From a virus: a DNA stretch of 64,000 nt. The translations under genes were made by a program, and so were the position numbers. The stretch spans positions 5,530-69,529 of the IMG/VR virus record IMGVR_UViG_3300042691_032685. The stretch is one strand, 5' to 3'. The notes beneath the pieces are model-generated. The model saw only the letters and a list, made by a program, of their open reading frames with translations, did not search any database and was not told the origin of the DNA. This document shows positions 1 through 64,000 of this stretch, piece after piece (within the stretch, counting starts at the first letter, position 1; each line of letters starts with the position of its first letter).

Positions 1-648
1 GAAAGGAATTTCTTCGATCTTTTGGCTTCCAAAGAAATGCTCCTTATTCAAGAACACTGCTGTCAGAAGGCGTTCCATCAAGAAAGCGGGGCCGCGTTTA
101 TTGTAACCACTGCGGCTCATAAAGTAATCTTTGCCTTCCTCCCAAATCGGGAGCAGGATGTCAAACACAACATCAAAATACTTTTGCATCACTTCATTTG
201 GACCCATTACCTGCAGAGTCTCAAAGAATTTTGGTTGGTTCCACATCTCAAGAAGCATTTCTTCCGTTAATGGAATCTTTTTGTCACGTGCTAGTTCCAG
301 TGAAAGTTCAACTGTTTCATCCAAGCCGCCACCATGGCCTTGAGAAAACTGTTGTTGGATAGAAAAAGGAAAGGTGACGTGACGAGGAATGTACAACGTA
401 TCGTCCTTCGCTTGACTTAAGCAGCGTTCTTCCCAATTCCGCCGGTAATTAACAACACCAAAGAAAGAATTCTCGCATTCATTCCATAAGGTGTACATGC
501 ACGTCAACTCAGCCCAGTAGGGATTAACGTCGGCATGCTCTCCTTGATCTCCGTAAAACGGAATAACTTTTGCGTTGGAATCAAACCGTACTGGCGAACC
601 CTCTAAGCACACGGCATAAAGAGTAATGTCGCTGGCTTGTAACTTCAT
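1..648 (-). CDS. DUF4422-like glycosyltransferase-associated protein, runs off the window start
   Basis: Not in ORF track; manual translation MKLQASDITLYAVC...DVNPYWAELTCMYTLWNECENSFFGVVNYRR matches the DUF4422 N-P-x-x-x-E-L-T...YRR motif; ATGA overlap with upstream gene. Confidence 0.7.
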   Translation of the reverse strand, partial: MKLQASDITLYAVCLEGSPVRFDSNAKVIPFYGDQGEHADVNPYWAELTCMYTLWNECENSFFGVVNYRRNWEERCLSQAKDDTLYIPRHVTFPFSIQQQFSQGHGGGLDETVELSLELARDKKIPLTEEMLLEMWNQPKFFETLQVMGPNEVMQKYFDVVFDILLPIWEEGKDYFMSRSGYNKRGPAFLMERLLTAVFLNKEHFFGSQKIEEIPF

Positions 649-1310
649 TTGATAATCTCGCTGGAGAAGTAAGCCCCAGGGCGGAATTCAGACTTGGTGT
701 TGATACTAGCAGCTTCTTCTGCTTCGTAATATAAAGAAACGGGAGCAATACGAAAGTCCATTGACACCATTGTCTTATCTGTTTGGTTTGGCTCAGAGCC
801 GTGCAAACAATCAATGTGATCAAATGAAAACAACGTGCCGTATGGACACTCAAGTGTGACGTACTCTCCAGAGCCTGGTTTAGTTTCAGTGCGCAAACCT
901 GCTTCACCTACGTAATTGGCAAGACCTAGGTTGAAATTGACTTCATAAGCTTGGTGTTTATAGTACGAATCTTTGTGATACTCGCCTACAAAACAATTAC
1001 CGGGTAAACCGATACGAAAAGTAGGAATTGTTTGATAGTAAAAAGGTTCACCAATGATCGGGCGTATACAGTCGTTGATTAAATTCCTGTATAGATAACC
1101 AATGCTCTGTTGAAAGTTCGCATAAAAGACCCGGTGTGCCAGGGTCTTTTGGCAAGTTTGTAGGTTTACGCGTTCAAAGGTGCCAAGCTGCTCATGCAAA
1201 TCTTCTAAGGGGCAGCCGAATAGCTTTTCAATCTCCTGTTTAAAGCAATAGAAAGACTTGTCATAAGCAAACGTCTTGCAGTGCAGCTGTTTACGCAGCT
1301 TATTTTCCAT
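645..1310 (-). CDS. StrG-like 2OG-Fe(II) oxygenase
   Basis: HKD...H facial triad (YHKDSYY, CLHGS) and terminal SMDFR strand. Confidence 0.65.
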   Translation of the reverse strand: MENKLRKQLHCKTFAYDKSFYCFKQEIEKLFGCPLEDLHEQLGTFERVNLQTCQKTLAHRVFYANFQQSIGYLYRNLINDCIRPIIGEPFYYQTIPTFRIGLPGNCFVGEYHKDSYYKHQAYEVNFNLGLANYVGEAGLRTETKPGSGEYVTLECPYGTLFSFDHIDCLHGSEPNQTDKTMVSMDFRIAPVSLYYEAEEAASINTKSEFRPGAYFSSEIIK

Positions 1311-1448
1311 TGCTCAAATTACAGATCTATCCGAGTATACGAAATTTCTTTCTTTTGTAAATCGGTTTCGTAATCGTCGGCCTCAATGGTTTCTACATCC
1401 TCGAACGCAAGGTCCTTAAAACAACCAGTGCGACAGTCATCATCAAAA

Positions 1449-1691
1449 TCAAAATAGAATCTCGTTAAGTTTGATCCCATGGGTTGCGCACCAAATAAGA
1501 AGAAAAGTCAGTGTCAGCATGGCAAGACGGCCATTGACGCGTTCGGCGTACCAGAGGTGATCATCAAAGTTAGTGTGCCACTTCCAGAAGCGGAGATCAG
1601 GTGACATCTCCAGGACCCACTCCCAAAAGGCAGGAAGCAGCCACCCAAGACAAGAAACGTAGCCTTGGATGCTGAGAAAAAATTTATTCAT
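1449..1691 (-). CDS. hli: High-light-inducible protein (Hli/CAB-like)
   Basis: AERVNGRLAM chlorophyll-binding motif followed by a hydrophobic helix. Confidence 0.8.
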   Translation of the reverse strand: MNKFFLSIQGYVSCLGWLLPAFWEWVLEMSPDLRFWKWHTNFDDHLWYAERVNGRLAMLTLTFLLIWCATHGIKLNEILF

Positions 1692-1792
1692 TGCCGGGAA
1701 GCAACTTCCATGAAGAACAGGTATGCATCCATGCTAATAACCACTAACATTGCCCCAAGGATCGAGGCAATCGCGTAATTAAAACCGTCCAT
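1688..1792 (-). CDS. 34-aa single-pass membrane peptide
   Basis: MDGFNYAIASILGAMLVVISMDAYLFFMEVASRQ; ATGA coupling to hli. Confidence 0.5.
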   Translation of the reverse strand: MDGFNYAIASILGAMLVVISMDAYLFFMEVASRQ

Positions 1793-1842
1793 ACACAACC
1801 TTGATTTATATGTTAAGTTAGCAGCAATATACAAAACCATCA

Positions 1843-2697
1843 ATGGTTGCTAAACTGAATACATCAGATCCTTGGATTCAAGCCAAGGAAGAGCAACCAG
1901 AGATGATGCGGTCGCTAAACAAGACCGCAGCCAGAATTACGCTTAACGGAAAACGTCACTATACAACTCCGTTACCTACTGGGCCTGCGCCGTCCGTAAC
2001 TACAATCATTAGCGAAACAGCTTCCGAAGCAAACAAACGGAAGCTCGAAATGTGGTCGAAAGCAAATCCAGGCGTCAAAGAACAAGCGGCTGAACGAGGC
2101 ACTGCCATTCACTATGGTATGGAGCAGTACCTCAAAGGGAATAAAAATCCGGAAATCAAAGATGAATATGCAGACTTTTGGGCAGGCATGCCACCAATCC
2201 TGGATCAATTTCAGGAGGTGCTGTGGGCCGAGTCGCCAGTGCTTGATAAGTTTGACTTTACTATTGGTGCTGATGACGTTGCACGCGTCTGGGGTTGTGA
2301 CAGCGAAGGCCGTGCTTGGGCTGGCGCTCCTGATATTATTGCTGTCGCCAACAACAAACTGACGCTTGCTGACTTAAAGACCAGCGTCAAACCATACAGC
2401 CGTAAGTGGCCAAAAGATTTGGAGAAGGGGTCCCAGGAGTGGAGGGATCTTCTCGGTGGTCACATGAAATTCAAGAAGACCTGCAAACAGCTTGCGGCTT
2501 ATGACATTGCCATTGAGCAAACTCTTGGCATGACTGTACAGCAAGCAGCAATCTTGGTTTCGACGCCTGTGCGTACTCAAATATTTAAAATCTCCCGAAG
2601 ATTTTTAGATTCTCTTCGGGAGGATTGGTTGAAGATTGTAGAGGAGTATTACACGCAGATTGAGAACTGCAATGCCTACGATCCTGACCTTATCTAA
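1843..2697 (+). CDS. PD-(D/E)xK exonuclease (Cas4/exonuclease V-like)
   Basis: PSVTTII, RGTAIH, AGAPD, ADLKTS and QLAAY motifs. Confidence 0.85.
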   Translation: MVAKLNTSDPWIQAKEEQPEMMRSLNKTAARITLNGKRHYTTPLPTGPAPSVTTIISETASEANKRKLEMWSKANPGVKEQAAERGTAIHYGMEQYLKGNKNPEIKDEYADFWAGMPPILDQFQEVLWAESPVLDKFDFTIGADDVARVWGCDSEGRAWAGAPDIIAVANNKLTLADLKTSVKPYSRKWPKDLEKGSQEWRDLLGGHMKFKKTCKQLAAYDIAIEQTLGMTVQQAAILVSTPVRTQIFKISRRFLDSLREDWLKIVEEYYTQIENCNAYDPDLI

Positions 2698-3401
2698 AAA
2701 TTAAAGATCGAAGGATTCAACGACGTACGTGTTGGAAACTTATCAATAATTGCTTTAGGTGTAGTCATTGGAGGCACATAGCCAGGAGGCTTCTGTCCTG
2801 GAGCAACGCCGCCACCAATTCCAGGCATCGTTCCGCCAACCGCAGAAGAAGCGGGGAAACTAGGGACTGGTGATCCAATGGGACGAGTTGGTGCTGGGAA
2901 TCCAGCGGTTGGAGAACCGATTGGAGAAGAGGGAGGGAATGCTGGGGTTGGTGATCCAATAGGACGAGTCGGCGCAGGGAAAGCTGGAGTAGGTGAACCA
3001 ATCGGACGTGTTGGTGCTGGGAAGCCAGAAGTGGGAGAACCGATTGGAGAGGAAGGTGGGAAACTAGGAGTTGGAGAGCCGATAGGACGAGTTGGTGCGG
3101 GGAACCCAGCAGTAGGCGACCCAATCGGAGAAGATGGTGGCATTGCTGGAGTAGGCGAACCCACTGGACGCGTCGGCGCAGGAGCAGGGGCTGGTCGTCC
3201 TGCAACAGGAGTTGGACGTGCAGCTGGAGCTGGTGCTGCCTTCGATGCGGCTTTGCTAGCTTGAAGATTATTTAAAACAGATTTATAAGTATCTAAAGCA
3301 AAATTAGGAGTGTTTGCTCTTGCTGCAGGTGCGGGTGCGGGTGCAGAAGGTTTCTTTGCTGCAGGCGCAGGAGCTGCAGGTTTTTTGGGTGCCGCTGGCA
3401 T
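2694..3401 (-). CDS. Proline-rich tandem-repeat protein
   Basis: ATG at 3401 with a TATAAT box 22 nt upstream; repeats vary mainly at synonymous positions. Confidence 0.7.
   Translation of the reverse strand: MPAAPKKPAAPAPAAKKPSAPAPAPAARANTPNFALDTYKSVLNNLQASKAASKAAPAPAARPTPVAGRPAPAPAPTRPVGSPTPAMPPSSPIGSPTAGFPAPTRPIGSPTPSFPPSSPIGSPTSGFPAPTRPIGSPTPAFPAPTRPIGSPTPAFPPSSPIGSPTAGFPAPTRPIGSPVPSFPASSAVGGTMPGIGGGVAPGQKPPGYVPPMTTPKAIIDKFPTRTSLNPSIFNF
2850..3176 (-). repeat. 8 x 13-14 aa coding repeat P(T/S)(R/S)PIGSPTxxFP(A)
   Basis: Direct reading of the translation. Confidence 0.9.
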
Positions 3402-3434
3402 AATAAATATATTACTTTTGTTAATTATAAGTCC

Positions 3435-3746
3435 ATGATTAATACTCTTTTTGCGCAGATAATTCAAGAAATTATTAGGTGGTGGAATCGTGTTTGGTTT
3501 GAAGCCAAGCTAAAGGCCAGGCTTGATATGATCGAATTTGATAATCGGATCCAAGCTGAGTTAGAACGGGAACAACAAAACAAACCGATCTACCGCGAAT
3601 ATCCAATCGACCCTGTGCTCCAAACCGGTGAATCACAAAAGCTAGGTGGGGCAATGGAACTACGCGCACCTTGGTACACTGATGGCTTACAACCCGAACG
3701 GCAAGATGGAGTGCAGGAAGCGCCTGGCATGGACGATCGCCTGTGA
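3435..3746 (+). CDS. Hypothetical protein
   Basis: ORF, operon context. Confidence 0.55.
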   Translation: MINTLFAQIIQEIIRWWNRVWFEAKLKARLDMIEFDNRIQAELEREQQNKPIYREYPIDPVLQTGESQKLGGAMELRAPWYTDGLQPERQDGVQEAPGMDDRL

Positions 3747-3864
3747 GCAAGCGGTTGTAACAAAAGAAGATGCTGTACAGATTTACAACAAACTCATGAG
3801 AGAGTTTGAGGCAATGGATAAACGCAAGCAATACAAAGAACTTGAGTCCAATAAGACTCGGTGA
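3682..3864 (+). CDS. Hypothetical protein
   Basis: ATG MAYNPNG, overlaps the end of the previous ORF. Confidence 0.5.
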   Translation: MAYNPNGKMECRKRLAWTIACEQAVVTKEDAVQIYNKLMREFEAMDKRKQYKELESNKTR

Positions 3865-3936
3865 TTTAATTATTTCTTGATGGGCTCTTCAGATTGGCAG
3901 CCGTAGGATAAGGAGATACACAACCAGGCCCTCCCC

Positions 3937-4128
3937 ATGGACGTACACGTCATTGGCATGGGTGAGTGGATGAATAGTCTCATGAGTCGCATGATGAATG
4001 CGGTGGATGGGGACTGTTTTTATCTGCCCACACCGATGCACCTCCATGCTTTTCTTCTATTAAAGGAGGGCTCATTCCCGGAGCGAGACTTTAAAGTAAC
4101 AGTAAAAGACCCCGTATCTCCCCAATGA
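3937..4128 (+). CDS. Hypothetical protein
   Basis: ORF coupled (ATGA) to primase-helicase. Confidence 0.55.
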   Translation: MDVHVIGMGEWMNSLMSRMMNAVDGDCFYLPTPMHLHAFLLLKEGSFPERDFKVTVKDPVSPQ

Positions 4129-6761
4129 CGCAAAATCAATACGCCTTAAAACCTGGTGAAATCCGTCTTGACCTCATTCCGCTGGATTGGCCACTCACAC
4201 CGCTTGGGCCTAGGAAAGATCCATACCTCTCCGGTTGGCAAAACAAACCCCTTAGCGTTCAAGACATTGAACAAGAACTCGTCTCTGGTGATTGCAAAGC
4301 TGTTGGTCTACTCGGTGGGCCTGTCTACAATCATCCTTATGGTTTGGTGTGGGTTGACGTTGATGGACCAAGCGTATACCCACTTGTGGAAGAAATCTCA
4401 GGTCTTCCGTTCAACAATGCTCTTCCTCCAACACTGACGATTCTCAGTGGAAAAATCGGACGTGAACGAAAGCTTTACCGTTTAAACCGAGATAAACACA
4501 AGCATTTCCTGCGTAACAAATACACCTGGCACGGGGAAGAAAATAAAGAGAAACTTGAGATCCTCTGGAAGCGTCACCAAGGCGTGCTAATGGGGTTGCA
4601 TCCAGAAACAGATGGATACTTCACCGACGAAAATCAAGGGTTTGAATGGGTTGACAAACTACCTGAATTCCCTGATTGGCTGCTGAATGCAATCATCAAT
4701 AAAAATGTCAAGCAAGGGAAGCCGGCCCGTGAAGTAACACGGATGGTTACACCAACATCTGTTGTTCAAACCGTTATTGAGCTGGATCGCGACATCCAGG
4801 TAGCCAAAGAGGCTATGTGGGGTATGCCTCCAGAAGCCTGTGATGACTACGACATCTGGATCACAGTTGGTCAGTCGCTTCATTCACTGGATGAAAGCCT
4901 GTTGGATGAGTGGGATAACTGGTCTCGGCAATCAGATAAGTATCAAGAAGGTGAGTGTCATCGGCGCTGGCTTTCCTTTAGTCGTGGTGGTGGACGAACT
5001 CTTGGTTCTTTGATTCATGTTGCTCAGGAGAATGGGTGGCAGCAATCAAAAGATCACCTGGCAATGAATGTTGATGACGCAACGCTGGAGCACGTTGCTG
5101 AACTGGCAAAACAAATTGACGAAGATTTAAAACAAATGGCGCTTTCTCAGAAAACATTTGATCAAAACACTGTTGATAGCTGGAATACAAAGAGCCGTAC
5201 GCTGGAGCAGCGCACGAGTAAAAAGCAAGAACAAGAAAAAAAGGAAAGGATTTCATCTGACCTGGTATCGGATAAAGTGTTTGCCATGTATACCGGCAAT
5301 CTCCGGTACAGTCAACCCCATGGTCAGTTCTTCTTATATAACTACCGCAAAGGACTTTGGGAGCCTCTGACCAAGATTGAAATGCTTGGTGACATCAGGG
5401 AAAAACTTAAAGTCCTTGTGGAAACAGAAGAAAACTTTAAGGGTTTCAGCACAAACCTAATGAATGATGTATATGCTCAACTGCAATCCATCATTCCTTT
5501 TGATGAATGGTACGACGGTTCGGACTACCTTCTCTTCACAAACGGTGTCTTGGATGTGGGTACCAGGCAGCTACTGCCTTTTGATAAAAATCTGTACCTT
5601 ATTCAGCAGATGCCCTATGAATACGATCCGTCTGCTACATGTGAAGACATCATTAAATGGCTGAAACATACGCAACACGACAGCTGGCATCGTGCTCAAG
5701 TTCTTCGTGCGTGGCTGCGGGCAACACTGCTTGGACGCTATGAAATCCAAAAGTTTGTTGAGATTGTGGGTCCTGGTAAATCGGGCAAATCCACCTATGC
5801 AAACCTCGCAGTAGCACTGGTTGGTAAACAAAATACTTACTCAACGGACTTTGAAAACCTGGAGAAAAACCGCTTTGAAGCAGCAAGCTATATGGGTAAA
5901 AAGCTTCTGCTGTTCCAAGATGCAGACCGCTGGGGTGGTTCCGTTTCCAAACTAAAAGCCATCACCGGTAACGACTGGATCCGTTCGGAACGCAAGTACC
6001 AAAGCGAAAGTCAAGATCCATTCCAGTACCACGGGATGGTGATGATCACAGCCAATGAAGCAATTCAGTCCACTGATTACACTTCTGGTCTCGCTCGCCG
6101 TCGTCTCACTATTCCGTTTGATCGTCCATTTACTGGAGGGCAAGCCGAACAAAAAGAACTCATTAAATTTGACTCCAAGGGGAATCCAGAGGGTGTCTTT
6201 GCTCCCTTGCTGCCAGGTCTTGTGAACTGGCTTCTGGATATGCAAGAGGAGGATATGCGTTCCTACCTCATGGAAACCGGCAAAAACGTCAGCTTCTTTC
6301 AGAAGTACGAGAAGACGCAAAGTCTGCGTTCCAACCCGCTGCTTGATTGGATGGATCACAAGGTTGTCTTTGATCCGGACATCTCGACACCGGTTGGTTT
6401 CTGTAAGATCCAGGCCGGTGGTGGATCTGGTTACTACACCAACTGGAACAAATGGCTGTACGCAAGCTATGCAGAATTCTGCCGTAGCTGTAACGTTGGC
6501 ATCATGTCACGTGGTCGTTTTGAACCACTCTTCCTTGACATCTGCCGTCACCAGCTGAAGATCAATGTCTACGGCACCAAAAACAGCAAGGGTCTCCGCA
6601 TCATCAATGCTGCCGTACGTGAATCCAATGAGACCAAGTACGACGGCTATCCGTCCATCGTTGAAGTCGCCGCAAATCCTGAAAAATACAAGGAGTTCTA
6701 CGGAACCGTGCTAACAACAACTACGGATGAGATAATGGATGAAAACGCACCAGACATGTGA
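4125..6761 (+). CDS. Primase-helicase: Prim-Pol + PriCT-2 + D5-like SF3 helicase
   Basis: VDVD primase motif; DDYDIWITVGQSLH PriCT-2; GPGKSGKST Walker A; LKAITGND. Confidence 0.92.
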   Translation: MTQNQYALKPGEIRLDLIPLDWPLTPLGPRKDPYLSGWQNKPLSVQDIEQELVSGDCKAVGLLGGPVYNHPYGLVWVDVDGPSVYPLVEEISGLPFNNALPPTLTILSGKIGRERKLYRLNRDKHKHFLRNKYTWHGEENKEKLEILWKRHQGVLMGLHPETDGYFTDENQGFEWVDKLPEFPDWLLNAIINKNVKQGKPAREVTRMVTPTSVVQTVIELDRDIQVAKEAMWGMPPEACDDYDIWITVGQSLHSLDESLLDEWDNWSRQSDKYQEGECHRRWLSFSRGGGRTLGSLIHVAQENGWQQSKDHLAMNVDDATLEHVAELAKQIDEDLKQMALSQKTFDQNTVDSWNTKSRTLEQRTSKKQEQEKKERISSDLVSDKVFAMYTGNLRYSQPHGQFFLYNYRKGLWEPLTKIEMLGDIREKLKVLVETEENFKGFSTNLMNDVYAQLQSIIPFDEWYDGSDYLLFTNGVLDVGTRQLLPFDKNLYLIQQMPYEYDPSATCEDIIKWLKHTQHDSWHRAQVLRAWLRATLLGRYEIQKFVEIVGPGKSGKSTYANLAVALVGKQNTYSTDFENLEKNRFEAASYMGKKLLLFQDADRWGGSVSKLKAITGNDWIRSERKYQSESQDPFQYHGMVMITANEAIQSTDYTSGLARRRLTIPFDRPFTGGQAEQKELIKFDSKGNPEGVFAPLLPGLVNWLLDMQEEDMRSYLMETGKNVSFFQKYEKTQSLRSNPLLDWMDHKVVFDPDISTPVGFCKIQAGGGSGYYTNWNKWLYASYAEFCRSCNVGIMSRGRFEPLFLDICRHQLKINVYGTKNSKGLRIINAAVRESNETKYDGYPSIVEVAANPEKYKEFYGTVLTTTTDEIMDENAPDM

Positions 6762-7117
6762 GTAACGGTCGCCATTTAATCTTGGATCTCTACGACTGCG
6801 ATCCAGAGATCCTCGATGATTACAAGGAGCTTCAACGATTGCTTGAAGCTTCTCTTGTAATGGCTGGTGCAAACATCCTTCGGATTATTGGGGAAAAGTT
6901 TGAACCGCAAGGCGTTACCCTCTTGGCGCTTCTTGCTGAGTCGCATGCTTCCATTCATACGTGGCCGGAGATGAAGTATGCAGCAATCGATCTCTACACC
7001 TGTGGTGACAAAACACAAACCCACAAAGCAGCTGAGTTTTTGAAAAGTAAACTCAAAGCGCAAAACATTGATGAAAAGGAATTGGTAAGATCAGTTACTC
7101 CTTTAAATTGTGTATAG
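6758..7117 (+). CDS. speD: S-adenosylmethionine decarboxylase proenzyme
   Basis: GRHLILDLYDC, FEPQGVT, LAESHASIHTWPE, DLYTCG. Confidence 0.93.
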   Translation: MSNGRHLILDLYDCDPEILDDYKELQRLLEASLVMAGANILRIIGEKFEPQGVTLLALLAESHASIHTWPEMKYAAIDLYTCGDKTQTHKAAEFLKSKLKAQNIDEKELVRSVTPLNCV

Positions 7118-7141
7118 TTAGTCCAGAGAAATCTGGATGAA

Positions 7142-8410
7142 ATGTCTAAAAAACCTAAGCTGCTCTGGTCTGGCGATATTATTGCCATGACTGGATTTGC
7201 TCGTGTCACTGAAAACGTACTTGAACGGATCTGTGATGAGTATGAGGTGGTTGTTCTTGGTAATAACTACTGGGGTGACCCGCATCCGTTATGCAGTAAA
7301 TACAAGATCTACCCTTCTTCCAACCGGTTCCAGCAGGCGCCTTTCGGTGAGCAGCGCATTCGTGAGGTTGTTGAAACTGAAAAGCCAGACCTTGTCTTCG
7401 TAATGAATGACCTGTGGATCTTGAACGAGATCTATAGACAAATTGCAGACATCCACAAGACCGGTGCTTTTAAATTTGTGGGCTACTACCCCATGGACTC
7501 CTACGCATGGCTCGGTTGTCTACTTGACACCATGAACGAGTGGGATGCCTCAATCTGTTACACAGAATTTGGAGCGAAAGAAATTGTACGAGCCGGATAC
7601 ACAAAGCCGATTGCTATCATTCCTCATGGCGTCACTCAAGGTCAGTTTACCCCAGGGGACAAAAAGGAAGCACGGAGGCAACTGGGACTAGATGAAAATG
7701 ATTTCATTGTGTTTAACGGTAACCGTAACCAATTCCGTAAACGTATTGACATCACAGTCGAAGCCTTTGCCAAATTTGCTGTAGGCCGTCCTGACGCAAA
7801 GCTTTACCTACACATGGGACTTAAAGACCAAGGCTGGGACATTATGCCGATGTTTGGTCGTGCCATGAGTCGTAATGGTCTTGATCCAAATGGTCGCATC
7901 GTCATGACTGCGCCTTCTATGCAACCGCCAAACGTACCGGTAGAAGCTTTAAACATCATCTACAACGCTGCTGACGTTGGCGTTAATACTTGCAAAGGCG
8001 AAGGTCATGGTCTTGTCAACCATGAGCACGCATCCTGTCGCGTGGCACAGGTGGTACCTGATCACACGTCCTGCAAAGAGATCTTTGAGGGCTACGGCAA
8101 GCTCATTCGCTGCGAGCACATAGATGTAGATGTCAATTTCGGTCGTGAGATGCCATGCCCCTCGGTTGATCACTTGGCTGAGCTTCTTGCTGAACTCTAT
8201 GAGGACCGTGAAGAGCTGGATCGCGTGGCTCAAGCATGCTATGAACGCTCCACAAGTGAAATTTATAGCTGGGACGTGGTGGTAAAGCAATTCCAGGAGC
8301 TGTTTACTGACGTATTGAAGGGGACTTTCTGTGTAGAGGAGGCCAAGCCAGTGAGCGAAAAGAAAAAGAAAAAACGCAAACCTAAGGAAACTCTGGCGTT
8401 TGCCGTCTAA
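7142..8410 (+). CDS. GT4-family (GT-B) glycosyltransferase
   Basis: TGFARV, NRNQFRKRID, YNAADV...EGHGLVNHE (ExxGxxxxE). Confidence 0.88.
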   Translation: MSKKPKLLWSGDIIAMTGFARVTENVLERICDEYEVVVLGNNYWGDPHPLCSKYKIYPSSNRFQQAPFGEQRIREVVETEKPDLVFVMNDLWILNEIYRQIADIHKTGAFKFVGYYPMDSYAWLGCLLDTMNEWDASICYTEFGAKEIVRAGYTKPIAIIPHGVTQGQFTPGDKKEARRQLGLDENDFIVFNGNRNQFRKRIDITVEAFAKFAVGRPDAKLYLHMGLKDQGWDIMPMFGRAMSRNGLDPNGRIVMTAPSMQPPNVPVEALNIIYNAADVGVNTCKGEGHGLVNHEHASCRVAQVVPDHTSCKEIFEGYGKLIRCEHIDVDVNFGREMPCPSVDHLAELLAELYEDREELDRVAQACYERSTSEIYSWDVVVKQFQELFTDVLKGTFCVEEAKPVSEKKKKKRKPKETLAFAV

Positions 8411-8434
8411 ACTGCCGCCGGAGACCTCGGGTGG

Positions 8435-8462
8435 AGACCTCTGCTTCGGCAGGGGTCTTTTT
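8435..8462 (+). terminator. Rho-independent terminator
   Basis: AGACCTCTGC-TTCG-GCAGGGGTCT followed by a T run after the GT4 stop. Confidence 0.85.
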
Positions 8463-8512
8463 ATGTCCCCTGGTCTCACCAGTATCACGTAAGTCTTGGT
8501 TTAAGGCTTCCA

Positions 8513-8745
8513 AGGGGGGTGTGGTTGGTCGGACTTTGGTCGAACTTTCCGACTTTCGGGGTCGTTTTATCTTTAATCACACGAGGCCCATACACTTTGG
8601 GGGGTCAAGTTGTATGGGGTGTTTCATGATGAGTCTTGCTTTGTCTCACGGTAAGAATCACATACACTTTAACCCCCCGAAATGTATGGGGCTTCTTAGA
8701 ATAAAGATGAAATGGGGGTCAAAGTCGGAAAGTCCGACCTCCCCT
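8513..8745. repeat. Long imperfect inverted repeat with nested palindromic sites (candidate replication origin)
   Basis: 8538-8556 vs 8721-8739 complementary at 18/19; two CATACA-N16-TGTATG sites 72 bp apart. Confidence 0.8.
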
Positions 8746-8764
8746 GCACGCATCATTTCAATTC

Positions 8765-9481
8765 ATGGCAAACATTCCCAAAAAGATCGCCTCTCTGGTA
8801 AGGGAGCACGAGACTTTTCGCCATGTACCCAACGTGGAGGCGTTAAGCAAGGACGAATTAACGCAGTACGGCTTGTATCAGGGCTACCCCTGCGCCCATG
8901 GACACACCATTCGTTCCGTTGATGAGCACTGGTGTTACCTATGTGCCACAAAGATTCGTGACAATATCTGTGGCTTTGACCTGAACTACATGCATGAGGA
9001 GTACAAACGCAAGTACTCAGAGCTTTGGAGCCAGATTCCCGTAGGCCCGGTGGAGAACTGCTGGGAAGCGCCCGCACTCACCAAGAAAAGGATCTGCATG
9101 CCCTCCTACAGGGCGCTGTACTCAAGGGACAAGTCCACAAACGTCAACGCTCACAAGGCGATTTATCAGTGCGCCTGGGGCGACGTGGGTTCGATGTTCG
9201 TGACGAGGGTCTGCGGGAACAAACACTGTCTCAATCCACTTCACTTAGTCTCAAGTTGGAACCGACTTTTCCCGCCAACCACGATCAGTCCTTTTGATTA
9301 CGAGTTCAAACCGGAGAAGCTCATGCAGTTTGCACGGTCTCAAGATGAGTCTCAAATAAAAATACTGAGGGAGCGTGGGTACAAGCAGACGATCCAGCAC
9401 CCTTTGGTACACCGGAATTGCCCGGATTATGATGAGGAATACAGGCAGTATTACAACATAGAATGGCAAGAAACCAAGTAA
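8765..9481 (+). CDS. His-Cys box/HNH-like Zn-binding nuclease-fold protein
   Basis: CAHGH...CYLC N-terminal Zn motif; CW...AHK...CGNKHCLNPLHL. Confidence 0.65.
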   Translation: MANIPKKIASLVREHETFRHVPNVEALSKDELTQYGLYQGYPCAHGHTIRSVDEHWCYLCATKIRDNICGFDLNYMHEEYKRKYSELWSQIPVGPVENCWEAPALTKKRICMPSYRALYSRDKSTNVNAHKAIYQCAWGDVGSMFVTRVCGNKHCLNPLHLVSSWNRLFPPTTISPFDYEFKPEKLMQFARSQDESQIKILRERGYKQTIQHPLVHRNCPDYDEEYRQYYNIEWQETK

Positions 9482-10371
9482 GTCAACCGCAGCGGACTCA
9501 AAATAATCCTTTAAACCTTGGTACTTTCAATACAACTTCAATTCGTTATCTGCATGGCTCCCTTGGTCCGCAGTACAAGGTTGTAGGTCGTGCTGATACC
9601 AACCAGTACTCCAATGGTGGTATTGGAGGAGGTACGTACAACCATTGGTTTGTCGTTAACCTTTCATCTCCTGCCTGGATTATTGCAACGAAAGGACCCC
9701 CGCGTCCCAGGTATATTCAAGTTTCTGCATATGACTTAAACAAAACACCTATCCAAGGGGATCCTATTTTTGACGCGGATTCTATTCGCGTTGATTCCAA
9801 CGGTGAGGTTTACATCCCGTATCTCAATACGGTGATGAGTGCTCAGTCTGATCTTTACAACCAATATTCATCGATCCGTCTTGATCGAGGAGATGAACGC
9901 TATTACCCATTGGAAGCGGGTAGTTACTTGCTCTGTGTCTCATCAACACGTAACGAACCCCTTGATTATCACGTTGCTGTTGTCATTGAGTTTCCGCCTA
10001 CGGAAGGTTTCTTTGAGTTAGAAGACAGTGATGGAAGTTGTTTATTACAAGAAACATCAATTACTGCAGAGATTGTTGAAAGCCCAATCACTGCTGATTT
10101 AACCATCGGCAATGCCTTTACAGAAACTATTTGCCAAATTAATTTTGGAGTGACAGTTACTGTTGTTGATCCAGGTGTCTGGTTTATTGGTACTAGTATT
10201 CCTCCTGCTGACTATGGCGACTATAAATTCATATTGGAGCCAGGAGATGATGCTTATTTTCAAACAATCCACGATCATTCACTGTCAGAATGGAGAAATG
10301 CATGGGAGGACGAACATCAAAGCACAGATCCGTTCCCTGATATTCTGATTCCTTTAACCAATAGGCCATGA
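9463..10371 (+). CDS. Hypothetical beta-rich protein, possibly virion
   Basis: 302-aa ORF. Confidence 0.6.
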   Translation: MARNQVSQPQRTQNNPLNLGTFNTTSIRYLHGSLGPQYKVVGRADTNQYSNGGIGGGTYNHWFVVNLSSPAWIIATKGPPRPRYIQVSAYDLNKTPIQGDPIFDADSIRVDSNGEVYIPYLNTVMSAQSDLYNQYSSIRLDRGDERYYPLEAGSYLLCVSSTRNEPLDYHVAVVIEFPPTEGFFELEDSDGSCLLQETSITAEIVESPITADLTIGNAFTETICQINFGVTVTVVDPGVWFIGTSIPPADYGDYKFILEPGDDAYFQTIHDHSLSEWRNAWEDEHQSTDPFPDILIPLTNRP

Positions 10372-10481
10372 TTAAATATCTCCTTTCTTTGTTTGTAAAA
10401 CAAACAATAAAACAACACCCTTGGCATCAATATTGCAACGACAATCCGCACGCATCGGGTTGTCGTATTTATGATCTTTAA
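10368..10481 (+). CDS. 37-aa CP12-like peptide (C-terminal Cys pair only)
   Basis: MIKYLLSLFVKQTIKQHPWHQYCNDNPHASGCRIYDL; ATGA overlap with upstream stop. Confidence 0.6.
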   Translation: MIKYLLSLFVKQTIKQHPWHQYCNDNPHASGCRIYDL

Positions 10482-10531
10482 AGATCTAAAAACAACACTT
10501 ACTTTTAGAATAAAAGAAACGGGAGATACCC

Positions 10532-10696
10532 ATGTCTAAACTTAACGAATACATCGAAGTTGCTCTTGCTATCCATGCAGCAGCTTCTGCAATCTGTGCA
10601 CTGACTCCTACGCCAAAGGATGATGACATCCTGCGTAAAGCCTATAAGGTACTGGAGTTCCTTGCACTAAATATTGGTCGCGCCAAGCAACGCTGA
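10532..10696 (+). CDS. Small holin-like membrane protein
   Basis: Hydrophobic helix then TPTPKDD; TAGAAT box and GGAG SD upstream; next to endolysin. Confidence 0.55.
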   Translation: MSKLNEYIEVALAIHAAASAICALTPTPKDDDILRKAYKVLEFLALNIGRAKQR

Positions 10697-10859
10697 TCAA
10701 TCAGGTAACGCCTGAAACCAAAAAACAACGCCATCCTGGCTCTCGACCCAATCCCTTGTTTCATATGCGTGTTCCTTTGGTAAGGTCACGCATTTTTTTT
10801 CGTCGCCAATTTGCCAGCACATATTGACGCGGATCCGTGGTTCCTTGTATTTCTTCACG

Positions 10860-11870
10860 TCAGTAGTCCCAGCGCACGCGTGGTTTTCCTTCCCTGATGC
10901 CGACATGGACAAACCCTTTTGGCGCACCATAGCCTAGCGAGTAAGGCCAATTTTTGTCACACCAATCTTGTACGGTATAAACATCAACTCCTTGAATATA
11001 AAAATCAATGGCTCCTTTGGAAGGTGCGTTGTAAGTGTGTTCACTATTTTTTGCGCCTCCTACTTGAGTATTGATGGGTTCGGGACGAGATGCGCTGGTA
11101 ATAATGATCGGCTTATTTCCAAACTGCTTACGAACTCTTTCAAGAAACAAACAAATTTCTTTTGTTGTATCACACTGATACTGTTTTGTGAAACGACGCG
11201 CTTCTTGGTTGAGTGTTAATTCACCATATGTGATGTTTGGCGTCACTTTATAGGTGAATGGGCTCCAGGGGTTGAAGTTATTGTTGTGTGGATTGGGATC
11301 TTCTTTTTCTCCAATGTTTTGGAGCTGACGATCCATGATCTGGATTAATTTTGTCGCATAGTCGGGATCAGTTGCGTATCCCTCTTTAACCAATAAACGA
11401 GCGCATTCATTCCTGCTGGCAGCCCTGTTAACACCTTTGAAGCGACCAAAGTCTTTGTACCATCGATCAACGAGGTAACAAACACAGGTTTGTAGGTCGG
11501 GAAAATCAAGGAATCCTGCCTTAATTGTGACCCATTGACCGTTGATAAATTCCTGAGTGCTGACTGTAGAGCCAGATCCTTTTAATCCAAAATAATTATT
11601 TTTACCTGATGTGTGTTGGCCCCAACCTGACTCGAGTGCCCACTGTGCAGCAACACATTCAGGCCATTTACTACCGGCTGCTTTAGCTGCTGCCACGACA
11701 CCATCCCAAGTGTTAGCGACTTCAGTAGCAGGCTTGGGTGGGGTGCGGTATTTAGATGCAAATGACTCCAGGACATCAGGAGATACCTGAGCCTGGAGCC
11801 AATTCCAAGCATCGATCTGATGCTTTTCTTCTTTGTAAAACTTAGCTGCGTCCGTGAGTTTGATTGACAT
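10860..11870 (-). CDS. Endolysin: GH73 glucosaminidase + peptidase M15
   Basis: AQWALESGWG, NYFGLKG, GYATDPDY; SASR..N..VGGAKNSEH...AID...FVHVG. Confidence 0.9.
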   Translation of the reverse strand: MSIKLTDAAKFYKEEKHQIDAWNWLQAQVSPDVLESFASKYRTPPKPATEVANTWDGVVAAAKAAGSKWPECVAAQWALESGWGQHTSGKNNYFGLKGSGSTVSTQEFINGQWVTIKAGFLDFPDLQTCVCYLVDRWYKDFGRFKGVNRAASRNECARLLVKEGYATDPDYATKLIQIMDRQLQNIGEKEDPNPHNNNFNPWSPFTYKVTPNITYGELTLNQEARRFTKQYQCDTTKEICLFLERVRKQFGNKPIIITSASRPEPINTQVGGAKNSEHTYNAPSKGAIDFYIQGVDVYTVQDWCDKNWPYSLGYGAPKGFVHVGIREGKPRVRWDY

Positions 11871-11914
11871 ATCGACCTAAAGCTTTTTATTAACTCTAGA
11901 TCAGGTCAATAAAA

Positions 11915-12097
11915 TCACACAGGTTCGGCTTCTTTTACTTCGTTGGGTTCTTCATTTTCTTCAGGAGCAAACTCAAGTGTTTCCAAGAGTTGACCGACAA
12001 GAGAAGAAGACAAGCCGATCAAATTTGCATCGCCTGTTGTACAAGCTGCAGCAAACGAATTGAGCCCACTAATAAGTTCAGATTTTTTGCAAGCCAT
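11915..12097 (-). CDS. Hypothetical protein
   Basis: ORF starting MACKKSEL. Confidence 0.55.
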   Translation of the reverse strand: MACKKSELISGLNSFAAACTTGDANLIGLSSSLVGQLLETLEFAPEENEEPNEVKEAEPV

Positions 12098-12104
12098 CTT
12101 TATT

Positions 12105-12428
12105 TCACCAAGGCGTTCCGTTTGCAGTTTTAGGAGCAATCTTTGCTTCTAGTTCAGTTTGCAAGGCGTTTTCAATTGCGCCAATCTGATCTTCTCCAAT
12201 GGTTTTTTTCAGCCATTCAATCACTTGTGTTTCGGTTAAATCTTTGTAAGGAATAAAACCTGATTGATCTGCCGGTCCTAAATTAGTAGCTCCGTAGCTA
12301 CTAACACGTTCACCTTGTTCTTCTAAAGCCACTGTCCAATAAACAGTTTTAATTGTACCTTCAGGATATGCATCTCCATCTGGTAACGTGCGTTCAAGTG
12401 TAGAAATACCCCAAACAGGATCAGCCAT
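12105..12428 (-). CDS. Tail-fibre-associated/assembly protein
   Basis: FIPYKDLTETQVIEW...PW pattern; directly after tail fibre. Confidence 0.6.
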   Translation of the reverse strand: MADPVWGISTLERTLPDGDAYPEGTIKTVYWTVALEEQGERVSSYGATNLGPADQSGFIPYKDLTETQVIEWLKKTIGEDQIGAIENALQTELEAKIAPKTANGTPW

Positions 12429-12472
12429 GACAAAAAAGATTTTCTTTTATTTTACATGAAAAACAAAGTTGT

Positions 12473-15337
12473 TTAGCGCACCAGCCACTCTTCAACTTCG
12501 CTTGACACATCTCGCATCTTAATCCAACGAGATCCCACAGGCTGCCCCTTTCTTACACGTAGTTTACCAAGCAAACCGACACAGGCCCATTCAGGTCTGT
12601 CTTCGCGAGGGATGTATTCCAAGTCAGGATCAAAAGCGGGATTTAATTTGCGATGTTGTAGTTTCATGCCGTTATCATCGTGTGATTTAATCACGGCGTC
12701 AGGAGGAATGACCACATCGGAAGGTATTGTGTGACTTTCATAGTTATGTGGCTTTTCGGATTTATTGCCACGTTGATCAATAATCTCCTCCACCCAAGAA
12801 ATTGAATCATGATCTTCCATGATATAAGAACCGAAATCATCCTTTAAATACTTTTCGGACCACTTGTTCCATGCAGAATCACCAACAACGCTTGGGTTTG
12901 CAGAAATAACACCGATGGGCTCTTCCCCCTGGAGAGCTGCCCTTATTTTGTTGCCTGTTAAAACAACACTAAATCCACGGCGGTCTTCTAAAGAATAATT
13001 ACCATCTTCCCACTCAAAGAATTCTGCGTAGTCAGCGCCTCCACCCGTCCAGGAACCATCACAAAGTCCTGTTCCGTCTCCACGAAGATTAAATTCAGTG
13101 TCTCCAAGACCGCTACTCCATCCTCTAAAAAATGAATACCCAGAAGAAGCGGCTAACTGACATACATTTGCTTGGATAGTTGCAGTATATGTGCCAGCAT
13201 TGGCCCACATATAAACGCCTACTTCATTGTTAAATTGGTTTAATTCATGATAAGCGCCAGCACCATTAATATAACCTGCGGTTGAATTGCTAGCTTTAAA
13301 ATAACCGCTAGTGTTTATTCTTGCTCTTTCTAGGTATCCAGATCCAGCAGAAAACTGCCATTGGAATGCGTTGTAGTCAAAATAAGCTATTGTACCTATA
13401 TAGGTTTGAGCTGCATTCTTAGCTTCGATTGCGAAATAAGTTTGCGTGCCGCCTGAAGTGTTATTACCATGAACAAGGGAAGTGACAGCTTGAGTTGCTG
13501 TACCTCCTTTTAAATGTAAACGCGCAGAAGCAAACTGGGCTGTATTTGAGTTTTCAAGTAAGCATGTATTCGTGTTGTTGCCTAATACATGGAAGGAAGC
13601 ATTGGTTGGTATTGGCGTTCCAATAGAAACACCAGATGTTGTAGCCCTTAGTCGTTCGGAGTTACCTGCAGCAAGAAATATGTAGTCAGTGCTTACACCC
13701 GTGGCAGCTGCCCTTCCCGCCTGTAAGACTGTGTCACTAGCCGTATAACCATCGTTGATTGTTCTAAGCAGAAATTCTCCGCCAGTTCCTTGGAGAAATT
13801 CCCAAGTTTTTGCGTCAACGCCACCAGATTCTCTTGTAATACCTATGCTCGTTTGACCTGCGCCACCGTCTCTTGCACTAAAAGCAAATGTATTAGCTAT
13901 AGCTCTTACTCTGCCATCTACAGTTACCCTCCAACTCGGATCGTTTGATATAGTGCCAATTCCAACTAAACCACCAGAAGTAATGGTTGCCCTTACGTTT
14001 GAGTTAGTACCTAAATAAAGCGGCCCGTTTTCGTAATTAAAAACATATGCATCTTTTCCTACAAGGCCTGTAAAATAACCGTTTGCTCCTCCAGATCCCG
14101 TTTCTCCGTTTGAGCAACGAAGCACCGACCAGGTGTTACCAGAAGTTCTTGTGTCATGAATGTGAATAGTTCTTCCTACAGCAGCGTTAAAATTAGGCGC
14201 TTGTGTTCCAACACCAATATTTCCACCGTTAGGACACAATAACAAATTAAAATTAGTAGAAAAATCATTAATAAAACGAGGCTGAATCCACTGGGTTCCA
14301 TTGGTTAAACCGCCAATATCCATTGCGACGGAACCACCTTGAAAACGAGTGACGACATTGGGGTCGCTGCCATAGCCACCAGTAGTCGCAGGTGATCCTC
14401 CCGCTATATCACCGTACACATGTAAAGGTGCACTAGCCTCACCAAAGCCAACGGCAAGATAACCGCTTTTATTAAGACGCATTCTTTCAAATAAAGACGC
14501 AGGACCACCTGTAGTCGTTAAGAAAGAAATTGCAGATGGGCATTGTCCACTTGCTACAACTTGGCTCGTTGGTAAATCAACATAAGCTTGAATTAAAGCA
14601 GAATATTGAAATTGTGTTCCATCTGTTCCTGCCCATGATAAACGTCCAAGAACATCTCCACCTTGTACTCCCGTATACGTATTAACTGTATCTCCTCGTG
14701 ATTTTAAAAACCAGTAATGAGAAGAGGAAGAACTGTTTCCAAAGAAAGAAGCAGAGTAAGCATAAAACGCATTGGATTGAACGTTGGAAGCAAATGTAAT
14801 ACCAGTGATAGATGAAGCCGTCCCAAAAAGTGCTTGACCTGCGCTAGTTATTCTTGCTTTTTCTGTGCCATTTGTTGCAATAGCAACTGTATTTGTAGCA
14901 GGTGAATACAAACCATTGGTTGTAGTGCCAATAGATACTGGGGGCGCCGCTGCGGTACCTGAGGCAAAAACACCGGATGTTAGTGTTGCAACGCCTCCAC
15001 TAATAGTGGCGCCACTAAGTACAGTAAATCTACCACTTGTAAAATTGGCACTTGTTCCTGTAACAGTAGTTCCACTAATGGTTACAGCATTAACAGTTGC
15101 TCCGCTAACCGTAACAAAATTGCCAGTTGCAGAATTTACTGTTGTTCCAGTGAACGTAATGCCACTAACAGTGGCACCACTAACAGTGGTACTACCAATA
15201 ACAACGGAACCAGAGATAGTGCCCGTTACGTTAAGGTTTGAAGTGGTTGATGCATATAAACCAGATACCGTAACGTTTTGATCGACGCCAGCGTTAGTGA
15301 ACGTGACGTTATCAACTTTGATAGTTCCGTATGGCAT
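12473..15337 (-). CDS. Distal tail fibre with C-terminal autocleaving chaperone (Peptidase_G2/S74-like)
   Basis: ERMR/VGIGT fibre repeats; GADYAEFFEW...GVIS...RPEW..VGLLGKLRVR. Confidence 0.85.
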   Translation of the reverse strand: MPYGTIKVDNVTFTNAGVDQNVTVSGLYASTTSNLNVTGTISGSVVIGSTTVSGATVSGITFTGTTVNSATGNFVTVSGATVNAVTISGTTVTGTSANFTSGRFTVLSGATISGGVATLTSGVFASGTAAAPPVSIGTTTNGLYSPATNTVAIATNGTEKARITSAGQALFGTASSITGITFASNVQSNAFYAYSASFFGNSSSSSHYWFLKSRGDTVNTYTGVQGGDVLGRLSWAGTDGTQFQYSALIQAYVDLPTSQVVASGQCPSAISFLTTTGGPASLFERMRLNKSGYLAVGFGEASAPLHVYGDIAGGSPATTGGYGSDPNVVTRFQGGSVAMDIGGLTNGTQWIQPRFINDFSTNFNLLLCPNGGNIGVGTQAPNFNAAVGRTIHIHDTRTSGNTWSVLRCSNGETGSGGANGYFTGLVGKDAYVFNYENGPLYLGTNSNVRATITSGGLVGIGTISNDPSWRVTVDGRVRAIANTFAFSARDGGAGQTSIGITRESGGVDAKTWEFLQGTGGEFLLRTINDGYTASDTVLQAGRAAATGVSTDYIFLAAGNSERLRATTSGVSIGTPIPTNASFHVLGNNTNTCLLENSNTAQFASARLHLKGGTATQAVTSLVHGNNTSGGTQTYFAIEAKNAAQTYIGTIAYFDYNAFQWQFSAGSGYLERARINTSGYFKASNSTAGYINGAGAYHELNQFNNEVGVYMWANAGTYTATIQANVCQLAASSGYSFFRGWSSGLGDTEFNLRGDGTGLCDGSWTGGGADYAEFFEWEDGNYSLEDRRGFSVVLTGNKIRAALQGEEPIGVISANPSVVGDSAWNKWSEKYLKDDFGSYIMEDHDSISWVEEIIDQRGNKSEKPHNYESHTIPSDVVIPPDAVIKSHDDNGMKLQHRKLNPAFDPDLEYIPREDRPEWACVGLLGKLRVRKGQPVGSRWIKMRDVSSEVEEWLVR

Positions 15338-15380
15338 TTTTTAGTTACCTTTTCTCTTATTTTAACTGAACGAACTATGT

Positions 15381-17672
15381 TCAGGGAAGAATAATAAGTG
15401 GACCTTGGATCACGAACCCAGATACGCTACCAGAAACAACGCCGGAACAAACAATTGCTGCTGTTGCACCAGACGGTTGGGTAATGCTGAGTGTTTGTCC
15501 AGTGATGTTTGTAAATCTGGCCGTATTTCCAGTGACGGTTGCGCCAGAAACTTGTGCAGTGAAAACACCACTATTGAAGTTAGCGGTACTACCTGTAATT
15601 GTAGTTCCTGTTAACGTCGTAAAACCAGCGATATTACCAGTAATTTGATTAAATAAACCACTGGTTCCTGTGATCGTTACGCCCGTCAAGCTTGTAAAAC
15701 CTGCAGTATTACCAGTAATTACTGCACCGCTGAGCAGAGAAGTAAATACTCCAGTTGCTCCAGTAACGCTGGTAAATTGGCCAACGGCGACAGATAAATT
15801 AGTAAATTGTCCTGTGTTTCCAGTAATTGTTGTACCAGAAAGCTGTGTTGTAAAAACACCGCTGATGCCAGTAATGCTGGAACCTTGAATCGTATTGCCA
15901 GTAACTGTCTGGCCGCTTAGCTGAATAAATTGCCCGGAAGTTCCTTGGATCGTATTGCCTGTAATTGATGCTCCAGAAATTGTTGTTGTTCCGACAACTG
16001 ATCCGCCTGTAATAACGGTTGCCTGAACAGCTTGTCCTGTAAATGTTGATGCTGTTACCGTGCCGGTGATATTAATACCGGAACTGAAATAACCCGAACC
16101 AAAAACAAAAAGATCGCTAAGAACAATACCAGTGCTAAATGTCTGGTTTGCTGCAGACAGTGTTTGGAAAACACCAGTTGTAAAACTAGCCGTTGTACCT
16201 GTGACAGTCTCACCTGAAACACGAGACGTAAATGTACCAGAAACCCCGGTAATAACTGTTGCTTGAATTGTGTTTCCAGTGACAGTTGCGCCACTTAAAG
16301 AAGTTGTGAATACGCCAGAAGTACCACTAAAAGTAACACCTGAAATACTACCTTCTGGTACGGTAAGTCCTGATTGAATAGTGGCTGTTTGGCCAACTGT
16401 CAGTCCGCCACTTGTTGAGATGTTTCCAGTGACGGTGATGTTTTGTCTAACAATACCGGTGGTAAAAGTCGCAGTCTCTGCGGTAAGTGTGGTGAAGTTT
16501 GCTGTATTACCAGTGATGACAAGTCCAGAAACCTGACCGGTAAAAACGCCTGATGTTCCTGTAAGCGTGACAAGATTTGCAACAGTTCCTGTCAACGACT
16601 GGAACGACCCACTCGTGAAATTACTATTTGTTCCTGTGATAGTTGTGCCGCTTAATGTTCCAGTGACCTGAACACCTGAAGCAAAGAAACCACTTCCTTT
16701 AACGTCAAGGTTGCCGGACAATGTCATGTTGCCGGTAGTCGTATGGCTACCCGCAATAATTGTCTGGAATGTGCCGGTGGTGAAGTTTGCGTTTGTACCG
16801 GTGACTGTGGCGCCAGAAAGAGTATCAGTAAACGTACCGCTAGTGCTGGTTAAATTCTGACCACTAACAACAAAACCACTAACGTTAACGGCGGCAATAG
16901 CAATTGCAGCTAAAGATGTAAAACCACCTTCCGTAAATAAACCACTGGCACCAGTGACTGTTACTCCACTAACAACAGTTGTCCCACGGATGGTTGGTGC
17001 TGTGATTGTGGAACTGCCTGTGATGGTTCCAGTGACTGACAAGCCATTCCGTAAGTAAGCGGATGATGCACCAGTGAATACACCAGAAACCGTCAGGCTG
17101 TCAGAGATAACAAGATCATCCTGAACGGTAAGGCCGCTAGCAATCAGAGACCGGAAAACACCACTGGTCCCACTGATTGTGTTTCCTGTGATTAGAGCTC
17201 CAGATAAAGCAGTTGTAAAGACGCCGGAGACACCTGTTAAAGAAGTAAATTGACCTGTATTTCCAGTGATTGTTGCACCAGAAAGCTGGGTAAAGACACC
17301 ACTAACACCTGAAAGGTTGGCAAAACGTCCCGAATCTCCGGTGATTGTTGCGCCACTGATGGTTCCGCTTGTTGTCAGATTATTTTGAACAACAAAACCA
17401 CTGAAAGTACCAAGCCCTGTTGAAGTTACTGTATTAAAGAAAGAAGCACCACCAACGGTTAAAGAACCTGTGATGGTGACATTACCTAAGAAGGTCTCGC
17501 CAGAAAGATTGGCGTAATACTGATCTAGATATTGGCGAAACTGCGTAAAAGTAATCTTTTTATTGCGCAGTACCGGGTCCACCTCAAAAACGTGGACCAA
17601 CGTCATGAGGTCTAGCTCATTAATGTCGGTTCCATTAATAGATGGAAACTCCGATATTCTTCTGTTAGCCAC
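15381..17672 (-). CDS. Thr/Gly/Ser-rich repetitive tail fibre (proximal)
   Basis: MANRRISEF N-terminus; many SGATITGNT/GVFT repeats. Confidence 0.75.
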   Translation of the reverse strand: MANRRISEFPSINGTDINELDLMTLVHVFEVDPVLRNKKITFTQFRQYLDQYYANLSGETFLGNVTITGSLTVGGASFFNTVTSTGLGTFSGFVVQNNLTTSGTISGATITGDSGRFANLSGVSGVFTQLSGATITGNTGQFTSLTGVSGVFTTALSGALITGNTISGTSGVFRSLIASGLTVQDDLVISDSLTVSGVFTGASSAYLRNGLSVTGTITGSSTITAPTIRGTTVVSGVTVTGASGLFTEGGFTSLAAIAIAAVNVSGFVVSGQNLTSTSGTFTDTLSGATVTGTNANFTTGTFQTIIAGSHTTTGNMTLSGNLDVKGSGFFASGVQVTGTLSGTTITGTNSNFTSGSFQSLTGTVANLVTLTGTSGVFTGQVSGLVITGNTANFTTLTAETATFTTGIVRQNITVTGNISTSGGLTVGQTATIQSGLTVPEGSISGVTFSGTSGVFTTSLSGATVTGNTIQATVITGVSGTFTSRVSGETVTGTTASFTTGVFQTLSAANQTFSTGIVLSDLFVFGSGYFSSGINITGTVTASTFTGQAVQATVITGGSVVGTTTISGASITGNTIQGTSGQFIQLSGQTVTGNTIQGSSITGISGVFTTQLSGTTITGNTGQFTNLSVAVGQFTSVTGATGVFTSLLSGAVITGNTAGFTSLTGVTITGTSGLFNQITGNIAGFTTLTGTTITGSTANFNSGVFTAQVSGATVTGNTARFTNITGQTLSITQPSGATAAIVCSGVVSGSVSGFVIQGPLIILP

Positions 17673-17718
17673 CTACTTTTACTGCGCAATTCTTTCCTTC
17701 AATTATAGATCGGCTTAT

Positions 17719-18018
17719 TTACCGGGCTTTTATTTCAATCCTCGGCATTACGTTTGTAATTACATTCCAAGACCATTGAATTCCTGTTACAATTCCGCAA
17801 GAGAGCAGGATCACAAGCAAAAGTTCCGCAACAGTCAAGTTGCGTCGGACATAAACCACCTGAGGTTGTTGTTGCTGGAAAGCAGCTTGCTGAGCGATAG
17901 CTTGTTGAACTGCAAGTTCCCTGGCCCTTGCTTTCATCTCTGCCAGCATCTCAGGCGTGATCTGACCTTCCAGGGGTTGTTGGACAGGTGCCTGGCTCGG
18001 GGGAATCTGTTCTTCCAT
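17719..18018 (-). CDS. Gln-rich single-pass membrane protein
   Basis: One TM helix near the C-terminus. Confidence 0.55.
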   Translation of the reverse strand: MEEQIPPSQAPVQQPLEGQITPEMLAEMKARARELAVQQAIAQQAAFQQQQPQVVYVRRNLTVAELLLVILLSCGIVTGIQWSWNVITNVMPRIEIKAR

Positions 18019-18068
18019 GAAACGCAAAACGTTTTCCCACACCTTAGCATTTTAAAAAAGTTATTGCT

Positions 18069-18494
18069 ATGAACTACGGGGTAAGGAAAGGATTTGAGGA
18101 TGTTGCCCACGAATTGAAGGGTATTAAAAACATCCTCGCTTCCATGTGGCACAGTCGTTATTCACAAGGTGAAACCGACGTACTCAATCCCGAAGCATAC
18201 TCAGATGAATACATCTCTACTGAGGAGTGTGGCCGGAGGCTTGGGGTATCGGACCAAACCATCCGAAACTGGATTGCCATCGGTAGGAAAGCACCTGAGA
18301 AGGGATGGGTAGAAGGCATCCATTACGTCAATGTCTCACCCGATCACAAACGTAAAGCCTTAATCCGAATCCCTTGGAACACACTGGTTAAGTCCTTTGC
18401 CAAAAACAAGGAAGTTGATCAAAGCGATATCCGTGGACCAGAGAATACAAACTCAACCATGTATCAAACACGAACCTTTGGACGTTTGGAATAA
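18069..18494 (+). CDS. Helix-turn-helix DNA-binding protein (Xis/MerR-like)
   Basis: YISTEECGRRLGVSDQTIRNWI...EGIHY. Confidence 0.7.
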   Translation: MNYGVRKGFEDVAHELKGIKNILASMWHSRYSQGETDVLNPEAYSDEYISTEECGRRLGVSDQTIRNWIAIGRKAPEKGWVEGIHYVNVSPDHKRKALIRIPWNTLVKSFAKNKEVDQSDIRGPENTNSTMYQTRTFGRLE

Positions 18495-19021
18495 TGGCTC
18501 ATCGTTTCCAAGGGGTTGATATTGATTCTGTCACTATCGATAACCATTTACAACTATTGCCAGAATCATTGGTCAATCAGGTGGAAATGTTTCTTCCGCC
18601 GGAGGGATCATTTGACGATGGGTGCCTACGTCGTTATTTGGAAAACCTAAAGAACTACGAAGAAGAGGATGCCAATTCTGGGATGACATTGGCAAATCGT
18701 CTGAGGCTGGCCTTTAAGGACATGCAGTCAGACACCATTTGCGGTAAATTCCCACAAGCAGAGCTCCCTTTGAAAAGAAGGCTTCGTTGCGTTGCTGAAT
18801 ATCTGATTCGTTCTGGAGAATTTGATAAAGTACGTGATGAGAAAGGAAAGCTTGTCAAGAAACGTGGTGTTCTTGGTAAGTTGGTGGTCTTGTACCAGCC
18901 AACAGAAAAACTACTTGTCTCCTTACAACGCCAAGGATTGTTAGAAAATGAGCCGTCGAGAACAGTTGATCGCATCAGTGATCGGTCCGGAGATGGACCA
19001 GACGAAAGCACGCATGCTTGA
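18494..19021 (+). CDS. Hypothetical protein
   Basis: ORF in operon. Confidence 0.65.
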   Translation: MAHRFQGVDIDSVTIDNHLQLLPESLVNQVEMFLPPEGSFDDGCLRRYLENLKNYEEEDANSGMTLANRLRLAFKDMQSDTICGKFPQAELPLKRRLRCVAEYLIRSGEFDKVRDEKGKLVKKRGVLGKLVVLYQPTEKLLVSLQRQGLLENEPSRTVDRISDRSGDGPDESTHA

Positions 19022-19337
19022 TGCAACGGTCCGTGTCATCCTTGGTGATATGGGTCAACAATATTGCAAATTCTGGGATGCGGAAGGTCCTGGTGTTCTT
19101 GTTTTCCAACCACAAAACAAAGAACGATCCATGTTCTTCTTAACTCTTAAAGAGATGCACGCTGCACAGGAAGAATGTGAGCGCAGCGACGACGGAGATA
19201 TGGCAGAAAGTTTCCGTAGGATTCTGGCAGCTGCTCAACGAATTGATCCAACTGAAAAAGCAGGTTATATCATCAACGATCAAGACGGAATGCGTTATTT
19301 TGAAATCGATTACAACCAAGTAGCAGATAAAAAATGA
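18948..19337 (+). CDS. Hypothetical protein
   Basis: ORF in operon. Confidence 0.65.
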   Translation: MSRREQLIASVIGPEMDQTKARMLDATVRVILGDMGQQYCKFWDAEGPGVLVFQPQNKERSMFFLTLKEMHAAQEECERSDDGDMAESFRRILAAAQRIDPTEKAGYIINDQDGMRYFEIDYNQVADKK

Positions 19338-19921
19338 CAGTATTTGCTGTAGGCGCTCGCCGAGAAGATGCTGAAATGATTACCAGCAGTGACTTGGCGT
19401 CTTCTGCTAATGCTCTGCTGGGCGGCATTGATTTAGATGTTGCCAGCTCAAAAGTTGCAAACGAGTACGTCGGTGCAAAGCAGTTCTACTCTCCGTCTGA
19501 TGACGGATTAAATTGTCAACCGTGGTTTGGAAAGGTCTACCTTTTCCCACCAAGTGGTTGTTACTTTTGGGACAAGAAGAGTGATCGCTGGAAGATGACG
19601 CGTTCTTCTGCAATCACTTTGACATCTTCTCATGCGGTTTGGTTTCGTCGTTTGTATCGGGAATGGATGGCTGGAGAAGTAGAGCAAGGTCTTTACTTCA
19701 CCAACTGCCCCGACATGATTCGTTACGAACAGAAAATCTTTGATTTTCCCATGTGCATTTTGAAAACTGCACCCTTTTTGCTGCGGCGAATCGGAGATGA
19801 AGTAAAGAAACACAAAACATGTACCTCATTTTTGGTGTATCTACCGCCAATGGACGATGTGACTGCAGCCACCGAACGTTTTATCGACATCTACTCGGAA
19901 AAGGGGCGTATTCTTTGTTGA
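19334..19921 (+). CDS. Phage Dam-like N6-adenine methyltransferase homologue with degenerate catalytic motif
   Basis: IDLDVASS, YSPSDDGL...WFGKVYLFPPS (NPPY position). Confidence 0.65.
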   Translation: MTVFAVGARREDAEMITSSDLASSANALLGGIDLDVASSKVANEYVGAKQFYSPSDDGLNCQPWFGKVYLFPPSGCYFWDKKSDRWKMTRSSAITLTSSHAVWFRRLYREWMAGEVEQGLYFTNCPDMIRYEQKIFDFPMCILKTAPFLLRRIGDEVKKHKTCTSFLVYLPPMDDVTAATERFIDIYSEKGRILC

Positions 19922-19954
19922 TTTCGGTATACTGAAGGACGATTACAGGGAACC

Positions 19955-20542
19955 ATGAGCGTCCTAGCCGACTGGGAGATTAAGCAACTTGCGGAAGAAG
20001 AGCAGATGATTGAGCCCTTTGTTGATCATTTGATCAATAAAGAAGATGGACGCAAGCTCCTTAGCTATGGCTTAAGTTCTTACGGCTACGACATTCGCCT
20101 TTCTCCTACACAATGTTTAATCTTTGGCAAGGTACAGGCTGGGGATTGTGATCCAAAGGATTTTGATCCAGACATTTTGAAGCCTGCAGATCTTTTGGAA
20201 GACGAGAGGGGACAATATTTTCTTCTGCCCCCATACGGCTATTGTCTTGGGGTTGCGCAAGAACGGTTAAAACTTCCTCGCGACGTTACTGTCGTTGCAG
20301 TAGGAAAATCAACGTATGCACGTTCCGGTATCCTGGTAAATATCACGCCAGCTGAAAGCGGATGGGAAGGCTATCTAACACTGGAGATCAGTAATTGCAC
20401 TGGTCTTTTCAACAGGATCTATGCCAATGAAGGAATCACACAGCTTCTCTTCTATCGAGGCAATCCATGCCATGTGACTTATCAAGACCGCAAGGGTAAA
20501 TACCAAGACCAACCAAGTAACGTGGTGTTTTCCCAGGTCTAA
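19955..20542 (+). CDS. dcd: dCTP deaminase
   Basis: SYGLSSYGYDIR, GKSTYARSG, PAESGWEG. Confidence 0.95.
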   Translation: MSVLADWEIKQLAEEEQMIEPFVDHLINKEDGRKLLSYGLSSYGYDIRLSPTQCLIFGKVQAGDCDPKDFDPDILKPADLLEDERGQYFLLPPYGYCLGVAQERLKLPRDVTVVAVGKSTYARSGILVNITPAESGWEGYLTLEISNCTGLFNRIYANEGITQLLFYRGNPCHVTYQDRKGKYQDQPSNVVFSQV

Positions 20543-20910
20543 AATCCCTTGCCAAATTGAGCTGCTGGTTTACGGGCGTATCCAACACTACCGGTGCGCC
20601 CACCGGAATCACCTGTTGAAGGAAGCTCGGTTCCAGCAATCACAGCTTGCGTGCGTGGCGTCTTTCCACGAATGGTTGGTTCGTCGATACTAGCCCTCTG
20701 CTGGTACGCGCCAGCTGTCTTTGCTGCTCGCATGAACTTTGCAACACGTTCCTGGTTGCGATTCAAAGATTCAGCTGAGAAGCGCTCGACAGGTTCGACG
20801 CGACGTAGGTCGGTATCGTATGCCTGTTCCGGTCTTAGGTCGGAAACTTCAGCTCCGGACGTACCAGAGTTGTTCCTAGGATCGTAAGTAGACTGGAATA
20901 TGTTTGCCAT
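20539..20910 (-). CDS. Hypothetical protein
   Basis: ORF with TACAAT box upstream. Confidence 0.55.
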   Translation of the reverse strand: MANIFQSTYDPRNNSGTSGAEVSDLRPEQAYDTDLRRVEPVERFSAESLNRNQERVAKFMRAAKTAGAYQQRASIDEPTIRGKTPRTQAVIAGTELPSTGDSGGRTGSVGYARKPAAQFGKGF

Positions 20911-20949
20911 CTTATTATTGTAAAAGAAGTGAATCAATCAACTGTCGTG

Positions 20950-21291
20950 ATGCATTCCGCCGCAGGCTTTCTAGATAGCTTTGTTCAAGACGAACTGAAG
21001 TGCCGTTATCTTGATGAAGAAGATTTTGGTGCTCCTCTCGATAATGAAGAAAATGATGTACCCTTATATGACATGTACAACAGAGGTTTAGTTGCATGCG
21101 AACAGGGACTCGAAAGGAATCCGTTGAATCTCGAGGGAGCACGGCCTGGAATGACGGGTTACATTCCGTCGATGGAACAGGGCTTAGCAATGGGAGCATC
21201 ACCAAAACCCCGGACCCTGGTTTTGGAACTGGAGGAGCCGGAGGAAAAGGAACGGACGCTGTCGGCAAAACGACGTGGTTTACTCCGGTAG
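20950..21291 (+). CDS. Hypothetical protein
   Basis: ORF. Confidence 0.5.
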   Translation: MHSAAGFLDSFVQDELKCRYLDEEDFGAPLDNEENDVPLYDMYNRGLVACEQGLERNPLNLEGARPGMTGYIPSMEQGLAMGASPKPRTLVLELEEPEEKERTLSAKRRGLLR

Positions 21292-21623
21292 AAGACATAA
21301 TTCCTAGTCTTCTTGAGGAAAACACATTGCAGTTAAGTGAGTGTCCAGGTGGTGTGTGCCCAGTTCCCTGGGCCACCAAAGAAGAAACTCCTGTGGTCCA
21401 AGAAGATACAGTTAATCATCCATCTCATTACACAGATGGTGGTATTGAATGTATCGAGGCTATTGAAGCAGCTTTAACCAACGAAGAGTTTCGTGGTTAT
21501 TGCAAAGGAAACTGCATCAAATATATTTGGCGTGAAAAACTGAAAGGCGGTACGGAGTCACTGAAAAAAGCGCAGTGGTACTTGGATCGCCTTATCCAAC
21601 TAGACGAAGCTCAAAAGGGCTGA
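21096..21623 (+). CDS. DUF3310 protein (T7 gp1.7-like nucleotide kinase); start uncertain
   Basis: DTVNHPSHY...IECIEAI...GNCIKYIWR..KGG.E.LKKAQWYL. Confidence 0.85.
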   Translation: MRTGTRKESVESRGSTAWNDGLHSVDGTGLSNGSITKTPDPGFGTGGAGGKGTDAVGKTTWFTPVEDIIPSLLEENTLQLSECPGGVCPVPWATKEETPVVQEDTVNHPSHYTDGGIECIEAIEAALTNEEFRGYCKGNCIKYIWREKLKGGTESLKKAQWYLDRLIQLDEAQKG

Positions 21624-21901
21624 AGATCGTCTTCGTCCTCGTCCTCGTCGTCGTATGTACATGCGGCGGCGAGTTCTGCTAGCTCAAGATCCGTAGGGAA
21701 ATCAAAGTCAATAGAAACGTTCTCGTCTTCCATCAAGGATTTGATTGCGTACCATTCCATAAGTCGCTGGTGGTACAGATTCAGCAAAGCGTAATACAGC
21801 TCATCCCACGTCATCTCTTGCGCCGTGAGTTCTGCTTTACGCATCGAGAATTGCAGCTCAAGAGGAAGCTCGAACTCCCGTGGTTCAACAGACCGTTCCA
21901 T
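21611..21901 (-). CDS. nblA: NblA-like phycobilisome degradation adaptor
   Basis: ELPLELQFSMR...QEMTWDELYYALLNLYHQRLM matches the NblA two-helix pattern. Confidence 0.7.
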   Translation of the reverse strand: MERSVEPREFELPLELQFSMRKAELTAQEMTWDELYYALLNLYHQRLMEWYAIKSLMEDENVSIDFDFPTDLELAELAAACTYDDEDEDEDDLQPF

Positions 21902-21931
21902 TCCGCTTTGCACGTTTTCAATGCAATTATT

Positions 21932-22606
21932 CTAATCGTAGCCGTCAAATGTCATAATGCGTGCATCTGCTTCCATGAGATCAAAGTCCATCCAAGGGTT
22001 TTCATCGATTCGGAAGTTGTTGGCAAACTCGGAAAGGATGTAAGGACTGATGCGTTCTTCCAGTGAACGGATAGCACGGACTTCGTGGGGAGCGGCTGTG
22101 TAATTACGGAACGCTGTCAACAAGATCTCAGTTGAGGCCCAAGGATTAGCGTCAACTTCCTGGAGGAAAAGATTCATTTCTTCTCGCCGTCTATCCAGGA
22201 GGCCGCCAACAACCTTATGGTCTTGGTCAAAGATCCAACGACCCATTTCTTCGGTGGCACCAGAGAAATTTTCAACCTCTAGGTAGTCAATGACGCGACT
22301 ATAGAGGAATGGCTCCCAGCCGATGGAATGGATGAAAGACACAAGTGCCTGGCGCATGCTGTCATCGAGTCCCAGGTTCAAGCGAAGCAACTGAACTTCG
22401 ATGACGTTGACCTCATGGAAGAGGTACTCTAAAGCCTTCTCCTGGCTGCAACGCTGGCCTTTCTTGACGGGTGAGCCATCGGGGTAGAACTGTGTCCCAA
22501 ACCCGATGGTATAGGGCTCTGCACCTGTGTGCGGATCTGGGTACGCCTTCTCGTTAAACCCTTCGTATTTACGAATGAGATTAACAGCACGCGAAAGATC
22601 CGACAT
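21932..22606 (-). CDS. GH24 phage lysozyme with C-terminal extension
   Basis: IRKYEG...AYPD...TIGFG, ALVSF, GLLDRRREE. Confidence 0.9.
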   Translation of the reverse strand: MSDLSRAVNLIRKYEGFNEKAYPDPHTGAEPYTIGFGTQFYPDGSPVKKGQRCSQEKALEYLFHEVNVIEVQLLRLNLGLDDSMRQALVSFIHSIGWEPFLYSRVIDYLEVENFSGATEEMGRWIFDQDHKVVGGLLDRRREEMNLFLQEVDANPWASTEILLTAFRNYTAAPHEVRAIRSLEERISPYILSEFANNFRIDENPWMDFDLMEADARIMTFDGYD

Positions 22607-22642
22607 AGGGGTAACAATTATTACCCCTAATATACATAATTT

Positions 22643-22765
22643 TTATTTACCTTGGCCCCTCATTTTTTTACGGCCATGATTAGCTAAAGAATTGCGACCC
22701 TGGCCTTGTCTTGTTTTCTTGGGTTTGGACTCAAGACGGACTGTGGTTGATTTGGGTTTTGCCAT
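22643..22765 (-). CDS. 40-aa very basic peptide
   Basis: MAKPK...KKTRQGQGRNS...KKMRGQGK; manual translation. Confidence 0.6.
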   Translation of the reverse strand: MAKPKSTTVRLESKPKKTRQGQGRNSLANHGRKKMRGQGK

Positions 22766-22803
22766 GCTGGTAAAGAATCAGCTCACGCAGTTTAGCGAGA
22801 AAA

Positions 22804-23103
22804 TCACCACTTGACTTTATGGCTCCAGTAGCGAGCTGACATCTTATCAGGGTTGGGATCTTGAGCGTTATGGCGGGCGTAGTACGAACGCTTACGGGCT
22901 TTATCCTTTTCCGTCTTGGGATTCTTTCCGGCCCCTTCAACGCCTTGCTGACCGAAACGAATGATCTTCTCCTCTCCTCCTTCGCATGCTTTGACGACGT
23001 GACTCTTGGTCGGATGGCTTGGAGTCCGTTGAGGTTTGTTGCATGCCATTTTGTCTTTGGCAATTTTTGCCGCCTTGGCTGCTTTTTTACGTTGCTCCGC
23101 CAT
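22804..23103 (-). CDS. Small basic phage protein
   Basis: KIIRFGQQG...RKRSYYARH...SARYWSHKVKW. Confidence 0.7.
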   Translation of the reverse strand: MAEQRKKAAKAAKIAKDKMACNKPQRTPSHPTKSHVVKACEGGEEKIIRFGQQGVEGAGKNPKTEKDKARKRSYYARHNAQDPNPDKMSARYWSHKVKW

Positions 23104-26084
23104 TAACTAAATCCTTTAAAGAATGAAGTAAATTCGCCGAGAATTTTCTGTCCAGTCTTAGACTTGTAATCCTCGTCTTCTTTGTCGTCTCCAAATATAT
23201 TAAAATAACTAGGCGCAGAAGTTGCCTCTGTTGTAGTTTTTGCTTGATCAACTTCATCATCAAACAAACCCTGAATAGAAGTCAACGCTGCAAACGGATC
23301 TCTACTTGTCAGCCCGGCGTAAGCTCCTCCGAGTTGTAATCCTTTTTGACCTTGAGTCAATAACTCCATTTCACCTCGATCAATATCTGTCATAAAGTTG
23401 GTGTAAAACTCATCTTCACTCCCTTGGTAACCAGCGTTTTTGAAGATCTTATAAAGCTCCGTTTGATTTGGTGAGTCAGTAGGCTTGTAATCTTCTGGAC
23501 GCTCAATATATTCAACACCAATCCTCTCTTGTGTAGGCCTTAATTTCTTCTCATTTAAATACTTAATTGTCTCTCGTATTTCCTTGGCGGCCCCTGTGCG
23601 AAACGCATCGATAATATATTGTTTAACCTCTTCAACACCCATCTCTTTCCCGCTAAGTCCCAGGGTTTCCAGAAGCTTGTCCCACTGTTCTTTTTGCTGG
23701 TCTGGACTTAAACCTTCTAAAAGCTTGTCAGCATATTCTTCTGGCGTAACAAAATTCAAGAATGTGATGTCACCTATCTTTAATTTTTCATCACTGATTT
23801 CTGGAATAATTTTCTCTTGGATATAATCTTCTGCATCTTTTAATGTGATTAAATCTTTTGCAGGGTCAAATCCGTTAGCTGCACCTTTGACTTGATAGTG
23901 GAGTTTGGCAAATTGATTTTTATCATTCGGATCAAGTCCGTAATAATAAGCCCATTGGCTCCAGGTCCAATCAGTACCTGGTACTACAGTTGTGTTCCCT
24001 GCAGTTTTGGCAGCTTCCCAGTCCTTAGCTAGCTCATCTTTTTGTTGTTGATATCGAGTAATTTTGGGGTCATCTGCACTAAAGTTTCCAGTCGGATCCC
24101 AATAAAAATTAACATCGAAATTTAATGGGTCTTTACTTCTTACACCATCAAGATAAGCTTTCGCTCTTACGTCTGCAATATCACGCAAAGAATCTAGAGC
24201 GCTTTGTGTTTGAAAAACGTTCTGCTCGTTTTGTTTTACGTCCATATAACTGACGAATTCAGTCATGGAACGAGACGTGTCAAATCGTGGCTTCAAGTAA
24301 CGATCAATATAATCTTTAGCAAAAGCCGCATCAACGTTATATTCAATTGATGGGTCCAGGGGGTCTTTAACTGTTAGTCCTCCTTCGTATCCTTTTACTA
24401 ATTGGTTATCAAACCACTGTTGCCAGTTGTAAATAGTATTGCTTCGGCTAGGAATACCTGTTGCTTTAGACAGAGAAGCTTCTAGACTTTCTTTTGCTTT
24501 CTCTGGATCCCCACTAAAACCAAGGATCCCACCAAAGCCAGAATCACCCAAGATCGAATTGGATAAGCTCTCATTCAACGAAACAATTTCATTGAATCCT
24601 TCCAAGCCTTTGTAAAATTCAAACTGTCGTTCTTGGAGCTTCATCTTCTGAAGCTGTTCTGCAGCCTTTTTTAAAGAGTCTTGTGTCAGTGCTCCAAAGA
24701 CTTGTTGTTGCTGTTTTTCTTTAGCGCCCAAGACTGGGCTTAGTGTTCCTTCCAGGATTGTCATGCCCTTATCCATGACAATCTGACTACGCAAACGATC
24801 AGGAATGTTGTCTAATGTTGGAACGGGTAATGTTCCGGCATCGTATTCTTTCTTTTGATCAGAAGGAAGACTGTTATACCATTCTTTAAGAACGGTTGGG
24901 TCTTGTGCATCCGCCCAATCTTTTAAGTTATCAAAACGATCAGCAAGACCTAAAACTCTGTCCCGATAAAGTTGGTAGTCCGAATCAGTTAAATACTCAC
25001 TGTATTGCTCCGGTAGACCAGCAAGCTCAGCTGCATTTCCGCGTTCACCAGCGGCTTTCCCTTGTGTGGTGTAATACCAATGCAGGTACGTATCTCTGTT
25101 GTACCGACCAACAACATCTAGATCAGGTAGATATTGATCACCAACATTAACGGAAGCTTGTGCATTATTCCATTGATTTAAAGCTTCTCCTCCCCCTCTG
25201 GTATTAAGCCTGTAATAGTCAGGATCAAAACCACCTGTTGGAGGCTGAGCGCCTAATGCCATGCTATCCCAGGCGCTGACCTTGTTGCCTGCGTAATAAC
25301 CAGACAACGTATCGAGATCACCGCTGCTAACCAAGTCACCGAAAGCCTGTGGCGTTAAGGATGCCTCCAGGCCCTCCATTAATCCTTTGTAGTTACCACC
25401 AGTTGATTTGTTAAAAACTTTGATGATGTCATTGAAATTTTGCTGGAGACCAGTGCCAACTGGTGAGCCGATACCTTCGTACTCAGCTAAACCAAGATTG
25501 CCATTTTCATCAAGAGTAAACTTTGGTCCAGGAAGAATTCGTGCCTCATTTTTGCCACTTTGTTCCCAGTGCTGTTGGCCCCAGCCATCCGGTCCATCTA
25601 CGGCAACAACTTTTCCATCAGATTTCTGAAAGACGTTTGGAATATAACTATCTCCATACAGCTGCGAATGGCGTATTACATATTGACTGCTGTTCCAAAG
25701 AACGGTATCTAACGCATTGAAAGGAACTTCTCTATTTTCTTTTTGTCCATTGCTTTCGTAATGAGCTTTACCCCAAGCTGCTTTATTGTTGTTGTAAGCT
25801 TTTCTTAAATTAGCGTCTGAGTTCCAGGCATTATCAAGATCTGATGGACCATCAGAAGGTTGCCATACAGAACTACCGCCTGTCCAGACGTAATGTTCCC
25901 AGTTTCTGTTGTTGGCCCTTGCGTTTTGAAAGTCTTCTAGTGTTCCAGCAAGTTGATGATATACATCCTGACGCAGTGGATTAATGACACTGCGCCCTTG
26001 AGAATTAGTCGTATCTCTGTTTTGTGCATTAAAAGAATCTACAAGATCCTGGTATAACCCAACGTAATCACCAAATACAGCCAT
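23103..26084 (-). CDS. Large virion-associated protein (function unknown)
   Basis: 993-aa ORF in the late region. Confidence 0.7.
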   Translation of the reverse strand: MAVFGDYVGLYQDLVDSFNAQNRDTTNSQGRSVINPLRQDVYHQLAGTLEDFQNARANNRNWEHYVWTGGSSVWQPSDGPSDLDNAWNSDANLRKAYNNNKAAWGKAHYESNGQKENREVPFNALDTVLWNSSQYVIRHSQLYGDSYIPNVFQKSDGKVVAVDGPDGWGQQHWEQSGKNEARILPGPKFTLDENGNLGLAEYEGIGSPVGTGLQQNFNDIIKVFNKSTGGNYKGLMEGLEASLTPQAFGDLVSSGDLDTLSGYYAGNKVSAWDSMALGAQPPTGGFDPDYYRLNTRGGGEALNQWNNAQASVNVGDQYLPDLDVVGRYNRDTYLHWYYTTQGKAAGERGNAAELAGLPEQYSEYLTDSDYQLYRDRVLGLADRFDNLKDWADAQDPTVLKEWYNSLPSDQKKEYDAGTLPVPTLDNIPDRLRSQIVMDKGMTILEGTLSPVLGAKEKQQQQVFGALTQDSLKKAAEQLQKMKLQERQFEFYKGLEGFNEIVSLNESLSNSILGDSGFGGILGFSGDPEKAKESLEASLSKATGIPSRSNTIYNWQQWFDNQLVKGYEGGLTVKDPLDPSIEYNVDAAFAKDYIDRYLKPRFDTSRSMTEFVSYMDVKQNEQNVFQTQSALDSLRDIADVRAKAYLDGVRSKDPLNFDVNFYWDPTGNFSADDPKITRYQQQKDELAKDWEAAKTAGNTTVVPGTDWTWSQWAYYYGLDPNDKNQFAKLHYQVKGAANGFDPAKDLITLKDAEDYIQEKIIPEISDEKLKIGDITFLNFVTPEEYADKLLEGLSPDQQKEQWDKLLETLGLSGKEMGVEEVKQYIIDAFRTGAAKEIRETIKYLNEKKLRPTQERIGVEYIERPEDYKPTDSPNQTELYKIFKNAGYQGSEDEFYTNFMTDIDRGEMELLTQGQKGLQLGGAYAGLTSRDPFAALTSIQGLFDDEVDQAKTTTEATSAPSYFNIFGDDKEDEDYKSKTGQKILGEFTSFFKGFS

Positions 26085-26422
26085 TAGCACTCACCAAAAA
26101 TAAAAACTGATTCTTGCTTGATCCAGGCTTCAATCCTACCAAGAGTTTCAGGAGAAAAGAATGCTTGTTTCTCAAACCAATTCCTCATATCCTCTGACCC
26201 CTTGTGAGCATTACAACGACGACAGCAAGGAAGGAGATTGTGACGGTTGGAAGAACCTGATTTAAACCTTGGAACAATATGATCCAGGCTTGTTGCGGTG
26301 TCGCCGCAATATCCACATTTGTGATTCCAGGCTTGGTATATACTTTCTCTAAATCGTTTCTTTGCAAGTTTTGGTGTTAATTCAACTAGCAGGGCGAGGG
26401 GCTCGTGCTCGTTGCAAAACAT
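26084..26422 (-). CDS. HNH endonuclease
   Basis: CGYCG...DHIVP..KSG...NLLPCCRRCNAHK. Confidence 0.9.
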   Translation of the reverse strand: MFCNEHEPLALLVELTPKLAKKRFRESIYQAWNHKCGYCGDTATSLDHIVPRFKSGSSNRHNLLPCCRRCNAHKGSEDMRNWFEKQAFFSPETLGRIEAWIKQESVFIFGEC

Positions 26423-26506
26423 GCTATTTAATTGCCGTTGATTTATTCTAATTTCCCCTTACAATTTCCATCGCAAAGAAAAGAGATAAAACTTTTCTTA
26501 AATCCG

Positions 26507-26534
26507 TTGACAGGCCCTTGACTCAGGATAAGGT
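26507..26534 (+). promoter_or_regulatory. Possible sigma70-type promoter
   Basis: TTGACA-16 nt-TAAGGT upstream of HTH gene. Confidence 0.35.
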
Positions 26535-26558
26535 ATATGAGTAACGACCGCCACTTCA

Positions 26559-26777
26559 ATGGCTAAGCATCCAGGTTGGGTCTCTGCCCAGCAAGCAGAA
26601 GAGCTTTTGGGCATTGACCGCAAGACTCTCTTCAAGTACCGCGACAACGGCACCCTAAAGCTAGGCCCCCACTTCGCGGCATTCCCGGAGACTCGTTCCA
26701 GGGACAGCTATCGTTGGAATGTAAAAGCCGTCAGGAAACACCTGCAAAAGCAGGGTATGATGCCGATTGCTGCTTGA
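26559..26777 (+). CDS. Excisionase-like HTH protein
   Basis: WVSAQQAEELLGIDRKTLFKYR...LGPHF...YRWN. Confidence 0.7.
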   Translation: MAKHPGWVSAQQAEELLGIDRKTLFKYRDNGTLKLGPHFAAFPETRSRDSYRWNVKAVRKHLQKQGMMPIAA

Positions 26778-27153
26778 TCTGCCTATAGTGATTCTTACGG
26801 ATTCTATGGGCAAGGACTAAGTCAGTAATGTTGAGTTCAACGTTCTGAAAAGCCATTGCTTCATAGAGGGATGAGCAAAGGGACGATAAGCAGCTCTGCA
26901 GGGTGCGGGGCTGCTTTTCTTTTAGGCTGAAAAGAACTGCCCACTGTGGATGAAAAGGGCGAACGACACGTTTCTTGCTGGAGACAGAGATGGAAGCATC
27001 AGGCCCCCAGTCAAGATTGCAAAGCTCTTCCGGCTTAAGGCCATAGGTAGCAACCATGCCATAGAGCCAGGCAATGTCTTTTGTTTTTCTGCTGGATGCT
27101 AAGCGGAAATACTCATCCACAATCCGCTGATCCAGGGGCGGTTGGTGGGTCAT
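26731..27153 (-). CDS. Truncated tyrosine-recombinase-like protein, catalytic residues degenerate
   Basis: WLYGMVATYGLKPEEL, VRPFHPQW, TDLVLAHRIR; ends before the Tyr region. Confidence 0.65.
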   Translation of the reverse strand: MTHQPPLDQRIVDEYFRLASSRKTKDIAWLYGMVATYGLKPEELCNLDWGPDASISVSSKKRVVRPFHPQWAVLFSLKEKQPRTLQSCLSSLCSSLYEAMAFQNVELNITDLVLAHRIRKNHYRQIKQQSASYPAFAGVS

Positions 27154-27264
27154 TAGTCGTATGAGCTGAGTGCCCGAACCATATCGAACGGTGGGGACTA
27201 CTCGCAAGGGCTAAAGGAATCCTTAATAAGTCTTGTGAGACTTATTATAAGTATACCTTAATTG

Positions 27265-28794
27265 TTATGGTTTGTAAGGAAACCCATCTTTATCAAACAT
27301 CGTAAAGCCTTGCATCACAATGAATTGTGTCGGCACATTAAATAGTTTTTGCATCATTGGCATCATCATGGGCGATTGACAGTTATATGGTGGTACGTCC
27401 ATTTGGGATAAAGAGAACCTATTTAAGATTGATGATTTAAGCTCTTGTTGTTCGTTTTCTGTTTGGTCAACAAGACGTTGTTCCCATGCAGCCATACTTC
27501 CGACACCTACTGGGAAGTCAGAAGGTTCAGGCGGGAATGTATTGTCTGCAAACTTAAGTGCATAAATATGTTTGCAGTATCTCAACTCATCAAGCAATGG
27601 CTCCCAGTTATCCGTTAATGACGTGACAACATTCTGGTCACTTGTGTAGTCTTCATACGATGGCATGCCATCTGCTGTTGTGCCCGGTATGGCAGGGGTT
27701 CCTGTTTTTCTTGTGTACGTAGCGCCAAAGTCGCGATAAACACCTGGATTATCACGTGTTGCGTTGCGGTCTACCACAGATGGAGCAACGTTAAAGGGAA
27801 CGGTATAACCACTAGGACCATAAACCGTCATTTGTCTATTCACGGACGCAACAGTCATCGCACTGTTGTTCAAAATTCCAGCCAGTGTTGTTCTTTCGTA
27901 TCGACCAGGTTTGATAGAAGATGCTCCACTACGTGGATACAACTTACGCACTGATTTTGTAATGTCACGTATGAAAGCAAAATCACGATGCGTAAAGTCC
28001 TGGCAGGAACAACAGAAACGTGCGCCTGTAATTAGGAAACGACCAACAGTAAAAGGTTGTGGTGCTGGAGAAATGTACTGTTTGTCAGGTGTGTTTTGAA
28101 CTGAACCTGACTTGCGTACAGTCAATACACCAGTGAATGGATTGGTGGCAACCAAAACAGCTTGCGTATAGCCATATCTCTTTTGAGTTTGAGGATTGAT
28201 CGTATCGCGATCAATAATCTCACCACTAACAGTAATAACCCTATCCTCCAGGATCTCACTATTCAATGGTGTCAATCCACCTGGCACGCCAGGAACAGCC
28301 ACGTAGAAAGGAGGTGGCAATGGATTGCTTGTGCTCCAGGAGCCAGCGAGTTTTACATACCAGTAAGTTGCGTCTTCTGTGATTGATTCAATGAATAAAC
28401 GTTGACCACTACTTGGATCAAGTAGCTTGTCACTACGCATTGAACCGGCATATCGCCAGCCTGCCCAATGCATTCCCATCTCTTTATTCTTGGTTGGGAA
28501 ACCAACAAAGGTACCGGAGATAATAGGAGCTGGATTTGCTACTGAACTTGGTGTTCCAGATGGAACAGGAATCTGGTATTGAAACGGATAGTTATAGCTG
28601 TTGTCATAGAACGTAGCCGTAGCTAATTCGTATCCTCTGCGCCAACGAGACCAGGCTGATTCTCTGTTGACAGCATAAAGGGAGTCTGGTACAGACCCCC
28701 GTGAGAACTCAGTCGTAATCGGCTTTACAGGGCGGGGATCAAAAACTTCCGCCCGATTGAAGTTTCCAAAAGAGCTTCCACTCTTTTTGGCCAT
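27265..28794 (-). CDS. Late/virion protein with split SWIM-like Zn motif
   Basis: FCCSCQDF ... YCKHIYA. Confidence 0.6.
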   Translation of the reverse strand: MAKKSGSSFGNFNRAEVFDPRPVKPITTEFSRGSVPDSLYAVNRESAWSRWRRGYELATATFYDNSYNYPFQYQIPVPSGTPSSVANPAPIISGTFVGFPTKNKEMGMHWAGWRYAGSMRSDKLLDPSSGQRLFIESITEDATYWYVKLAGSWSTSNPLPPPFYVAVPGVPGGLTPLNSEILEDRVITVSGEIIDRDTINPQTQKRYGYTQAVLVATNPFTGVLTVRKSGSVQNTPDKQYISPAPQPFTVGRFLITGARFCCSCQDFTHRDFAFIRDITKSVRKLYPRSGASSIKPGRYERTTLAGILNNSAMTVASVNRQMTVYGPSGYTVPFNVAPSVVDRNATRDNPGVYRDFGATYTRKTGTPAIPGTTADGMPSYEDYTSDQNVVTSLTDNWEPLLDELRYCKHIYALKFADNTFPPEPSDFPVGVGSMAAWEQRLVDQTENEQQELKSSILNRFSLSQMDVPPYNCQSPMMMPMMQKLFNVPTQFIVMQGFTMFDKDGFPYKP

Positions 28795-28796
28795 GA

Positions 28797-29576
28797 TTAG
28801 AAGAAACCGCCTTGAGCAGTGATGTGAACCCCTGGACCATAACCAGAAACGTTAGGTCCATCAGGGAAAACGCCAACATAAATACGATCGCCGCGTTCCA
28901 AGTAAATACCTTTGTTGCGTAAAGGCGCTGTTGCGCCAAGACCTGCGGTGTTGCCTGCTTGTGGCACTGGAGCAGCCAGCTGAGGCATCAAATCGGAACA
29001 GTCGACAGTTCCACTGTTTGCTGGAAGAGTCTTGGCGAATAGAACGCGATAATCACCGGAAGCTGGAATCGGTACCGTTGTTCCACGCGTCTGGTAAAAC
29101 ACAAAAGTCACTGCAGGCTGATAGCCGTAAGCAACGCCGTTAAACACAAAACCACTGGTAGTACCACCGGAGTAAACAAGCGATGTGTTAACGCCTGTTA
29201 ATGTCGTTGCTCCGGTGTAGGTGTAGTAACCATAACCACTTGCAGAAGGATTTGCTAAGACCCCAGTGGAAGTAACAAACACAACCTGACCACTGACAAG
29301 AGATATAACAGTGCCAGAAGTCGATGCATTAACGGTGTAATCAACTCCACGGTAAAAATCGTTGCGACTAATCGTGATGGAATCGACTACACCACCGTTG
29401 TTGTTGTCCTCTTCCAGAGCTGCATCCATATCCACAAGGATCGATGGAGCCTGGCCACCTTGTACAAATAAGGTGTTTGCAGTTGCACTACCTACCGTCT
29501 GAGTAGTGACACGAACAGAATCAAATAACGGACGGTCAATAAGCAGTGGTTGCTTATTTGTACTTGTAGAGCTCAC
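28797..29576 (-). CDS. Virion structural (tail-region) protein
   Basis: Beta-rich, late operon. Confidence 0.6.
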   Translation of the reverse strand: MSSTSTNKQPLLIDRPLFDSVRVTTQTVGSATANTLFVQGGQAPSILVDMDAALEEDNNNGGVVDSITISRNDFYRGVDYTVNASTSGTVISLVSGQVVFVTSTGVLANPSASGYGYYTYTGATTLTGVNTSLVYSGGTTSGFVFNGVAYGYQPAVTFVFYQTRGTTVPIPASGDYRVLFAKTLPANSGTVDCSDLMPQLAAPVPQAGNTAGLGATAPLRNKGIYLERGDRIYVGVFPDGPNVSGYGPGVHITAQGGFF

Positions 29577-29607
29577 TTTAACTTCCTGTTTTTACTTATT
29601 ATAAAGG

Positions 29608-30261
29608 TTATTGGCCAACGGCCCCAAACATACTTAAAAACTTAGAAAAAGGAGACTCTGCAGGTTGCTGTGCTTGCAATAGAGGCTGCAGGATAGGAGC
29701 CGCCATTTGTTGTGCAAGCATCAAAAGAACAGGGTCTTTCTCACCAGCGAGTTTGGGTTGTTCCTGCTGCTGTGGTTGAGGTTGTGGTGAGCCGGCCACT
29801 GACGCATTTGTTGGAATATCTCCCAGAACACGGCGTGCGTTTTCGTACAAGTCACCGCCCTTTTTGAAGCGGCGTGCGGCACCTGCCACTGAAGTGCCAA
29901 ATAAATCCTTTGCATTCAAAGAAACATTTGGATTTCCTCCAAGGACTGTTGCATAGGCACGCTCAATGCCCATACCAGGTTTGTATCCACGATCCTGAAA
30001 ATACTGAAGCACCGCTGGCATTTGACCTGCACGAGTTTGTGCACCCGGCTTTAAATACCGTTGCTGTTCAGGTTGACCAAATTGAATCAAACCTTTGTGC
30101 CTTCCTCCTGCTCCTCCAACAATATTGGGATCCATATTAGGGCCGGATTCCAGGGAAAGGAATCCACCAAACTCATAAGGATCTAAACCAAGACGTTGTG
30201 CGCCTTGGATGATTGCCATTCTCTCTTCTTGTGGAAGAATACCAATACGTGGAGTAGCCAT
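29608..30261 (-). CDS. Lysozyme-fold/lytic transglycosylase-like virion protein
   Basis: LES...GLIQFG...YATVLGGNP. Confidence 0.6.
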   Translation of the reverse strand: MATPRIGILPQEERMAIIQGAQRLGLDPYEFGGFLSLESGPNMDPNIVGGAGGRHKGLIQFGQPEQQRYLKPGAQTRAGQMPAVLQYFQDRGYKPGMGIERAYATVLGGNPNVSLNAKDLFGTSVAGAARRFKKGGDLYENARRVLGDIPTNASVAGSPQPQPQQQEQPKLAGEKDPVLLMLAQQMAAPILQPLLQAQQPAESPFSKFLSMFGAVGQ

Positions 30262-30478
30262 GAGACTTGTTTCCTTATTCTCCTACCCAATTTGAATTTG
30301 CCTTAAGACCGGGAGTGAAGACAGCTTGTGTCACTGCAACAAGACTGATGGTTGTAGCAAGGCGTTTAACAAAATTGGGGCAGAGAATCATGGTTTTAAA
30401 GCAACAACACTGGCCCCCGTGAATCAAAAGATTCGTGTCCAGTTGGTTGGTCTTACATGCAAAGCAATGCCAAAAAAA

Positions 30479-31321
30479 TCAGGCTTTAGTCTGATTGAGA
30501 AGAGCTTGGAATTTCTTCGCCATCTCAGGGTCAATTTCTAGGCCCTGTGCTCCGTAGGTAGAAGTCGGGCTAAATGACTGTACTGCTGGTAAACCTTGAG
30601 GAGCATTGACGCCAGGGGGAGGCGTCGTCATGATTTGCTGTGGCATTTGAAAGCCATAGCCCTGAGCAGCTGCTTGACCAGCCAGGGTGCCTTGGACGAC
30701 ATCATAGCCTGCTTGACCAGGCTTGACCTTGGCCGCAAGCTGAGGATTAGCACGTGCCCACATGGCCATGCCAATATCTTCCGCGGATTGCACTTGCTCA
30801 GGCGTTGCATTAGGGCCAACGGCTAGCTGGCGTGCTTTTTCGTAACGCTGAAACTCAGGATCTTGTGCGGTTAACTGCGCCACACGAGATTTCTCTGATT
30901 CATAAGCACGATCTGCAGCAGAAGATCCTCCTCCCACCAGGCTAGAACCAGAACCTGCTCCAGCACCAAGGCTGGTGCTCGACTTGGCAGGATAGAGAAG
31001 GCGTCCGCTTACGGCATCATAAATATTGCCTTGTGCATCTTGATAGCTAGGCTGAACAGCTGGACGACCACCTCCCCTCGAATAACCAAAACCACCTCCT
31101 TGTGGAGCATTGAGACTATCGGGAATAGTTCCCCAGCTCTGTGCTAATTTTTGTCTGCCTGTGGGCTGAGGTTTGGCTTGTGGTTTGTTGGTTAAAGCAC
31201 TAACGCCAGCACCGATGCCAGCCATTCCAAGCCCAATACCTGCCTGCTGAAGAAGTGGAATACCAACACGTCCAATAAGGCTAGCGCCCTGTAAAGCAGG
31301 TCCAACGAATCCGATTGGCAT
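30479..31321 (-). CDS. Gly/Ala/Gln-rich putative internal virion protein
   Basis: N-terminal hydrophobic Gly-rich segment, late operon. Confidence 0.55.
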   Translation of the reverse strand: MPIGFVGPALQGASLIGRVGIPLLQQAGIGLGMAGIGAGVSALTNKPQAKPQPTGRQKLAQSWGTIPDSLNAPQGGGFGYSRGGGRPAVQPSYQDAQGNIYDAVSGRLLYPAKSSTSLGAGAGSGSSLVGGGSSAADRAYESEKSRVAQLTAQDPEFQRYEKARQLAVGPNATPEQVQSAEDIGMAMWARANPQLAAKVKPGQAGYDVVQGTLAGQAAAQGYGFQMPQQIMTTPPPGVNAPQGLPAVQSFSPTSTYGAQGLEIDPEMAKKFQALLNQTKA

Positions 31322-31323
31322 AA

Positions 31324-31785
31324 TTACCTCCAAGCCTCATTTAAATAAATACGTGAACCAACAGCAGTGTCGGCGGGGCCAGGCAAAGCCTGAATGAATT
31401 CAGCGCCAGAACGTTCGTAGCGATACCTTGCTTGGAATGGATCCTTATAGTTCGGGACGTAAAGGATTCCAGCTAAACGATTTGTTTCGTAGAGATAAAT
31501 CTCATCCCAAACTTTTAAAGCTTCTTTAGCATTGCTGGAACGAATCGTACGATCAACGTCACCAATAATGCTTTCCAAGCGAGTAGACGGCGAAGTTGCA
31601 ACTTCCGTCTTCTTCTCTGCAGTATCACAGCGACCAAGCTGGATAACAATCTTGTTATAGAAATACGAATCTGGGACCGTATTCATCGCTTCTTCCAGCC
31701 TGGCATAGTCGCCCGCTGGCACGGAAACCGTGAAGTAGCCCAGGTGATACCGGACCCTACTCTTGTCAAAATCGCTGAGTTGCAC
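31324..31785 (-). CDS. Putative head-tail adaptor
   Basis: LSDFDKSRVRYHLGY N-terminus; position after capsid genes. Confidence 0.5.
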   Translation of the reverse strand: MQLSDFDKSRVRYHLGYFTVSVPAGDYARLEEAMNTVPDSYFYNKIVIQLGRCDTAEKKTEVATSPSTRLESIIGDVDRTIRSSNAKEALKVWDEIYLYETNRLAGILYVPNYKDPFQARYRYERSGAEFIQALPGPADTAVGSRIYLNEAWR

Positions 31786-31820
31786 AGCCTATTTCCGTAT
31801 GTTTTTAATTATAAAGTACG

Positions 31821-32495
31821 TCAACCAAGCAAAGGATTTGTGATTCCAGGCTGTACAAATTGCTGGTACATTTGCTGAAATTTTGCCATTGGATCGCTAC
31901 GTTTTTGCGGTGTTAATAATCCTTGGAGCAGCCCTGCTTCCACGTAGTCATTAATGTAAGCATTTAAAAAATCTTTAGCGTTTTCTTCTTTATCCGCTGT
32001 CTCAGTTGTTTCGGTAGTTTGAGTAGGGGATTCTTTTCCTCGTGTTGTTGATGCTTGCGGTAATTCACTTAAATGAAAAGTTTGTAATTCATAGGGTCCC
32101 GTACGCAAGCTAGATACATTCCCTGCACCACCAAGGTTTGAATGTGTTGCAACAGAACCTTGACCGAGGAAACGTAATTGAGTTCCTTCCGGTAGCCCAT
32201 AATCTTCTCCTCTGTGTTCACGCATGTCTCCATGGACTGGATGCTTGCGCATGCCCATGGGACTGGTTAGTACGGCTGTTGGATTGAGAGCGAATCCGTC
32301 ACCTTGCTTTGAATAAAAAGACTGCCAATCCTCTTTACCTGGCAATCGAAATTGAAGATATTGTCCAATATCAGTGCGAGCCGTTGAGAAAGGAATGAGC
32401 TTGCCATTCTTCCTTAACTCAAAGTGCGCATGCGGACCACTGGATACACCAGTAGAACCAACCTTTCCTTTGTATAGGGCGGGACCGGAATACAT
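31821..32495 (-). CDS. M23 peptidase, circularly permuted
   Basis: GSTGVSSGPHAHFE precedes HRGEDYG. Confidence 0.75.
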   Translation of the reverse strand: MYSGPALYKGKVGSTGVSSGPHAHFELRKNGKLIPFSTARTDIGQYLQFRLPGKEDWQSFYSKQGDGFALNPTAVLTSPMGMRKHPVHGDMREHRGEDYGLPEGTQLRFLGQGSVATHSNLGGAGNVSSLRTGPYELQTFHLSELPQASTTRGKESPTQTTETTETADKEENAKDFLNAYINDYVEAGLLQGLLTPQKRSDPMAKFQQMYQQFVQPGITNPLLG

Positions 32496-32525
32496 ATCTT
32501 TCTTTTTATTTTTAATTGTAAGACT

Positions 32526-32550
32526 AAAAAACCCCTGGTTTCCCAGGGGC
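32526..32550 (-). terminator. Rho-independent terminator of capsid operon
   Basis: Minus strand GCCCCTGG-GAAA-CCAGGGGT followed by a T run. Confidence 0.85.
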
Positions 32551-32569
32551 TATTTATTGGAGATGAATA

Positions 32570-32998
32570 TCAGACTCGAATGAGATCTGCTGCAAGAACT
32601 GCGTCCCAATCAACGCGTTTAATTTGTTTCAGTTGTTCGAGATTGTTAAACCTTTCACCCGATAAGGACATTTGAAGATCTTTAATCTCTCGGGCTGTTT
32701 TCAATCCGATACCCTTGATATGATCAGCGATCATTTGGGCAGTAGCCGAATTGATATTTAAACGGTTGTCCGGGGGAAAAGTGCGAGGTTCTTCCTGCGC
32801 CGCTTTATCTTTTACCTGAAGGGTTTGCACCTTCTTGGTAGCTGCTTCATCAGGAGTGAGTTCAGTTCGATAAGCGGTATAAAGGCGACCGTCCTGGTCT
32901 TCAACCATGAACCAATCGCCGTTATCCCATTCGCTAACAACCTTTACTCGTGCACCTGTCTTTTTGTGCTGATAAAGCATTGCTGGAATAGTTGTCAT
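32570..32998 (-). CDS. Helix-hairpin-helix (ComEA/PsbU-like) domain protein
   Basis: LNINSATAQMI..HIKGIGLKTA..I...GERFNNLEQL. Confidence 0.75.
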   Translation of the reverse strand: MTTIPAMLYQHKKTGARVKVVSEWDNGDWFMVEDQDGRLYTAYRTELTPDEAATKKVQTLQVKDKAAQEEPRTFPPDNRLNINSATAQMIADHIKGIGLKTAREIKDLQMSLSGERFNNLEQLKQIKRVDWDAVLAADLIRV

Positions 32999-33033
32999 AG
33001 GACCAGAGATCATCTGGTCCTAGTTTAACTTAC

Positions 33034-33825
33034 TCAGCTAACAGTGCGGCCAAGAAGATAACCATCGATATCTTCGTAACCAGCTGCATTGTCGGGCTGG
33101 ATGTAGCACACTTCAACCACGAAGTAACCGGTGCGGCCGGCACTTGCGTCGCCGCTGGAGATGTACCAACCACCAGAGGTGGAGGTAGCGGTCTGCGATT
33201 CGCGGGCCTGAACGGTGTAAGTGGTGGCGCCAGTGATGCTCTTGTAGACGTTGTTAACGGCCACACCAGCAGCACCGGTGGCGGTTAGGAAGGGGTTGGC
33301 GCTGTAAGCCTCGGTACCACCAGCAAAGAAGATTTCGCCAGGCTGAGAGCCAGAGGTGGTGGAGGTCAGGTTTGCCTGAGCAACAGCTTCGCCCACGGTA
33401 CCGGTCGAGGTCAGACCAGGACCGAAGGTGATCACGTTACCGGTGGCGGCATACACACCAGAAGCAACGCGACCGTCACCCCAACCAGAGGCCACGGATG
33501 CAGTGGCGCGATAGATGTAAGCAGGGTTGGTGGCATTACCAGAGATCACCATGCCGGTGATGTCAGGACGGGTGTCGTCATTCCGGTAAGGGGAAGGAAC
33601 GATCACGCTGCCGGAAGCGACTGCACCAGCACCAGAGGTAGCGGTCACAGCCACGTAACCACGCTGCTGGAAGTAGCGGTAGCCAGGGATGGCCAGCACC
33701 GAAGTAGGGCCACCCTTGGAACCTTCGTTGGTACCATCGCCATTATTGTCGATGTTCTTGTACCAACCGTTCAGAGGCTCTGCCCAGTTACCTGGGAAGA
33801 TCTTTTTAGCGGACAAATAGGTCAT
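33034..33825 (-). CDS. Probable capsid decoration/minor capsid protein
   Basis: Follows MCP, same strong C-ending codon bias. Confidence 0.6.
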   Translation of the reverse strand: MTYLSAKKIFPGNWAEPLNGWYKNIDNNGDGTNEGSKGGPTSVLAIPGYRYFQQRGYVAVTATSGAGAVASGSVIVPSPYRNDDTRPDITGMVISGNATNPAYIYRATASVASGWGDGRVASGVYAATGNVITFGPGLTSTGTVGEAVAQANLTSTTSGSQPGEIFFAGGTEAYSANPFLTATGAAGVAVNNVYKSITGATTYTVQARESQTATSTSGGWYISSGDASAGRTGYFVVEVCYIQPDNAAGYEDIDGYLLGRTVS

Positions 33826-33861
33826 TTATCTTTTCCTATGTTGTTGTTTATAGGTTAATTA

Positions 33862-35025
33862 TCAGACGGTGCCGTCATCAGACACGAAGCTGAATGCGGT
33901 GGTCACGAAGTCCTTGTTCAGGATCTCGAAGCCAGCGTACAGTTGCCAGATCAGGATGATGAAACGGCTGAAGTCATCGTTGTTATTGATCAGCACCTGA
34001 GCGTTCGGGCCGCCGATACCAACACCGATTGCCTGAGGACCGAAGAAGTAACCCTGAGCAACTTCTTGAGAGGTGTAGCTGGAACCACCGTTGAAGGAGG
34101 CACTCACGTTCTTGGTCGGGAAGTTGGTCGACTCGAAGAACTTAACGCCTTCAAACTGCACACCAGTCGGCATTACAGGCTCACCAGCCAGGAAGTAGCC
34201 CTGACCAGCTTGGGGACCCATGTAGAAGCTGGCGTTGTTAGGCATCATGGGGTTACCCATGTACATGCCTTGACCAGGGTTGCCGCTGTAACGTGCGATC
34301 TCACGGAAGTCAGGATCACGACGCAGGTGCATCATGAAAGTGGGATCGCAAATGCAACGATACAGACCATCAGCGAAGGTCGGCACGTTGCGCTTACGCA
34401 GGTCCTTAACAACGGTCAGCAGGTCGGTACGAACCTGGAACTGTTGAACTTCGTTGCCGTACTCAGTGGCGCTGTAGCTAACTTGACCAGAAGCGTTCTT
34501 AGTCTTGCCACCAGCGAAGTAGTAACCACCTTGGGTGGTAGAAGCGGCACCGTTTGCTTCGGCTTTGGCCAGTTCGTCAATGAAGACGCGGTCACGCCAA
34601 CGGCGGTAGTCGTCCAGCAGAGTCAGGCTGCCGATCGACTGGTGGAACATATTCAGGTTACCGGTGTCCAGCAGCAGACGCTGGGCGGTAATCAGAGTTT
34701 CACGAGCAATCTTGAAGGTCGAAGGCTGGGTCGGATCGCCCGGATCAGCAGGACCGGTGTATTCCTTAAGCACCACCAGGACCTTCTCCTTGGTGATGTT
34801 CCGGCTGTTGGCCGTACCGATGGTCTGGTCGGACACGCGCTCACGGCTGTCCTTGGTACCAGGGGTACCCCAGAACTTATAGCGGTCTAACTGAACGGTT
34901 TGACCAGGCTGACGGGTGAAGTCGTGAACCACCACAGGCTCCACTGCCATTTCGGCAATGTAAGCAGGGTGAGGACGGTAAAGTTCCGCACCCAGAATCT
35001 TTGGAAAGTCGTTATCAATGAACAC
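33862..35025 (-). CDS. Major capsid protein
   Basis: 387 aa, DFTRQPGQTV and NDDFSRF motifs, GGAGG SD, strongest codon bias, after scaffold. Confidence 0.85.
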   Translation of the reverse strand: MFIDNDFPKILGAELYRPHPAYIAEMAVEPVVVHDFTRQPGQTVQLDRYKFWGTPGTKDSRERVSDQTIGTANSRNITKEKVLVVLKEYTGPADPGDPTQPSTFKIARETLITAQRLLLDTGNLNMFHQSIGSLTLLDDYRRWRDRVFIDELAKAEANGAASTTQGGYYFAGGKTKNASGQVSYSATEYGNEVQQFQVRTDLLTVVKDLRKRNVPTFADGLYRCICDPTFMMHLRRDPDFREIARYSGNPGQGMYMGNPMMPNNASFYMGPQAGQGYFLAGEPVMPTGVQFEGVKFFESTNFPTKNVSASFNGGSSYTSQEVAQGYFFGPQAIGVGIGGPNAQVLINNNDDFSRFIILIWQLYAGFEILNKDFVTTAFSFVSDDGTV

Positions 35026-35127
35026 TTTGTTTTATCCTCCAGTGTCGCAGGAAGTGTTTTATCGGGTGAAAGATTCAGACACCGTGTGTCTTATCTAACA
35101 CAAATTTTAGCAGTCCGTAATTTAATA

Positions 35128-35685
35128 TCACACGTACTGCATAGTCGTGGCACCAAGACCACGGGGATTTTGTGAAACGTAAGGCGATTCAGGGTCAATT
35201 GCACCACCTTGTTGGAAACCAGGTACACCCATGGCGCCAGGAATAGCGCCAAGTGCTACACCACCAAGGGCCGCCGTTAAAGCACTGGCAGGAACTAAAC
35301 CTGCAGCAGCAGCTTTGCCAAGACCTCGTTCAAATTGGCCTTGTTGAGGAATCGGTAAATTAGCCGAGCCTGAAAGCAAGGCCTCAAGTCCCTTTTGTTC
35401 AAGAGATTTAGGCATACCTTCAGCTTTCTGACGTGTTTCTAGTTGAACAGCTTTGTTTAAAAGCTCCAAATCAGCTGCTTGTTTTCCCGAAAGACCTGCT
35501 TTATACAGACCTGGAGCATACTTACCAGCAAGTGCACGAGCACCTAACAAGCCAGCACGACCACCAAGAGCACCGGCACCTGCAGCAAGAGCAGCAGACC
35601 CTGGATCTTCACCTTGAGAAAGGGCGTACCCACCGGTCGCTAAACCAGCAGCGGCAGGTACACCATACTTAAGAAGTGGACGCAT
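35128..35685 (-). CDS. Gly/Ala-rich hydrophobic virion protein
   Basis: Several Gly/Ala helices. Confidence 0.55.
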   Translation of the reverse strand: MRPLLKYGVPAAAGLATGGYALSQGEDPGSAALAAGAGALGGRAGLLGARALAGKYAPGLYKAGLSGKQAADLELLNKAVQLETRQKAEGMPKSLEQKGLEALLSGSANLPIPQQGQFERGLGKAAAAGLVPASALTAALGGVALGAIPGAMGVPGFQQGGAIDPESPYVSQNPRGLGATTMQYV

Positions 35686-35689
35686 GGTC

Positions 35690-36652
35690 TCACTCCATCA
35701 CAAACAGCTTGTTTGCAACAACTTGAGGCTGGGCGTGATTCAGAAGACGCCAGGCGTTTGCAGGATCCACATCCATTTGCTGCTTAAAGCTGCCCCAGAA
35801 ATTCTCGGGCTGCTGAGGAGCAGAAGCAGAAGGAGGTGCAGGGAATTGGCCCAGCATGGGATTCACTGCTTCGGTGCGATAACCAGGGGTCTCCAGTTCA
35901 ACTTCGCTCTCATACACAGGGTATGGACCTTCAGGACCGAAGAACTTCAGGGTGTAATCACTGAGGACATCGGGGTTGGTCAGGATCTCGTTATAAGCCA
36001 GGTTCTCTTGGTGCTCATTGACCGCAAACTCGGCATAGCCTTCGATCAGACCTTTGGCTTGAGTGCCCCAGGCAACTGCACTATCCAGCATATTTTCCAG
36101 CTGGAGGGCGTAGTTGTTGAGGATGGCTGGTGCTTCAACGCCGTACGCGCTTACCACGTGGCGGGTTTCGTTGCTCCACTGGAGCAGATTGGCTACGTCC
36201 TCCAACGAGGGATTCGAGGAGGTTGGGGAAGAGTTGGGCGAGTATGCCTGGTTGGCTTGCCAGGTCTGCTGAGCCGATTGTTGCGTAGCTGGGCTGGCTT
36301 GCTGGCCGTAGTTCGCCGGGGCGTACTGAATCGTCGGTGCTGACGGTTGACCCTGGAACGGGGATTGAACTGGTGCGCTCAGCAGGTTCACCACCTTGTT
36401 GAACGCCGATTCCCATGGGTTGCCCTGACTCTCCGATGGGGATTGGGGGGCGTACTGAGTAGGGGCGGATTGGTAGCTGGGGGCCGCCTGAGGTACTGCC
36501 TGGGGGTAGCTGGTACCCACCTGATACGCCACTGGAGCCTGAGCCGGAGCTGCTTGGTAGCTGCTGGGAGCCGGTGCCACGTAGCTGCTCGGAGCCACCG
36601 CTGCCGGAACTTGGCTCGTCTGTGGGATCGATTGGACGGTAGCGTCCTGCAT
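35690..36652 (-). CDS. Probable scaffolding protein
   Basis: Pro/Gln/Ala-rich N-terminus; between portal and MCP; AGGAG SD. Confidence 0.65.
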   Translation of the reverse strand: MQDATVQSIPQTSQVPAAVAPSSYVAPAPSSYQAAPAQAPVAYQVGTSYPQAVPQAAPSYQSAPTQYAPQSPSESQGNPWESAFNKVVNLLSAPVQSPFQGQPSAPTIQYAPANYGQQASPATQQSAQQTWQANQAYSPNSSPTSSNPSLEDVANLLQWSNETRHVVSAYGVEAPAILNNYALQLENMLDSAVAWGTQAKGLIEGYAEFAVNEHQENLAYNEILTNPDVLSDYTLKFFGPEGPYPVYESEVELETPGYRTEAVNPMLGQFPAPPSASAPQQPENFWGSFKQQMDVDPANAWRLLNHAQPQVVANKLFVME

Positions 36653-38399
36653 AACTCATCTCCTTTTGTAGAGCTTCTAATGTTCGATACAGATATGGCG
36701 TTAAATCCAATCTTGGATCCGCAGCCATCGGAAGATCCGGTGCTTGCGGGTGGGGAGTCTGCATCATTCCCCCCACTAGTTTAGCGAATGCGGAGTATGC
36801 ACCCTGCAATTCGTTCACCATCCTGAACGGGAACCCAGATAACATCTCGGCCCGTTCCTCATCCGTCTTAGACGGGAAGAGGTATTTCAGTGCTTCAATG
36901 CTATCAACACCTAATTCCTGCAAGTTTCTGACAACAATGGAGTTGTTCAAGATGTCCTGCGTGGAATCTTCGTATACGGGTCCCAGCCAACGCCAAAGAA
37001 CCGTAATATCTCCGTCAGGAATAAGACCCATGACTCCTGGTGGAATCATTTGAGTCTCAATGCACGCCATCATAATGCGCTTTAGTTTTTCGTTGTATTG
37101 ATCTAATGCTTGCTCGTATGCAGTTTCAGCTTCCGGTGGGGCACCTGGCTCAAGATCCACTGGTTTTTCAAGTCCTGCAGCAGCTGCAAGTGTTGTCTTG
37201 AACAGCTGTTCTTCTTGATAAATAATTAGTTCAAGGCACCTACAAATGCCATGAGTGTAAATAGCATTTGCTTTTTTCTTAGATGTTGCAGACACACGTC
37301 CAAACAAGGACTTGTATTCTGTAGCGGTAACACCTGCGGAAATAGAAAGTTCGTCAACACCGCCAAGAGCTGTACGAATCTCTTCCCTGTATTGACGAGC
37401 AAACGCGTTTTGGTCGCCAGTGATTGCATCTGGGACGATGTAACCGACTCGGTCGTTAGGTTCCAGGTTTGCGATCACCCGTGGCACCCTGAGCTGTCCA
37501 TCGACGCCACGACTGACGGGATCAGCCTTGAACATTGAACGGCTCAACGGTGCTGGACTCGTAAAGCCTGAGTTTGCAGCAATGGAAGGACGCTGAACAG
37601 AAACATCGCTTCCTGCTTCCATCAGGTCTGTTTTAGGACGAGAAGAAAGCAGTGTTGGATTCCCAAAGAATGTGATGTTTTTGCGGATGGTACGCATCAA
37701 ATCATCATGGGTGCAGATGTGATTAGCCATCGCATCAAACTCACCCACACCCTCGGTCGAGAAACCTTGTGGATTATTGAGAATCTCGACACAAGGAATG
37801 AAGCCAAGACTGTTTTTAAACTGACGAGTATTACCAGTTAATGCGTACGTTGGCATGTCGAATGACATCTCGCCATCCGAGTGCGTTTCTTCAATTTCTT
37901 GTGATTTAATTGACAGACGAATATAACGTTTTGCCCCAGGGCTATATGTGCTTTTAGTCCCTGTTAGGTTGGTTGTGTTTAACTGATCACCAAAACCCTG
38001 GCCCCGACGAACCTTGTAGCTATAGATAATGATTACTTCATCAAGCTCACCGTCAACGTTGTAGTACGTCCTGTACTCGTGTTCACGGAAGTAATAAAGT
38101 CTATAACTCTGCTTGGTTGGACGAATATAAAAAAGACCTTTGCCATCACAAAGGAAATACTCCCAGATGGAATCAAGGCGTGTATCTAATTTGTTGTACT
38201 TGATAACACGGTCAAGAAAGTCTTTTCTCTGCGCACCAAAATTATCTTGAGACGGAAAGAACTCGACACCCTGACGTATGCCGAATAACTTCATCTGAGC
38301 AATATGCGATGCGACAACGCTGGTATCTACAACAATGTTGCTATCTTTATCAAGATAGGCATTGATGATCTCCTGTAGACGACCTTTTGCGTCGGACAT
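36135..38399 (-). CDS. Portal protein
   Basis: Size, position between terL and scaffold, LGFIPCVEI..N pattern. Confidence 0.75.
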   Translation of the reverse strand: MSDAKGRLQEIINAYLDKDSNIVVDTSVVASHIAQMKLFGIRQGVEFFPSQDNFGAQRKDFLDRVIKYNKLDTRLDSIWEYFLCDGKGLFYIRPTKQSYRLYYFREHEYRTYYNVDGELDEVIIIYSYKVRRGQGFGDQLNTTNLTGTKSTYSPGAKRYIRLSIKSQEIEETHSDGEMSFDMPTYALTGNTRQFKNSLGFIPCVEILNNPQGFSTEGVGEFDAMANHICTHDDLMRTIRKNITFFGNPTLLSSRPKTDLMEAGSDVSVQRPSIAANSGFTSPAPLSRSMFKADPVSRGVDGQLRVPRVIANLEPNDRVGYIVPDAITGDQNAFARQYREEIRTALGGVDELSISAGVTATEYKSLFGRVSATSKKKANAIYTHGICRCLELIIYQEEQLFKTTLAAAAGLEKPVDLEPGAPPEAETAYEQALDQYNEKLKRIMMACIETQMIPPGVMGLIPDGDITVLWRWLGPVYEDSTQDILNNSIVVRNLQELGVDSIEALKYLFPSKTDEERAEMLSGFPFRMVNELQGAYSAFAKLVGGMMQTPHPQAPDLPMAADPRLDLTPYLYRTLEALQKEMSYAGRYRPIDPTDEPSSGSGGSEQLRGTGSQQLPSSSGSGSSGVSGGYQLPPGSTSGGPQLPIRPYSVRPPIPIGESGQPMGIGVQQGGEPAERTSSIPVPGSTVSTDDSVRPGELRPASQPSYATIGSADLASQPGILAQLFPNLLESLVGGRSQSAPVEQRNPPRGKRVRR

Positions 38400-38434
38400 T
38401 ACCTATTCCTCTTTTCTTTTAATGGTAGCAGTTT

Positions 38435-38767
38435 TCAGGAAACAAACTTGTTCTGAAAACCTGCTGGCATCTGACCTGCTTGTGGCCCCATGTAAAACTG
38501 TGCGTTATCAATAAGAGCTCCCGTATTGCCCATTGGAGCCATGCCGGGCATTCCTTGTGCTTGCTGAAAAGGGAATGTACCGTTCTTAAGCTGCTCCCGA
38601 ACACGCTGGATATTTTCCTGCAGTTTTTGTCCTTGAGGAGTTTGTTGAAAACGTTCTTGGAAACGCTGTTGAATTTCAGCTTCTGGCATGAAATAACCAG
38701 GGCTACCAGCCATCAGAGTTTGTCCAGGTGCACCTGGAACATTGCTCTCGCCGTAATATCGAATCAT
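38435..38767 (-). CDS. Gln-rich hypothetical protein
   Basis: ORF. Confidence 0.55.
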   Translation of the reverse strand: MIRYYGESNVPGAPGQTLMAGSPGYFMPEAEIQQRFQERFQQTPQGQKLQENIQRVREQLKNGTFPFQQAQGMPGMAPMGNTGALIDNAQFYMGPQAGQMPAGFQNKFVS

Positions 38768-38935
38768 TGGTGTACCTCTAATCTTTTTATTTTACTATTT
38801 ATTTTCTTGCTCTTCTTGCTTTGGGGTAGGCTCTTGAGGATTGTTTTGTTCTTCTAAAAGCTTTTCCAGTAAAGACTGGGCTTTGGTTTGCGGATCTTCC
38901 ATAAATCTAAGGCGTTGTTTTTATTCTATAGCAAA

Positions 38936-41371
38936 TTATGGCTTGCCCTTATTGGCAATCTGATTCATAACATTGCCCCAATTGACACTCTTGCCTGCGT
39001 TGTTAATGGAGTTCAAGTAGTCCTGGAACAAACCGCCAATTACTTTTTGAGTCGCTTTAAAGACTTTTTCTTTATCCCATTGCTCTTCGTTTGTTGCTTT
39101 GATGCCAAGCAGTTTTGGATTGCGCTTTAAATAAGACTCAAACCAAACTGGGCCAGCGGATAGTACGCCTCCTCCCATGATTGTTTCACGTAATTGCGGG
39201 TTTGCAAAACGATGAGGAACCGGAACGCTATAAATACGATTCTGGCCGGGGATTAAAGTCGGCTTCCACCAAGGATAACGTTCTAAAGCTTGTTGAGCCA
39301 GATAAGAATCAATACTGCTTGACCCATACAGCCAAGAAACCATGTCTTCTACTTCCCCTGTAGATTTGTAATATGGACCTCCACTCCACATACCACTTAA
39401 AATCCACTCCTTTTCTTCTAATGGACCTTCTTCAAAGGGGTAAGGAAGACCCATCTTGTCAAGGATTTTCGTCAGAAGATTTTGGGCACCTTTGGCTGCT
39501 TCTGTAAGACCACCTGTTAATGCATCTTTGGCTTGTGCTGCTGAATAAAGTGCTGGGATGGCGTATTTAAGAACTTGAGATAGACCTGTTAATACCTGTT
39601 TGGCAATCGTTTCTGGGCTGGCGCCAAGAGCAATATCAATTGCAAATTCCTTCCTGGGAATACCCAGTTGCTCCATCGCATCTAAAACATCAGAAGCGCC
39701 AGGGAGACCAGCAGCATCTACCTTATAAGAGCCGCCTTGTCCACGGTCAAACATGTACACGCCAGGTTTTCCGGTGTACTTACCATCTTTAATCGTTGGA
39801 TTTCCGTCTTTATCTTTGGTATCTGTAATGCGCAAATTACCGTTTTGATCTTTATAAACAACCGCAGATTCTCCCATGGCCATTGCCACACGGTATTCAT
39901 CACCACCAGAAGCGCCACCTAAATAAACAGTAACGGCTTCTCCTGGTTTGAGACCGTCAATCTTGCTTTTGTTTTGTGGCTGGCTTAATAATTTATCTAA
40001 ACCAAAAAGGAATGGAAGGCCTACATCAGCCTCCGTGACCATATCTTTACCACTGTTAGTTAAATAATTCGTAAACCAAGTTGCTGGTTCACCTGTGACA
40101 ACATTCAATTGATCAAGACCCTGACCCAATCTGTCACCGATTGGTTTTATGTAATTGCTCCAGACATTACTGACAGAAGAGCCAAGGCCGGTCAATCCGT
40201 TTAAATAACCGCCTGTCTGCATCACAAAGTCAGACAAGAAAGAGGTTGCTGCTTTTTCTCTTTCTTCCTTTGGTAAAGAAGAAAAGGCAGATGTGGCTAC
40301 ATTGGCAACCTTATCAATTGTTTTGTCATCTGCTAAAGCTGTATCTGCAACAGATGAATTGAACCGTTGAATATCGTTGGCAGGAGCATTGACACTTTGT
40401 TGGATGCTCTGCTTCATTGCAGTAACACCCGTAAGGTTCTCTAAGTTTTGCTGAGAAGAAGTTGAAAGCTGAGAGATATTGATAGGAAGTGGGTTTGATT
40501 TAACCGGAGTGATAGATGTCGCCTGTGCTTCAAGTTTGCCAGTAGACGCTGGAGCAGAGACGGCAGTAACAGAAGAAGGTTGGAAATAAGATTGCTCAAC
40601 CTTCGTGTCATTAACAGCGGTAGTGTATTTATCCGTGTTAGCAAGAGAAGAACTTCCAGCTTGCTGTGCGGCAGCAATCGCTTGACTCTGTGCGTTACCA
40701 ATATTTTGCTTGAACGTATCGTAAATGGTCGGTGCAGAAGCAGATGCAACAACTGGCTTGCCAAGTAGATTGCTTAAGCTTGATTGCGCACCTCCTTGAA
40801 TTGATTTGGAAATATCTCCAATATATTGATCAAGAAATTTTGTTGAGGGGGCTCCAGGTTGTGGCGCTGCTTCTGTCGCTACTGTTGCAGAAGGGGTAGG
40901 TTGAGTAGATAAATCCTGAAGAGATTGACCAAAATAAGTCTTGGTTTGTTCCTCCAGAGTTTTGTAAGCTTCCGTATCAGTTGGGGTTTCCTGAGCCGTC
41001 TGCTTTAATTCCTGCAGAACTTCTTGCTGTTTCTGTTGGGCGCCTTGCTGGAGACTGCCAAGAAGCCCGCCCAGGAGGGATTGAGCACCTGAAACAGACG
41101 AACCCTTCTCAGCCTTAATTTCTTGCGTGGGTTGAGTTTCAATTGCCGTCAGAAGATCAGACTTGGTTTCCTCTTTGACAACAGGCGTCTCTTCTGAAAC
41201 GTATTTATCCAGGAAAGCGGTAGGTGTTTCCTTGGGCTCTGTCGTTTTTGCTTCAGTGGTTGTAGTTGTGGTTTCTTTATCTTCTTCTGTCTTTTTAGTA
41301 GGTACAACAATATCTTCTTCGTCATCCGCACCAGAAACGTAATTATCTAAAAACGCTGTTGCGGTCGCCAT
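38936..41371 (-). CDS. Large protein with low-complexity N-half and repeated FLDxY motifs
   Basis: 811-aa ORF, TAGAAT box upstream. Confidence 0.7.
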   Translation of the reverse strand: MATATAFLDNYVSGADDEEDIVVPTKKTEEDKETTTTTTEAKTTEPKETPTAFLDKYVSEETPVVKEETKSDLLTAIETQPTQEIKAEKGSSVSGAQSLLGGLLGSLQQGAQQKQQEVLQELKQTAQETPTDTEAYKTLEEQTKTYFGQSLQDLSTQPTPSATVATEAAPQPGAPSTKFLDQYIGDISKSIQGGAQSSLSNLLGKPVVASASAPTIYDTFKQNIGNAQSQAIAAAQQAGSSSLANTDKYTTAVNDTKVEQSYFQPSSVTAVSAPASTGKLEAQATSITPVKSNPLPINISQLSTSSQQNLENLTGVTAMKQSIQQSVNAPANDIQRFNSSVADTALADDKTIDKVANVATSAFSSLPKEEREKAATSFLSDFVMQTGGYLNGLTGLGSSVSNVWSNYIKPIGDRLGQGLDQLNVVTGEPATWFTNYLTNSGKDMVTEADVGLPFLFGLDKLLSQPQNKSKIDGLKPGEAVTVYLGGASGGDEYRVAMAMGESAVVYKDQNGNLRITDTKDKDGNPTIKDGKYTGKPGVYMFDRGQGGSYKVDAAGLPGASDVLDAMEQLGIPRKEFAIDIALGASPETIAKQVLTGLSQVLKYAIPALYSAAQAKDALTGGLTEAAKGAQNLLTKILDKMGLPYPFEEGPLEEKEWILSGMWSGGPYYKSTGEVEDMVSWLYGSSSIDSYLAQQALERYPWWKPTLIPGQNRIYSVPVPHRFANPQLRETIMGGGVLSAGPVWFESYLKRNPKLLGIKATNEEQWDKEKVFKATQKVIGGLFQDYLNSINNAGKSVNWGNVMNQIANKGKP

Positions 41372-41400
41372 TATTACATCGAGATTTAAGTATTTTTATT

Positions 41401-41583
41401 CTACTCTTCTACAACCATGTATCCTGCTGGGTCACTGACTTTGGAAATGACAATGCCTTCTCCTCGTACATCCCAATTCAGAACATCACCTTCCTGCCAG
41501 CCAAGCTCTTCGATGATCTCGTCTGGAAAAACAATGAATTGATCTCCGTTTTCGTCCTCTTGGACTTCAAGGATATAACTCAT
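41401..41583 (-). CDS. AbrB/MazE-like small protein
   Basis: IVFPDEIIEELGWQEGDVL. Confidence 0.65.
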   Translation of the reverse strand: MSYILEVQEDENGDQFIVFPDEIIEELGWQEGDVLNWDVRGEGIVISKVSDPAGYMVVEE

Positions 41584-41882
41584 TTTGACTCAAGTAATTT
41601 CTCCATTAGCTTATCAAGCTTATTATTGATTTGATTAAAATTATCATGCATCTGTTGAATTTCTCTTAAGAAGTCAACTTTAAGGACGTACTCCAACGGC
41701 ATTCGTTTTAGATCGTCTTCCAAAATGTCAATCCTTCTTTTCTGAGAACCAATATAATTAAAAGCTTGTTGGATTTGGTCGTTTTGCCTGCCGAGGATTT
41801 TTCCGGCTACCCAACTGCCACCGGTAACAGCGGATACTACGGCTGTCAAGCCGATTGCAATGTATTCGGGTCCCACGTCCAA
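41580..41882 (-). CDS. Membrane-anchored coiled-coil protein (holin/spanin-like?)
   Basis: N-terminal TM then heptad tail. Confidence 0.5.
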   Translation of the reverse strand: MDVGPEYIAIGLTAVVSAVTGGSWVAGKILGRQNDQIQQAFNYIGSQKRRIDILEDDLKRMPLEYVLKVDFLREIQQMHDNFNQINNKLDKLMEKLLESK

Positions 41883-41905
41883 AAAGCTTTTTTCTAATTC
41901 TAAAA

Positions 41906-43432
41906 TCAGTAATCAATATGCAATTGTCCTTTTCTCATTAAACCGGTAATTAACCAGACCAACGCATCAACACAGTCGTCGTGACTACTCACGCCAAAGT
42001 TTGTCATCTCTTCAAACATGGCTGTGAAATTACGATAACGATTAAAGAGAACTTTACGTTCTTCAAATAAACCCATCACACCACGGAAACGTGCGAGCTT
42101 ATCGGAGCGGAAGCCTTTGACTGGATGCCAGATCAAATTCCATAGGCCTTCACCGTTTAGGCAGACGCGCCTGAAGTCTGCTTCAAGGGATGCCTGGTAC
42201 TGAACTGCCTCACTCCAGATATCGCACGTTGAATGGGTTGGATAATACAAGCCGTTTTCATCCTTGCCAAGGATGGACCAGTCATTTAAAAGTTCTTTGA
42301 GTTGATCAAGTTTCTCAAGGTTACCCATGACGCGAATGCGCCTGTAATCAATGATGTGAATCTGATCTCCTATCCTTCCGCCAAGCACCATCACGGTGTA
42401 ATCATTCTTCTCTTTAGTACCAGCAGATAAGTCAACTCCTACTCCAAGAGCATCAAACTCAGTTGAAATTTCTGCTTTAACGATAAGTTCAGGCGCAAGC
42501 GACAACTCGTTTTGCCTGATGACTTGATTCATGTACTGGAAAGAAAAAGCAATCGGTGCCTGCCGTTTCTTTTCCTTGAGGTAATCAAGCGACCACATCT
42601 CAGGCCAATAAGACGTTTCTTCCCCTGTCTTGGGATCATTCAAGATGGCAGAAAGAACAATCTGCTGCCAATTGTTTTGTTCGTTGAACGTTGTTGCATG
42701 AATATCGTCATGCCTGAAGCGAGTACCAAGACAGATAGCCCTGGCGCCTTCAAACATAGTTGGTGCAATAACTGCGTTCCAGTTCTCCTGCATTTGTTTA
42801 CGAATGTCTGGGTTCGCAATATCAGCTGCAGATTTAATTGCGTCATCAATCATGACAAGATGAGAACGCTTGGATGTCACAGAACCTTTAAGGCCTGCAG
42901 CGCACAAAGTAAATTGTTCCTCACCTGTGGTATCAATGCCAGCAAATTTATGGTCAATTGACCAGTACTCATTGCTGGTTACATTTTTTAGCAACCTTAC
43001 CTTGGGAAAGACTTCTTGATACCGTTTGCTTTCAATAATGCGTTTAATTGTTGCTGATTTAGAACGTGCAATATCAACCGTATAAGACAGATAAAGAATC
43101 TGCAGAGGCTTCTGGGCATGTGTATGGATACCAATAGCCCATGCTGTCAATAAACCCAAGACTGTGGACTTTGCCGACCCACGAGGTGCGAGAAGATCAA
43201 CGTTTGGTCCAGCAATCTTAATAAGGCAACTACTATCTTCTTCAGTTACAAAATGCCTATGCCAATGTTTATGATGATTGGCAGGAGGTTTATCCGCCAC
43301 GTATTCACAAAAGAAGCCAAAGTCATCGCGTGCGCGTTGGATGCTTTCGGCGTTCTTTGCTGGACGTAACTGTTGTCTTTGTGCCGCTGCCCTAGCATTA
43401 CGACGGTATGCAAGGTGTTGATAAGCAGGCAC
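41906..43432 (-). CDS. terL: Terminase large subunit
   Basis: APRGSAKST Walker A, VMIDD Walker B, GTRFRHDD, GVDLS, HDDCVDA. Confidence 0.93.
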   Translation of the reverse strand: MPAYQHLAYRRNARAAAQRQQLRPAKNAESIQRARDDFGFFCEYVADKPPANHHKHWHRHFVTEEDSSCLIKIAGPNVDLLAPRGSAKSTVLGLLTAWAIGIHTHAQKPLQILYLSYTVDIARSKSATIKRIIESKRYQEVFPKVRLLKNVTSNEYWSIDHKFAGIDTTGEEQFTLCAAGLKGSVTSKRSHLVMIDDAIKSAADIANPDIRKQMQENWNAVIAPTMFEGARAICLGTRFRHDDIHATTFNEQNNWQQIVLSAILNDPKTGEETSYWPEMWSLDYLKEKKRQAPIAFSFQYMNQVIRQNELSLAPELIVKAEISTEFDALGVGVDLSAGTKEKNDYTVMVLGGRIGDQIHIIDYRRIRVMGNLEKLDQLKELLNDWSILGKDENGLYYPTHSTCDIWSEAVQYQASLEADFRRVCLNGEGLWNLIWHPVKGFRSDKLARFRGVMGLFEERKVLFNRYRNFTAMFEEMTNFGVSSHDDCVDALVWLITGLMRKGQLHIDY

Positions 43433-43462
43433 GGTATTAGGTATTCAATATGTTATTGAATA

Positions 43463-43813
43463 CTACATTACTTTTCGTCGGAACGGGTTTTCTTCTGTTC
43501 CTGGTACTTGCGAGCCTTGTCTAAAGCGGCCTTGCGCTTCTCCTTGTCCGACATCTCGCTGCCGTCCTCGTTCTTGGCCTCCTTCTTCTTGAAGTGCTCC
43601 AGGAGCTCCGGCGGCATTTTGTTCTTGCTCATTTTGTTTCTTATTACGAAGTGCGTTTAATACGCTTGCTCCTTCAGAAGCCGAACCCGCCATCGGCGAT
43701 GCAGAGGGATCAAATCCTTTACGTCGGTTCCTTTGAAGCTGTTGCACCAGCCCCATAAGGCCTCCCGCTAGGCGTTCATCTCCTGCTGGTATTGCCGGTA
43801 GATTAGGATTCAT
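43463..43813 (-). CDS. Hypothetical protein
   Basis: ORF with TAGAGT box upstream. Confidence 0.45.
   Translation of the reverse strand: MNPNLPAIPAGDERLAGGLMGLVQQLQRNRRKGFDPSASPMAGSASEGASVLNALRNKKQNEQEQNAAGAPGALQEEGGQERGRQRDVGQGEAQGRFRQGSQVPGTEENPFRRKVM
43468..43632 (-). CDS. 54-aa charged peptide nested in another frame
   Basis: MSKNKMPPELLEHFKKKEAK...; C/G-ending codon bias. Confidence 0.55.
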   Translation of the reverse strand: MSKNKMPPELLEHFKKKEAKNEDGSEMSDKEKRKAALDKARKYQEQKKTRSDEK

Positions 43814-43830
43814 TACTAACTAACTCTAAC

Positions 43831-44367
43831 TTAACCTTCTTCAAATTGAATTTTAGCCCAGACACTCATTGAAGCTTCTTCAAGAGGAATTTCAATTGGA
43901 TCGTCTTTAAAGATGAGCATTAATTCGCGGATAGATCGGTCTGCCCCAGCCAGGAGCAAGCCTTTCTTGTCGCGTCCAGAAGTGAATTGTTCAATCTGAG
44001 CAATCGTCCCACGAAGCTCTTTTTGCATGGAAGCAATACGAGCGACGCCTGCATCACGTTTAACAACACCGTTATCTACGTCTTCACGTAGCTTACGGAT
44101 GTCCTCTTGCATTTCATCGATTTCATACAAGAGTGTTTTCCTGTGATCAGGTTTTGGATACCTTTCTTTAATCCATAACTCACATGGAATGATGCTACCT
44201 CTATACCCAAGGAAACGGGCATAAAGATAACACTCAATAAATGAGTAAGTATCTTCGGCAAAGACAAGGAAAGCTTCCTGTTCAGCAGCTGTTAAGTTAT
44301 CGACCCACTGGTCAAATAACTCAATATCGATACGCTCGTTGGGCCTGACCGTAGTCTCTGGCTTCAT
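43831..44367 (-). CDS. Helical protein, candidate terminase small subunit
   Basis: Position upstream of terL, coiled coil; assignment by context only. Confidence 0.4.
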   Translation of the reverse strand: MKPETTVRPNERIDIELFDQWVDNLTAAEQEAFLVFAEDTYSFIECYLYARFLGYRGSIIPCELWIKERYPKPDHRKTLLYEIDEMQEDIRKLREDVDNGVVKRDAGVARIASMQKELRGTIAQIEQFTSGRDKKGLLLAGADRSIRELMLIFKDDPIEIPLEEASMSVWAKIQFEEG

Positions 44368-44569
44368 CCGATTGCTTGAACTGCTGAGCCTGTTCTGCAG
44401 ACGTGCGCTGTTCTTGGGCGCCTTTACCGATGGTTTCTCGTTCTTGTGCACCGGTATCCTCCAATTTCTTCTTAGAGAAACTATAAGCCACTTCCGCAGC
44501 TTGCTTGTACTTATCTAGATCAAACCAGTCATCAACATCGGTTTGACCTGTGGGCACGCTACTGGTCAT
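44321..44569 (-). CDS. Small virion-region protein (paralogue B)
   Basis: MTSSVPTGQTDVDDWFDLDKYKQ. Confidence 0.65.
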   Translation of the reverse strand: MTSSVPTGQTDVDDWFDLDKYKQAAEVAYSFSKKKLEDTGAQERETIGKGAQEQRTSAEQAQQFKQSDEARDYGQAQRAYRY

Positions 44570-44590
44570 GGCTTATACCTCTCTAAGAGA

Positions 44591-44770
44591 TCAGAAATTG
44601 CTCATCATGCTGGCAAGGCCTTGAGCAAAGATGTTGCGGCGGCTTTCCAGGGATTCCTGGCGCTTTTGGCGACCTTTGGAACCTTCCAGCTTATCGAGCA
44701 GTTGCTGGAACTTATCAATATCAAAATAATCTTCGGTACCGGATTGGCCGGTAGGAACAGAAGCGGTCAT
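44591..44770 (-). CDS. Small virion-region protein (paralogue A), 59 aa
   Basis: MTASVPTGQSGTEDYFDIDKFQQ; manual translation. Confidence 0.65.
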   Translation of the reverse strand: MTASVPTGQSGTEDYFDIDKFQQLLDKLEGSKGRQKRQESLESRRNIFAQGLASMMSNF

Positions 44771-44808
44771 GTTGATAACACTTGGTTATGTATCTATTTT
44801 AAACAGTA

Positions 44809-45501
44809 TTAACCGAAGGCAGCACCAAGTAAACCGTACATTGATCCAGCGAGTTGCATCTTGCCAATGCGCTCATCAGCGGCTGTACGAGCCCTGGTGG
44901 ACTCAAGGCCATACTTGCCAGTGGTCTCAGCTACATCACGCTGCGCTTGGGCCTCGATACCAGCAACGCGCTCAAGGCCTGCATTGATGATTGGCTGCAG
45001 ATCAAGTTTGCCTTTTACTTCGATGTTGGCAACGGCTTGACGCCATTCAGACTCTTTGTCAGCGCCGTATTTAACGCCCTGAAGACCAAGCTCGGAACCA
45101 TACCTTTGTGCGTCGGCATAAGCACGTGCAACTTCTTTATCAGCGTCGGCACGAAGGCCTGCAGCAGCTACAGAAGCATTAGCGCCAATACCAGCGGCTT
45201 GGACGCTGTAACCACCTTGAATGTGCGCAAGGTTCTCCTGAGCCCGTGCCAGGTTTTCAAAAATTGAAGTGTAGTCTCCGCCAAAACTTTCAGGTGCGTT
45301 GTATCCGCCGCCGCCAGGGGGAGAAGAAGGTGGTTCTGCTGCTTTATTTCTCCAGGTTAATGTATAACCTTTGTTTTGAGCAGTTTGCCTAAGATCAGAA
45401 CCTGTTGCATTTCCATACTGTTTATTGATTTGTTTAATTTCTTTTTTTGTAATGCCACCGCCTGATTGGTTGGCTTTTTTTAGGTCTTTCTTCCAGCCCA
45501 T
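44809..45501 (-). CDS. Putative internal/ejection protein
   Basis: Ala/Gly-rich helical, DNA-pilot-like composition. Confidence 0.55.
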   Translation of the reverse strand: MGWKKDLKKANQSGGGITKKEIKQINKQYGNATGSDLRQTAQNKGYTLTWRNKAAEPPSSPPGGGGYNAPESFGGDYTSIFENLARAQENLAHIQGGYSVQAAGIGANASVAAAGLRADADKEVARAYADAQRYGSELGLQGVKYGADKESEWRQAVANIEVKGKLDLQPIINAGLERVAGIEAQAQRDVAETTGKYGLESTRARTAADERIGKMQLAGSMYGLLGAAFG

Positions 45502-45510
45502 GGGTCTACC

Positions 45511-46182
45511 TCACGCGTTTTGTTTGTAGTTGATATTAAACGTATATTCGTTATTGTCGTTTCGCGGAATCATCTGCGCCATAGAGGAAGGATCAAACTT
45601 TGGAATGGCCTTGTAAAGATTCGTGATCCGCCCGGACTGATCTCGGGAAGGAGTTCCAAACATGTAAGAGAGCTGCTCTTGTTGTGGCGTCATGATCTTG
45701 CCAGAGGCAATCAAGTCCTGACGGAGCATGTCCTGGAAAGCCTGAGGACTACGGATGCCACGGGCCTTTGCACGATCTACAAAACTGCTATATTCGTCTC
45801 CCGAAAATCCAACGCCTGCCTGATTATAAATTTGATCAGCAATATCAAAATACGTGGGGCGGTTGTAATCAATATCTTTGCTATAGCTACGACCTAACGT
45901 TTTTTCAATAAACTTAGGATTCGAGAAGCGTCCGCGATAAGCCTCAAGAAAAGCTTCAGCACCTCCACGGTTGCCGCCTTCGGACATCCGTTTGAACTGA
46001 GACTTTAGGCTTTTTTTAAGGGATTTATCTGCTTTGATTTGGCCTAGGCCATACTCAGATAAAGCCTCCATCGTTGGTGATGGCTCATAAGTGGGGCCGC
46101 TGCCACCCATGCCACCAAACAAACTGCCGGCCAAGGAGCCGCCAATACCAGTTGCTAGTCCTCCAAGGATTGCGGGCAGCAT
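45511..46182 (-). CDS. Putative internal/ejection protein
   Basis: Gly-rich hydrophobic N-terminus. Confidence 0.55.
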   Translation of the reverse strand: MLPAILGGLATGIGGSLAGSLFGGMGGSGPTYEPSPTMEALSEYGLGQIKADKSLKKSLKSQFKRMSEGGNRGGAEAFLEAYRGRFSNPKFIEKTLGRSYSKDIDYNRPTYFDIADQIYNQAGVGFSGDEYSSFVDRAKARGIRSPQAFQDMLRQDLIASGKIMTPQQEQLSYMFGTPSRDQSGRITNLYKAIPKFDPSSMAQMIPRNDNNEYTFNINYKQNA

Positions 46183-46231
46183 TTAATACACCTGACTATT
46201 GCTCTTGTTTTTTATTTTAGCTGATTAGCAC

Positions 46232-46633
46232 TTACGAAACAAAAGCACCAAATCGGCCATAACGACCAGCCAGTTCTGGAAGGCCCTGCATCAAACGCTG
46301 TTGACGCATGTAAGGATCATTGACAGAAGCTTTGGCTGCCCACATGGGCGCATCTTTTTGACGGAAATAATCCATGTTGGATGCGAATAGATCTTTGCCA
46401 AAGTTGGCATCGAACATTGCATTTGCAGCAGCAAGTTGATTCTCGGCAGATTGCTGAGCGTTTGCTTGACCAATACCAGAAAACACAGCATTGGCAGCCG
46501 TAAGGAAGCCCAAGCCACCACCACCGCTTAAGAAGCTACCAAACCCACCGCCGCCACCACCAAGGGCACCAGCTGCACCAGGGGCAAGGTTGATGCCTTG
46601 GCCGGCAAGATCAAAACCCAACATTGGATTCAT
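46232..46633 (-). CDS. Putative internal/ejection protein
   Basis: Gly-rich N-terminus, T7 gp14-like composition. Confidence 0.5.
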   Translation of the reverse strand: MNPMLGFDLAGQGINLAPGAAGALGGGGGGFGSFLSGGGGLGFLTAANAVFSGIGQANAQQSAENQLAAANAMFDANFGKDLFASNMDYFRQKDAPMWAAKASVNDPYMRQQRLMQGLPELAGRYGRFGAFVS

Positions 46634-46643
46634 GATTTACTCC

Positions 46644-47117
46644 TCAAAGATTGATGTACTGACGATTTGCAAACTGGGTGCCAGGACGAATGCCTTGCGC
46701 CACAACTTCCATGGTTTCTGGGAAGTAACGATAACGCTCTGCCATGGCACGGGAGAATTGGTTAGGCAGATTCATGATGCCAGCAAAAACGTTGGCTTCC
46801 ATTGCACGCTTCTGTGCAGCGTCAGCCATCTCGTTCATCAAGCTCTTGAAGTATTCCCCTTGTTCTTTGATTGTTCCCATATCACTTTCTTGGGAACGTT
46901 GAAGAAGATTGATGGCCAGCGCACTACCAATTGGAGTAGACGTATCCACTCCAAGTTCATCCAGCTGTTCTTTAATTTTTTGCGTCTTGCTTGGTGCAGC
47001 TAAAGTTTCGCCGTACTTACCAGCAAGTTGGCCACTAATCTGAAAAGGTGTGGTACCTGTTACAGGACCACCTTTAAAGGCAGCAGCAGCATAATTGGGG
47101 AATTGATACTGTGCCAT
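46644..47117 (-). CDS. Putative internal virion protein
   Basis: ORF in operon. Confidence 0.55.
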   Translation of the reverse strand: MAQYQFPNYAAAAFKGGPVTGTTPFQISGQLAGKYGETLAAPSKTQKIKEQLDELGVDTSTPIGSALAINLLQRSQESDMGTIKEQGEYFKSLMNEMADAAQKRAMEANVFAGIMNLPNQFSRAMAERYRYFPETMEVVAQGIRPGTQFANRQYINL

Positions 47118-47122
47118 GGGAA

Positions 47123-47950
47123 TCAACCGAAGCGAATTTGAGGAGCCTGGAGAACAGAACCAGCGTAAGGAGCAGACGTTAAGGCAGTGCGCAGTGTGGC
47201 GCCAGTCTCAGCTTGTGCGCCTTGAGCCAATGCACCAGCGGTGGCAAGAACACCCAGCTGACTTTGCAGTTGACCTTGAGTATTCATCAAAGCTTGTTGA
47301 CGCACCAGCTCGCTATTCTTCATCTTCTCGATGAGAGGAATATTGCGCTGCAGATCGTAATACTGTTGATCCGAATAATGCTTCGAGAGATCCTTCATGG
47401 CACTGGTGTAAGTGCCCATCTGAGTACGATACTGCGTAGCACCAAGCTCGCCCATTTGCTGAGCCATTGCCATTTGAGTGGAGAACTCACCTTCTTTACC
47501 TTTGGTGGGTTCGCCCGTTGCTTTCTGACGAACAGACTCAGACGCCTGGGCAGCAACAGGAGCACCTAACATGCCACCGATGGTTGGCAAGACGGCACCA
47601 GCGATCTTGCCATAAGGACCAGGGAGCATCTTCGCGATGCCGGCGCCCAATGCTGCGCCACCAGCACCACCAGCTAATGCACCTAACGCACCCGTTGGAC
47701 GACCGGCTTGCGCTTCCTCTACCGCAGTCATGGTGGGAGCAATCATGCCGCCCAGTAAGCCAAGACGGCCAGTGGGAAGACCACCAAGAGTGTTGCCAAG
47801 TACGCTTAAACCTGCCTGCGCTTTCTCACCTGCTTTACCGGCAATGTCCTTGCCACGCGTCATGAAAGACTGAAGGAACTCCTGTCCAGAAGGGGCACCT
47901 CCTGCTTGCGCTCCTGGTGGGATAGGCCTACCGTATTGATCGACAAGCAT
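47123..47950 (-). CDS. Putative internal/ejection protein
   Basis: Gly-zipper hydrophobic helices. Confidence 0.55.
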   Translation of the reverse strand: MLVDQYGRPIPPGAQAGGAPSGQEFLQSFMTRGKDIAGKAGEKAQAGLSVLGNTLGGLPTGRLGLLGGMIAPTMTAVEEAQAGRPTGALGALAGGAGGAALGAGIAKMLPGPYGKIAGAVLPTIGGMLGAPVAAQASESVRQKATGEPTKGKEGEFSTQMAMAQQMGELGATQYRTQMGTYTSAMKDLSKHYSDQQYYDLQRNIPLIEKMKNSELVRQQALMNTQGQLQSQLGVLATAGALAQGAQAETGATLRTALTSAPYAGSVLQAPQIRFG

Positions 47951-47978
47951 TTTACTCGCCTTACTGTTGATTTATATT

Positions 47979-48974
47979 TTAGATTCTATCAGCACCCAAT
48001 GCTTCATATTGAGCAGAAGTTGGCATCGTTTGTTGTGTTGCTTTAGAAGCAAGTAAAGAGTTGGCAAGATTGCCAAGCATGACGCCACCAACTGATCCAG
48101 CAGCTGCACCAGCAAGACCACGACGGAAAGAATTACGAATTGTTGGTGCTGTACGAATAGCCGCCGCTGCGCCAGCAACGCCGCCTACCGCAGCCGTAAC
48201 GGCAGGAACAGTTACCGGATAACCAAGCATCCTGGCCTCAGGTACACCTTCTAAATTCTCAGGTGTAAATTTAACAACACCAAGAAGACCTTTGTCTTGG
48301 TATTAATTACGGAGATAATTACCGTAACGTTCTGGGGTTAAAGAAGGGATATCTTGTTTTGCAGTTTCATAGTTCAATGGACGACCAGTGCGTCCTAAGA
48401 AAAAGCGCTCAAAGAGTTCTGGTACTGGTTGAGAAGTTTCTCTACGATCTTCTGAACCTTCTTCTGCATAAGCTTGTGCAAAACCCTTTGGCCTAAACAT
48501 CTCACCTGGATTGAAAATGTTATAGGCACCAGCAGCTGCTGTTGCTGGTACGGTGATTGCCGCCGCAATTAAACCTGTTTTTGCTGGGCCAAGCTCTTCG
48601 TAAGCTTCCTTGCCAATCGCCTTCTTCGCACCTGCTTCAAAGATGGCAAGCGGATGGTTGTATCGCCAATAGATGCCACGCGTTCCATCATTGGTTAAGT
48701 CGGTCATTAACCGCGTACCTAAGGCCCCCATCGCCTCCACGGGGGTTTCAGAGAACGAGACACCTAATGAACGCAGTTCGTCGTGGTAGCGCCCACGGAG
48801 ACCTGGGATCTCTTTTAAGACACTGGGGTTGCGTTCAATTTTTTGGTTAAACTCGGGCGGTAAATCTGGATTGTATAAAGCAGCACGTTTACTAGCTTCT
48901 GCACTTGCGCGAGCACCTGTTTTAAGTTTCTCCCCAACAGAAGTAACTTTATTTAGAAATTCTTGAAACGCCAT
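47979..48974 (-). pseudogene. Virion-region gene interrupted by a single in-frame TAA at 48303-48305
   Basis: Frame continues NYLRN*YQDKGLLGVVKFTPENLEGVPEARMLGYP into ORF 47979-48230. Confidence 0.7.
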
Positions 48975-48976
48975 TT

Positions 48977-49495
48977 CTATAAGCCCCGCGCTTGCTGAAG
49001 TAAAGCCTGGTCTTCTGGTGAAAGGTAACTCGTCCAATTACCTTGTTGATTTAAAAACTGCTCAAATTGCTTGGCATCTGGAAGACCAACTGTTTGGAAT
49101 TGAGTGCCAGGGGCAACCTGTTGCTCTTGTAAGGGTAAATGATTAACAGCAGAACGTTGTTCAACTTGTTGCGCTACTTGTGCAGCTTGCGGAGCTAATG
49201 CTGAATTGTCATAAATTAAATTACTGGCCGCAATAGTTGAGCCAAGAGAAGCACCGATGTTGGCGACATTTTCTGCGGTGCTGCGTACCAGGGGATTCTT
49301 GACGTTACGCGTCAAGCCTCGTGCCAACATTGTTGCGGGGTAGGCTGCAGCGAAGTCCATTAAGCCATACGTGGCTGCTGCAGCTGGGCCTTCCAGTAAA
49401 CCAAAGCCAGCTGCCAACGCACTACCTGGGGCAACAGCCTTTGCTACATCCCCTGTATTACGACGCGCAAAATTTAAAAGGCGTTGGAAGTTCAC
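48977..49495 (-). CDS. Hydrophobic Ala-rich virion-region protein
   Basis: ORF, TATAAT upstream. Confidence 0.55.
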   Translation of the reverse strand: MNFQRLLNFARRNTGDVAKAVAPGSALAAGFGLLEGPAAAATYGLMDFAAAYPATMLARGLTRNVKNPLVRSTAENVANIGASLGSTIAASNLIYDNSALAPQAAQVAQQVEQRSAVNHLPLQEQQVAPGTQFQTVGLPDAKQFEQFLNQQGNWTSYLSPEDQALLQQARGL

Positions 49496-49523
49496 TTATT
49501 TATCTTTTTTTTCATTATAAACG

Positions 49524-50063
49524 TTACGCTTTTTTCTCTTCTTGATTACCTTGAAGAAGTTGAGAAACGGACTTATTATCTTCCACTTCGTTTTCTGCTT
49601 TCTTCTCAGCAATTGCCATGAGGTAACCACGGGGGTCTGGATTAGACGCTCGCGGCATTGGATTAGAAATACGGTTGTCTGGTTTTAAAGTTGGGCTAAG
49701 GTCATATGCTTCTTTCCAGAAGGGTGTATAGCCTGGTTGATTCTCTGGACGTAAAGAAGTATTTGGGCGGCCAGTAGTGAAGTCGTAGTCATCCTTGCGG
49801 CGGAACCGTCCAAGGCCTGCAAACACCTCGTACTCTTCTGGTTGGTCACCAACAAAGTTAAGTCCTGGGTTAAGTTGCAACTTGCGCGTCTGTAATCGAC
49901 GCACTAAGTCATTGCCCTCAAAGCGGCTTGGCATCCAGGGGGATGCACCTGTTGATGCCTTAGCAGAAAAGAGCTCATCAAAGTTGAGTTTCTTTTTCTT
50001 GGCAAAAATATCTTTGGTGTAATCAATATAACGACCAAGATCAAGACGAAAATCTTTTGCCAT
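49524..50063 (-). CDS. Hypothetical protein
   Basis: ORF in operon. Confidence 0.6.
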   Translation of the reverse strand: MAKDFRLDLGRYIDYTKDIFAKKKKLNFDELFSAKASTGASPWMPSRFEGNDLVRRLQTRKLQLNPGLNFVGDQPEEYEVFAGLGRFRRKDDYDFTTGRPNTSLRPENQPGYTPFWKEAYDLSPTLKPDNRISNPMPRASNPDPRGYLMAIAEKKAENEVEDNKSVSQLLQGNQEEKKA

Positions 50064-50287
50064 TAGCCCTCGGTTTCTTTGCTATCTTTCTTCTTTTTTA
50101 AACTTACCAGAGTTTTACGTAACCGTGCTTGCTTCACAGTTTTTTCATCATATTTATCTGGGTTGGAAAGCACGTTTTCCTGCAGTTGAGCAGAAGTGAT
50201 TCCTTTCTTCCTGGCCTTGGCAGTGAAGGCACCCTCCTTCATCTCCATGCCTTGAATCCACTTTTTGTCTTTCTTTTTTTCAGTCAT
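50063..50287 (-). CDS. Small basic protein
   Basis: KWIQ...GAFTAKA...KQARLRKTL. Confidence 0.6.
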   Translation of the reverse strand: MTEKKKDKKWIQGMEMKEGAFTAKARKKGITSAQLQENVLSNPDKYDEKTVKQARLRKTLVSLKKKKDSKETEG

Positions 50288-50289
50288 GA

Positions 50290-52314
50290 TCAAGAAGTAA
50301 AGCGCCCTTGACGATTAATGCGTTGACGTAAAGGCTGCGAAGAGCCTAACGCAGAAATTTGCCTTTCTTCCATCATTTTATCAAGAAAAGCTTGCGCAGC
50401 TTCTGGACCTTGTTCTTTTTGTAAACGCAATAGTTCAGAAGAAACATTCAGGGATTCTGTTGCTGCTGCTTTGGGTGTTGGTGGCTGGCTTCCATATTTT
50501 TTATAACCGCCGCTAGCTCGCGTTGGTTTTACCATGGCCTCTTCCGTGTATACAAAGCCCTCTGGTGTTTCAGTTTCAGGAGCGTCTAAACCAGGAATAA
50601 ATTTTCTTGGTGTTGTAATACCACGAGTTTCTCCTTCATTTTTAATTTCTTTTGCTGCTTCTACAGCTCCTGCGCCAAACACAGGTGTTCCTGCGCGACC
50701 GCCCGCTTGCTCACCATAAATGCCATAACCAGGGCGACCAATCACACCCCGATAACTTGTTTTAGAGGCTGGAGAAATCATGACGCCTCTACGCACTTGA
50801 CGCGGTTCACCACGCAGTTCACCAGGATCAACTTGTTGCTCTAAGAAACCACCTTGCTCTAAAGACTCAAGTCGACCTGATTTGGAGGACATCTCCTCTG
50901 TGAAACGTTCAGCAGCTGTAATGTCACCATAAGCTTTTAAGCCAGGCTGACTCATTACATCTTCTGGAGAATAAGTTGGCAATAATACTTCAAGAGCTTC
51001 CTGCTGGCTTGGTGTAATTTGAACATTACGGCGTGCACGAGCTTCGTTTAAACCACGCTCCATTGCATTAGCAATCTGCAAGTTTTTGCTAGTTTCGAAT
51101 TCAGTTAACTTTGCAAGTGCAGTTTCGGGAGTTAATGGAACTGCAGGAGAAGCAGGAGTAAAACGAAAACCTTCTGTTAAGCGTCCGGCTGGCAAAGCAG
51201 TGTACCTCGCAGGCAACCCAGCGATGCGACCTTCAACAGGAGTAATTTCTAAGCCTCCACGGCGAACAACGTTTGAAACTCCACCATGGGCTGGAGTAAA
51301 TGTGACAAGATCTTCTGCGCTTGTACCAAGAGCTCCTGGGAAACGGCCAATATTTTGTGGGTCTTCAGCAGATGCTGGATATTTAGCAATTAAAGAAACG
51401 GGCGTAGGCGTTTGATATCTTGAAACTGTTTTTGCACGCTGCTGCAAAAGTGGTCCAGGTGATAGAAATTGTTTTTCAGTAGCAAAGTAAGTTAAATCTG
51501 TTTGATCAACGGGAACACCGTCTGGTGTCATTGATGCAGCAACGTTTGCGCTTCCCGTTTGCCGAGCAACACTATTGACTTCTGCAAGATCCAAGTCTTC
51601 ATTGCGTTGCGTACCACGCATGGTTCGGCCAGTGATTTGATCTTCTCCGGATTCCAGGGCACCAATGGTTTGTGCTACAACGATGGCAGCGTCTTCCTGG
51701 CGTTGTTGCGCAAAATGCAAAAGATCTTGCGTTGCTTGCTCACGACGTGCAGCCGCAACTTCTTTTGAGACCGGACCAAAGCGTTGATAGTTGATATCCT
51801 TGGGATCTGGACGATATTGAGGTAACGTTCCTAAATTGGCAAGGATTTTACTGGTACGAGACGGAGCATTTAATGCTTCCATCTCAAATACCGTAGGCTC
51901 TGGGAATTTTTCTGCTAATTGACGCCCGTACTGCGCCATTGCTTCTGCTTCTGTTGGAATTAAGCTGCGAGGAGCAATTTGAGACGGTGCAGGCTCCGCA
52001 ATTTTTGCAACATTAACGTCACGTACGTCCGCTTTGCTTAAATCAGTGAGGGTAATGCCGCCTTTTCGTCCACCAACTGGAGCTTTGCCACCAAAACCCC
52101 TGCGTGCTGCAAGGCCAAGACCAATTGCTCCTAGGCCCAGGGCTGCAAGACCTGCGATGGTTGGTAAGGAAGAGCTTGATTCCTGTTGACGGAGTTGATT
52201 TTGGCGGAACTCACGCACTTGCGGCGTTAATGCTGCCCTTTCTTCTGGATCTTCTGGGTATGGGATACCAGCAGCTTGGCTATAGGCGGCAAAATCGGCA
52301 GGAGATAACGCCAT
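50290..52314 (-). CDS. Large putative internal virion protein
   Basis: MALSPADFAAYS start, one TM, long low-complexity body. Confidence 0.65.
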   Translation of the reverse strand: MALSPADFAAYSQAAGIPYPEDPEERAALTPQVREFRQNQLRQQESSSSLPTIAGLAALGLGAIGLGLAARRGFGGKAPVGGRKGGITLTDLSKADVRDVNVAKIAEPAPSQIAPRSLIPTEAEAMAQYGRQLAEKFPEPTVFEMEALNAPSRTSKILANLGTLPQYRPDPKDINYQRFGPVSKEVAAARREQATQDLLHFAQQRQEDAAIVVAQTIGALESGEDQITGRTMRGTQRNEDLDLAEVNSVARQTGSANVAASMTPDGVPVDQTDLTYFATEKQFLSPGPLLQQRAKTVSRYQTPTPVSLIAKYPASAEDPQNIGRFPGALGTSAEDLVTFTPAHGGVSNVVRRGGLEITPVEGRIAGLPARYTALPAGRLTEGFRFTPASPAVPLTPETALAKLTEFETSKNLQIANAMERGLNEARARRNVQITPSQQEALEVLLPTYSPEDVMSQPGLKAYGDITAAERFTEEMSSKSGRLESLEQGGFLEQQVDPGELRGEPRQVRRGVMISPASKTSYRGVIGRPGYGIYGEQAGGRAGTPVFGAGAVEAAKEIKNEGETRGITTPRKFIPGLDAPETETPEGFVYTEEAMVKPTRASGGYKKYGSQPPTPKAAATESLNVSSELLRLQKEQGPEAAQAFLDKMMEERQISALGSSQPLRQRINRQGRFTS

Positions 52315-52435
52315 TGGATATTTATGAGCTATAAATTTCTTGTTATTTGTATTTTAAGGGGAAGAATTTAGAAAAATACGGTATACGGTAGACTATTACC
52401 AAGAAATAACAACGCTGTTAAAGGAAAAAGCGGCA

Positions 52436-52645
52436 ATGAACCCTAAGAACCGCATGGAAAAAGCAATTGCATTAACTGCGATTGCTGATGCAGCCGACAA
52501 ATTAAGTTCGGAAGGTGTTGATGATATGGAAGTTAAGAACTTTATTCTTGGTGCACGTAATAAACTTGCGGAAGAACGTCCAGATCCAGAGAATTACGCC
52601 AAGGCAACCGTTGCGGCGTCCCGTTGGGGCAAGCAAAACCTGTAA
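52436..52645 (+). CDS. Hypothetical protein
   Basis: ORF followed by terminator. Confidence 0.6.
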   Translation: MNPKNRMEKAIALTAIADAADKLSSEGVDDMEVKNFILGARNKLAEERPDPENYAKATVAASRWGKQNL

Positions 52646-52675
52646 ATCAAATAACAAAAGTAAGTTTTAAGTACA

Positions 52676-52701
52676 GCCGGGGATAAAACCCCGGCATTTT
52701 T
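52676..52701 (+). terminator. Rho-independent terminator
   Basis: GCCGGGG-ATAAAA-CCCCGGC-ATTTTT. Confidence 0.8.
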
Positions 52702-53115
52702 GTCTGTTTTCTTGGGCAAAACCCTCGACATACCTACACTTTTTACAAAAGACCGGCCCTATATAGGCCAAAAAAGGGAATAGAATTTGCTGACGCTTCT
52801 CCACCACCCCCCGCGAAGGGGAATGTGTATAGAAAAAAAAGAAAGGAGGGGGTACCCCTATTAAATGAGCTGGAATTTGGAGGAGTATAACACGAACTTA
52901 ACTGAATTTGAGACGAAGATCTTATCAATGTCTCTCTAATTGTTATGATTTCGTGACAAACTCCTCCTATAGTCCGGCATATAAGGGGCAAATCTCCCCG
53001 TCACAATAGGCTTCATGTAAGACAGTAGCTTTGATTAGCTGACGACAGTAGCTCAGTTGTATCACAACAACAGCTCTGACGGAACGAAGCAAGTGCCTTT
53101 GTTTCTACATCAATC

Positions 53116-53142
53116 AACGTCAAGCTGGACGTTAAACGTAGC
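53116..53142 (+). ncRNA. H-type pseudoknot motif, copy 1 (divergent)
   Basis: AACGTC/GACGTT stem, loop GCTG pairs with TAGC after the AAACG linker. Confidence 0.5.
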
Positions 53143-53166
53143 AACGTTACATTCCACTTCAACACC

Positions 53167-53346
53167 ATGAACATTTACTGCACCATCAGCACCACAACAG
53201 CTGTCTACTTCTTCGTGGTTAACCACAACATCAACCTTGCACGTATCACTAAGCAGATCCGTAAGGGTCAGAAGGGATACGACTGCAGCACCACGATGTC
53301 AGTGGATCAAGCACGTAAGTTTGCTAAGCAGCTTCAAGCCAGGTGA
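53167..53346 (+). CDS. Early hypothetical protein, 59 aa
   Basis: Manual ORF MNIYCTIS...QLQAR. Confidence 0.6.
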   Translation: MNIYCTISTTTAVYFFVVNHNINLARITKQIRKGQKGYDCSTTMSVDQARKFAKQLQAR

Positions 53347-53405
53347 GTGATAGCTCCCATGCCAGGTGCAATGCCTGGCTCTGGTTATTGCCACAATCAG
53401 TGGCA
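53337..53405 (+). ncRNA. tRNA-elbow-like three-way junction + hairpin, copy 1
   Basis: AGCCAG/CTGGTT; GAG-TGATAG-CTC; GCCAGG-TGCAATG-CCTGGC; TGCCAC/GTGGCA. Confidence 0.6.
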
Positions 53406-53421
53406 TCTACTTCACACCATC

Positions 53422-53628
53422 ATGACACTACTTGAAATTGCTAACAAGGTTATGGCAAACGATGAGCTTGGTTCCGTGCCTGTGTACGGTGCCGATGCTC
53501 AATGGTTTGTTACCCAGTTCCAGGAGGTGATCAGGCTTTATCCCGAAGCGGAAGCTTGGGATGAACACAAGATTTACACAGCTATGTGTTTTCTTTACCT
53601 CATGGATCCTGAAGATTTCGTTAGCTGA
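53422..53628 (+). CDS. Early hypothetical protein
   Basis: ATG after AC-rich leader. Confidence 0.6.
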   Translation: MTLLEIANKVMANDELGSVPVYGADAQWFVTQFQEVIRLYPEAEAWDEHKIYTAMCFLYLMDPEDFVS

Positions 53629-53692
53629 TCCGTTAAAGCGGGAGGCAGGGTGCAATCCCCTGCCCAGTTATTGCCAGGTCATCAGGCCTGGC
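53622..53692 (+). ncRNA. tRNA-elbow-like three-way junction + hairpin, copy 2
   Basis: TAGCTG/CAGTTA; TCCG-TTAAAG-CGGG; GGCAGGG-TGCAATC-CCCTGCC; GCCAGG/CCTGGC. Confidence 0.6.
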
Positions 53693-53715
53693 TTATCAAT
53701 CACACCATACCAATC

Positions 53716-53895
53716 ATGAACGAGTCAGCATTTGCCGCACTGATTGTTTGGGCTTTCTCTCTTGGCACTGTCCCTCTTGTTGCCATGCATTTCATTGACA
53801 AGGCAACAGCAGATCAGTGCAAGAATCATGAGTGGCCCAAGCATCGTGACCAGATCCACCGTGACTGGTGCATCGGCAACGGCTACAAGATCTGA
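53716..53895 (+). CDS. Early small membrane protein
   Basis: TM then QC..HEWP...DWC. Confidence 0.6.
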   Translation: MNESAFAALIVWAFSLGTVPLVAMHFIDKATADQCKNHEWPKHRDQIHRDWCIGNGYKI

Positions 53896-53919
53896 GTTCA
53901 TTCATTACTATTCATTGCC

Positions 53920-54153
53920 ATGATGATCTATCAACCCAAGTACGAGCATCTGCACAGAGTCGTATGGTACGGAGGTGAGTCCACTCAACTGCACTTCGAG
54001 AAGAAGGTTGCAGGTGAATGGAAGGACATCGACGTACGCACACTCGGCTCTGGGCTACCAGATGGAGTCAAGCAGCTCTATGAAGAGATGCGTGACTATC
54101 TCGACTACTGCATCACACAAGACTACGACTCACTTATCGGTACTATCTTCTGA
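53920..54153 (+). CDS. Early hypothetical protein
   Basis: ORF. Confidence 0.6.
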   Translation: MMIYQPKYEHLHRVVWYGGESTQLHFEKKVAGEWKDIDVRTLGSGLPDGVKQLYEEMRDYLDYCITQDYDSLIGTIF

Positions 54154-54156
54154 ATC

Positions 54157-54363
54157 ATGACTAACAATCACATGTTTGATTCTGTTATTGCCATCACACT
54201 TGGCACAGGACTTGGCATGATTCTTTCTGTCATCGGACAGAAGGCACTTAACAAGCATTACATCAACACATGCCACGACAAACCAGGTCATAACCTGGTA
54301 CTAACACGTGGCTTTCTTGGCGATACCTACTTCTGTATCAACAGTCAGTACATCGTCAAGTAA
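54157..54363 (+). CDS. Early small membrane protein
   Basis: N-terminal TM, Cys pair. Confidence 0.6.
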   Translation: MTNNHMFDSVIAITLGTGLGMILSVIGQKALNKHYINTCHDKPGHNLVLTRGFLGDTYFCINSQYIVK

Positions 54364-54364
54364 G

Positions 54365-54440
54365 ACTCCTGCACTTAACCCTTCCATCTAGTACGTATGT
54401 ACTACGACGGTGGGTTTTCTGCAGGACTCAACATCCTGTA
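54365..54440 (+). ncRNA. Structured intergenic element, family C copy 1
   Basis: Long interrupted hairpin then TGCAGGA-CTCAACA-TCCTGTA. Confidence 0.5.
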
Positions 54441-54463
54441 CATCAATTCAACTCAGCTCAACC

Positions 54464-54847
54464 ATGTTCTCTAACACCATCATTGGCAACGTTACTTACA
54501 TGGAAATTGCGACCCATGAGGGTCGTGAATTCCTTGCAATTACAGTTGCAGTCAATGATACCTACGACAGATCCTGTCGGATTAAATTTAACAATTCCAA
54601 TGGATTGTTAACTGCCTATCGCAACGGTACGTTTGTGATAGGACAACAACTTATCCTCAGTCAATATGACGTACGAATCTCTAGCATCCGTACGCATTAC
54701 ACCAAGGACAATCAACTCCTTCCACTCAAGTATCCTGAGATTGCACTGACGAATGTCCGAGCAACCATCGGTTCTTCACCTAAGCCCAAAGCTTTGGTGG
54801 AATCCAGGGCACAAGTGGAACCTACCCTGGAAGAAATTCCTTTCTGA
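54464..54847 (+). CDS. ssb: Single-stranded DNA-binding protein
   Basis: OB-fold pattern TIIGNV...ITVAVN and acidic EEIPF tail. Confidence 0.7.
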   Translation: MFSNTIIGNVTYMEIATHEGREFLAITVAVNDTYDRSCRIKFNNSNGLLTAYRNGTFVIGQQLILSQYDVRISSIRTHYTKDNQLLPLKYPEIALTNVRATIGSSPKPKALVESRAQVEPTLEEIPF

Positions 54848-54850
54848 CAG

Positions 54851-54901
54851 AGCTCTGCTCTAAGGGCCTTCGGGCCTTTACTGCAGGACTCACCTCCTGC
54901 A
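54851..54901 (+). ncRNA. Structured intergenic element, family C copy 2
   Basis: TAAGGGCC-TTCG-GGCCTTTA then TGCAGGA-CTCACC-TCCTGCA. Confidence 0.5.
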
Positions 54902-54919
54902 TCCATCACATACAACACT

Positions 54920-55123
54920 ATGCAACACACAACCAGGCTCGGACGAAACCGTTACATCAGACTTGATTCGTACGGTCAGTCTCTCCAAGCACGACGTACG
55001 AATTTCATCTGCGCTCTCTTCGTCATTGCCATCTCGGTTATGACGGCATGCGCAATGGTTGGCGTCGACCTCACAAACATCAACACTCAAAGCAATGGGA
55101 CTACACATCGCACTGGTCGCTGA
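54920..55123 (+). CDS. Early small membrane protein
   Basis: One TM. Confidence 0.55.
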   Translation: MQHTTRLGRNRYIRLDSYGQSLQARRTNFICALFVIAISVMTACAMVGVDLTNINTQSNGTTHRTGR

Positions 55124-55322
55124 TCTCACTGGGCGTTATGCCCACGTCTGGGGCAACGCACGTACCTTCAAGCAATTCTCTGATCAGCTCGAAGACATCG
55201 GCTGCGAGGTGATCGAGGATCAAAGCATTGAATGGGACGGCTGCACCAGAGATGAGATCGCAGAGGACTGCCTGTCAGTCCATCAACTCCTCAACGACTC
55301 TGACTTCGTACCCCACGACTAG
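55095..55322 (+). CDS. Early acidic protein
   Basis: ORF MGLHIAL. Confidence 0.55.
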   Translation: MGLHIALVADLTGRYAHVWGNARTFKQFSDQLEDIGCEVIEDQSIEWDGCTRDEIAEDCLSVHQLLNDSDFVPHD

Positions 55323-55419
55323 TGTCCCGTAAGACCACGACACTACGGCTGGTACTTGCATCCCTGTACGTACCAGCTATTCTCTATCTGCATCCATCGC
55401 ACTCACTCCAATCAAAGCC

Positions 55420-55917
55420 ATGGAACCCCTCAGCCAACTCGACGTTCAAAGTCCTGACCATGTCTCTGTCATCACTCGGGATGGCAAGATTACTGTCTCA
55501 GTAACCAAGGACGGAGCATCAGTCACACTGGGCTTCCCCATCAAGAACGTCTTCAACACCACTCCCCCCGTCCCCCTTCAACAGCCGGCACCACAGATGA
55601 TGGCTGTTAAGGAGGCTGATTCCAGAGCTAAGTATGAACGAGAAGCAGGCCTTGCCTATCTCGAGAAACTTGCTACCAAGGATCAGAGGGTTACAACTAA
55701 TCAATCACCGAAGAAGCTTGTACCGCATGTCGGTAACTACAAGCTCAACAATGAGTCTGTACGTGAGATTAAACTCATGCTGTCTGATAAAGACATCATG
55801 AATAAGTTCAAGTCACGTCAGCAAGCTTACGAAGAGATTGCACGTGTGTACAACGTAAGTCACCACACAATCTCCAATATTCACAAGGGTACATCCTGGA
55901 CCCACGTGAAGATCTAA
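55420..55917 (+). CDS. Protein with C-terminal HTH
   Basis: KLNNESVREIK...EIARVYNVSHHTISNIHKGTSW. Confidence 0.65.
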   Translation: MEPLSQLDVQSPDHVSVITRDGKITVSVTKDGASVTLGFPIKNVFNTTPPVPLQQPAPQMMAVKEADSRAKYEREAGLAYLEKLATKDQRVTTNQSPKKLVPHVGNYKLNNESVREIKLMLSDKDIMNKFKSRQQAYEEIARVYNVSHHTISNIHKGTSWTHVKI

Positions 55918-55947
55918 CTAACGCAGTAGTACATACTTACCATTCAT

Positions 55948-55975
55948 GGACCTGAGTATGTCCTTAAACTGCTCA
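55948..55975 (+). ncRNA. H-type pseudoknot motif, copy 2
   Basis: GGAC-C-TGAGTA-T-GTCC-TTAAAC-TGCTCA. Confidence 0.7.
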
Positions 55976-55997
55976 ATCCTTTTATCTAATTCAAACC

Positions 55998-56147
55998 ATG
56001 ACTCAACTCGACAACAACTACGAGGCTGACTTGCTTGACGCCATGGCTGATCGTGCAGACGAACTAGAAGAAGCCATGCGTGAAGCAGATCAATCCGAAT
56101 TTCAACTCATCGAACCAATGGAGGACTTTCACGATGACCAAAGCTAA
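55998..56147 (+). CDS. 49-aa highly acidic early protein
   Basis: Manual ORF MTQLDNNYEADLLDAMADRADELEE... Confidence 0.6.
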   Translation: MTQLDNNYEADLLDAMADRADELEEAMREADQSEFQLIEPMEDFHDDQS

Positions 56148-56234
56148 GCACATACAACAAGATGACATCGACATCATTCTGCATGTCCTTGTCATCATCT
56201 CAATTCTCATTGAAATCCTCATAGACGCACTCAA

Positions 56235-56603
56235 ATGTCTTACGTCTCTGAACTCCGCAAGTTCTACCCACGCACTTGGAAAGCAAGACTTGCCATCCAA
56301 AGGTATCAAGTCCACCAAGAGTGGGAGTACCAAGACCCAACAACAATCACCATCCATGAAACGACGCTCAACTACGGCGGTCCAGAGGAAGGTGGCTGGT
56401 GGTACCAAGCAGGACTCCCAGTCCTCACCCACTGCGTCTTCTCCAAGAAGCAAGCAGTCCAAACCTTCATCCAGTACTACGACGAATATGAGATCGCCGA
56501 GCAACCAAGCCTCGGCATCTCAACGACGTACTCAAACTACGAAGTCAACTTCTCCAATGACTTCGCTAAGGTCTACCCTCAATCCAAACCACACTACTGC
56601 TGA
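56235..56603 (+). CDS. Early hypothetical protein
   Basis: YGGPEEGGWWY...P..KPHYC. Confidence 0.65.
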   Translation: MSYVSELRKFYPRTWKARLAIQRYQVHQEWEYQDPTTITIHETTLNYGGPEEGGWWYQAGLPVLTHCVFSKKQAVQTFIQYYDEYEIAEQPSLGISTTYSNYEVNFSNDFAKVYPQSKPHYC

Positions 56604-56872
56604 TGACACTCACAGCCACACCACCCGTTGGACTGAGCATCAACCAACGGAACCTTTACATGTACTTCCTGAACCACAGGAAGAAGTACAAGAACACACC
56701 GTGTTACGTACCAAGGTGTCCCGGTCAAAACTCAAGGGTTGAACAATATCTCAACGCACTGATCAAGCTGGAACAATACGGCTTGATACGTGTAGACAGA
56801 AGCAGTGCCAACTACACAAGTTGGATCATGCTTCCACCAAGACTGGCCCATGACTGTACAATACTTCCGTAG
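56603..56872 (+). CDS. Winged-helix-like early protein
   Basis: LSINQRNLY...LIKLEQYGLIRV. Confidence 0.55.
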   Translation: MTLTATPPVGLSINQRNLYMYFLNHRKKYKNTPCYVPRCPGQNSRVEQYLNALIKLEQYGLIRVDRSSANYTSWIMLPPRLAHDCTILP

Positions 56873-56920
56873 TATATTCGCTATTTGCGAATGGCGAATA
56901 CATGCCAATACATCAGTCAT

Positions 56921-56968
56921 AGCCTGGGCTTTACCGACGTAAGTACGGTATGTAAGTCCCAGGTTTTA
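56921..56968 (+). ncRNA. Structured intergenic element, family B copy 1
   Basis: CTGGGC-[hairpin]-TAAGTCCCAGGTTTTA. Confidence 0.55.
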
Positions 56969-56992
56969 CTGTCACTTCACACCAAACAACTC

Positions 56993-57229
56993 ATGGAACA
57001 AGCCAAGTCCTACCCAACCATTGACTGGAAGAAGAATGAGTACCACCAGCTGAAAGAGGTGGTAAACCTTCTGAAAGCAATCCAAGAACGTGAGAGCAAG
57101 CGTCATGAAATGGATGCACATCTCAACTATCAAACCGCTGATGTCATCACAGAAGTGATTGGCATGCTTGAAGATGAGATCGACTACGATCCAACACCTC
57201 GATACGATCCAAGCCTGGCAGGCATCTAA
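56993..57229 (+). CDS. Early hypothetical protein
   Basis: ATG after AC-rich leader. Confidence 0.6.
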   Translation: MEQAKSYPTIDWKKNEYHQLKEVVNLLKAIQERESKRHEMDAHLNYQTADVITEVIGMLEDEIDYDPTPRYDPSLAGI

Positions 57230-57234
57230 GCAAT

Positions 57235-57273
57235 CCCCCACACCCCCGCAGGGAGTACCAGGGGGATCCTTTT
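57235..57273 (+). terminator. Probable terminator
   Basis: TCCCCC...GGGGGA stem then CCTTTTAT. Confidence 0.45.
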
Positions 57274-57369
57274 ATATACATAAGAACTATCTATGTATAA
57301 CCTTTACTTATCCACCAATCAATCCTTGACATCCCTGATAGACTTCATCAGTTACTCAACTCAACACCA

Positions 57370-57579
57370 ATGACCAAGCCCAACACTCCTCGCATACCAG
57401 ACTCTCTGGATATGCAAAGACTTCAAGCCATGCAATTAGTTGCACGCATGAAGGAAACATCAGATCGTCTCGGAATGGGATTCATCGGGGGCTTTATATC
57501 CCCCGATGGACAGAAGTTTGTTATGACAAACATGGACGACGACGATTCCCAAGCACTCCTACCAGACGATCTCAAATGA
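57370..57579 (+). CDS. Hypothetical protein
   Basis: ORF. Confidence 0.6.
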   Translation: MTKPNTPRIPDSLDMQRLQAMQLVARMKETSDRLGMGFIGGFISPDGQKFVMTNMDDDDSQALLPDDLK

Positions 57580-57664
57580 TTACTTGGCAAGTAACAATCA
57601 TTATCATTGTTAGTATTTTGTGCTTCACAATTACTCTCAATGAAATCATTCACAAGTTACTCAA

Positions 57665-57862
57665 ATGACTAAGAAATCACTCATTAGTTTTGATCGCACC
57701 ATTCATGGTGTGAACATCACCGAACACGGTGTCAAATCACTGACCAAAGCAATCAAGCTTGGTCCATTCCAGCTAACTCTCAACGCCAATCCCAATGGCG
57801 TCAAAGGATCAGTCAGTATCCCTGGCACTGGACTAAGCATTCCAAACATTAAATTAATCTAA
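57665..57862 (+). CDS. DUF4236-like small protein
   Basis: LGPFQLTLN...SVSIPGTGLS. Confidence 0.5.
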   Translation: MTKKSLISFDRTIHGVNITEHGVKSLTKAIKLGPFQLTLNANPNGVKGSVSIPGTGLSIPNIKLI

Positions 57863-57864
57863 AG

Positions 57865-57928
57865 AACTGGGCGTCTGTACTCGTTGTGCAAACAGCACAG
57901 AAGGAGACAGTATAAGTCCCAGGTTTTA
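57865..57928 (+). ncRNA. Structured intergenic element, family B copy 2
   Basis: CTGGGC-[longer hairpin]-TAAGTCCCAGGTTTTA. Confidence 0.55.
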
Positions 57929-57949
57929 TCCACCTACTCAACTCAGCTC

Positions 57950-58135
57950 ATGTCTGCTTACTACGACAACATCAACTTGTTTGATCGAATTAATCTTGCT
58001 GCCTGCGCTATGCGCAGAGCACAAGACAACATACTTGATGAACAACGTTTTCATGGCGAGTTTAAAACTGCTCGCCTATGGAACAAGTACAAGTGTGTCA
58101 TTACCAAGTCTTATTCCTACATCGATGAAGGCTAA
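57950..58135 (+). CDS. Early hypothetical protein
   Basis: ATG after AC-rich leader. Confidence 0.55.
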   Translation: MSAYYDNINLFDRINLAACAMRRAQDNILDEQRFHGEFKTARLWNKYKCVITKSYSYIDEG

Positions 58136-58395
58136 TGACTAACTACTGTTCAGTCCTTGCTATCGAAGACACTCAATTCACCGACACTCATGTCACTGTT
58201 ACAGCAGTTGTTGACGAAATGCGCCTGCTCTATCGGGCGACTTATCTCGATCCTGAAGAGTGGGCTCCAGCACTTTGTACAACAACTATCGAATTGGATC
58301 CAGACGAACCAATCCCTCTTGACGAAGATGGCTTCGCTGAGTATCTTGATCGGCTCGATCCACAGTGGCAACTTGTTGACACCTCAGACGAATGA
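58135..58395 (+). CDS. Acidic early protein
   Basis: ORF, TAATG coupling. Confidence 0.6.
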   Translation: MTNYCSVLAIEDTQFTDTHVTVTAVVDEMRLLYRATYLDPEEWAPALCTTTIELDPDEPIPLDEDGFAEYLDRLDPQWQLVDTSDE

Positions 58396-58522
58396 TTGGA
58401 TTCTCAATTGAATTCAAACGTTGGTACTTTGTACTACGTGGTCCTAAAGGTCGTGTCTATTTAGCTACGGGCTTTACACGTTACAACCCATACGTTAAAG
58501 AAGTTCCAAATCTTTAACATAT

Positions 58523-58550
58523 CGTCCTGGACATGACGTTAAACTGTCCA
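58523..58550 (+). ncRNA. H-type pseudoknot motif, copy 3
   Basis: CGTC-C-TGGACA-T-GACG-TTAAAC-TGTCCA. Confidence 0.7.
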
Positions 58551-58570
58551 TTAACAATATCTATCCACCA

Positions 58571-58840
58571 ATGAAACACTGGCTTTCATTACTCGCACTT
58601 AACTTCCTCATTGCACTTCCAGCACACGCACAGTGGGCTATGACATGTACCAGAGACCCTGGTTCATCTGTCAACCTACGCAACGGTCCATCCAAGAACA
58701 ACACAGTCATTGCCTCCATTCCAGACAGTCAATACCTCAGGGCATTGGACTGGGTATGGGGCGGTGACCAAATGCGTTGGTACCGTGTTGAATACAACGG
58801 TCTTGTTGGCTGGATGCGTTCTGACTATCTCTGCCGATGA
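58571..58840 (+). CDS. Secreted SH3b-domain protein
   Basis: Signal peptide (PAHA), VNLRNGPS...WYRVEYNGLVGWMRSDYL. Confidence 0.85.
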   Translation: MKHWLSLLALNFLIALPAHAQWAMTCTRDPGSSVNLRNGPSKNNTVIASIPDSQYLRALDWVWGGDQMRWYRVEYNGLVGWMRSDYLCR

Positions 58841-59238
58841 CAAAGAAGATTATTCTTGGTATCGCCGCCCTCATTGGTTTCATCATTGCCTGTGCTGGTG
58901 TAGCCACCATGCAAATGGTCATGGGTTCATTGATACCAGACAATAAGCCTGATCCAGATGGCAAACTTGAACCTGATCCTCAGGAGAAATCCAAACAGGA
59001 ATGGGAAGCCAAACTTAAAGAGACTGGTCAAACTACAAGTGCAACCAAGGAAGAACCTGTAAAGCAGCAGGAGCAACAGCAGGAACCTTCACCTACTGTA
59101 GTTGAGCAACCTGCTCCACCGCCACAGCCTGTAGCTCCGCCACCTCCACCTCGCATTCAAAGTACTGGCCCTGGCAACTTTGATGCACCACCTGCATACT
59201 ACCCACCGCCTGCGCCTACGGGTCCAGGCAATATGTAA
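58837..59238 (+). CDS. Membrane-anchored proline-rich protein
   Basis: N-terminal TM, poly-Pro, GPGN repeat. Confidence 0.65.
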   Translation: MTKKIILGIAALIGFIIACAGVATMQMVMGSLIPDNKPDPDGKLEPDPQEKSKQEWEAKLKETGQTTSATKEEPVKQQEQQQEPSPTVVEQPAPPPQPVAPPPPPRIQSTGPGNFDAPPAYYPPPAPTGPGNM

Positions 59239-59241
59239 CTT

Positions 59242-59982
59242 ATGAAACTTCCAATGATTGCATTAATCTCATCAGCCCTTGGCATTGGTTCTGCTATTGC
59301 AGTTAACCAAGTCAATAACATGATTGCACATCACAATGAACAACAAGATCACTTGCGTTCATTGATGTATACACAACCATTAGAACAAGGGCCTGGAGAT
59401 GTAGCTCGTGCAATTCCTGATGGGATGCTTCCATTAGATGCCACACCAACTCCTGGTTCACTGCCAGAGCCTGGCTCTGATCGTCCTTTGATTCAACTCA
59501 AGGATGGTGTACCAGTGCCTGTGATCCCTAAACGTCCATCAGCAAAGCTGCTGCTGATTCGCACCAAAGAAACCGTTAAGCAAACCAAAGATCCAATCTG
59601 GAAACTACAGTTGGTTGCTAACGGTCAAGTCCTGGACAGCATGCCTGCTCTAACAGGACGTGCCTCTAAGCAAACGGCGAATCGCAACATTGCTGGCAAC
59701 AAATCACCATTGCCCATTGGTACATACTCCATCGATAGGTACGGCATTGCCCGTGCACCATTTGATGATCCAGAACTTGGCAAAGGATTCTGGGTACCAG
59801 TGATTCCTTTGTTCAATACCAATCGTTCTGCCCTTGGCTTCCACCAAGATCCAAGCTGGGGCAAACTCAACGGTGAGTCCGGTACCAGTGGATGCATTGG
59901 TCTGGAATCACCAGAGGCCACAGCAAAGCTGCTGGAATGGATCAAACATTACAACATTCAATTGTTATCAGTTGAATCGTAA
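59242..59982 (+). CDS. L,D-transpeptidase (YkuD-like)
   Basis: LPIGTYSI, LGFHQD...GTSGCIGL (His/Cys). Confidence 0.8.
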   Translation: MKLPMIALISSALGIGSAIAVNQVNNMIAHHNEQQDHLRSLMYTQPLEQGPGDVARAIPDGMLPLDATPTPGSLPEPGSDRPLIQLKDGVPVPVIPKRPSAKLLLIRTKETVKQTKDPIWKLQLVANGQVLDSMPALTGRASKQTANRNIAGNKSPLPIGTYSIDRYGIARAPFDDPELGKGFWVPVIPLFNTNRSALGFHQDPSWGKLNGESGTSGCIGLESPEATAKLLEWIKHYNIQLLSVES

Positions 59983-59989
59983 TGACATC

Positions 59990-60018
59990 ACGTCCTGAGC
60001 ATGACGTTAAACTGCTCA
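59990..60018 (+). ncRNA. H-type pseudoknot motif, copy 4
   Basis: ACGTC-C-TGAGCA-T-GACGT-TAAAC-TGCTCA. Confidence 0.7.
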
Positions 60019-60047
60019 ACACTACGAACCAACTACGAACTTGACTC

Positions 60048-61754
60048 ATGCATTTCCAACTTCCCTCCAACCTGCAACAAGAACTCCTGGCTTATGACCC
60101 AAAGCTCAAGGCTTTGGCTAAGCAAGCAGAGAACAAGAAGCCTGCGAAGAAAGCCAAGTATCCCCTTGGCAACATCCCTCATCTCATTCCTGAAGATGTC
60201 GTACGCTCTAGCTACCAACAGACTGCAATTGATCACATCAATGCACAGCTAGCACCAGGGCGTTTCCAATTGTTTACCAAGCTTGTGGATGTAGCAACCC
60301 CACAAGCACGCACTGTACCTATTGCTATCCTCTATCACTTCGAGCAATGCTGGTACGCAGCATGGCTACCTCAACGTGGTAAAGACTATCTCTATGGCTA
60401 TGCCTATGCATTTAAAAACACCTCAGCTGCTGCTAAAGCTGTACCTCACAGCATCTGGAACAGTAAAGATCATTGCACTGAACACAACATTGGTCGTGGT
60501 TCACAGGTCTTTACTTACTCAGCAACAGTAACAAAGCAAGACATCATCAATGGCAAAGACGGTCGCAACTGGCGTGCCATGGGTGTTGCTAGTTACTACC
60601 AGAAAGCTCGTGATATTAACGAGGCAATCAATAAATTTGAATCACAGCTGATGACAACTATTCCTCAATGGAGTGACTGTCGCAGCATCTTTGAACGTCT
60701 ACGTTGCAACAATCTTATTGATGCACTTGAAATGCCTGCATTCTTTAGCAAGCCTATACCTGATAAAACCAAGTATCAACTTACTGTTGATAACTTAATT
60801 GCAACATCTAAGCTGCTTAAGAATGACTATGGTTATTCTTCCTACGGTACATGCTTAACTAAGACCGAAGCAATCATTACCACTCCGTATATCAAGAAGC
60901 AGCTTCAAGCAATGCTTGATCGTTCAACTACTGAGTACAACAACCCAGAGAATACACAACGCAAATCTATTAAATACGGCTTCAAGGAATTTGAGCAGAC
61001 ATGTAACTCTATCGAATTTATTACTCGCATCTGGCCTGACTGCCCCGTCGATCACTACCGCACATACTTCGATGAATTGCGTTGCATCAACCTAAATCAC
61101 TTTAGATATGACGAACGTCTAATTGAATGGTTGCGCCAGCACATGCCTGTTGCATCCTTCTTCAATATGCTACGCAAGTTCAATGAAGTAGAACCTCTTT
61201 ATCCTCGTACTTCATTTAGTGACTATGACTATCATGTCAAATCATACTTTGAGATGAATGACACCTTCTCCATGATCATGCGTGTCCTGGAGAGCGGCAA
61301 GGAACTGGAGGCACCCAAGCGTTGGCGTATGCCTGACTTCCATGACTACGTGCAAGCCGAAGCATGGAAGGTAACCAACCGTAAGGAGGCTCTGCACCAG
61401 GATCTGTTCCCTGCTCCGATCAAAGTCAACATCAGCGGCAGTGATTGGACATTCTTCCAGCCAGTCGACACTCATCAGCTGGCACAGTGGGGACAAGCAG
61501 TACGCAACTGTGTTGGCTCTGCATCCAGGTATGCAGAAGACATCAAGAAACGTAAACACTTCATTGTGCTTTGCATGATTGATGGCAAGCCGACCTTCAC
61601 GATCCAGCTGGATGTATCCATGGGTGTCATGAACGTTGTTCAGATCTCAGGTGTTGCCAACCAACGCCTCACTGATGAGCAACGTGAGCAATACTCACAA
61701 GCATTCAAGCAAGCCTTGCAATCTCGTGAAGCTGAGCTAAGCTCTAACAGCTGA
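60048..61754 (+). CDS. PcfJ-domain protein
   Basis: FHD...QLAQWGQAVRNCVG...FTIQL...QISG..N. Confidence 0.75.
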   Translation: MHFQLPSNLQQELLAYDPKLKALAKQAENKKPAKKAKYPLGNIPHLIPEDVVRSSYQQTAIDHINAQLAPGRFQLFTKLVDVATPQARTVPIAILYHFEQCWYAAWLPQRGKDYLYGYAYAFKNTSAAAKAVPHSIWNSKDHCTEHNIGRGSQVFTYSATVTKQDIINGKDGRNWRAMGVASYYQKARDINEAINKFESQLMTTIPQWSDCRSIFERLRCNNLIDALEMPAFFSKPIPDKTKYQLTVDNLIATSKLLKNDYGYSSYGTCLTKTEAIITTPYIKKQLQAMLDRSTTEYNNPENTQRKSIKYGFKEFEQTCNSIEFITRIWPDCPVDHYRTYFDELRCINLNHFRYDERLIEWLRQHMPVASFFNMLRKFNEVEPLYPRTSFSDYDYHVKSYFEMNDTFSMIMRVLESGKELEAPKRWRMPDFHDYVQAEAWKVTNRKEALHQDLFPAPIKVNISGSDWTFFQPVDTHQLAQWGQAVRNCVGSASRYAEDIKKRKHFIVLCMIDGKPTFTIQLDVSMGVMNVVQISGVANQRLTDEQREQYSQAFKQALQSREAELSSNS

Positions 61755-61802
61755 TGCCACAGCAGGGGCGTCCTATCCTCGTTAAAGGGCGCCTCTTTAA
61801 CC

Positions 61803-62021
61803 ATGAAACACACCGATGAACAGCTACTTGCTATGGCATTAGCTAACCTTGGTGACTACATCCACGACAACTCACCTCAGTACGTATTGATCGAAGACGA
61901 TCCACGCAACGAGGATGACTACGATAGCTGGACTTACGGAATGGAAGTCCTGCCTCATGATCACACTTGGCAGTCAGATGCAATTGACGTAAGTCCAAGT
62001 GATGCAGACGTGACGGAATAG
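61803..62021 (+). CDS. Acidic hypothetical protein
   Basis: ORF; last 18 nt overlap the tRNA. Confidence 0.55.
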   Translation: MKHTDEQLLAMALANLGDYIHDNSPQYVLIEDDPRNEDDYDSWTYGMEVLPHDHTWQSDAIDVSPSDADVTE

Positions 62022-62090
62022 GTATACGTAACGCACTTAAAATGCGTCGGGCATTTGCCCTTGCGGGTTCGACTCCCGCCGTCTGCACCA
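62004..62090 (+). tRNA. trnL: tRNA-Leu(UAA), intronless, CCA encoded
   Basis: GCAGACG/CGTCTGC acceptor, ACGCA-CTTAAAA-TGCGT anticodon arm, long variable arm, GCGGG-TTCGACT-CCCGC. Confidence 0.95.
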
Positions 62091-62110
62091 ACCACACTCA
62101 ATTCAACACC

Positions 62111-62473
62111 ATGCAATTCTTTGCTGCCTTCAAGTCCCTCATCCCTGAGTTTCATGCTTATGCGGATGATGACAACCGCTACAACCTAGGTGCTACCTGG
62201 ACCAGCTCCGATGGTTTGCGTGACTACCACAATCTCGAGATGCGGTACGTCCATAACTCTGAGCGTCTTGCGCTCCAGGGGGAACCGCAACCTGATGGAA
62301 GCTGGCGCTACGTTGAACCCAACGGCGCTGTTCACACCATCTCACCAGAACGTGCTAAGCACTTCATGGAACAGACCAGAGCACACGCCACACTCATGGT
62401 TGGCATGCTCGATAAGCTTCGTGAGTCAGGGGTCCTAGACGAGCCCCTAGACACCACTGCAGAAGCTGCCTAA
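62111..62473 (+). CDS. Hypothetical protein
   Basis: ATG 20 nt after the tRNA CCA. Confidence 0.65.
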   Translation: MQFFAAFKSLIPEFHAYADDDNRYNLGATWTSSDGLRDYHNLEMRYVHNSERLALQGEPQPDGSWRYVEPNGAVHTISPERAKHFMEQTRAHATLMVGMLDKLRESGVLDEPLDTTAEAA

Positions 62474-62491
62474 GATCTACTCGGAATGTTC

Positions 62492-62520
62492 GGCCCCTGC
62501 ATCAGCGGGGGTCTTTTCTT
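62492..62520 (+). terminator. Probable terminator
   Basis: GGCCCCTGC-ATCA-GCGGGGGTC-TTTTCTT. Confidence 0.65.
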
Positions 62521-62521
62521 C

Positions 62522-62845
62522 ATGATCTCAGAATCAATTGTCTCCAAAGATGTAACAGAACTTATCGCTGATTGTATTCCTGACGAACAATGGGAACGCG
62601 TCTGCCAGTTCATGGTAGAGAAGATTGTTGACAACATGCCATCTGATGTCATGACAAAACTCACAGGCAAATGCGATGCATTTGAAACTGCTGAGCAACT
62701 TCTTAACGCGTTCTACAAAGATGCACCAAAGAATGAACTCATCAGAGATTCTTTCAAGTTACTTGGTGCTGAACAAACTGCTTACTATCTTGACTCCCTG
62801 AACCTCAATTCAACTGATGGCCTTTCAGAAGCCAATCCTTCCTGA
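62522..62845 (+). CDS. Hypothetical protein
   Basis: ORF. Confidence 0.6.
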
Positions 62846-63167
62846 TTGTCCTGAATGCAAGCAACCTGGGTTACGAGTCATTGAATCCAGGAAGACAGCT
62901 GATGCCACACGTCGTCGCAAAAAATGCGAGTGCTGTGGTATCCGCTTTACAACTTATGAAGTATCTGCTGATTTTTACAACGAAGCACAGCAGAACTTGA
63001 TCTTGGTCTCTAAGCTTTATGCGTTGCTAAGCGGTAACGCTTTAGCATCTCAACCAGCGATCATCAAATGCAAAGACTGCTCTCATAACCAGGGCGATGC
63101 TTGTGCATTTGAATTTCCTGAATACGACACCACTGATTCCTACGACTGCAATCACTATGACAACTAA
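62817..63167 (+). CDS. NrdR-like zinc-ribbon protein
   Basis: CPEC...VIESR...[17 protein letters not shown]; second Cys cluster instead of ATP cone. Confidence 0.75.
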
Positions 63168-63456
63168 GCGTCAATTCACTTATGCCGTTGGTGATCGCGT
63201 AGCGGAACGTCCCAAGGCTCATGGCATCTTTGCTATTCGTAACGAAGTTAAAGAACGTATTGCTCAATACCGCAGCCAGCGGTACGGCAATGTTCTGAAC
63301 ATCGTTGAAAAACCAAATAGCCTTGGCCGCAAACAAAAGTTCTTAGTGATCCAATGGGATCACCTGGTATCACCAACAGAACACGCTACGATGCGTATCT
63401 GTCCAGCATCAGAACTCCAGCGTCTGATGAAAGAAGTCATTGTTCCAGGGGAATGA
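63157..63456 (+). CDS. Hypothetical protein (SH3/KOW-like)
   Basis: YAVGDRV...G.V...VIQWD. Confidence 0.55.
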
Positions 63457-63457
63457 G

Positions 63458-63664
63458 ATGGATGAACGAACTGAGATGATCATCCGAGCTGTTGCAACTT
63501 CTATTGCAATCCTTGGATTCATGATTCTTACCTACGCAGTTGTTGAAAACAATGCTGAACCCGTAGAAAAGTTTAAGTTTGTAGACAGGTACAAGAATTG
63601 CGACGTGGTCAGGTACACTGACCCGAGCAATGAATGGCATTACCTACTGCACTGTGATCAATGA
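63458..63664 (+). CDS. Small membrane protein
   Basis: TM then [12 protein letters not shown]. Confidence 0.55.
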
Positions 63665-64000
63665 ACACTGAACTTATTTGGGTCACACCCAATGCAGAAG
63701 AGATGATTGTCAAGATGGCTCGGGTCTCTGCACCGAGTAATCAAGACAATATGGATACAGCACCACGCCTGCTTAAGTATCTGATTAAGCACAAGCACTG
63801 GTCACCATTTGAAATGGGAAACATGTGCGTTGAGATTGAAACCACGCGTGCAATCTCACCACAGATCTTGCGTCATCGTTCATTTTCATTTCAGGAATTT
63901 AGTCAGCGCTACGCAGACATCAGTGATATCGGCAGCATCACACTGCCGCACCTACGTAGCCAAGACTACAAGAACAGGCAGAACTCCAACGACGATCTCA
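63661..64000 (+). CDS. thyX: Flavin-dependent thymidylate synthase, runs off the window end
   Basis: [27 protein letters not shown]. Confidence 0.95.

Follow-up and report, generated by a model that had tools for sequence, protein, structure and literature searches.

Conserved compact RNA folds ahead of gene blocks in a relative of Synechococcus phage S-EIVl: candidate 5′ caps that include a coremin-like pseudoknot

Introduction

The RNase III sites of T7 early mRNA and the 5′ stabilizing hairpins of bacteria are structures that define or stabilize individual messages, and RNase III substrates extend over roughly two helical turns. The mRNA of T4 gene 32 carries a pseudoknot, and exoribonuclease-resistant RNAs (xrRNAs) of the flavivirus type are laid out as a three-way junction with pseudoknots. 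A flaviviral xrRNA was reported to stop bacterial RNase J1 in vitro (MacFadden et al. 2018), so a fold of such kind is able to act on a bacterial enzyme. Coremin and its Watson–Crick variant (xrRNA_WCC) have been described from plant, fungal, and invertebrate RNA viruses (Dilweg et al. 2019, 2023). In these accounts, the model of coremin is an H-type pseudoknot in which L1 is a single nucleotide and adenines lie in the groove of stem 1. Its stalling of Xrn1 requires the C-G closing pair of hp1, pairs 2 and 3, and A16, A17, C18, and U19, and the Watson–Crick variant stalls Xrn1 as well. Coremin is also described as stalling ribosomes, including scanning ones, and as promoting frameshifting (Dilweg et al. 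2019, 2023). In T4-type phages, PeSL cassettes have been described as a promoter plus a terminator (Arbiol et al. 2010; Comeau et al. 2014).

Here, we analyzed a 64,000-nt stretch of viral DNA (the window) from a 69.5-kb genome related to Synechococcus phage S-EIVl. Its + strand holds 13 compact folds between 53.1 and 62.1 kb. One fold among them closely resembles a knot with which plant RNA viruses halt an RNA-degrading enzyme, a likeness suggesting that phages may protect their mRNAs by comparable means.

Results

All 13 elements listed by a first-pass annotation of the window were recovered in place or within a few bases. They sort into families A to F, with a tRNA-Leu apart, and only the tRNA matches Rfam 15; no Rfam family was found for the others. 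Most begin 0–10 nt past the upstream stop codon, and the genes within a block abut or overlap. The claim that 11 of the 13 end 16–29 nt before an ATG agrees with the measured gaps, which are, in order, 16, 16, 23, 23, 18, 41, 22, 29, 26, 20, 29, 6, and 20 nt. Across 25 related loci, the folds are conserved and strand-specific, with compensatory changes in their support. Copies had been said to conserve pairing rather than sequence; this holds for the stems, which covary, but in loops and junctions the sequence itself is strongly conserved. When nested-fold energies were compared with those of shuffles, z ranged from −2.2 to −5.4 in about 10 of the 13 listed elements and was weaker at 57865 (−1.4), 53116 (−1.1), 59990 (−0.80), and 58523 (−0.55), a measure that is unfair to the three pseudoknot copies; at one of these, 55948, the nested fold chooses a different structure (z −4.1). 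Both the "early" timing of the genes and a tie to host shut-off are assumed.

Family A is a 28-nt H-type pseudoknot whose unpaired letters are strongly conserved. In the copy CGTCCTGAGCATGACGTTAAACTGCTCA at 59991..60018 (+ strand, 29 nt to ATG 60048 of a PcfJ-like gene), nt 1–4 pair with 13–16 as stem 1, nt 6–11 pair with 23–28 as stem 2, and nt 17–22 form the linker. The other two copies lie at 55948..55975 (+ strand, stem 1 GGAC/GUCC, 22 nt to ATG 55998) and 58523..58550 (+ strand, 20 nt to ATG 58571). In a two-hairpin subtype at 53118..53150 (+ strand, 16 nt to ATG 53167, nested z −1.1), a 4-bp stem 1 with a 6-nt loop leads into the GACG+UUAAAC segment of other A copies, followed by a 5-bp hairpin; nine related loci keep this subtype ahead of the first early gene, in nine distinct copies. 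The structural descriptor of family A found three perfect + strand copies in the 69.5-kb genome; 200 Markov simulations averaged 0.3 on both strands together. Pairing holds in 95.8% of cells among 53 distinct copies from the window and the 25 related loci, and 7 of 10 pairs show compensatory change, a level reached by none of 500 shuffles; pairing falls to 21–48% when the partners are slid. In an independent sample of 98 distinct copies, from IMG/VR contigs chosen solely by the fixed letters, 274 of 294 cells are paired at the three free stem-2 pairs (shuffles: mean 210, maximum 224), through 53 distinct stem-2 combinations. In 112 IMG/VR loci whose orientation was set by one A copy, 171 A-like matches are sense and none antisense, as are 46 and none, respectively, for family D.

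The remaining families are built differently. A partial family B element at 53361..53405 (+ strand, z −2.3, 16 nt to ATG 53422) comprises two hairpins joined by the linker GUUAUUGCC, the first of them with the loop GUGCAAU. The complete form at 53622..53692 (+ strand, z −3.7, 23 nt to ATG 53716) forms a three-way junction, with the upstream TGA stop lying within its outer stem; it holds a small CCGU/GCGG hairpin and a covarying 7-bp hairpin with the loop GUGCAAUC, and one more hairpin follows. Of the 19 pairs of complete family B, 11 show compensatory change in 12 sequences, and the element is also present in the T7-like phage S-CBP2. Family C at 54364..54440 (+ strand, z −5.4, 23 nt to ATG 54464) has an "up" segment right behind the stop codon, an inner covarying hairpin, and then a "mid" segment able to pair with either "up" or "down"; compensatory changes occur in both alternative helices. 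Its short form at 54849..54901 (+ strand, z −3.75, 18 nt to ATG 54920) has three hairpins, the last being the mid:down helix. Family E, at 55320..55378 (+ strand, z −3.7, 41 nt to ATG 55420), comprises two hairpins from the TAG stop on and is conserved in five sequences with little covariation. In family D at 56923..56963 (+ strand, z −4.1, 29 nt to ATG 56993), the outer stem is 6 bp long and carries a bulged U, the internal loop is asymmetric and conserved, and the inner hairpin is variable and covaries; this hairpin is long in the copy at 57867..57923 (+ strand, z −1.4, 26 nt to ATG 57950). Family F, at 61764..61796 (+ strand, z −2.2, 6 nt to ATG 61803), is a hairpin with a conserved loop and a 9-bp covarying stem, five of whose nine pairs show compensatory change in 12 sequences. 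Finally, tRNA-Leu(UAA) at 62004..62090 (+ strand, 20 nt to ATG 62111) occupies the place of the other modules, ahead of the same kind of leader.

A tRNA is an RNase P substrate, and its presence in this slot would suit processing sites or small ribozymes, at which RNase III, E, or P or self-cleavage segments the transcript as in T7 and confers no protection. The same can be said of one bacterial contig in which an A-like hairpin with an A-rich linker lies within a RAGATH-1 hammerhead. However, no ribozyme family matched the window even at E values up to 10, and the helices are short (4 + 6 bp in A; 6 bp plus a variable hairpin in D), well under RNase III substrates. We regard this as the least probable of the explanations considered here.

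The modules had been proposed to be interchangeable and to make genes portable as cassettes, and related loci bear out both ideas. Different families, or a tRNA, precede the same orthologous gene: the orthologue of gene 55998 is headed by D in 14 loci and by A in 6, the PcfJ-like gene by A in 24 and D in 1, and the orthologue of gene 62111 by the tRNA in 21 records and D in 1 (L010). A three-gene cassette at 58553..59990 (+ strand; Pfam SH3_3 and YkuD), encoding an SH3 protein, a 133-aa protein, and a YkuD-type L,D-transpeptidase, is flanked by two A copies, with 58523..58550 at its left border, and is gained or lost exactly at them. It is missing in L005, L010, L011, and L014, where a single A copy stands at the junction; in L005, two alignments overlap precisely across that copy.

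Such exact borders, the precedent of PeSL as described for T4-type phages, and a strand bias that is also compatible with transcription signals could point to DNA- or transcription-level signals: promoters, RNAs with a pause or antitermination effect on RNA polymerase, or chiefly sites of recombination (PeSL-like). However, compensatory changes in two interleaved helices are unexpected for a duplex DNA site, and recombination between repeats requires no function besides the repeat. Few promoter-like or terminator-like sites occur within the block. No sigma-70-like hexamers adjoin the elements; promoter-like sites number 10 in 11.7 kb versus 17.1 expected, and only that at 56850–56878 is near an element. 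Most elements are without U tracts, as the first-pass annotation had noted: on the + strand, just 62492 and 52676 are terminator-like, with 53361 borderline. We consider signals of this kind highly unlikely.

A sigma-70-like site at 52922..52949 (+ strand), the only one with a TG-extended −10 ahead of the gene block, sits in the 521-nt gap preceding the first gene and is a candidate early promoter for one long transcript. The hairpin and U tract at 62492..62513 (+ strand, z −2.8) lie 8 nt before ATG 62522. A G+C-rich hairpin followed by a U tract at 57233..57267 (+ strand, z −2.4 for the whole gap), absent from the earlier list, is probably an internal terminator. Behind it, at about 57326, a conserved TTGACA lies ahead of gene 57370, and S-EIVl has the same layout.

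The elements are not private to this region: A precedes replication genes (SSB and others) in relatives and in unrelated phages. Its position 19–20 nt before the SSB gene in 16 of the 16 related loci holding that gene speaks for operators bound by an RNA-binding protein (phage SSB or a host factor), each family marking a co-regulated gene set. In one variant, after the example of T4 gene 32, SSB would nucleate at the knot and spread along the unstructured leader; in the account of PMC10690425, gene 32 autoregulation is laid out as a pseudoknot followed by an unstructured leader. The strong conservation of A's unpaired letters would also fit. However, headings by different families on the same orthologous gene are contrary to family-specific regulons, and the unpaired letters of A are the same across unrelated gene sets and several host phyla, which suggests either an intrinsic fold or a universal partner. 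Operators appear distinctly unlikely.

Behind the folds, an unstructured, A/C-rich leader without an SD had been described, and composition (G-poor), SD counts, and folding energies all agree. A GGAG/GAGG/AGGA core at −18..−4 occurs in 0 of 30 + strand genes versus 12 of 31 − strand ORFs. Across the lineage, the leaders of 183 distinct element-plus-leader units contain 35% C, 32% A, 25% T, and 8% G, and an SD core is present in five of the units. The mean folding energy of 132 distinct leader segments, each extended by 12 nt, is −1.55 kcal/mol, versus −5.56 in random windows of the same length and strand (Mann–Whitney p 8e-23). Spacing to the ATG is tight, at 19–35 nt in 54 of 54 distinct A copies and 18–29 nt in 16 of 16 tRNAs.

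Tight spacing, the lack of SD cores, and leaders far less structured than the RNA around them are arguments for translation modules, in which the fold acts on the ribosome and not on a nuclease and sets the yield of each block. The leader might be kept single-stranded, the 30S docked or positioned for SD-independent initiation, or post-termination sliding stopped. The stalling of scanning ribosomes and the frameshifting described for coremin would agree with this, as would the mutually exclusive helices of family C, placed so that the "up" segment would lie under a terminating ribosome. Against it, the fold has no part complementary to the leader or start codon, and the same slot can be taken by a tRNA. 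Phages of Firmicutes, Paracoccus, and Staphylococcus carry A before SD-bearing genes at variable distance, and in Nostoc phage NMeng1 and Mycobacterium phage Labelle A also precedes tRNA genes. On balance, a translational role of this kind seems fairly unlikely.

The family A knot is present in more than 112 IMG/VR contigs. Among named phages, a 32-nt A query matched 139 records, with hosts including Staphylococcus, Bacillus, Streptococcus, Lactobacillus, Moorella, Mycobacterium, Arthrobacter, Nostoc, Microcystis, Synechococcus, and Paracoccus; some of these copies were checked. Beyond cyanophages, A lies 40–70 nt ahead of genes with SD sites, so the tight spacing and SD-less context are not general. 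The exact A pattern occurs in 23 bacterial contigs, mostly of Bacillota and none titled as a proteobacterium; 5,426 E. coli genomes gave no match. The host groups named here have RNase J, which E. coli is not known to possess.

Discussion

We propose, with a rough probability of 45%, that the folds are 5′ caps that block 5′–3′ decay ahead of a ribosome landing pad. The + strand block would probably be read as one or a few long transcripts, in which each block opens with a composite unit of a conserved compact fold, an unstructured, G-poor, SD-less leader of about 16–30 nt, and an ATG. An endonuclease would cut upstream, and a 5′–3′ decay activity, possibly RNase J or RNase E tracking from the monophosphate end, would then halt at the fold. 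The downstream unit would survive with a defined 5′ end and an intact landing pad. In favor of this reading are the covarying structure of A and its likeness to coremin, the strand bias, the spacing and open leaders, the exchange of folds in one slot with cassette borders at A copies, the host range of A, and the scarcity of promoter-like and terminator-like sites within the block. Family A would be the phage counterpart of the coremin or Watson–Crick-coremin exoribonuclease-resistant pseudoknot, while families B to F and the tRNA would fill the same slot through other folds; it is position and interchange that suggest a function shared by families B to F with A. As short modules that recur, the folds would also act as crossover points, with cassettes lost, gained, or re-headed.

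Several points count against caps. A terminating ribosome would have to melt most elements in every round. The spacing and SD-less context of A differ outside cyanophages, and A departs from coremin in features described below. In addition, D456-type Vibrio phages (27 Vibrio records matched, of which one was checked) carry a good A copy antisense to annotated genes, in a host that is not known to have RNase J. The first-pass interpretation, that interchangeable 5′ modules block exonucleases, direct processing, or recruit ribosomes, is partly supported.

Like T7 RNase III sites and 5′ stabilizing hairpins, the elements are structured and lie between cistrons or at mRNA 5′ ends. Their helices are shorter than those of T7 RNase III sites, however, their loop and junction sequences are conserved, and one family matches a known exonuclease-resistant fold, not an RNase III substrate. 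With the T4 gene 32 mRNA pseudoknot, as presented in PMC10690425, A has in common a small H-type pseudoknot and an unstructured leader upstream of a start codon; the likeness is one of layout, and A heads many unrelated genes in phages of many hosts. As in the published descriptions of PeSL, short conserved stem-loop motifs border small, variable early genes and delimit indels or swaps, but the elements have no adjoining promoter hexamers, mostly lack U tracts, include pseudoknots and junctions, and belong to several interchangeable families. Family B resembles flavivirus-type xrRNAs, as far as these are described, in its three-way junction, in a hairpin loop that could pair just 3′ of the outer stem, and in a further hairpin after the junction, without sequence likeness or an Rfam match; the loop-to-tail pairing is invariant, so covariation speaks neither for nor against it.

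The closest likeness is that of family A to coremin (xrRNA_C), as the latter is described by Dilweg et al. (2019, 2023). Both have a 4-bp stem 1 with a C-G closing pair, a single pyrimidine after the stem, a GACG+UUAAACU stretch, a site in untranslated or intergenic RNA just past an ORF, and a proposed H-type pseudoknot between the hairpin loop and bases behind AAAC. Coremin reads GUCCGAAGACGUUAAACUAC; family A shares its GUCC, has a longer loop after it, and continues with GACGUUAAACU. Differences are also evident. The A loop has 8 nt with U or C as its second letter, breaking the YGAD/YGNNAD rule of coremin; position 20 is G in most A copies, where coremin needs A; and a second hairpin right after the linker, strictly needed by coremin for Xrn1 resistance, is absent from the three pseudoknot copies of the window. 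The carrier of A is dsDNA-phage mRNA in cells without Xrn1, with many copies per genome, and its nuclease resistance is putative. Coremin stalls ribosomes too, so the likeness favors a general mechanical roadblock and not a nuclease block specifically. The A columns that correspond to the coremin requirements for Xrn1 stalling are nevertheless invariant or at least 90% conserved, and A has exactly the topology modelled for coremin, with a stem 2 of 6 bp that are all Watson–Crick pairs, compared with three in xrRNA_WCC and non-canonical pairing in coremin. As predicted from its sequence, the second stem of A is a Watson–Crick version of the pseudoknot proposed for coremin, and it is through this likeness, with stem 1 and linker in common with an Xrn1-resistant RNA, that A may be assigned an exonuclease-blocking role.

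The gene block and its relatives

The window spans bases 5530–69529 of one 69.5-kb contig. Its large ORFs encode phage proteins, among them a terminase, a major head protein, a tail fibre, an endolysin, a primase and an exonuclease. The 754-aa structural protein shares 75% identity with its counterpart in Synechococcus phage S-EIVl and the 568-aa PcfJ-like protein (60048–61754) shares 43%. Gene order around the PcfJ-like gene is identical in S-EIVl, and no near-identical phage DNA is on record. The likeness to S-EIVl, together with gene content, is our basis for inferring the host and the "early" timing. Every plausible gene of the window from 53167 onwards lies on the + strand, which is G-poor (GC skew about −0.12 to −0.19). 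These genes are mostly short, and most were without a protein family in a family search of the small ORFs. In that search the empty result for protein 16 does not count, because its frame was read from 57951 instead of 57950, and proteins 27 and 28 were read from in-frame positions other than their start codons. A 220-aa low-complexity frame at 56134–56742 overlaps two better-looking ORFs (56235–56603 and 56603–56872); either reading may be the expressed one, so the 87-nt "gap" at 56148–56234 may be coding. The ORF ahead of tRNA-Leu, at 61803–62021, runs 18 bases into the 5' end of the tRNA gene.

A protein-guided scan gathered 24 related IMG/VR loci, with 49–87% identity in the PcfJ-like protein; the S-EIVl locus is the 25th. 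The intergenic folds recur in the 25 related loci, at matching places and at other places.

Placement of the folds and their leaders

The first-pass annotation listed 13 compact RNA folds on the + strand between 53.1 and 62.1 kb, and each was found in the sequence or its predicted folds. Counted from the last paired base, the gaps to the following ATG are, in element order, 16, 16, 23, 23, 18, 41, 22, 29, 26, 20, 29, 6, and 20 nt, so that 11 of the 13 stand 16–29 nt before an ATG, the number claimed. Genes without an element in front abut or overlap the preceding gene, and "blocks, each capped by a fold" is therefore a fair description.

The leaders between fold and ATG also have the character ascribed to them. 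A Shine–Dalgarno (SD) core at −18 to −4 was found for 0 of 30 + strand genes, versus 12 of 31 late-strand (− strand) ORFs, the latter a rough count that takes the first start codon of each ORF. One phage thus appears to contain two translation-start regimes, on the + strand at 53167–64000 and on the − strand at 645–52314. Upstream of + strand genes, G makes up 10% of bases; upstream of − strand ORFs, A is 42% and G is 20%. Leader composition over 183 distinct units of the lineage is A/C-rich (C 35%, A 32%, T 25%, G 8%), and 132 distinct leaders have a mean folding energy of −1.55 kcal/mol versus −5.56 in random same-strand windows, as expected of unstructured RNA.

Little in the region resembles transcription signals. 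Most elements lack terminator-like U tails, as had been stated: only 62492, 52676, and the borderline 53361 qualify on the + strand. The elements in general do not have the G+C-rich hairpin and U tract of an intrinsic terminator, and the U run that follows the family D hairpin in the window is not kept in relatives. Promoter-like sites are rarer than in shuffled sequence, and none adjoins an element except the one at 56850–56878. PeSL elements, which are promoter and stem-loop cassettes, differ in that they join early promoter hexamers to a stem-loop. We rejected a promoter or terminator reading because such sites and U-tract hairpins are few on the + strand, and we consider transcription or DNA-level signals in general very improbable.

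Two local features were seen along the way. Ahead of gene 57370, within 57233–57369, a hairpin rich in G+C and trailed by a U tract comes before a conserved TTGACA (about 57326). S-EIVl has the same arrangement (L001, about 10680–10800), which is possibly an internal terminator and promoter that divide the block into two units of transcription. Just upstream of a D element, at about 56873–56902, lies an inverted repeat (ATTCGC...GCGAAT type) that is kept in related loci L005, L007, L010, and L011, and the promoter-like site at 56850–56878 overlaps it.

Family A has the pairing pattern of a pseudoknot

A check against Rfam had been proposed. In a covariance-model search against Rfam 15, only the tRNA passes: a tRNA-Leu(UAA) at 62004–62090 (58 bits), whose cloverleaf and anticodon were found by two programs. 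At E values up to 10 over 52600–62600, the elements gave only one chance-level microRNA/sRNA match (61763), and family A copies of three named phages were also without an Rfam match.

The family A copy at 59991–60018 on the + strand, CGTCCTGAGCATGACGTTAAACTGCTCA, pairs bases 1–4 with 13–16 (stem 1) and 6–11 with 23–28 (stem 2), with the linker UUAAAC. Judged by covariation, the predicted pairing is that of an H-type pseudoknot with a one-base first loop (L1). Over 53 distinct copies, pairing holds in 95.8% of cells, with compensatory change at 7 of the 10 pairs; 0 of 500 shuffles match this, and slid partners pair in only 21–48% of cells. Stem 2 contributes six pairs, five of them with compensatory change, and L1 is a single invariant C. 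A loose match at 4069–4108, with three mismatches and unpaired stems, was excluded from this alignment (A1). Run over the genome, a fold descriptor gave three perfect + strand copies versus 0.3 expected on both strands together. A subtype at 53118–53150 (+ strand) shares stem 1 and the linker and has a 6-nt loop and a 5-bp hairpin directly 3' of the linker; it is kept ahead of the first early gene in nine related loci.

Two other roles were considered and rejected. A frameshift signal is contradicted by the lack of a slippery heptamer in the six bases before stem 1 (53 copies, by eye) and by the position of the elements after stop codons. A pistol- or hammerhead-like ribozyme does not serve as a general answer: the window has no ribozyme match, and there is none at the bacterial pattern matches. 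The one RAGATH-1 hammerhead in bacterial contigs with the family A pattern is located apart from the pattern match. Plain processing sites or ribozymes are, to us, the least probable account of the elements. An A-like hairpin and A-rich linker form the 5' part of that RAGATH-1 hammerhead, at 4534–4620 of one bacterial contig (L157).

Spread of family A

Family A was searched with a pattern in which stem 1, the linker, and four flanking letters are the only fixed parts; this pattern occurs in at least 112 IMG/VR stretches and in 23 bacterial contigs. Three stem-2 pairs are left free by the pattern, and in the 98 distinct IMG/VR copies among the matches listed, 274 of 294 such cells are paired. 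Shuffles of those copies gave a mean of 210 and a maximum of 224 paired cells, and 53 different stem-2 combinations were observed. Most of the bacterial contigs are from Bacillota (Enterococcus, Ruminococcus, Finegoldia, Selenomonadaceae, Peptostreptococcaceae, and others); Saccharibacteria, Anaerolineales, Bradymonadales, and Bacteroidetes are each the label of a single contig. Covariation in stem 2 is seen in these copies too. Within 7–8 kb there are five A-like copies in a Selenomonadaceae contig (L145) and four in a Bacilli contig (L151), which suggests that Firmicutes phages or prophages likewise use the knot repeatedly in one region.

Among named phages, 139 records were matched by a 32-nt family A query. 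The copy in Staphylococcus phage SA13 lies between head-morphogenesis and scaffold genes, those in Nostoc phage NMeng1 and Mycobacterium phage Labelle each lie ahead of a tRNA gene, and that in the T4-like Synechococcus phage S-H35 is followed by the same CA-rich leader. Copies in Paracoccus phage ParMal1 and Bacillus phage Edson were also checked. The query found no match in 5,426 E. coli genomes, a database twelve times larger in which only matches of at least about 37 bits could appear. The host groups with clear family A copies have RNase J, which enterobacteria are not known to have. A published paper deals with RNase J in Synechocystis.

When the 112 IMG/VR loci were oriented by one A copy, the matches listed included 171 A-like copies in sense and 0 in antisense orientation. 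For the same loci and with the same restriction, family D gave 46 and 0, and family B gave 17 and 1; the counts for family F (30 sense, 26 antisense) come from a loose pattern and are probably false. Vibrio phages of the D456 type carry a good family A copy antisense to annotated genes and may be a counter-example.

The other families

Family B is a three-way junction in which the upstream stop codon forms part of the outer stem, and 11 of its 19 pairs have compensatory changes over 12 sequences. A candidate pairing of its loop with the 3' tail shows no informative variation; one copy keeps it via a wobble and one breaks it. A complete B element occurs in the early region of the T7-like cyanopodovirus S-CBP2 (L164, 1282–1340), where an unannotated ATG follows; CA-rich leaders lie at other sites in that region. 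Family D (47 sequences) is a hairpin: its outer stem is near-invariant, its asymmetric internal loop is conserved, and its inner hairpin covaries freely. Nine loose matches were left out of its alignment (A3), and a 34-nt D query against named phages outside the lineage gave only chance-level matches.

In family C (54364–54440 and 54849–54901; alignment A4), one 7-nt segment can pair with either an upstream or a downstream partner. The two helices are mutually exclusive, and both carry compensatory changes. The upstream partner begins 1–3 nt past the stop codon, and the fold might therefore be flipped by a ribosome terminating there. In family F, a 9-bp stem covaries and the loop is conserved; family E is conserved, with little covariation among only five sequences. 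The elements are conserved, strand-specific structures of RNA type, with covariation in interleaved helices.

Exchange of folds and cassettes

To follow the proposal that the folds are interchangeable modules, the first ORF after each element was clustered, and the proposal held up. Ahead of the gene 55998 orthologue, D stands in 14 loci and A in 6; ahead of the gene 56993 orthologue, D stands in 19 and A in 1. For the PcfJ-like gene the counts are A in 24 and D in 1, and the gene 62111 orthologue follows the tRNA in 21 loci and D in 1. B and C are mixed in two further ORF groups, with some of the C entries doubtful; the C pattern is loose, and C entries in the tRNA and PcfJ clusters are probably false. 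Family A also precedes an SSB gene in 16 loci, which prompted the idea of a gene 32-like operator. We regard protein operators, this one included, as an improbable explanation of the folds.

Genes are also gained or lost at the elements, in keeping with the annotation's idea of portable cassettes. The block at 58553–59990 (an SH3 protein, a 133-aa protein, and a YkuD transpeptidase) is flanked by two A copies and is missing in related loci L005, L010, L011, and L014; the alignments to either side of it in L005 overlap by exactly the single A copy. Placement before unstructured, SD-less leaders is fixed, families are exchanged at one gene, and cassette borders lie at repeats.

A possible barrier to 5'–3' decay

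Our main reading, to which we give a probability of roughly 0.45, is that the elements are folds that stop 5'–3' decay. The gene block would be transcribed as long RNAs, the folds would stop degradation by RNase J or by end-dependent RNase E, and the other families would do the same job as family A. Folds of such a kind can act on a bacterial enzyme, since a flaviviral exoribonuclease-resistant RNA (xrRNA) stops bacterial RNase J1 in vitro (MacFadden et al. 2018). Family A matches a known exonuclease-resistant fold in detail: its conserved decamer, searched in full texts, pointed to coremin, a motif of plant RNA viruses (GUCCGAAGACGUUAAACUAC) that stalls the 5'–3' exonuclease Xrn1 (Dilweg et al. 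2019, 2023). The main rival is a role at the ribosome, which is plausible because coremin can also stall ribosomes; we judge it unlikely, though it is the strongest of the alternatives.

Should the knot block 5'–3' decay in bacteria, prokaryotic viruses would have their first natural xrRNA class. The knot would also tie RNase J to phage gene expression and offer a 28-nt part for stabilising bacterial mRNAs. The arrangement suggests a route by which a phage could run a presumed long operon without SD sites, the translation unit being a fold plus a G-poor landing pad. Such units would be swappable, which would explain cassette turnover in the variable early region.

We hold more tentatively the wider view that exoribonuclease-resistant RNAs extend beyond eukaryotic RNA viruses and that the coremin-type knot is a pan-viral device against bacterial 5'–3' decay by RNase J. 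Were it true, dsDNA phages of cyanobacteria, Firmicutes, Actinobacteria, and others would set the knot ahead of chosen genes. S-EIVl-like cyanophages would use it as one of several interchangeable "cap" folds, and caps with SD-less leaders would punctuate whole operons into protected, portable translation units.

We found no literature joining "coremin motif" with "phage" and nothing relevant on xrRNA with bacteriophage or RNase J. The text of the 2023 Sci Rep coremin paper contains neither "bacteri" nor "phage", and that of the 2023 RNA Biol paper neither "bacteri" nor "prokaryot". PMC10690425 describes 8,495 unnamed candidate RNAs catalogued from IMG/VR; some of the present folds may be among them, without the present interpretation.

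Comparison with known exonuclease-resistant RNAs

Flavivirus-type xrRNAs combine a three-way junction with a loop-to-3'-tail pseudoknot; in family B, covariation backs the junction. Family A is compared more closely with coremin (xrRNA_C), which, according to Dilweg et al., needs a first hairpin (hp1) of 3–4 bp closed by a C-G pair, a loop of the YGAD type, positions A16–A20 of the spacer, and a second hairpin (hp2). In hp1, pairs 2 and 3 must pair and swapping is allowed. All 53 family A copies have C-G as the closing pair and G-C as pair 3; U-A forms pair 2 in 46 of them and A-U in the other 7, and the outer pair of stem 1 takes all four Watson-Crick types (C-G, G-C, U-A, A-U). In the coremin spacer, A16, A17, C18, and U19 are described as essential and U13 and U14 as tolerant. 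The three A's of family A are invariant, and the C and next U are at least 90% conserved; in the Labelle copy AA replaces UU, the same change that coremin tolerates.

Other positions differ. The reported A20U change abolishes stalling in coremin, and A20C in the BNYVV context, which creates a Watson-Crick pair, kept resistance; family A has a consensus G there, paired in stem 2, with A in a minority of copies. The coremin loop consensus is given as YGAD (4 nt) or YGNNAD (6 nt), and one natural octaloop worked in the BNYVV context. The family A loop is 8 nt long, with U or C instead of G as its second letter, an invariant C as its first (Y), and A, then mostly U, as its last two (AD). For coremin and its Watson-Crick variant (xrRNA_WCC), an hp2 of at least 4 bp directly after the spacer is reported to be required for Xrn1 resistance. 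Family A is followed by unstructured leaders, with the exception of 53118–53150 and its 5-bp hairpin. In Enterococcus contigs and Staphylococcus phage SA13 (among L138, L159, and L161), a second conserved hairpin and then UAAAA lie 15–20 nt past the knot.

Because of these three departures, in loop consensus, A20, and downstream hairpin, family A is filed as a putative coremin variant, not a member. According to Dilweg et al., coremin has no solved structure. They hypothesise an H-type pseudoknot, with pairing of the loop to the spacer CUAC and adenines in the groove of stem 1, and a Watson-Crick version that they selected stalls Xrn1. Family A resembles that version in its Watson-Crick stem 2, formed by the loop with bases past the A-rich linker, and in its 1-nt L1. 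Covariation in the phage copies directly supports an H-type knot that has stem 1 and the linker in common with coremin, and under the wider view hundreds of natural phage variants would supply covariation proof of the pseudoknot so far only hypothesised for coremin. Family A and coremin share GUCC, GACGUUAAACU, and topology; the family A loop is longer, and its stem 2 is a 6-bp Watson-Crick helix.

Follow-up and report, generated by a model that had tools for sequence, protein, structure and literature searches.

Tiny sense-strand RNA pseudoknots very widespread among tailed phages and prophages, with a tentative role at RNA unit boundaries

Several described RNA structures resemble the phage element reported here. 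The −1 frameshift pseudoknots of luteovirids (BWYV/ScYLV) are likewise H-type folds of ∼28 nt, in which the very short loop L1 carries a conserved C, one base forms the junction and the A-rich L3 ends in an AAAC-like sequence beside stem S2. This architecture, with 1–2 nt in L1, one of them C, was found across 101–142 aligned members of the phage family. The shorter of its two forms, type B (S1 of 5 bp, S2 of 3–4 bp), is nearest to the luteovirid knots in proportions; in the canonical form, type A, the long stem is instead S2 (6 bp), and the hosts are bacteria and phages. A luteovirid-type −1 frameshift stimulator was rejected: the flanking ORFs do not overlap, and the flanks read show no slippery X XXY YYZ heptamer 5–9 nt upstream, where a stop codon lies instead; other copies are preceded by a tRNA end or by non-coding RNA.

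The preQ1-I riboswitch (RF00522) shares with the phage knot a minimal H-type fold, an A-rich tail, conserved junction bases and a location upstream of genes. Its model matched neither window positions 52000–64000 (E≤10) nor 20 family loci (E≤1), and we found no link to queuosine genes and no sequestration of a Shine-Dalgarno sequence, the start codon lying 20–29 nt past S2′; the phage S2 differs in being long and constitutive. The covariance models of SAM-II and SAM-V likewise had no match in the window or the 20 loci. The autoregulatory knot of T-even gene 32, which the initial annotation had brought to mind, was rejected on gene context: no copy in the window precedes an SSB gene. In phage S-EIVl the idea fits just one of six copies, and in Molivia the SSB gene comes before the knot.

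Three further systems concern RNA ends and boundaries. Flaviviruses and plant viruses have exoribonuclease-resistant RNAs, small, protein-independent folds that stop a processive nuclease and so leave a stable RNA downstream, as the phage knot might also do; the knot is much smaller, shows no evident ring-around-5′-end topology and also occurs in genomes lacking RNase J above the family cut-off. In MALAT1/MEN-beta a triple helix is followed by the tRNA-like mascRNA. At many type B loci, as in Molivia and NMeng1, a predicted triplex-type structure likewise lies a few nucleotides 5′ of an RNase P substrate, so that RNase P cleavage would leave the knot at the new 3′ end; most phage knots, however, have no downstream tRNA, and the A-tract/U-rich ENE architecture is absent. 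The intercistronic RNase III sites of T7 and the T4-type PeSL cassettes, thought to set segmental mRNA stability, are also repeated short structured elements at gene boundaries and mosaic junctions, but these are simple hairpins confined to one phage lineage and host, whereas here a single pseudoknot sequence is common to phages of many phyla.

Pseudoknots in the analysed window

The window, i.e. the whole 64,000-nt stretch of DNA analysed, comes from a cyanophage-like virus. Direct reading of its sequence revealed three canonical 28-nt type A knots and one shorter type B sister, all intergenic and on the plus strand, as are the ORFs described below. Copy 1 (55948–55975; GGAC-C-TGAGTA-T-GTCC-TTAAAC-TGCTCA) pairs GGAC/GUCC in S1 (55948–55951 with 55960–55963) and UGAGUA/UGCUCA, with one U·G pair, in S2 (55953–55958 with 55970–55975); its loops are L1 C (55952), L2 U (55959) and L3 UUAAAC (55964–55969). 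It starts 30 nt downstream of the TAA stop (55915–55917) of an HNH-like ORF (55420–55917) and ends 22 nt ahead of ORF 55998–56147, whose N-terminus (MTQLDNNYEADLL...) is seen again behind the knot in related contigs. Copy 2 (58523–58550; CGTC-C-TGGACA-T-GACG-TTAAAC-TGTCCA; S1 CGUC/GACG, S2 UGGACA/UGUCCA) begins 5 nt past the TAA stop (58515–58517) of ORF 58392–58517; 20 nt beyond it, at ATG 58571, starts ORF 58571–58840, which encodes 89 aa with a hydrophobic N-terminus and a bacterial SH3_3 domain. Copy 3 (59991–60018; CGTC-C-TGAGCA-T-GACG-TTAAAC-TGCTCA; S1 CGUC/GACG, S2 UGAGCA/UGCUCA) has the most frequent sequence of the whole type A family. It begins 5 nt past the second of two tandem in-frame stops, TAA TGA (59980–59985), at the end of a YkuD-domain ORF (59242–59982), and lies 29 nt ahead of ATG 60048 of ORF 60048–61754 (568 aa, PcfJ-like C-terminal domain), orthologues of which (MQFQLP...) come after the knot in many related contigs.

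A type A covariance model trained on 142 members of the family scored copies 3, 2 and 1 at 51.9, 50.3 and 43.3 bits (E 9e-10), respectively; the next-best match in the window reached 12.1 bits. A degenerate 28-mer picked up both CGTC copies and had no match in 100 shuffles, and the looser core CCTGNNNATGNCNTTAAACTGNNCA gave three forward, no reverse and no control matches across the whole 69.5-kb record.

The type B knot (53117–53142; ACGUC-AA-GCUG-GACGU-UAAAC-GUAGC) pairs ACGUC (53117–53121) with GACGU (53128–53132) in S1 and GCUG (53124–53127) with UAGC (53139–53142) in S2, leaving L1 as AA and L3 as UAAACG. Because it scored just 9.3 bits with the type A model, we regard it as a non-canonical copy. 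It occupies a 5′ leader, 24 nt ahead of the first rightward ORF (ATG 53167), and is retained ahead of the orthologous first ORF in nine related contigs, with compensatory changes in S1. The initial annotation had counted four copies of a 28-nt knot, three of which are upheld as canonical; the one at 53116, which it had called a shorter variant, is this type B sister, and copy 3 starts one base later than the 59990 given. Its distances to ATG (24, 22, 20 and 29 nt) were confirmed by sequence reading, and its invariant UAAAC linker holds within the window, but family-wide just AAAC is near-invariant.

Fold and distribution of the family

The type A consensus reads NGWC-C-UGRGYA-U-GWCN-UUAAAC-UGYYCA. 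Among 101 non-redundant members, 97.0% of paired cells were complementary versus 85.4% in shuffles (none of 500 as high) and 21–44% in slid-alignment controls. All four base pairs that the search pattern had left unconstrained covary, which bears out the H-type pseudoknot with compensatory changes in both stems first proposed for the window; in S-EIVl the outer S2 pairs are swapped too, to CAAGCA/UGCUUG. When stems were fixed and loops left free in the search, L1 was C in 77 of 79 sequences and L3 was NNAA[A/U]C in 78 of 79. The single bases C5, U12 and C22 at the junction are conserved across the family, and the first S1 pair is mostly C-G. The conserved block ends sharply: the G-poor flanks carry <0.3 bit per position, with no conserved base at −1 or +29. 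By covariation, type A is an H-type pseudoknot with an S1 of 3–4 bp and an S2 of 6 bp, in which L1, a single C, spans the deep groove of S2, one junction base (mostly U) comes after S2 and the A-rich loop NNAAAC returns along S1. Nearest-neighbour energies are weak, each helix alone amounting to −2.9 to −5.4 kcal/mol (S2 alone, −3.4 to −5.4 kcal/mol). By analogy with the luteovirid knots, we infer that the conserved C and AAAC may form base triples, giving a compact 28-nt triplex knot.

Pair 10-24 is a U·G wobble in 28 of the 101 sequences, which is compatible with the sense strand only. This bears on a DNA-level site, i.e. a promoter with TAAACT as −10 box or an operator of interleaved inverted repeats. 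TAAACT does agree with TAnnnT, a sharply bounded block shortly upstream of genes and tRNAs recalls phage-polymerase promoters, and TATAAT boxes lie 15–17 nt past a few copies. We nevertheless consider such a site scarcely credible: the compensatory changes preserve pairing rather than sequence, and the U·G pairs (28% of copies) would be A-C on the opposite strand. A sigma-70-type promoter was also rejected on the low information content of the upstream flank, which holds no conserved −35 or other box, and on the count of promoter-like sites in the region (7 found versus 11.3 expected). Furthermore, some phages that carry the knot have an RNA polymerase of their own and others do not, upstream ORFs stop short of it by a ribosome-sized margin, and bacterial leader ORFs are translated through it.

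The type A knots form a family that is very widespread among tailed phages and prophages. It occurs in at least 125 viral contigs, at 45 bacterial genome loci and in isolate phages of many bacterial groups; hundreds of phages carry the knot. A few members lie in bacterial leader regions; a search of E. coli with the commonest type A variant gave no match. Class-wide scans for type B yielded at least 119 viral loci. No Rfam 15 family matched any site in window positions 52000–64000 at E≤10, no Rfam riboswitch model matched the 20 family loci at E≤1, and literature searches found no description of the knot. The family is uncatalogued.

These searches also make a ligand-sensing riboswitch of the preQ1-I/SAM-II architectural type very unlikely. 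Such a switch would fit the H-type fold with its A-rich 3′ loop and the conserved C5, U12 and C22, which resemble the junctions of small pseudoknot aptamers. The initial annotation had, however, seen no ligand-binding consensus of this type, in agreement with the Rfam results and with the genes downstream of the knots, which fall into 93 unrelated protein clusters in 162 contexts and are joined there by tRNAs and ribozymes. An expression platform is likewise absent, S2′ containing no Shine-Dalgarno sequence and the start codon lying 20–60 nt away, and the full 6-bp S2 should form ligand-free.

Placement relative to genes and structured RNAs

An upstream ORF is present in 125 of 137 non-redundant type A contexts. 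The spacer from its stop codon to S1 is exactly 5 nt in 31 of these 125, 6–9 nt in 29 and <5 nt in two; a stop triplet stands at spacer 5 in 45 of the 137 contexts versus 7–16 at other offsets. The distance from knot to start codon is mostly 20–29 nt, with clusters at 20, 22 and 28 nt; in Firmicutes the start codon lies ∼60 nt away, with an extra hairpin. At 12 bacterial loci a tiny conserved ORF (M..R..RPVAHCxEGC) extends up to or into the knot, its final conserved Cys/His codon always 7 nt 5′ of S1, and stops either 4 nt before the knot or at an in-frame UAG, UGA or UAA inside it; at two of the 12 the next gene begins just 7 nt past the knot.

The sharp 5-nt peak raises the question of a translation-level device, in which the knot would be a ribosome roadblock or landmark that steers termination, post-termination sliding or re-initiation. 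Stimulators of frameshifting and readthrough lie at this distance, as does the ribosomal helicase site, so that the knot would sit at the mRNA entrance when the stop codon occupies the A site; in the bacterial leaders the ribosome would pause on a sensing peptide, in keeping with the fixed 7-nt distance, and the 7-nt gap to the next gene at two loci resembles coupling. The knot's architecture, that of luteovirid frameshift knots, points the same way. We still rate this reading as rather unlikely, since the same knot precedes untranslated tRNAs, hammerheads, GIR1-like cores and other structured RNAs and also occurs in leaders without an upstream ORF, such as the 53117 site. There is no slippery heptamer upstream in the flanks read, gaps of 20, 22 and 28 nt put the two ORFs in different frames so that readthrough could not join them, and the distant Firmicutes start with its additional hairpin does not fit.

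The knot lies inside polycistronic RNA, on the sense strand. In the annotated isolates examined, every knot is co-oriented with its flanking genes; among 213 contexts, an opposite-strand gene upstream is combined with a same-strand gene downstream in 12, and the reverse holds in four. Together with the first-gene leader at 53117, these 12 indicate that an upstream ORF is dispensable for the element. Contexts are mosaic, with 93 upstream protein clusters to match the 93 downstream, and the genes downstream are mutually unrelated, as those of the window (SH3_3, PcfJ-like and one without assignment) illustrate. In Firmicutes phages the knot lies ahead of the scaffold and capsid genes: in SA13, phiEF-1.1, Javan271 and D6E it separates a portal or minor-head gene from the scaffold and major capsid genes, a junction at which expression must step up. 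In Firmicutes prophages a terminator hairpin with a T-run adjoins the 5′ edge of the knot in 12 of 224 contexts, and we propose that terminator and knot back to back act as two end-protecting structures.

A T-rich run (≥6 of 9 bases) follows the knot in 32 of the 224 copies, some of which may thus be terminators. An intrinsic terminator was rejected for the element as such, given the rarity of the run, the weakness of S2 and the same-strand genes that continue beyond. A broader transcription-level signal in nascent RNA, either a pause or terminator at copies with a trailing U-run or a put-like element that modifies RNA polymerase, would have the merit that a universal partner such as RNA polymerase accounts for cross-phylum conservation. 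It appears quite improbable in view of the 192 copies with no subsequent T-rich run and of the Firmicutes prophage knots, which come directly after rather than before a terminator. Moreover, the knot also lies in the middle of the late operon, whereas an antiterminator would be loaded where the operon begins, and transcription offers no reason for the fixed spacing from the stop codon.

The knot also adjoins structured RNAs, its 3′ end lying 3–8 nt ahead of tRNAs and 0–2 nt ahead of ribozymes. In Molivia the SSB stop is followed, after 8 nt, by the knot and, 3 nt further on, by a tRNA; in NMeng1 a tRNA lies 6 nt past the knot, in L202 a hammerhead 2 nt past it, and GIR1-like cores adjoin it at five loci. 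Nine of 224 type A contexts have tRNAs within 300 nt. Type B ends 4–8 nt ahead of a tRNA in 11 contexts, all 67 tRNAs near type B are on the strand of the knot, and within tRNA arrays the knot sits 1–5 nt past one tRNA and 4–8 nt before the next.

Mixed contexts, multiple copies and the company of ribozymes and tRNAs are the typical ecology of small self-cleaving ribozymes, and the knot could be a processing signal or mini-ribozyme, that is, a universal RNase target or a self-cleaver that makes a downstream 5′ end or a small RNA. Its diverse contexts with no link to a gene class, its several copies per genome and its strongly conserved loop nucleotides would agree with this, and a knot within a tRNA array would be cut out when the ends of the tRNAs on its two sides are processed. 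We consider this reading unlikely, however: at 26–28 nt the knot is smaller than any natural self-cleaving class known to us, and the bases at −1 and +29 are unconserved. Models of pistol, hatchet, twister, HDV(-like) and hammerhead ribozymes had no match on the knot itself, the Hammerhead_II and GIR1-like matches lying beside it and never on it. RNase P determinants are missing as well: the first pair is mostly C-G rather than G1-C72-like, and the tail is UUAAAC in place of RCCA.

Possible function at RNA unit boundaries

We tentatively favour the reading that the element, as a triplex pseudoknot able to fold by itself, marks the boundaries of RNA units and insulates them independently of protein. 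Several observations count against an insulator. The putative barrier would need tertiary contacts, themselves predicted by analogy, since the single helices are weak; a plain barrier hardly demands such cross-phylum sequence conservation, which hints at a conserved partner or chemistry; and at the 12 bacterial leader ORFs the obvious interactor is the ribosome, not a nuclease. RNase J stalling, raised in the initial annotation, has lost ground: RNase J (TIGR00649) exceeds the family cut-off in one of five motif-bearing genomes and falls below it in four, so that RNase J is not a universal target and blocking a 5′ exonuclease would explain the element in part at most. We disfavour an RNase J-specific block, as we do a promoter and a classic riboswitch.

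As a boundary mark, the knot would fold in any context and keep adjacent RNA units from mispairing, and exonucleases or other nucleases dependent on an end would, from whichever side they arrive, meet a base-paired block stabilised by the triplex. It stands as near to its neighbours as their machines permit, at least 5 nt past a stop codon corresponding to the reach of the terminating ribosome. Within one transcript, the downstream unit, be it a scaffold–capsid mRNA, early genes, tRNAs or ribozymes, and the 3′ terminus of the unit before it would each acquire a stability and expression level of their own.

The type A fold and its occurrence

The window, which is the right-hand 64 kb of a linear 69.5-kb IMG/VR viral record, encodes a terminase, a portal-like virion protein, a major head protein, a primase and tail fibre proteins; among isolates, Synechococcus phage S-EIVl alone is related to it at the nucleotide level. 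The initial annotation had claimed four copies of an H-type pseudoknot with compensatory stem changes. Three of them, at 55948-55975, 58523-58550 and 59991-60018 (all +; denoted type A), match the annotated layout when read directly, S1(4)-C-S2(6)-U-S1'(4)-UUAAAC-S2'(6), where S1, S1', S2 and S2' are stem strands and the C, the U and the hexanucleotide form loops L1, L2 and L3. The compensatory changes hold as well: S1 is GGAC/GUCC or CGUC/GACG, and S2 is UGGACA/UGUCCA, UGAGCA/UGCUCA or UGAGUA/UGCUCA with pairing kept throughout. A pattern search of the whole viral record yielded exactly these three type A copies, all on the + strand, and no match of this kind was found in shuffled sequence. 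With a covariance model made from 142 type A members, the three copies score 43-52 bits and all other window matches 12 bits or less. The fourth annotated copy (53117-53142, +) is not a type A element (9.3 bits), yet it is a conserved pseudoknot of a shorter sister type, denoted type B.

The virome pattern search proposed in the initial annotation recovered the type A core in at least 125 stretches of IMG/VR; by our own estimate, about 2-3 matches to its 18 fixed bases are expected by chance. A complementary scan, in which the commonest stems were fixed and all loops left free, gave 79 stretches. Here L1 was C in 77 of 79, L2 was U in 61, A in 11, C in 6 and G in 1, and L3 was UUAAAC in 51, a different NNAA[A/U]C in 27 and unrelated in 1. 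Because the loops are conserved even when left free, their conservation is not an artefact of the search pattern. One contig, L181, was rejected as a type A member on account of its unrelated loop.

Covariation among homologues, on which the initial annotation had made its claim depend, was observed at all four pattern-free pairs in 101 sequences. Pair 3-14 (positions within the 28-mer) is UA in 61, AU in 32 and CG in 7; pair 8-26 is AU in 69 and GC in 28; pair 9-25 is GC in 76, AU in 18 and CG in 3; and pair 1-16 takes six pair types, with 22 unpaired. Across these sequences 97.0% of cells formed pairs, versus 85.4% in shuffles (0/500 shuffles) and 21-44% in slid controls. In S-EIVl even the outer S2 pairs, which are fixed in the pattern, are exchanged, giving CAAGCA/UGCUUG. 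A U.G pair stands at 10-24 in 28 of the 101 sequences, compatible with a fold on the sense strand only. Collectively, these data make the type A pseudoknot fold secure. Taken singly, either helix has little stability (-2.9 to -5.4 kcal/mol), as would be expected of a knot that relies on tertiary contacts and whose C5 and AAAC are strictly conserved. The proportions of the type A knot fit the textbook geometry of compact H-type knots and that of luteovirid frameshift knots, which base triples stabilise: a one-base loop over a 6-bp stem, a single junction base and an A-rich loop on a 3-4-bp stem.

Removal of type A contexts with similar flanks left 137, in which the information content is 1-2 bits within the 28 nt and less than 0.3 bit directly outside, and the flanks are G-poor on both sides; the element is thus autonomous and sharply bounded. 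A promoter is disfavoured: no upstream box is conserved, promoter-like sites are not in excess, and the pairs covary and include U.G in a sense-strand fold. A recurring upstream 'TAGACT' of S-EIVl-like contigs was rejected as a promoter box, as it codes for the C-terminal end (..DLD*) conserved in a single family of upstream proteins.

Carriers of type A include Staphylococcus, Lactobacillus, Streptococcus, Geobacillus-type, Bacillus, Mycobacterium, Arthrobacter, cyanobacterial and Rhodobacterales phages, crAss-like phages and candidate-phyla genomes. By the covariance model, S-EIVl has six copies, while SA13, phiEF-1.1, NMeng1 and Labelle have one each; the model also bears out copies in ParMal1, S-H35, Edson, Molivia, D6E, Mwe-JY13 and Javan271. 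Searching with short variants by blastn added about 85 further Staphylococcus phage records as well as crAss-like phages, roseophage SIO1, Lentibacter, Celeribacter and Lactobacillus phages and the Arthrobacter Amigo cluster. Three matches were rejected: one in a Vibrio phage (15.7 bits, partial), one within gene 32 of Acinetobacter phage Acj61, and the Chitinophaga locus L231, which keeps two of four free pairs. A scan of 185,579 species genomes gave 46 loci with 49 type A instances, 48 of which keep at least three of the four free pairs. These loci lie in Bacillota, Bacteroidota, Saccharibacteria, Omnitrophota, Planctomycetota and Desulfobacterota-like genomes and in a single gammaproteobacterial MAG, with none of the 46 in Enterobacterales. 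A blastn search of 5,426 complete E. coli genomes with the commonest 31-nt variant, sensitive to near-identical copies alone, gave no match.

Position relative to genes

In annotated isolates the type A knot always has the orientation of the flanking genes. An upstream ORF is present in 125 of the 137 contexts, and its stop codon lies exactly 5 nt from the knot in 31, 6-9 nt away in 29 and less than 5 nt away in 2. When reading frame is considered, the nearest permitted positions prevail (5, 6 and 7 nt in 45, 13 and 10 contexts, respectively), and a stop triplet stands at spacer 5 in 45 of the 137 contexts versus 7-16 at neighbouring offsets. Two of the three window copies obey the 5-nt rule, with TAA at 58515-17 and the second stop of a tandem TAA-TGA at 59980-85. 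The mRNA entry channel of the ribosome extends to five nucleotides beyond the codon in the A site, and a ribosome at the stop codon would therefore just touch the knot and not unwind it. On the 3' side the next start codon is usually 20-29 nt away; in Firmicutes it lies about 60 nt after the knot, beyond a second hairpin and a Shine-Dalgarno sequence.

Twelve bacterial loci from Omnitrophota, Planctomycetota, Desulfobacterota-like genomes and Syntrophomonadaceae (contigs L224, L226, L227, L238, L239, L242, L246, L251, L252, L261, L262 and L263) carry a tiny ORF of about 16-39 codons ahead of the knot, M..R..(L/I)RP(V/I)AHC(K/S/G)EG(C/H), which is driven by a promoter, in some copies with an inverted-repeat operator, and by its own Shine-Dalgarno sequence. 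A constant 7 nt separates the last codon conserved in this ORF from S1, and the ORF's stop is either 4 nt before the knot or an in-frame UAG, UGA or UAA within it. The peptide matches no NCBIfam family and resembles a leader peptide system rich in Cys and His. Genes 3' of the bacterial knots encode Rrf2 regulators, a CDF transporter, Tpx, SurE and others. A ribosome-directed role of the knot, the strongest rival to the reading that we prefer below, draws on both the stop-to-knot spacing rule and these leader ORFs, and is weakened by the non-coding contexts in which the knot also occurs.

A recurrent type A site lies 5' of the scaffold and major capsid genes in four separate Gram-positive phage lineages; in S-EIVl the element precedes SSB and other replication genes, and elsewhere it stands a few nucleotides 5' of tRNAs. 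Strand calls in 213 contexts gave 12 in which the upstream gene is on the opposite strand and the downstream gene on the strand of the knot, and 4 of the reverse. The knot has its place between independent RNA units, at the shortest distance that margins of ribosome and RNase P size allow. A gene-specific riboswitch is disfavoured, because the element itself has no match in Rfam 15 and the flanking proteins are a mosaic of 93 upstream and 93 downstream clusters (162 contexts). In these 162 contexts no gene class is linked to the element, and co-inheritance with the upstream and the downstream gene is symmetric and points to neither. Conservation across so many groups of phages is, to our knowledge, normally limited to riboswitches, ribozymes and tRNA-like elements. 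A description of the motif was not found in the literature searched by keyword or sequence string; it may stand unnamed in the supplementary tables of a catalogue of >10,000 viral candidate RNAs (PMC10690425).

Several features adjoin the type A sites. The Firmicutes scaffold-gene leader (L208:2530-2590, L211:2535-2595, L229, L232, L235, L248 and L266) holds the second conserved hairpin, CGUGG-6 nt-CCACG, then a UAAAAC-like A-rich sequence and the Shine-Dalgarno sequence, and in several Firmicutes prophages a terminator hairpin with a T-run adjoins the 5' edge of the knot. Beside the window knots, an early-region ORF (59242-59982) encodes a YkuD L,D-transpeptidase-domain protein and another (58571-58840) a small SH3_3-domain protein with a hydrophobic N-terminus, functions tied to the cell wall and unusual for a phage early region. 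After copy 1, a 49-aa ORF (55998-56147) overlaps a 220-aa ORF in a different frame (56080-56742); these could be two genes, or the result of a frameshift or a sequencing error. The leader between copy 3 and the ATG of a PcfJ-like gene is G-poor, lacks a Shine-Dalgarno sequence and contains a tandem ACTACGAAC repeat (60021-29 and 60032-40), with similar CUACGAAC/CUCCGAAC repeats in the corresponding leader of many related contigs. A tRNA-Leu gene (anticodon TAA; 62004-62090, +; ARAGORN, 58 bits with Rfam) lies 3' of the PcfJ-like gene.

Type B and the RNAs adjoining the knots

The window type B site is located in the leader of the first rightward ORF, many small rightward ORFs following from 53167 on. 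Its form, ACGUC-AAGCUG-GACGU-UAAAC-GNAGC, is kept at the orthologous leader of nine related contigs with CG<->GC and UA<->CG exchanges in S1. At least 119 viral stretches contain type B, and there S1 covaries as well; S2, one 3-nt strand of which was left free, is GCU/AGC in 94 of 104 contexts, the exceptions being three double compensatory changes (ACU/AGU twice, GAU/AUC once), three wobbles and four mismatches. The S1 consensus and the UAAAC loop are common to both types, and contigs syntenic with the window contain both in the order B, A, A. Type B is tRNA-linked: a tRNA lies within 120 nt in 25 of 117 contexts, and all 67 nearby tRNAs are on the strand of the knot. From the end of the knot to the tRNA there are 4-8 nt in 11 contexts, and the knot starts 1-5 nt, or about 31 nt, past a preceding tRNA. 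Type B was not found in isolate phages; Klebsiella and Arthrobacter Soondubu matches lie within CDSs and were rejected. The sequence agacaactcggcggtcggtcacgaccttggcatccac, which has no match in Rfam, recurs conserved 3' of type B in many contigs (L290, L294, L303, L313, L316, L320, L336 and others), and in tRNA arrays a small hairpin with a UUUACAGAA loop lies between the tRNA and the type B knot.

Other RNAs neighbour the knots. In five unrelated viral contigs (L032, L035, L044, L064 and L128), RNAs align over the entire GIR1 lariat-capping ribozyme model RF01807, weakly (15-29 bits, E 5e-4 to 2.5; gathering score 100), and retain the core blocks AUGGGGUU, CAAAACGG, UUCCGUnCUA, GAACGnCnAGAGnCUACACGG and GCAUCC; a type A knot sits flush at the 5' edge of these cores, in place of the P2/P2.1 arm. 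GIR1-like ribozymes are not known to occur outside eukaryotic rDNA introns. A type II hammerhead ribozyme (L202:330-392; 32.9 bits, E 5e-4, gathering score 37) begins 2 nt after its knot, and CUGAUGA...CGAAAC just after the knot of L156 is probably a hammerhead likewise. In L244 and L245, from a Bacteroidetes MAG contig, four knot copies within about 3.5 kb each have a hairpin on the 5' side and the same ~50-nt structured sequence (UAGCAAUUAGCC-hairpin-...CCCCUCAUGGGG) on the 3' side, and form an array of a small RNA.

A candidate boundary mark within transcripts

The element is autonomous, sharply bounded and placed between independent RNA units at ribosome- and RNase P-sized margins; from this we infer that the knot may be a boundary mark, insulating neighbouring units and blocking end-dependent decay. 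Such a mark would give each segment within one transcript a stability of its own. A block specific to RNase J is disfavoured, and RNase J was rejected as a general partner because TIGR00649 scores above cut-off in one of five motif-bearing genomes, a count that incomplete MAGs may lower. The knot may alternatively be a processing signal or ribozyme, or a trans-acting released RNA.

We consider it improbable, taking the two jointly, that types A and B are either a universal protein-independent punctuation that is also released as trans-acting RNAs, or the smallest self-cleaving motif in nature. As punctuation, the knots would halt nucleases or ribosomes where RNA units meet, making them a bacterial-world counterpart of viral xrRNAs and the MALAT1 triple helix. 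Where the knots lie in tRNA arrays, they would be freed by RNase Z and RNase P of the host as abundant small aptamer RNAs, whose target in trans would be a conserved host machine, for example the ribosome, RNA polymerase or a defence nuclease.

Taken together, one 28-nt sequence-and-structure motif is common to phages of many groups, yet is not in Rfam 15. In well-studied Gram-positive phages the knot lies at the point before the scaffold and capsid genes where expression steps up; it is also found between tRNAs, and its spacing keeps to margins of ribosome and RNase P size. These placements make testable how phages set unequal expression inside one operon without promoters. Should the knot be a portable, context-independent stabiliser or insulator, designers of synthetic operons would gain an attractive part; should it bind a conserved host machine or be self-cleaving, it would represent a new class of functional RNA.

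What the first reader, a model, noticed from the sequence alone, without database searches (positions are those of the whole stretch)
53337..53692. Two tRNA-elbow mimics lacking an anticodon arm
Seen: closing stem (AGCCAG/CTGGTT vs TAGCTG/CAGTTA), short hairpin with 6-nt loop (TGATAG vs TTAAAG), T-arm-like hairpin with loop TGCAAT(G/C), then TTATTGCCA opening a last hairpin. Stems differ in sequence but keep pairing; each contains the upstream TGA stop. Known: RNase P, RNase Z and T-boxes read the tRNA elbow. Inference: processing signals or decoys for tRNA-targeting defence nucleases.
Basis: partly seen in the sequence, partly recalled or inferred. Interest (0 to 1): 0.7.

Follow-up and report, generated by a model that had tools for sequence, protein, structure and literature searches.

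The report
tRNA-like punctuation elements between cyanophage genes
Two gene spacers in this Synechococcus-phage-like genome hold a conserved RNA fold that copies the top half of a tRNA (acceptor stem plus T arm, no anticodon arm) followed by a hairpin, and the same element recurs many times in related phages, probably as a cutting signal for the host's tRNA-processing enzymes.

Summary
E1 (53337-53405) and E2 (53622-53692) share one fold: closing stem P1, small hairpin P2, 6-7 bp hairpin P3 with loop UGCAAUS, then hairpin P4 opened by UUGCC. Each holds the TGA of the upstream ORF and ends about 17 nt before the next ATG.

It is a family, not chance. A covariance model built without E1 finds E1 at E 8e-11. 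It finds 118 copies (91 distinct) in 35 loci of related IMG/VR phage contigs, and 2 in the isolate Synechococcus phage S-EIVl. 93.5% of cells pair, against 34-50% in slid controls, and 18 of 23 pairs show two-sided changes.

It is tRNA-like:
- Some copies carry GGGGTTCGATTCCCC.
- A genuine phage tRNA-Leu carries the T loop UGCAAGU.
- P1+P3 is 12 bp in 52 of 88 copies, with a varying split.
- P3 joins P1 without a spacer in 82 of 88.
- One nucleotide, mostly A, follows P1.
- The P2 loop covaries with the T loop as the tRNA elbow predicts.

No Rfam family or tRNA finder matches.

Best reading (about 0.45): processing signals for host RNase Z and RNase P, akin to plant mitochondrial t-elements, with P4 capping the downstream mRNA. 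No cleavage was shown. The decoy idea has no support.

The parts
53337..53387 (+). E1 tRNA-like core (TLS). P1 53337-53342/53381-53386; P2 53345-53356; P3 53361-53379 with T-like loop TGCAATG 53367-53373; discriminator-like A at 53387.
   Evidence: Found by R1 (E1 not in the seed) at E 7.9e-11 and by the TLS-only model R2 at E 1.8e-9.
53344..53346 (+). TGA stop of ORF 53167-53346 (59 aa), lying at the J1/2-P2 boundary of E1.
53389..53405 (+). E1 P4 hairpin UGCCAC-AAUCA-GUGGCA, starting 2 nt after the P1 3' strand.
   Evidence: P4 pairs covary across the family.
53422..53628 (+). ORF of 68 aa between E1 and E2. Its ATG lies 17 nt after E1 P4, with no Shine-Dalgarno. A 94%-identical homologue lies in L003.
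53622..53670 (+). E2 tRNA-like core. P1 53622-53627/53665-53670; P2 53630-53641; P3 53644-53664 with T-like loop TGCAATC 53651-53657.
   Evidence: R1 E 4.6e-18 (E2 is a seed sequence). R2 E 1.2e-23 (E2 is a seed sequence).
53626..53628 (+). TGA stop of ORF 53422-53628, lying at the end of the P1 5' strand of E2.
53673..53692 (+). E2 P4 hairpin GCCAGGUC-AUCA-GGCCUGGC, a longer variant of P4.
53716..53895 (+). ORF of 59 aa downstream of E2 (predicted membrane helix). Its ATG lies 24 nt after P4.
62004..62090 (+). Genuine tRNA-Leu(TAA) on the same strand, likewise wedged between two ORFs. The stop codon (62019-62021) of the conserved upstream ORF 61803-62021 lies inside the tRNA. The next ATG is at 62111.
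52922..52949 (+). Sigma-70-like promoter match (TTATCA-16-TATGAT, with TG) in the divergent intergenic region upstream of the small-ORF block. A possible operon promoter.
   Evidence: consensus match only.

Best explanation
E1 and E2 are two members of a multi-copy family of cis-acting tRNA-like RNA elements (TLS). The elements punctuate runs of small genes in S-EIV1-like freshwater cyanophages.

Each element reproduces the 'top half' of a tRNA:
- an acceptor-like stem stacked on a T arm, about 12 bp in all;
- a 7-nt T loop;
- a reduced D-like hairpin that makes the elbow;
- one discriminator-like A.
There is no anticodon arm.

Inferred mechanism. On the polycistronic transcript, the host tRNA-maturation endonucleases read this top half. 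RNase Z cuts after the discriminator-like A. The downstream cistron then begins, within 1-2 nt, with the compact P4 hairpin, or in some relatives an H-type pseudoknot. That structure shields the new 5'-monophosphate end from RNase E and RNase J. RNase P may also cut at the 5' edge of P1. Because the stop codon of the upstream ORF lies inside P1/J1-2, that cut would strip the upstream message of its stop codon and silence it. The genuine tRNA-Leu of the same phage has the same layout.

Shown here: the fold, its conservation and covariation, its tRNA-like metrics, and its position.
Inferred: which enzymes act, that cleavage occurs, and the stabilising role of P4.
For: 1. Real RNA structure. 118 hits (91 distinct) in 35 loci, all on one strand within each locus. 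93.5% of 1961 cells pair, against 34-50% when partners are slid. 18 of 23 pairs change on both sides, and 0 of 500 shuffles reach the observed values.

2. tRNA kinship. Distinct copies carry these T loops: TGCAAAC 31, TGCAATG 14, TGCAATC 12, TTCGATT 6, ATCGAAT 6, ATCAAAT 5, TGCAAGT 4. By my reading of that list, C at loop position 3, a purine at 4 and A at 5 hold in 86 of 88. The pair closing the loop is G-C in 84 of 86 distinct rows with letters. A genuine tRNA-Leu in L049 has the T loop TGCAAGT. Some copies fold as four-arm mini-cloverleaves.

3. Ruler. P1+P3 is 12 bp in 52 of 88 copies, 13 in 20, 11 in 14 and 14 in 2, while the split varies: 5+7, 6+6, 6+7, 7+5 and others. No spacer separates P3 from the P1 3' strand in 82 of 88. 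One nucleotide follows P1 in 66 of 88 (A in 57, C in 8, T in 1).

4. Elbow covariation. With T loop UGC, the P2 loop ends in AAG, UAG or ACG in 61 of 65 copies and never in GG. With T loop UUC, a GG is present in the partner region in 11 of 11.

5. Position. The stop of the longest upstream frame falls within 19 nt of the element start in 91 of 96 contexts. The next ATG mostly lies 10-13 nt after the model end.

6. Same niche as a real tRNA. tRNA-Leu 62004-62090 sits between two ORFs and contains the stop codon of a conserved upstream gene. This holds in the 3 records where that ORF could be read.

7. The module after the TLS is always a compact structure opening with UUGCC. It is either a hairpin or a pseudoknot with 117 of 117 cells paired and 5 of 9 pairs changed on both sides.

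8. Precedent. Plant mitochondrial t-elements direct RNase P and RNase Z cuts that make mRNA ends, including ends inside the reading frames of nad6 and ccmC (PMC1920247, passages read).

9. No phage-encoded RNA polymerase, RNase, RNA ligase or CCA-adding enzyme was found among 87 window ORFs, so host enzymes would have to act.
Against: - No cleavage data exist.
- A canonical RNase P cut would leave the upstream ORF without a stop codon in most copies. The stop starts 0-10 nt inside P1 in 69 of 88. That looks wasteful unless it is regulatory.
- After the discriminator-like base, the RNA enters P4 within 1-2 nt. Such a short single strand could hinder an endonuclease.
- P4 is nearly invariant in sequence, loop included, in most copies. 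Plain end-protection does not explain that; it hints at a sequence-specific partner.
- Alignments A4 and A5 were fitted to the model's structure, and many copies are related by descent. Both inflate pairing counts.
- My parser maximises pairs, forces a 7-nt loop and mildly favours a 1-nt tail.
- The element is absent from the next three junctions of the window's own small-ORF block, so it is not needed at every junction.
Confidence: 0.45

Rival explanations
1. Uncleaved structural spacer. The TLS+P4 block stays inside the polycistronic mRNA. It acts as a barrier to exonucleases or RNase E scanning, or it brings the stop codon and the next start codon close together for translational coupling.
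For: The stop codon lies inside the element, and the next ATG lies about 17 nt after P4, in most copies. Most leaders after the hairpin form lack a Shine-Dalgarno. The folds are stable.
Against: A generic stable fold needs no tRNA-specific features. It would not require a T-loop consensus, a 12-bp stack with a variable split, a zero-nt P3/P1 junction, a discriminator-like A or elbow covariation.
Confidence: 0.2
2. Cassette boundary at the DNA level, like the PeSL motifs of T4-type phages. The near-identical P4/TLS sequence serves mainly as a recombination site that shuffles small-gene cassettes.
For: Arrays in related contigs differ by whole ORF cassettes gained, lost or swapped exactly between elements. 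One example is c5, c10, c7 or c4 inserted between otherwise collinear c3-c0-c2-c1 arrays. A 22-nt P4 word is identical in 30 stretches from 27 contigs. PeSL papers: PMC2839356 and PMC4122927 (search listing and abstract starts only).
Against: Strong compensatory change in P1-P3 shows selection on RNA pairing. No consistent -35/-10 promoter lies in or after the element, and a promoter is part of a PeSL. This role may coexist with the RNA role rather than replace it.
Confidence: 0.12
3. Decoy or sponge. The excised or embedded TLS titrates a host tRNA-binding factor or a defence nuclease or transferase that reads the acceptor/T half.
For: The top half and elbow of tRNA are conserved. The elements lie in what looks like an early, host-takeover gene block.
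Against: There is no anticodon arm, the usual target of tRNA-cutting defences (recalled). The strict stop-to-start placement and the linked downstream P4 argue for a cis role. Copy number can be as low as 2 per genome.
Confidence: 0.08
4. Intrinsic terminator, attenuator or riboswitch.
For: The consensus scan flags E1's P3 as terminator-like. The layout is a three-way junction followed by a hairpin.
Against: The 'tail' after P3 pairs with upstream sequence as P1 and covaries. P4 is not followed by a U run, whereas this phage does have a classical terminator-like site with a T-rich tail at 62492-62513. No Rfam riboswitch matches. The junctions are only 0-4 nt, leaving little room for a ligand pocket.
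Confidence: 0.05
5. Decaying tRNA pseudogenes with no present function.
For: The elements are tRNA-like but lack an anticodon arm. Forms are heterogeneous, with 3-way and 4-way junctions and some copies lacking P2.
Against: Compensatory changes, the conserved ruler, the fixed partner P4 and the exact intercistronic placement hold across 91 distinct copies.
Confidence: 0.03

Closest known systems
t-elements of plant mitochondria (tRNA-like processing signals in mRNAs)
   Same: Non-canonical tRNA-like folds with a T arm, embedded in mRNAs next to coding regions. They are proposed, and partly shown, to be cut by RNase P and RNase Z to make mRNA 5' and 3' ends. Some cuts fall inside the reading frame, so the mRNA loses its stop codon (PMC1920247, passages read).
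   Different: Those are organellar and scattered single copies. Here the elements form arrays of up to 6 per locus in a bacteriophage. They have a fixed downstream hairpin or pseudoknot partner and mostly a UGCAA T loop, and no cleavage data exist.
tRNA punctuation of animal mitochondrial transcripts
   Same: Polycistronic RNA is divided by tRNA-shaped units read by RNase P and RNase Z (recalled; reviews appeared in the listing).
   Different: Those units are functional tRNAs. Here they cannot decode, because they have no anticodon arm. The searches found no phage case in print.
mascRNA / MEN-beta tRNA-like structures of long non-coding RNAs
   Same: A tRNA-like fold at the end of a long transcript is cut by RNase P and RNase Z, defining the ends of the flanking RNA (recalled, not read here).
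   Different: Those are eukaryotic and single-copy. They have a cloverleaf with an anticodon-like arm, and the upstream RNA is protected by a triple helix.
PeSL cassettes of T4-type phages
   Same: A conserved composite intergenic motif repeated between small, variable early ORFs. Cassette-wise gain and loss occurs at the motif (PMC2839356 and PMC4122927, listing and abstract starts; cassette pattern here).
   Different: A PeSL is a promoter plus a terminator-like stem-loop. Here there is no promoter consensus, and the core is a covarying tRNA-like junction.
RNase III sites between T7 early genes; RNase P substrates of phages P1/P7 (C4 RNA) and P4 (CI RNA)
   Same: Phage transcripts carry structured signals for host processing nucleases. 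The P1/P7 and P4 RNAs mimic the acceptor/T part of tRNA (recalled, not read here).
   Different: T7 uses long double-stranded hairpins for RNase III. The P1/P7 and P4 cases are single regulatory RNAs, not repeated intercistronic units.
tRNA (Rfam RF00005) and the tmRNA tRNA-like domain
   Same: Acceptor stem stacked on a T arm, a 7-nt T loop, and a reduced or absent D arm as in the tmRNA domain.
   Different: There is no anticodon arm or mRNA-like domain. There is no free 3' CCA directly after the discriminator. ARAGORN and Rfam do not call any copy.

Membership tests
tRNA (RF00005) | Cloverleaf with an anticodon arm, recognised by tRNA finders | tested here: not met
   ARAGORN finds only tRNA-Leu at 62004-62090 in the window. 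In 27 loci holding many copies it calls none of them; its three calls there are tRNA-Leu genes. Rfam gives no tRNA match at E<=10 over 53000-54400, nor at E<=1 in 4 loci holding 20 of the copies.
tRNA (RF00005) | Acceptor + T-stem coaxial stack of 12 bp, 7-nt T loop, G-C pair closing the loop, one discriminator base | tested here: met
   The stack is 12 bp in 52 of 88, 11-13 bp in 86 of 88. The P3/P1 junction is 0 nt in 82 of 88. One nucleotide follows P1 in 66 of 88. The closing pair is G-C in 84 of 86 rows with letters.
tRNA (RF00005) | D-loop/T-loop elbow contacts (G18-U55, G19-C56) | tested here: inconclusive
   Sequence association fits. UUC loops go with GG in 11 of 11. UGC loops go with (A/U/C)G in 61 of 65 and never with GG. 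The independent lineages are few, and no 3D or probing data exist.
t-element-type tRNA-like processing signal | tRNA-like fold with a T arm, embedded in an mRNA beside a coding region | tested here: met
   The canonical GGTTCGATTCC-type T arm occurs in a minority of copies (TTCGATT in 6 of 88).
t-element-type tRNA-like processing signal | Transcript ends coincide with the element borders; cleavage by RNase P and/or RNase Z | not testable with these tools
   No RNA run was listed for this stretch.
PeSL (promoter-early stem-loop cassette) | Sigma-70 early promoter next to a stem-loop | tested here: not met
   The promoter scan finds no site in or after E1 or E2. The hexamers 15-18 nt after TTGCCA lack the A2/T6 of a -10 box (by eye). 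P4 length varies, so any spacing would not hold.
PeSL (promoter-early stem-loop cassette) | Cassette-wise shuffling of small ORFs at the motif | tested here: inconclusive
   Arrays differ by whole cassettes between elements. Breakpoints were not mapped.
Intrinsic terminator | GC-rich hairpin followed by a U run | tested here: not met
   P4 is followed by UCUAYU or similar, not a U run. Only E1's P3 matches the loose scan, and its 'tail' is the P1 3' strand.
Any Rfam 15 family | Match at or near the gathering score | tested here: not met
   nothing overlaps any copy.

The most novel reading that the evidence does not exclude
A bacteriophage runs a 'tRNA punctuation' system on its small-gene operons. 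Degenerate mini-tRNAs without anticodon arms recruit host RNase Z and RNase P. Each cut frees the downstream cistron with a ready-made 5' protective hairpin or pseudoknot. The same cut separates the upstream cistron from its stop codon, which lies inside the tRNA-like stem. That message becomes a non-stop mRNA handed to trans-translation, giving a built-in, translation-sensitive timer for shutting off early genes. The conserved modules also serve as joints for swapping gene cassettes.
Probability: 0.25. Interest if true: 0.85.

Novelty: new variant of a known kind. Interest (0 to 1): 0.72.

Why it matters
If the elements are cut by tRNA-processing enzymes, this would be a bacterial-virus counterpart of mitochondrial tRNA punctuation and plant t-elements. 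It would give a simple, testable rule for how a phage lacking its own RNA polymerase or RNases shapes the stability and timing of its small-gene messages.

The family has 91 distinct natural variants. The stack length is conserved while its split varies, and the elbow covaries. That makes it a ready natural mutational series for asking what RNase P and RNase Z measure on a substrate.

It also adds an unannotated RNA feature to the published S-EIVl genome and to at least 30 environmental phage contigs. Finally, it supplies compact processing/insulator modules that could be tried in cyanobacterial synthetic operons.

Tried and rejected
- Stop-codon readthrough or recoding. In the window the three ORFs 53167-53346, 53422-53628 and 53716-53895 share one frame, separated only by the two TGAs. 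Across the family the next ATG is in frame in 23 of 73 evaluable contexts (remainders 23/24/26), which is chance. The frame is in-frame and open in only 11 of 73. 25 of 98 contexts were dropped: 20 had no ATG-started ORF of at least 30 codons (several start with GTG), and 5 had the stop outside the element.
- Promoter in TTGCCA...: no consistent -10.
- Terminator: no U run.
- Rfam: no family matched.
- tRNA finders: none of the copies is called.
- Cellular genomes: the 20-nt P4 word has no exact match in one genome each of 185,579 species.
- TLS without P4: the TLS-only model R2 finds no further strong copy in 5 whole records. It gave only an 18-bit hit inside a coding ORF.
- Phage-encoded RNA enzymes: none appeared among the first 25 of 27 Pfam families shown for 87 window ORFs.
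- Alanine-type G3-U70 identity: no conserved G-U pair in P1.
- Supplements of PMC10690425, which lists 8,495 candidate structured RNAs from IMG/VR, could not be opened. This motif may already be among them under a bare identifier.
- The original S-EIV1 genome paper did not appear in the listing of the library search and was not read.

Full report
**What is there**

The window is most of a 69.5-kb IMG/VR virus record. It encodes a primase, large terminase, major head protein and other phage proteins. Its only match in the phage collection (blastn, 'distant' mode) is a 52-nt hit to Synechococcus phage S-EIVl. That hit turned out to be element E2 itself.

Genes left of about 52,300 run on the minus strand. 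From 53,167 a block of small ORFs runs on the plus strand. The first two junctions of that block are 75 and 87 nt long and hold E1 and E2.

- a closing stem P1;
- a 4-bp hairpin P2;
- a 6-7 bp hairpin P3 with the 7-nt loop UGCAAU(G/C);
- the word TTATTGCCA, which bridges the P1 3' strand and a last hairpin P4.

The TGA of the upstream ORF lies inside each element, at 53344-53346 and 53626-53628. The next ATG follows P4 by 17 and 24 nt. RNAfold returns this three-way junction plus P4 for both. It is significant for E2 (z -3.6) but not for E1 taken alone (z -1.4).

**More than chance**

The pattern GGTGCAATSCC...TTATTGCCA has 7 exact matches in IMG/VR. Six of them are complete elements whose stems differ yet still pair.

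A covariance model (R1) built from five E2-type sequences finds E1, which was not in the seed, at E 7.9e-11. Searching whole records gave 2-6 copies in each of six related records. It gave none in one unrelated record and only E 0.43 in another.

A 22-nt word from P4 brought in 30 further stretches from 27 contigs. Over 35 loci (339,830 nt) R1 finds 118 copies at E<=0.01, 91 of them distinct. There are up to six per locus, about 260-300 nt apart. Within a locus all copies are on one strand.

On that alignment 93.5% of 1961 cells pair, against 34-50% when partners are slid. 18 of 23 pairs show changes on both sides, and no shuffle out of 500 reaches the observed values. The alignment is fitted to the model and the copies are related, so these figures lean towards the structure. 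The size of the gap and the many pair types per position still leave little doubt.

The cultured phage S-EIVl (host Synechococcus sp. PCCC-A2c, a high-Arctic lake) has two copies flanking one small CDS. They are not annotated in the stretch of the record that I fetched, which shows only CDS features. The P4 word is absent from one genome each of 185,579 prokaryote species.

**Why it is tRNA-like**

1. Canonical T arms. Some relatives carry a textbook T arm, GGGG-TTCGATT-CCCC. Others have ATCGAAT or ATCAAAT. Some fold into four-arm mini-cloverleaves with a 7-bp acceptor stem.

2. T-loop pattern. Across 88 parsed distinct copies, the loop keeps C at position 3, a purine at 4 and A at 5 in 86 by my reading of the loop list. 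The pair closing the loop is G-C in 84 of 86 rows with letters. That is the T-loop pattern.

3. A real tRNA shares the unusual loop. A genuine tRNA-Leu(TAA) in a related contig has the T loop UGCAAGU. The odd UGCAA loop is therefore a working T loop in this phage group.

4. The stack length is held. P1+P3 is 12 bp in 52 copies, 13 in 20, 11 in 14 and 14 in 2. Its split varies (5+7 in 34, 6+6 in 16, 6+7 in 14, 7+5 in 2, and others). P3 runs into the P1 3' strand without a spacer in 82 of 88. One nucleotide, A in 57 and C in 8, follows P1 in 66 of 88. Twelve stacked pairs, a zero-nt junction and one discriminator base make up the tRNA top half. From recalled knowledge, this is the part measured by RNase P, RNase Z and the CCA-adding enzyme. 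The parser maximises pairs and forces a 7-nt loop; one of 89 copies could not be parsed.

5. The small hairpin behaves like a D loop. Where the T loop begins UGC, the P2 loop ends in AAG, UAG or ACG (61 of 65) and never in GG. Where it begins UUC, a GG is present in the partner region (11 of 11, in at least four sequence contexts). This is what the G18-U55 and G19-C56 elbow contacts predict. Four copies had no recognisable T loop, and 11 ATC-type copies fell in 'other'.

No copy is called a tRNA by ARAGORN, and nothing in Rfam 15 matches.

**Context**

The stop codon of the longest upstream frame falls within 19 nt of the element start in 91 of 96 contexts. It is TGA in 74 of 88 copies and starts 0-10 nt inside P1 in 69 of 88.

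The element is always followed by a compact structure that opens with UUGCC. This is usually the hairpin UGCCAC-N5-6-GUGGCA, which is nearly invariant, loop included. In 13 distinct copies it is instead an H-type pseudoknot, with 117 of 117 cells paired and 5 of 9 pairs changed on both sides. The hairpin form is followed by a leader without a Shine-Dalgarno and an ATG. The pseudoknot form is mostly followed by GGAG and a GTG or ATG start. P4 therefore looks like the head of the downstream gene's 5' UTR.

A model of the tRNA-like core alone finds no further strong copy without P4 in five whole records.

The phage's real tRNA-Leu (62004-62090) occupies the same kind of slot. A conserved upstream gene ends inside it: the stop lies at tRNA nt 16-18, or nt 8-10 in L051. 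The next ATG follows by 21 nt. A promoter-like site at 52922-52949 and a classical terminator-like site at 62492-62513 bracket the block. Both are consensus matches only.

**How it most likely works**

The conserved parts are exactly those that tRNA-maturation endonucleases read. The parts they ignore are degenerate or missing. Among the Pfam families listed for 87 window ORFs, none is an RNA polymerase, RNase, ligase or CCA-adding enzyme. I therefore favour host RNase Z cutting after the discriminator-like A, and possibly RNase P cutting at the P1 5' edge, as at plant mitochondrial t-elements (PMC1920247).

A cut after the A would leave the downstream message starting within 1-2 nt of P4 or the pseudoknot. 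From recalled knowledge, a structure at the very 5' end protects against 5'-end-dependent RNase E and RNase J.

A canonical RNase P cut would remove the stop codon from the upstream ORF. This looks harmful. Two observations soften the objection. The real tRNA-Leu, which presumably has to be processed to function, has the same overlap. And the plant nad6 and ccmC mRNAs also end inside their frames at t-elements. The cut may serve as a shut-off, or it may be prevented while ribosomes keep P1 unfolded. All of this is inference; no cleavage was observed.

**Rivals**

- An uncleaved insulator or coupling device does not explain the tRNA-specific constraints.
- A PeSL-like recombination joint is supported as a side role. 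Related arrays differ by whole cassettes between elements. But there is no promoter, and the RNA pairing is under selection.
- A decoy role has no support.
- Terminator, riboswitch, readthrough and pseudogene readings were tested and fit poorly.

**Novelty**

tRNA-like processing signals are known in organelles and in a few single phage RNAs. I found no report of repeated, anticodon-less tRNA-like units punctuating phage gene arrays in four full-text searches. Two gaps remain. The supplements of a 2023 catalogue of 8,495 IMG/VR candidate RNAs (PMC10690425, passages read) could not be opened. The original S-EIV1 paper did not appear in the listing of the library search.

I rate it a new variant of a known kind, with interest 0.72.

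Noticed in passing
window 61803-62113: The genuine tRNA-Leu(TAA) at 62004-62090 (CCA encoded) overlaps the last codons and the stop (62019-62021) of a conserved 72-aa ORF. The next ORF starts 21 nt after the tRNA. The same overlap occurs in L035 and L051. Processing the tRNA would cut that mRNA upstream of its stop codon.
   Followed up: partly
L013:1720-1747, L014:934-961, L035:10562-10589, L050:5355-5382 and others: In 13 distinct copies the hairpin after the tRNA-like core is replaced by an H-type pseudoknot (S1 UGCCY/RGGCA, S2 GCGG/CCGC). All 117 cells pair and 5 of 9 pairs are compensated. It is mostly followed by GGAG and a GTG or ATG start.
   Followed up: yes
window 32813-32858 (-): Weak match to the core-only model R2 (18.4 bits, E 9e-4; GAAGG-TGCAAAC-CCTTC) inside the 147-aa ORF 32570-33013. 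No P4 follows it, so it is probably chance.
   Followed up: partly
window 53167-53895: Three consecutive small ORFs share one frame, separated only by the two TGA codons inside E1 and E2. The family-wide frame statistics (23 of 73 in frame) show this is coincidence.
   Followed up: yes
window 53406-53421, 53693-53715, 56977-56995, 62091-62110: Leaders before many plus-strand start codons share a C/A-rich word (TCACACCAT..., ACCACACTCAA...CACCATG) and lack a Shine-Dalgarno.
   Followed up: no
window 62492-62513 and 52922-52949: A strong terminator-like site with a T-rich tail follows ORF 62111-62473. An extended -10 promoter-like site lies in the divergent intergenic region. Together they may bound one long rightward operon that holds E1, E2 and tRNA-Leu.
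   Followed up: no
loci L033-L059 (arrays): The small ORFs between elements fall into 23 clusters. Related contigs differ by insertion, loss or replacement of single ORF cassettes exactly between elements. The E1-type element always follows the same first gene, whose product ends ...QAR or ...QTR.
   Followed up: partly
window, whole (87 ORFs): Pfam lists single members with AdoMet decarboxylase, dCTP deaminase-like, MazE-antitoxin-like, PcfJ-like, YkuD, several cell-wall hydrolase domains and HNH. The scan does not say which ORF carries which domain. Two were placed by an earlier call: PcfJ on 60048-61754 and YkuD on 59242-59982.
   Followed up: no
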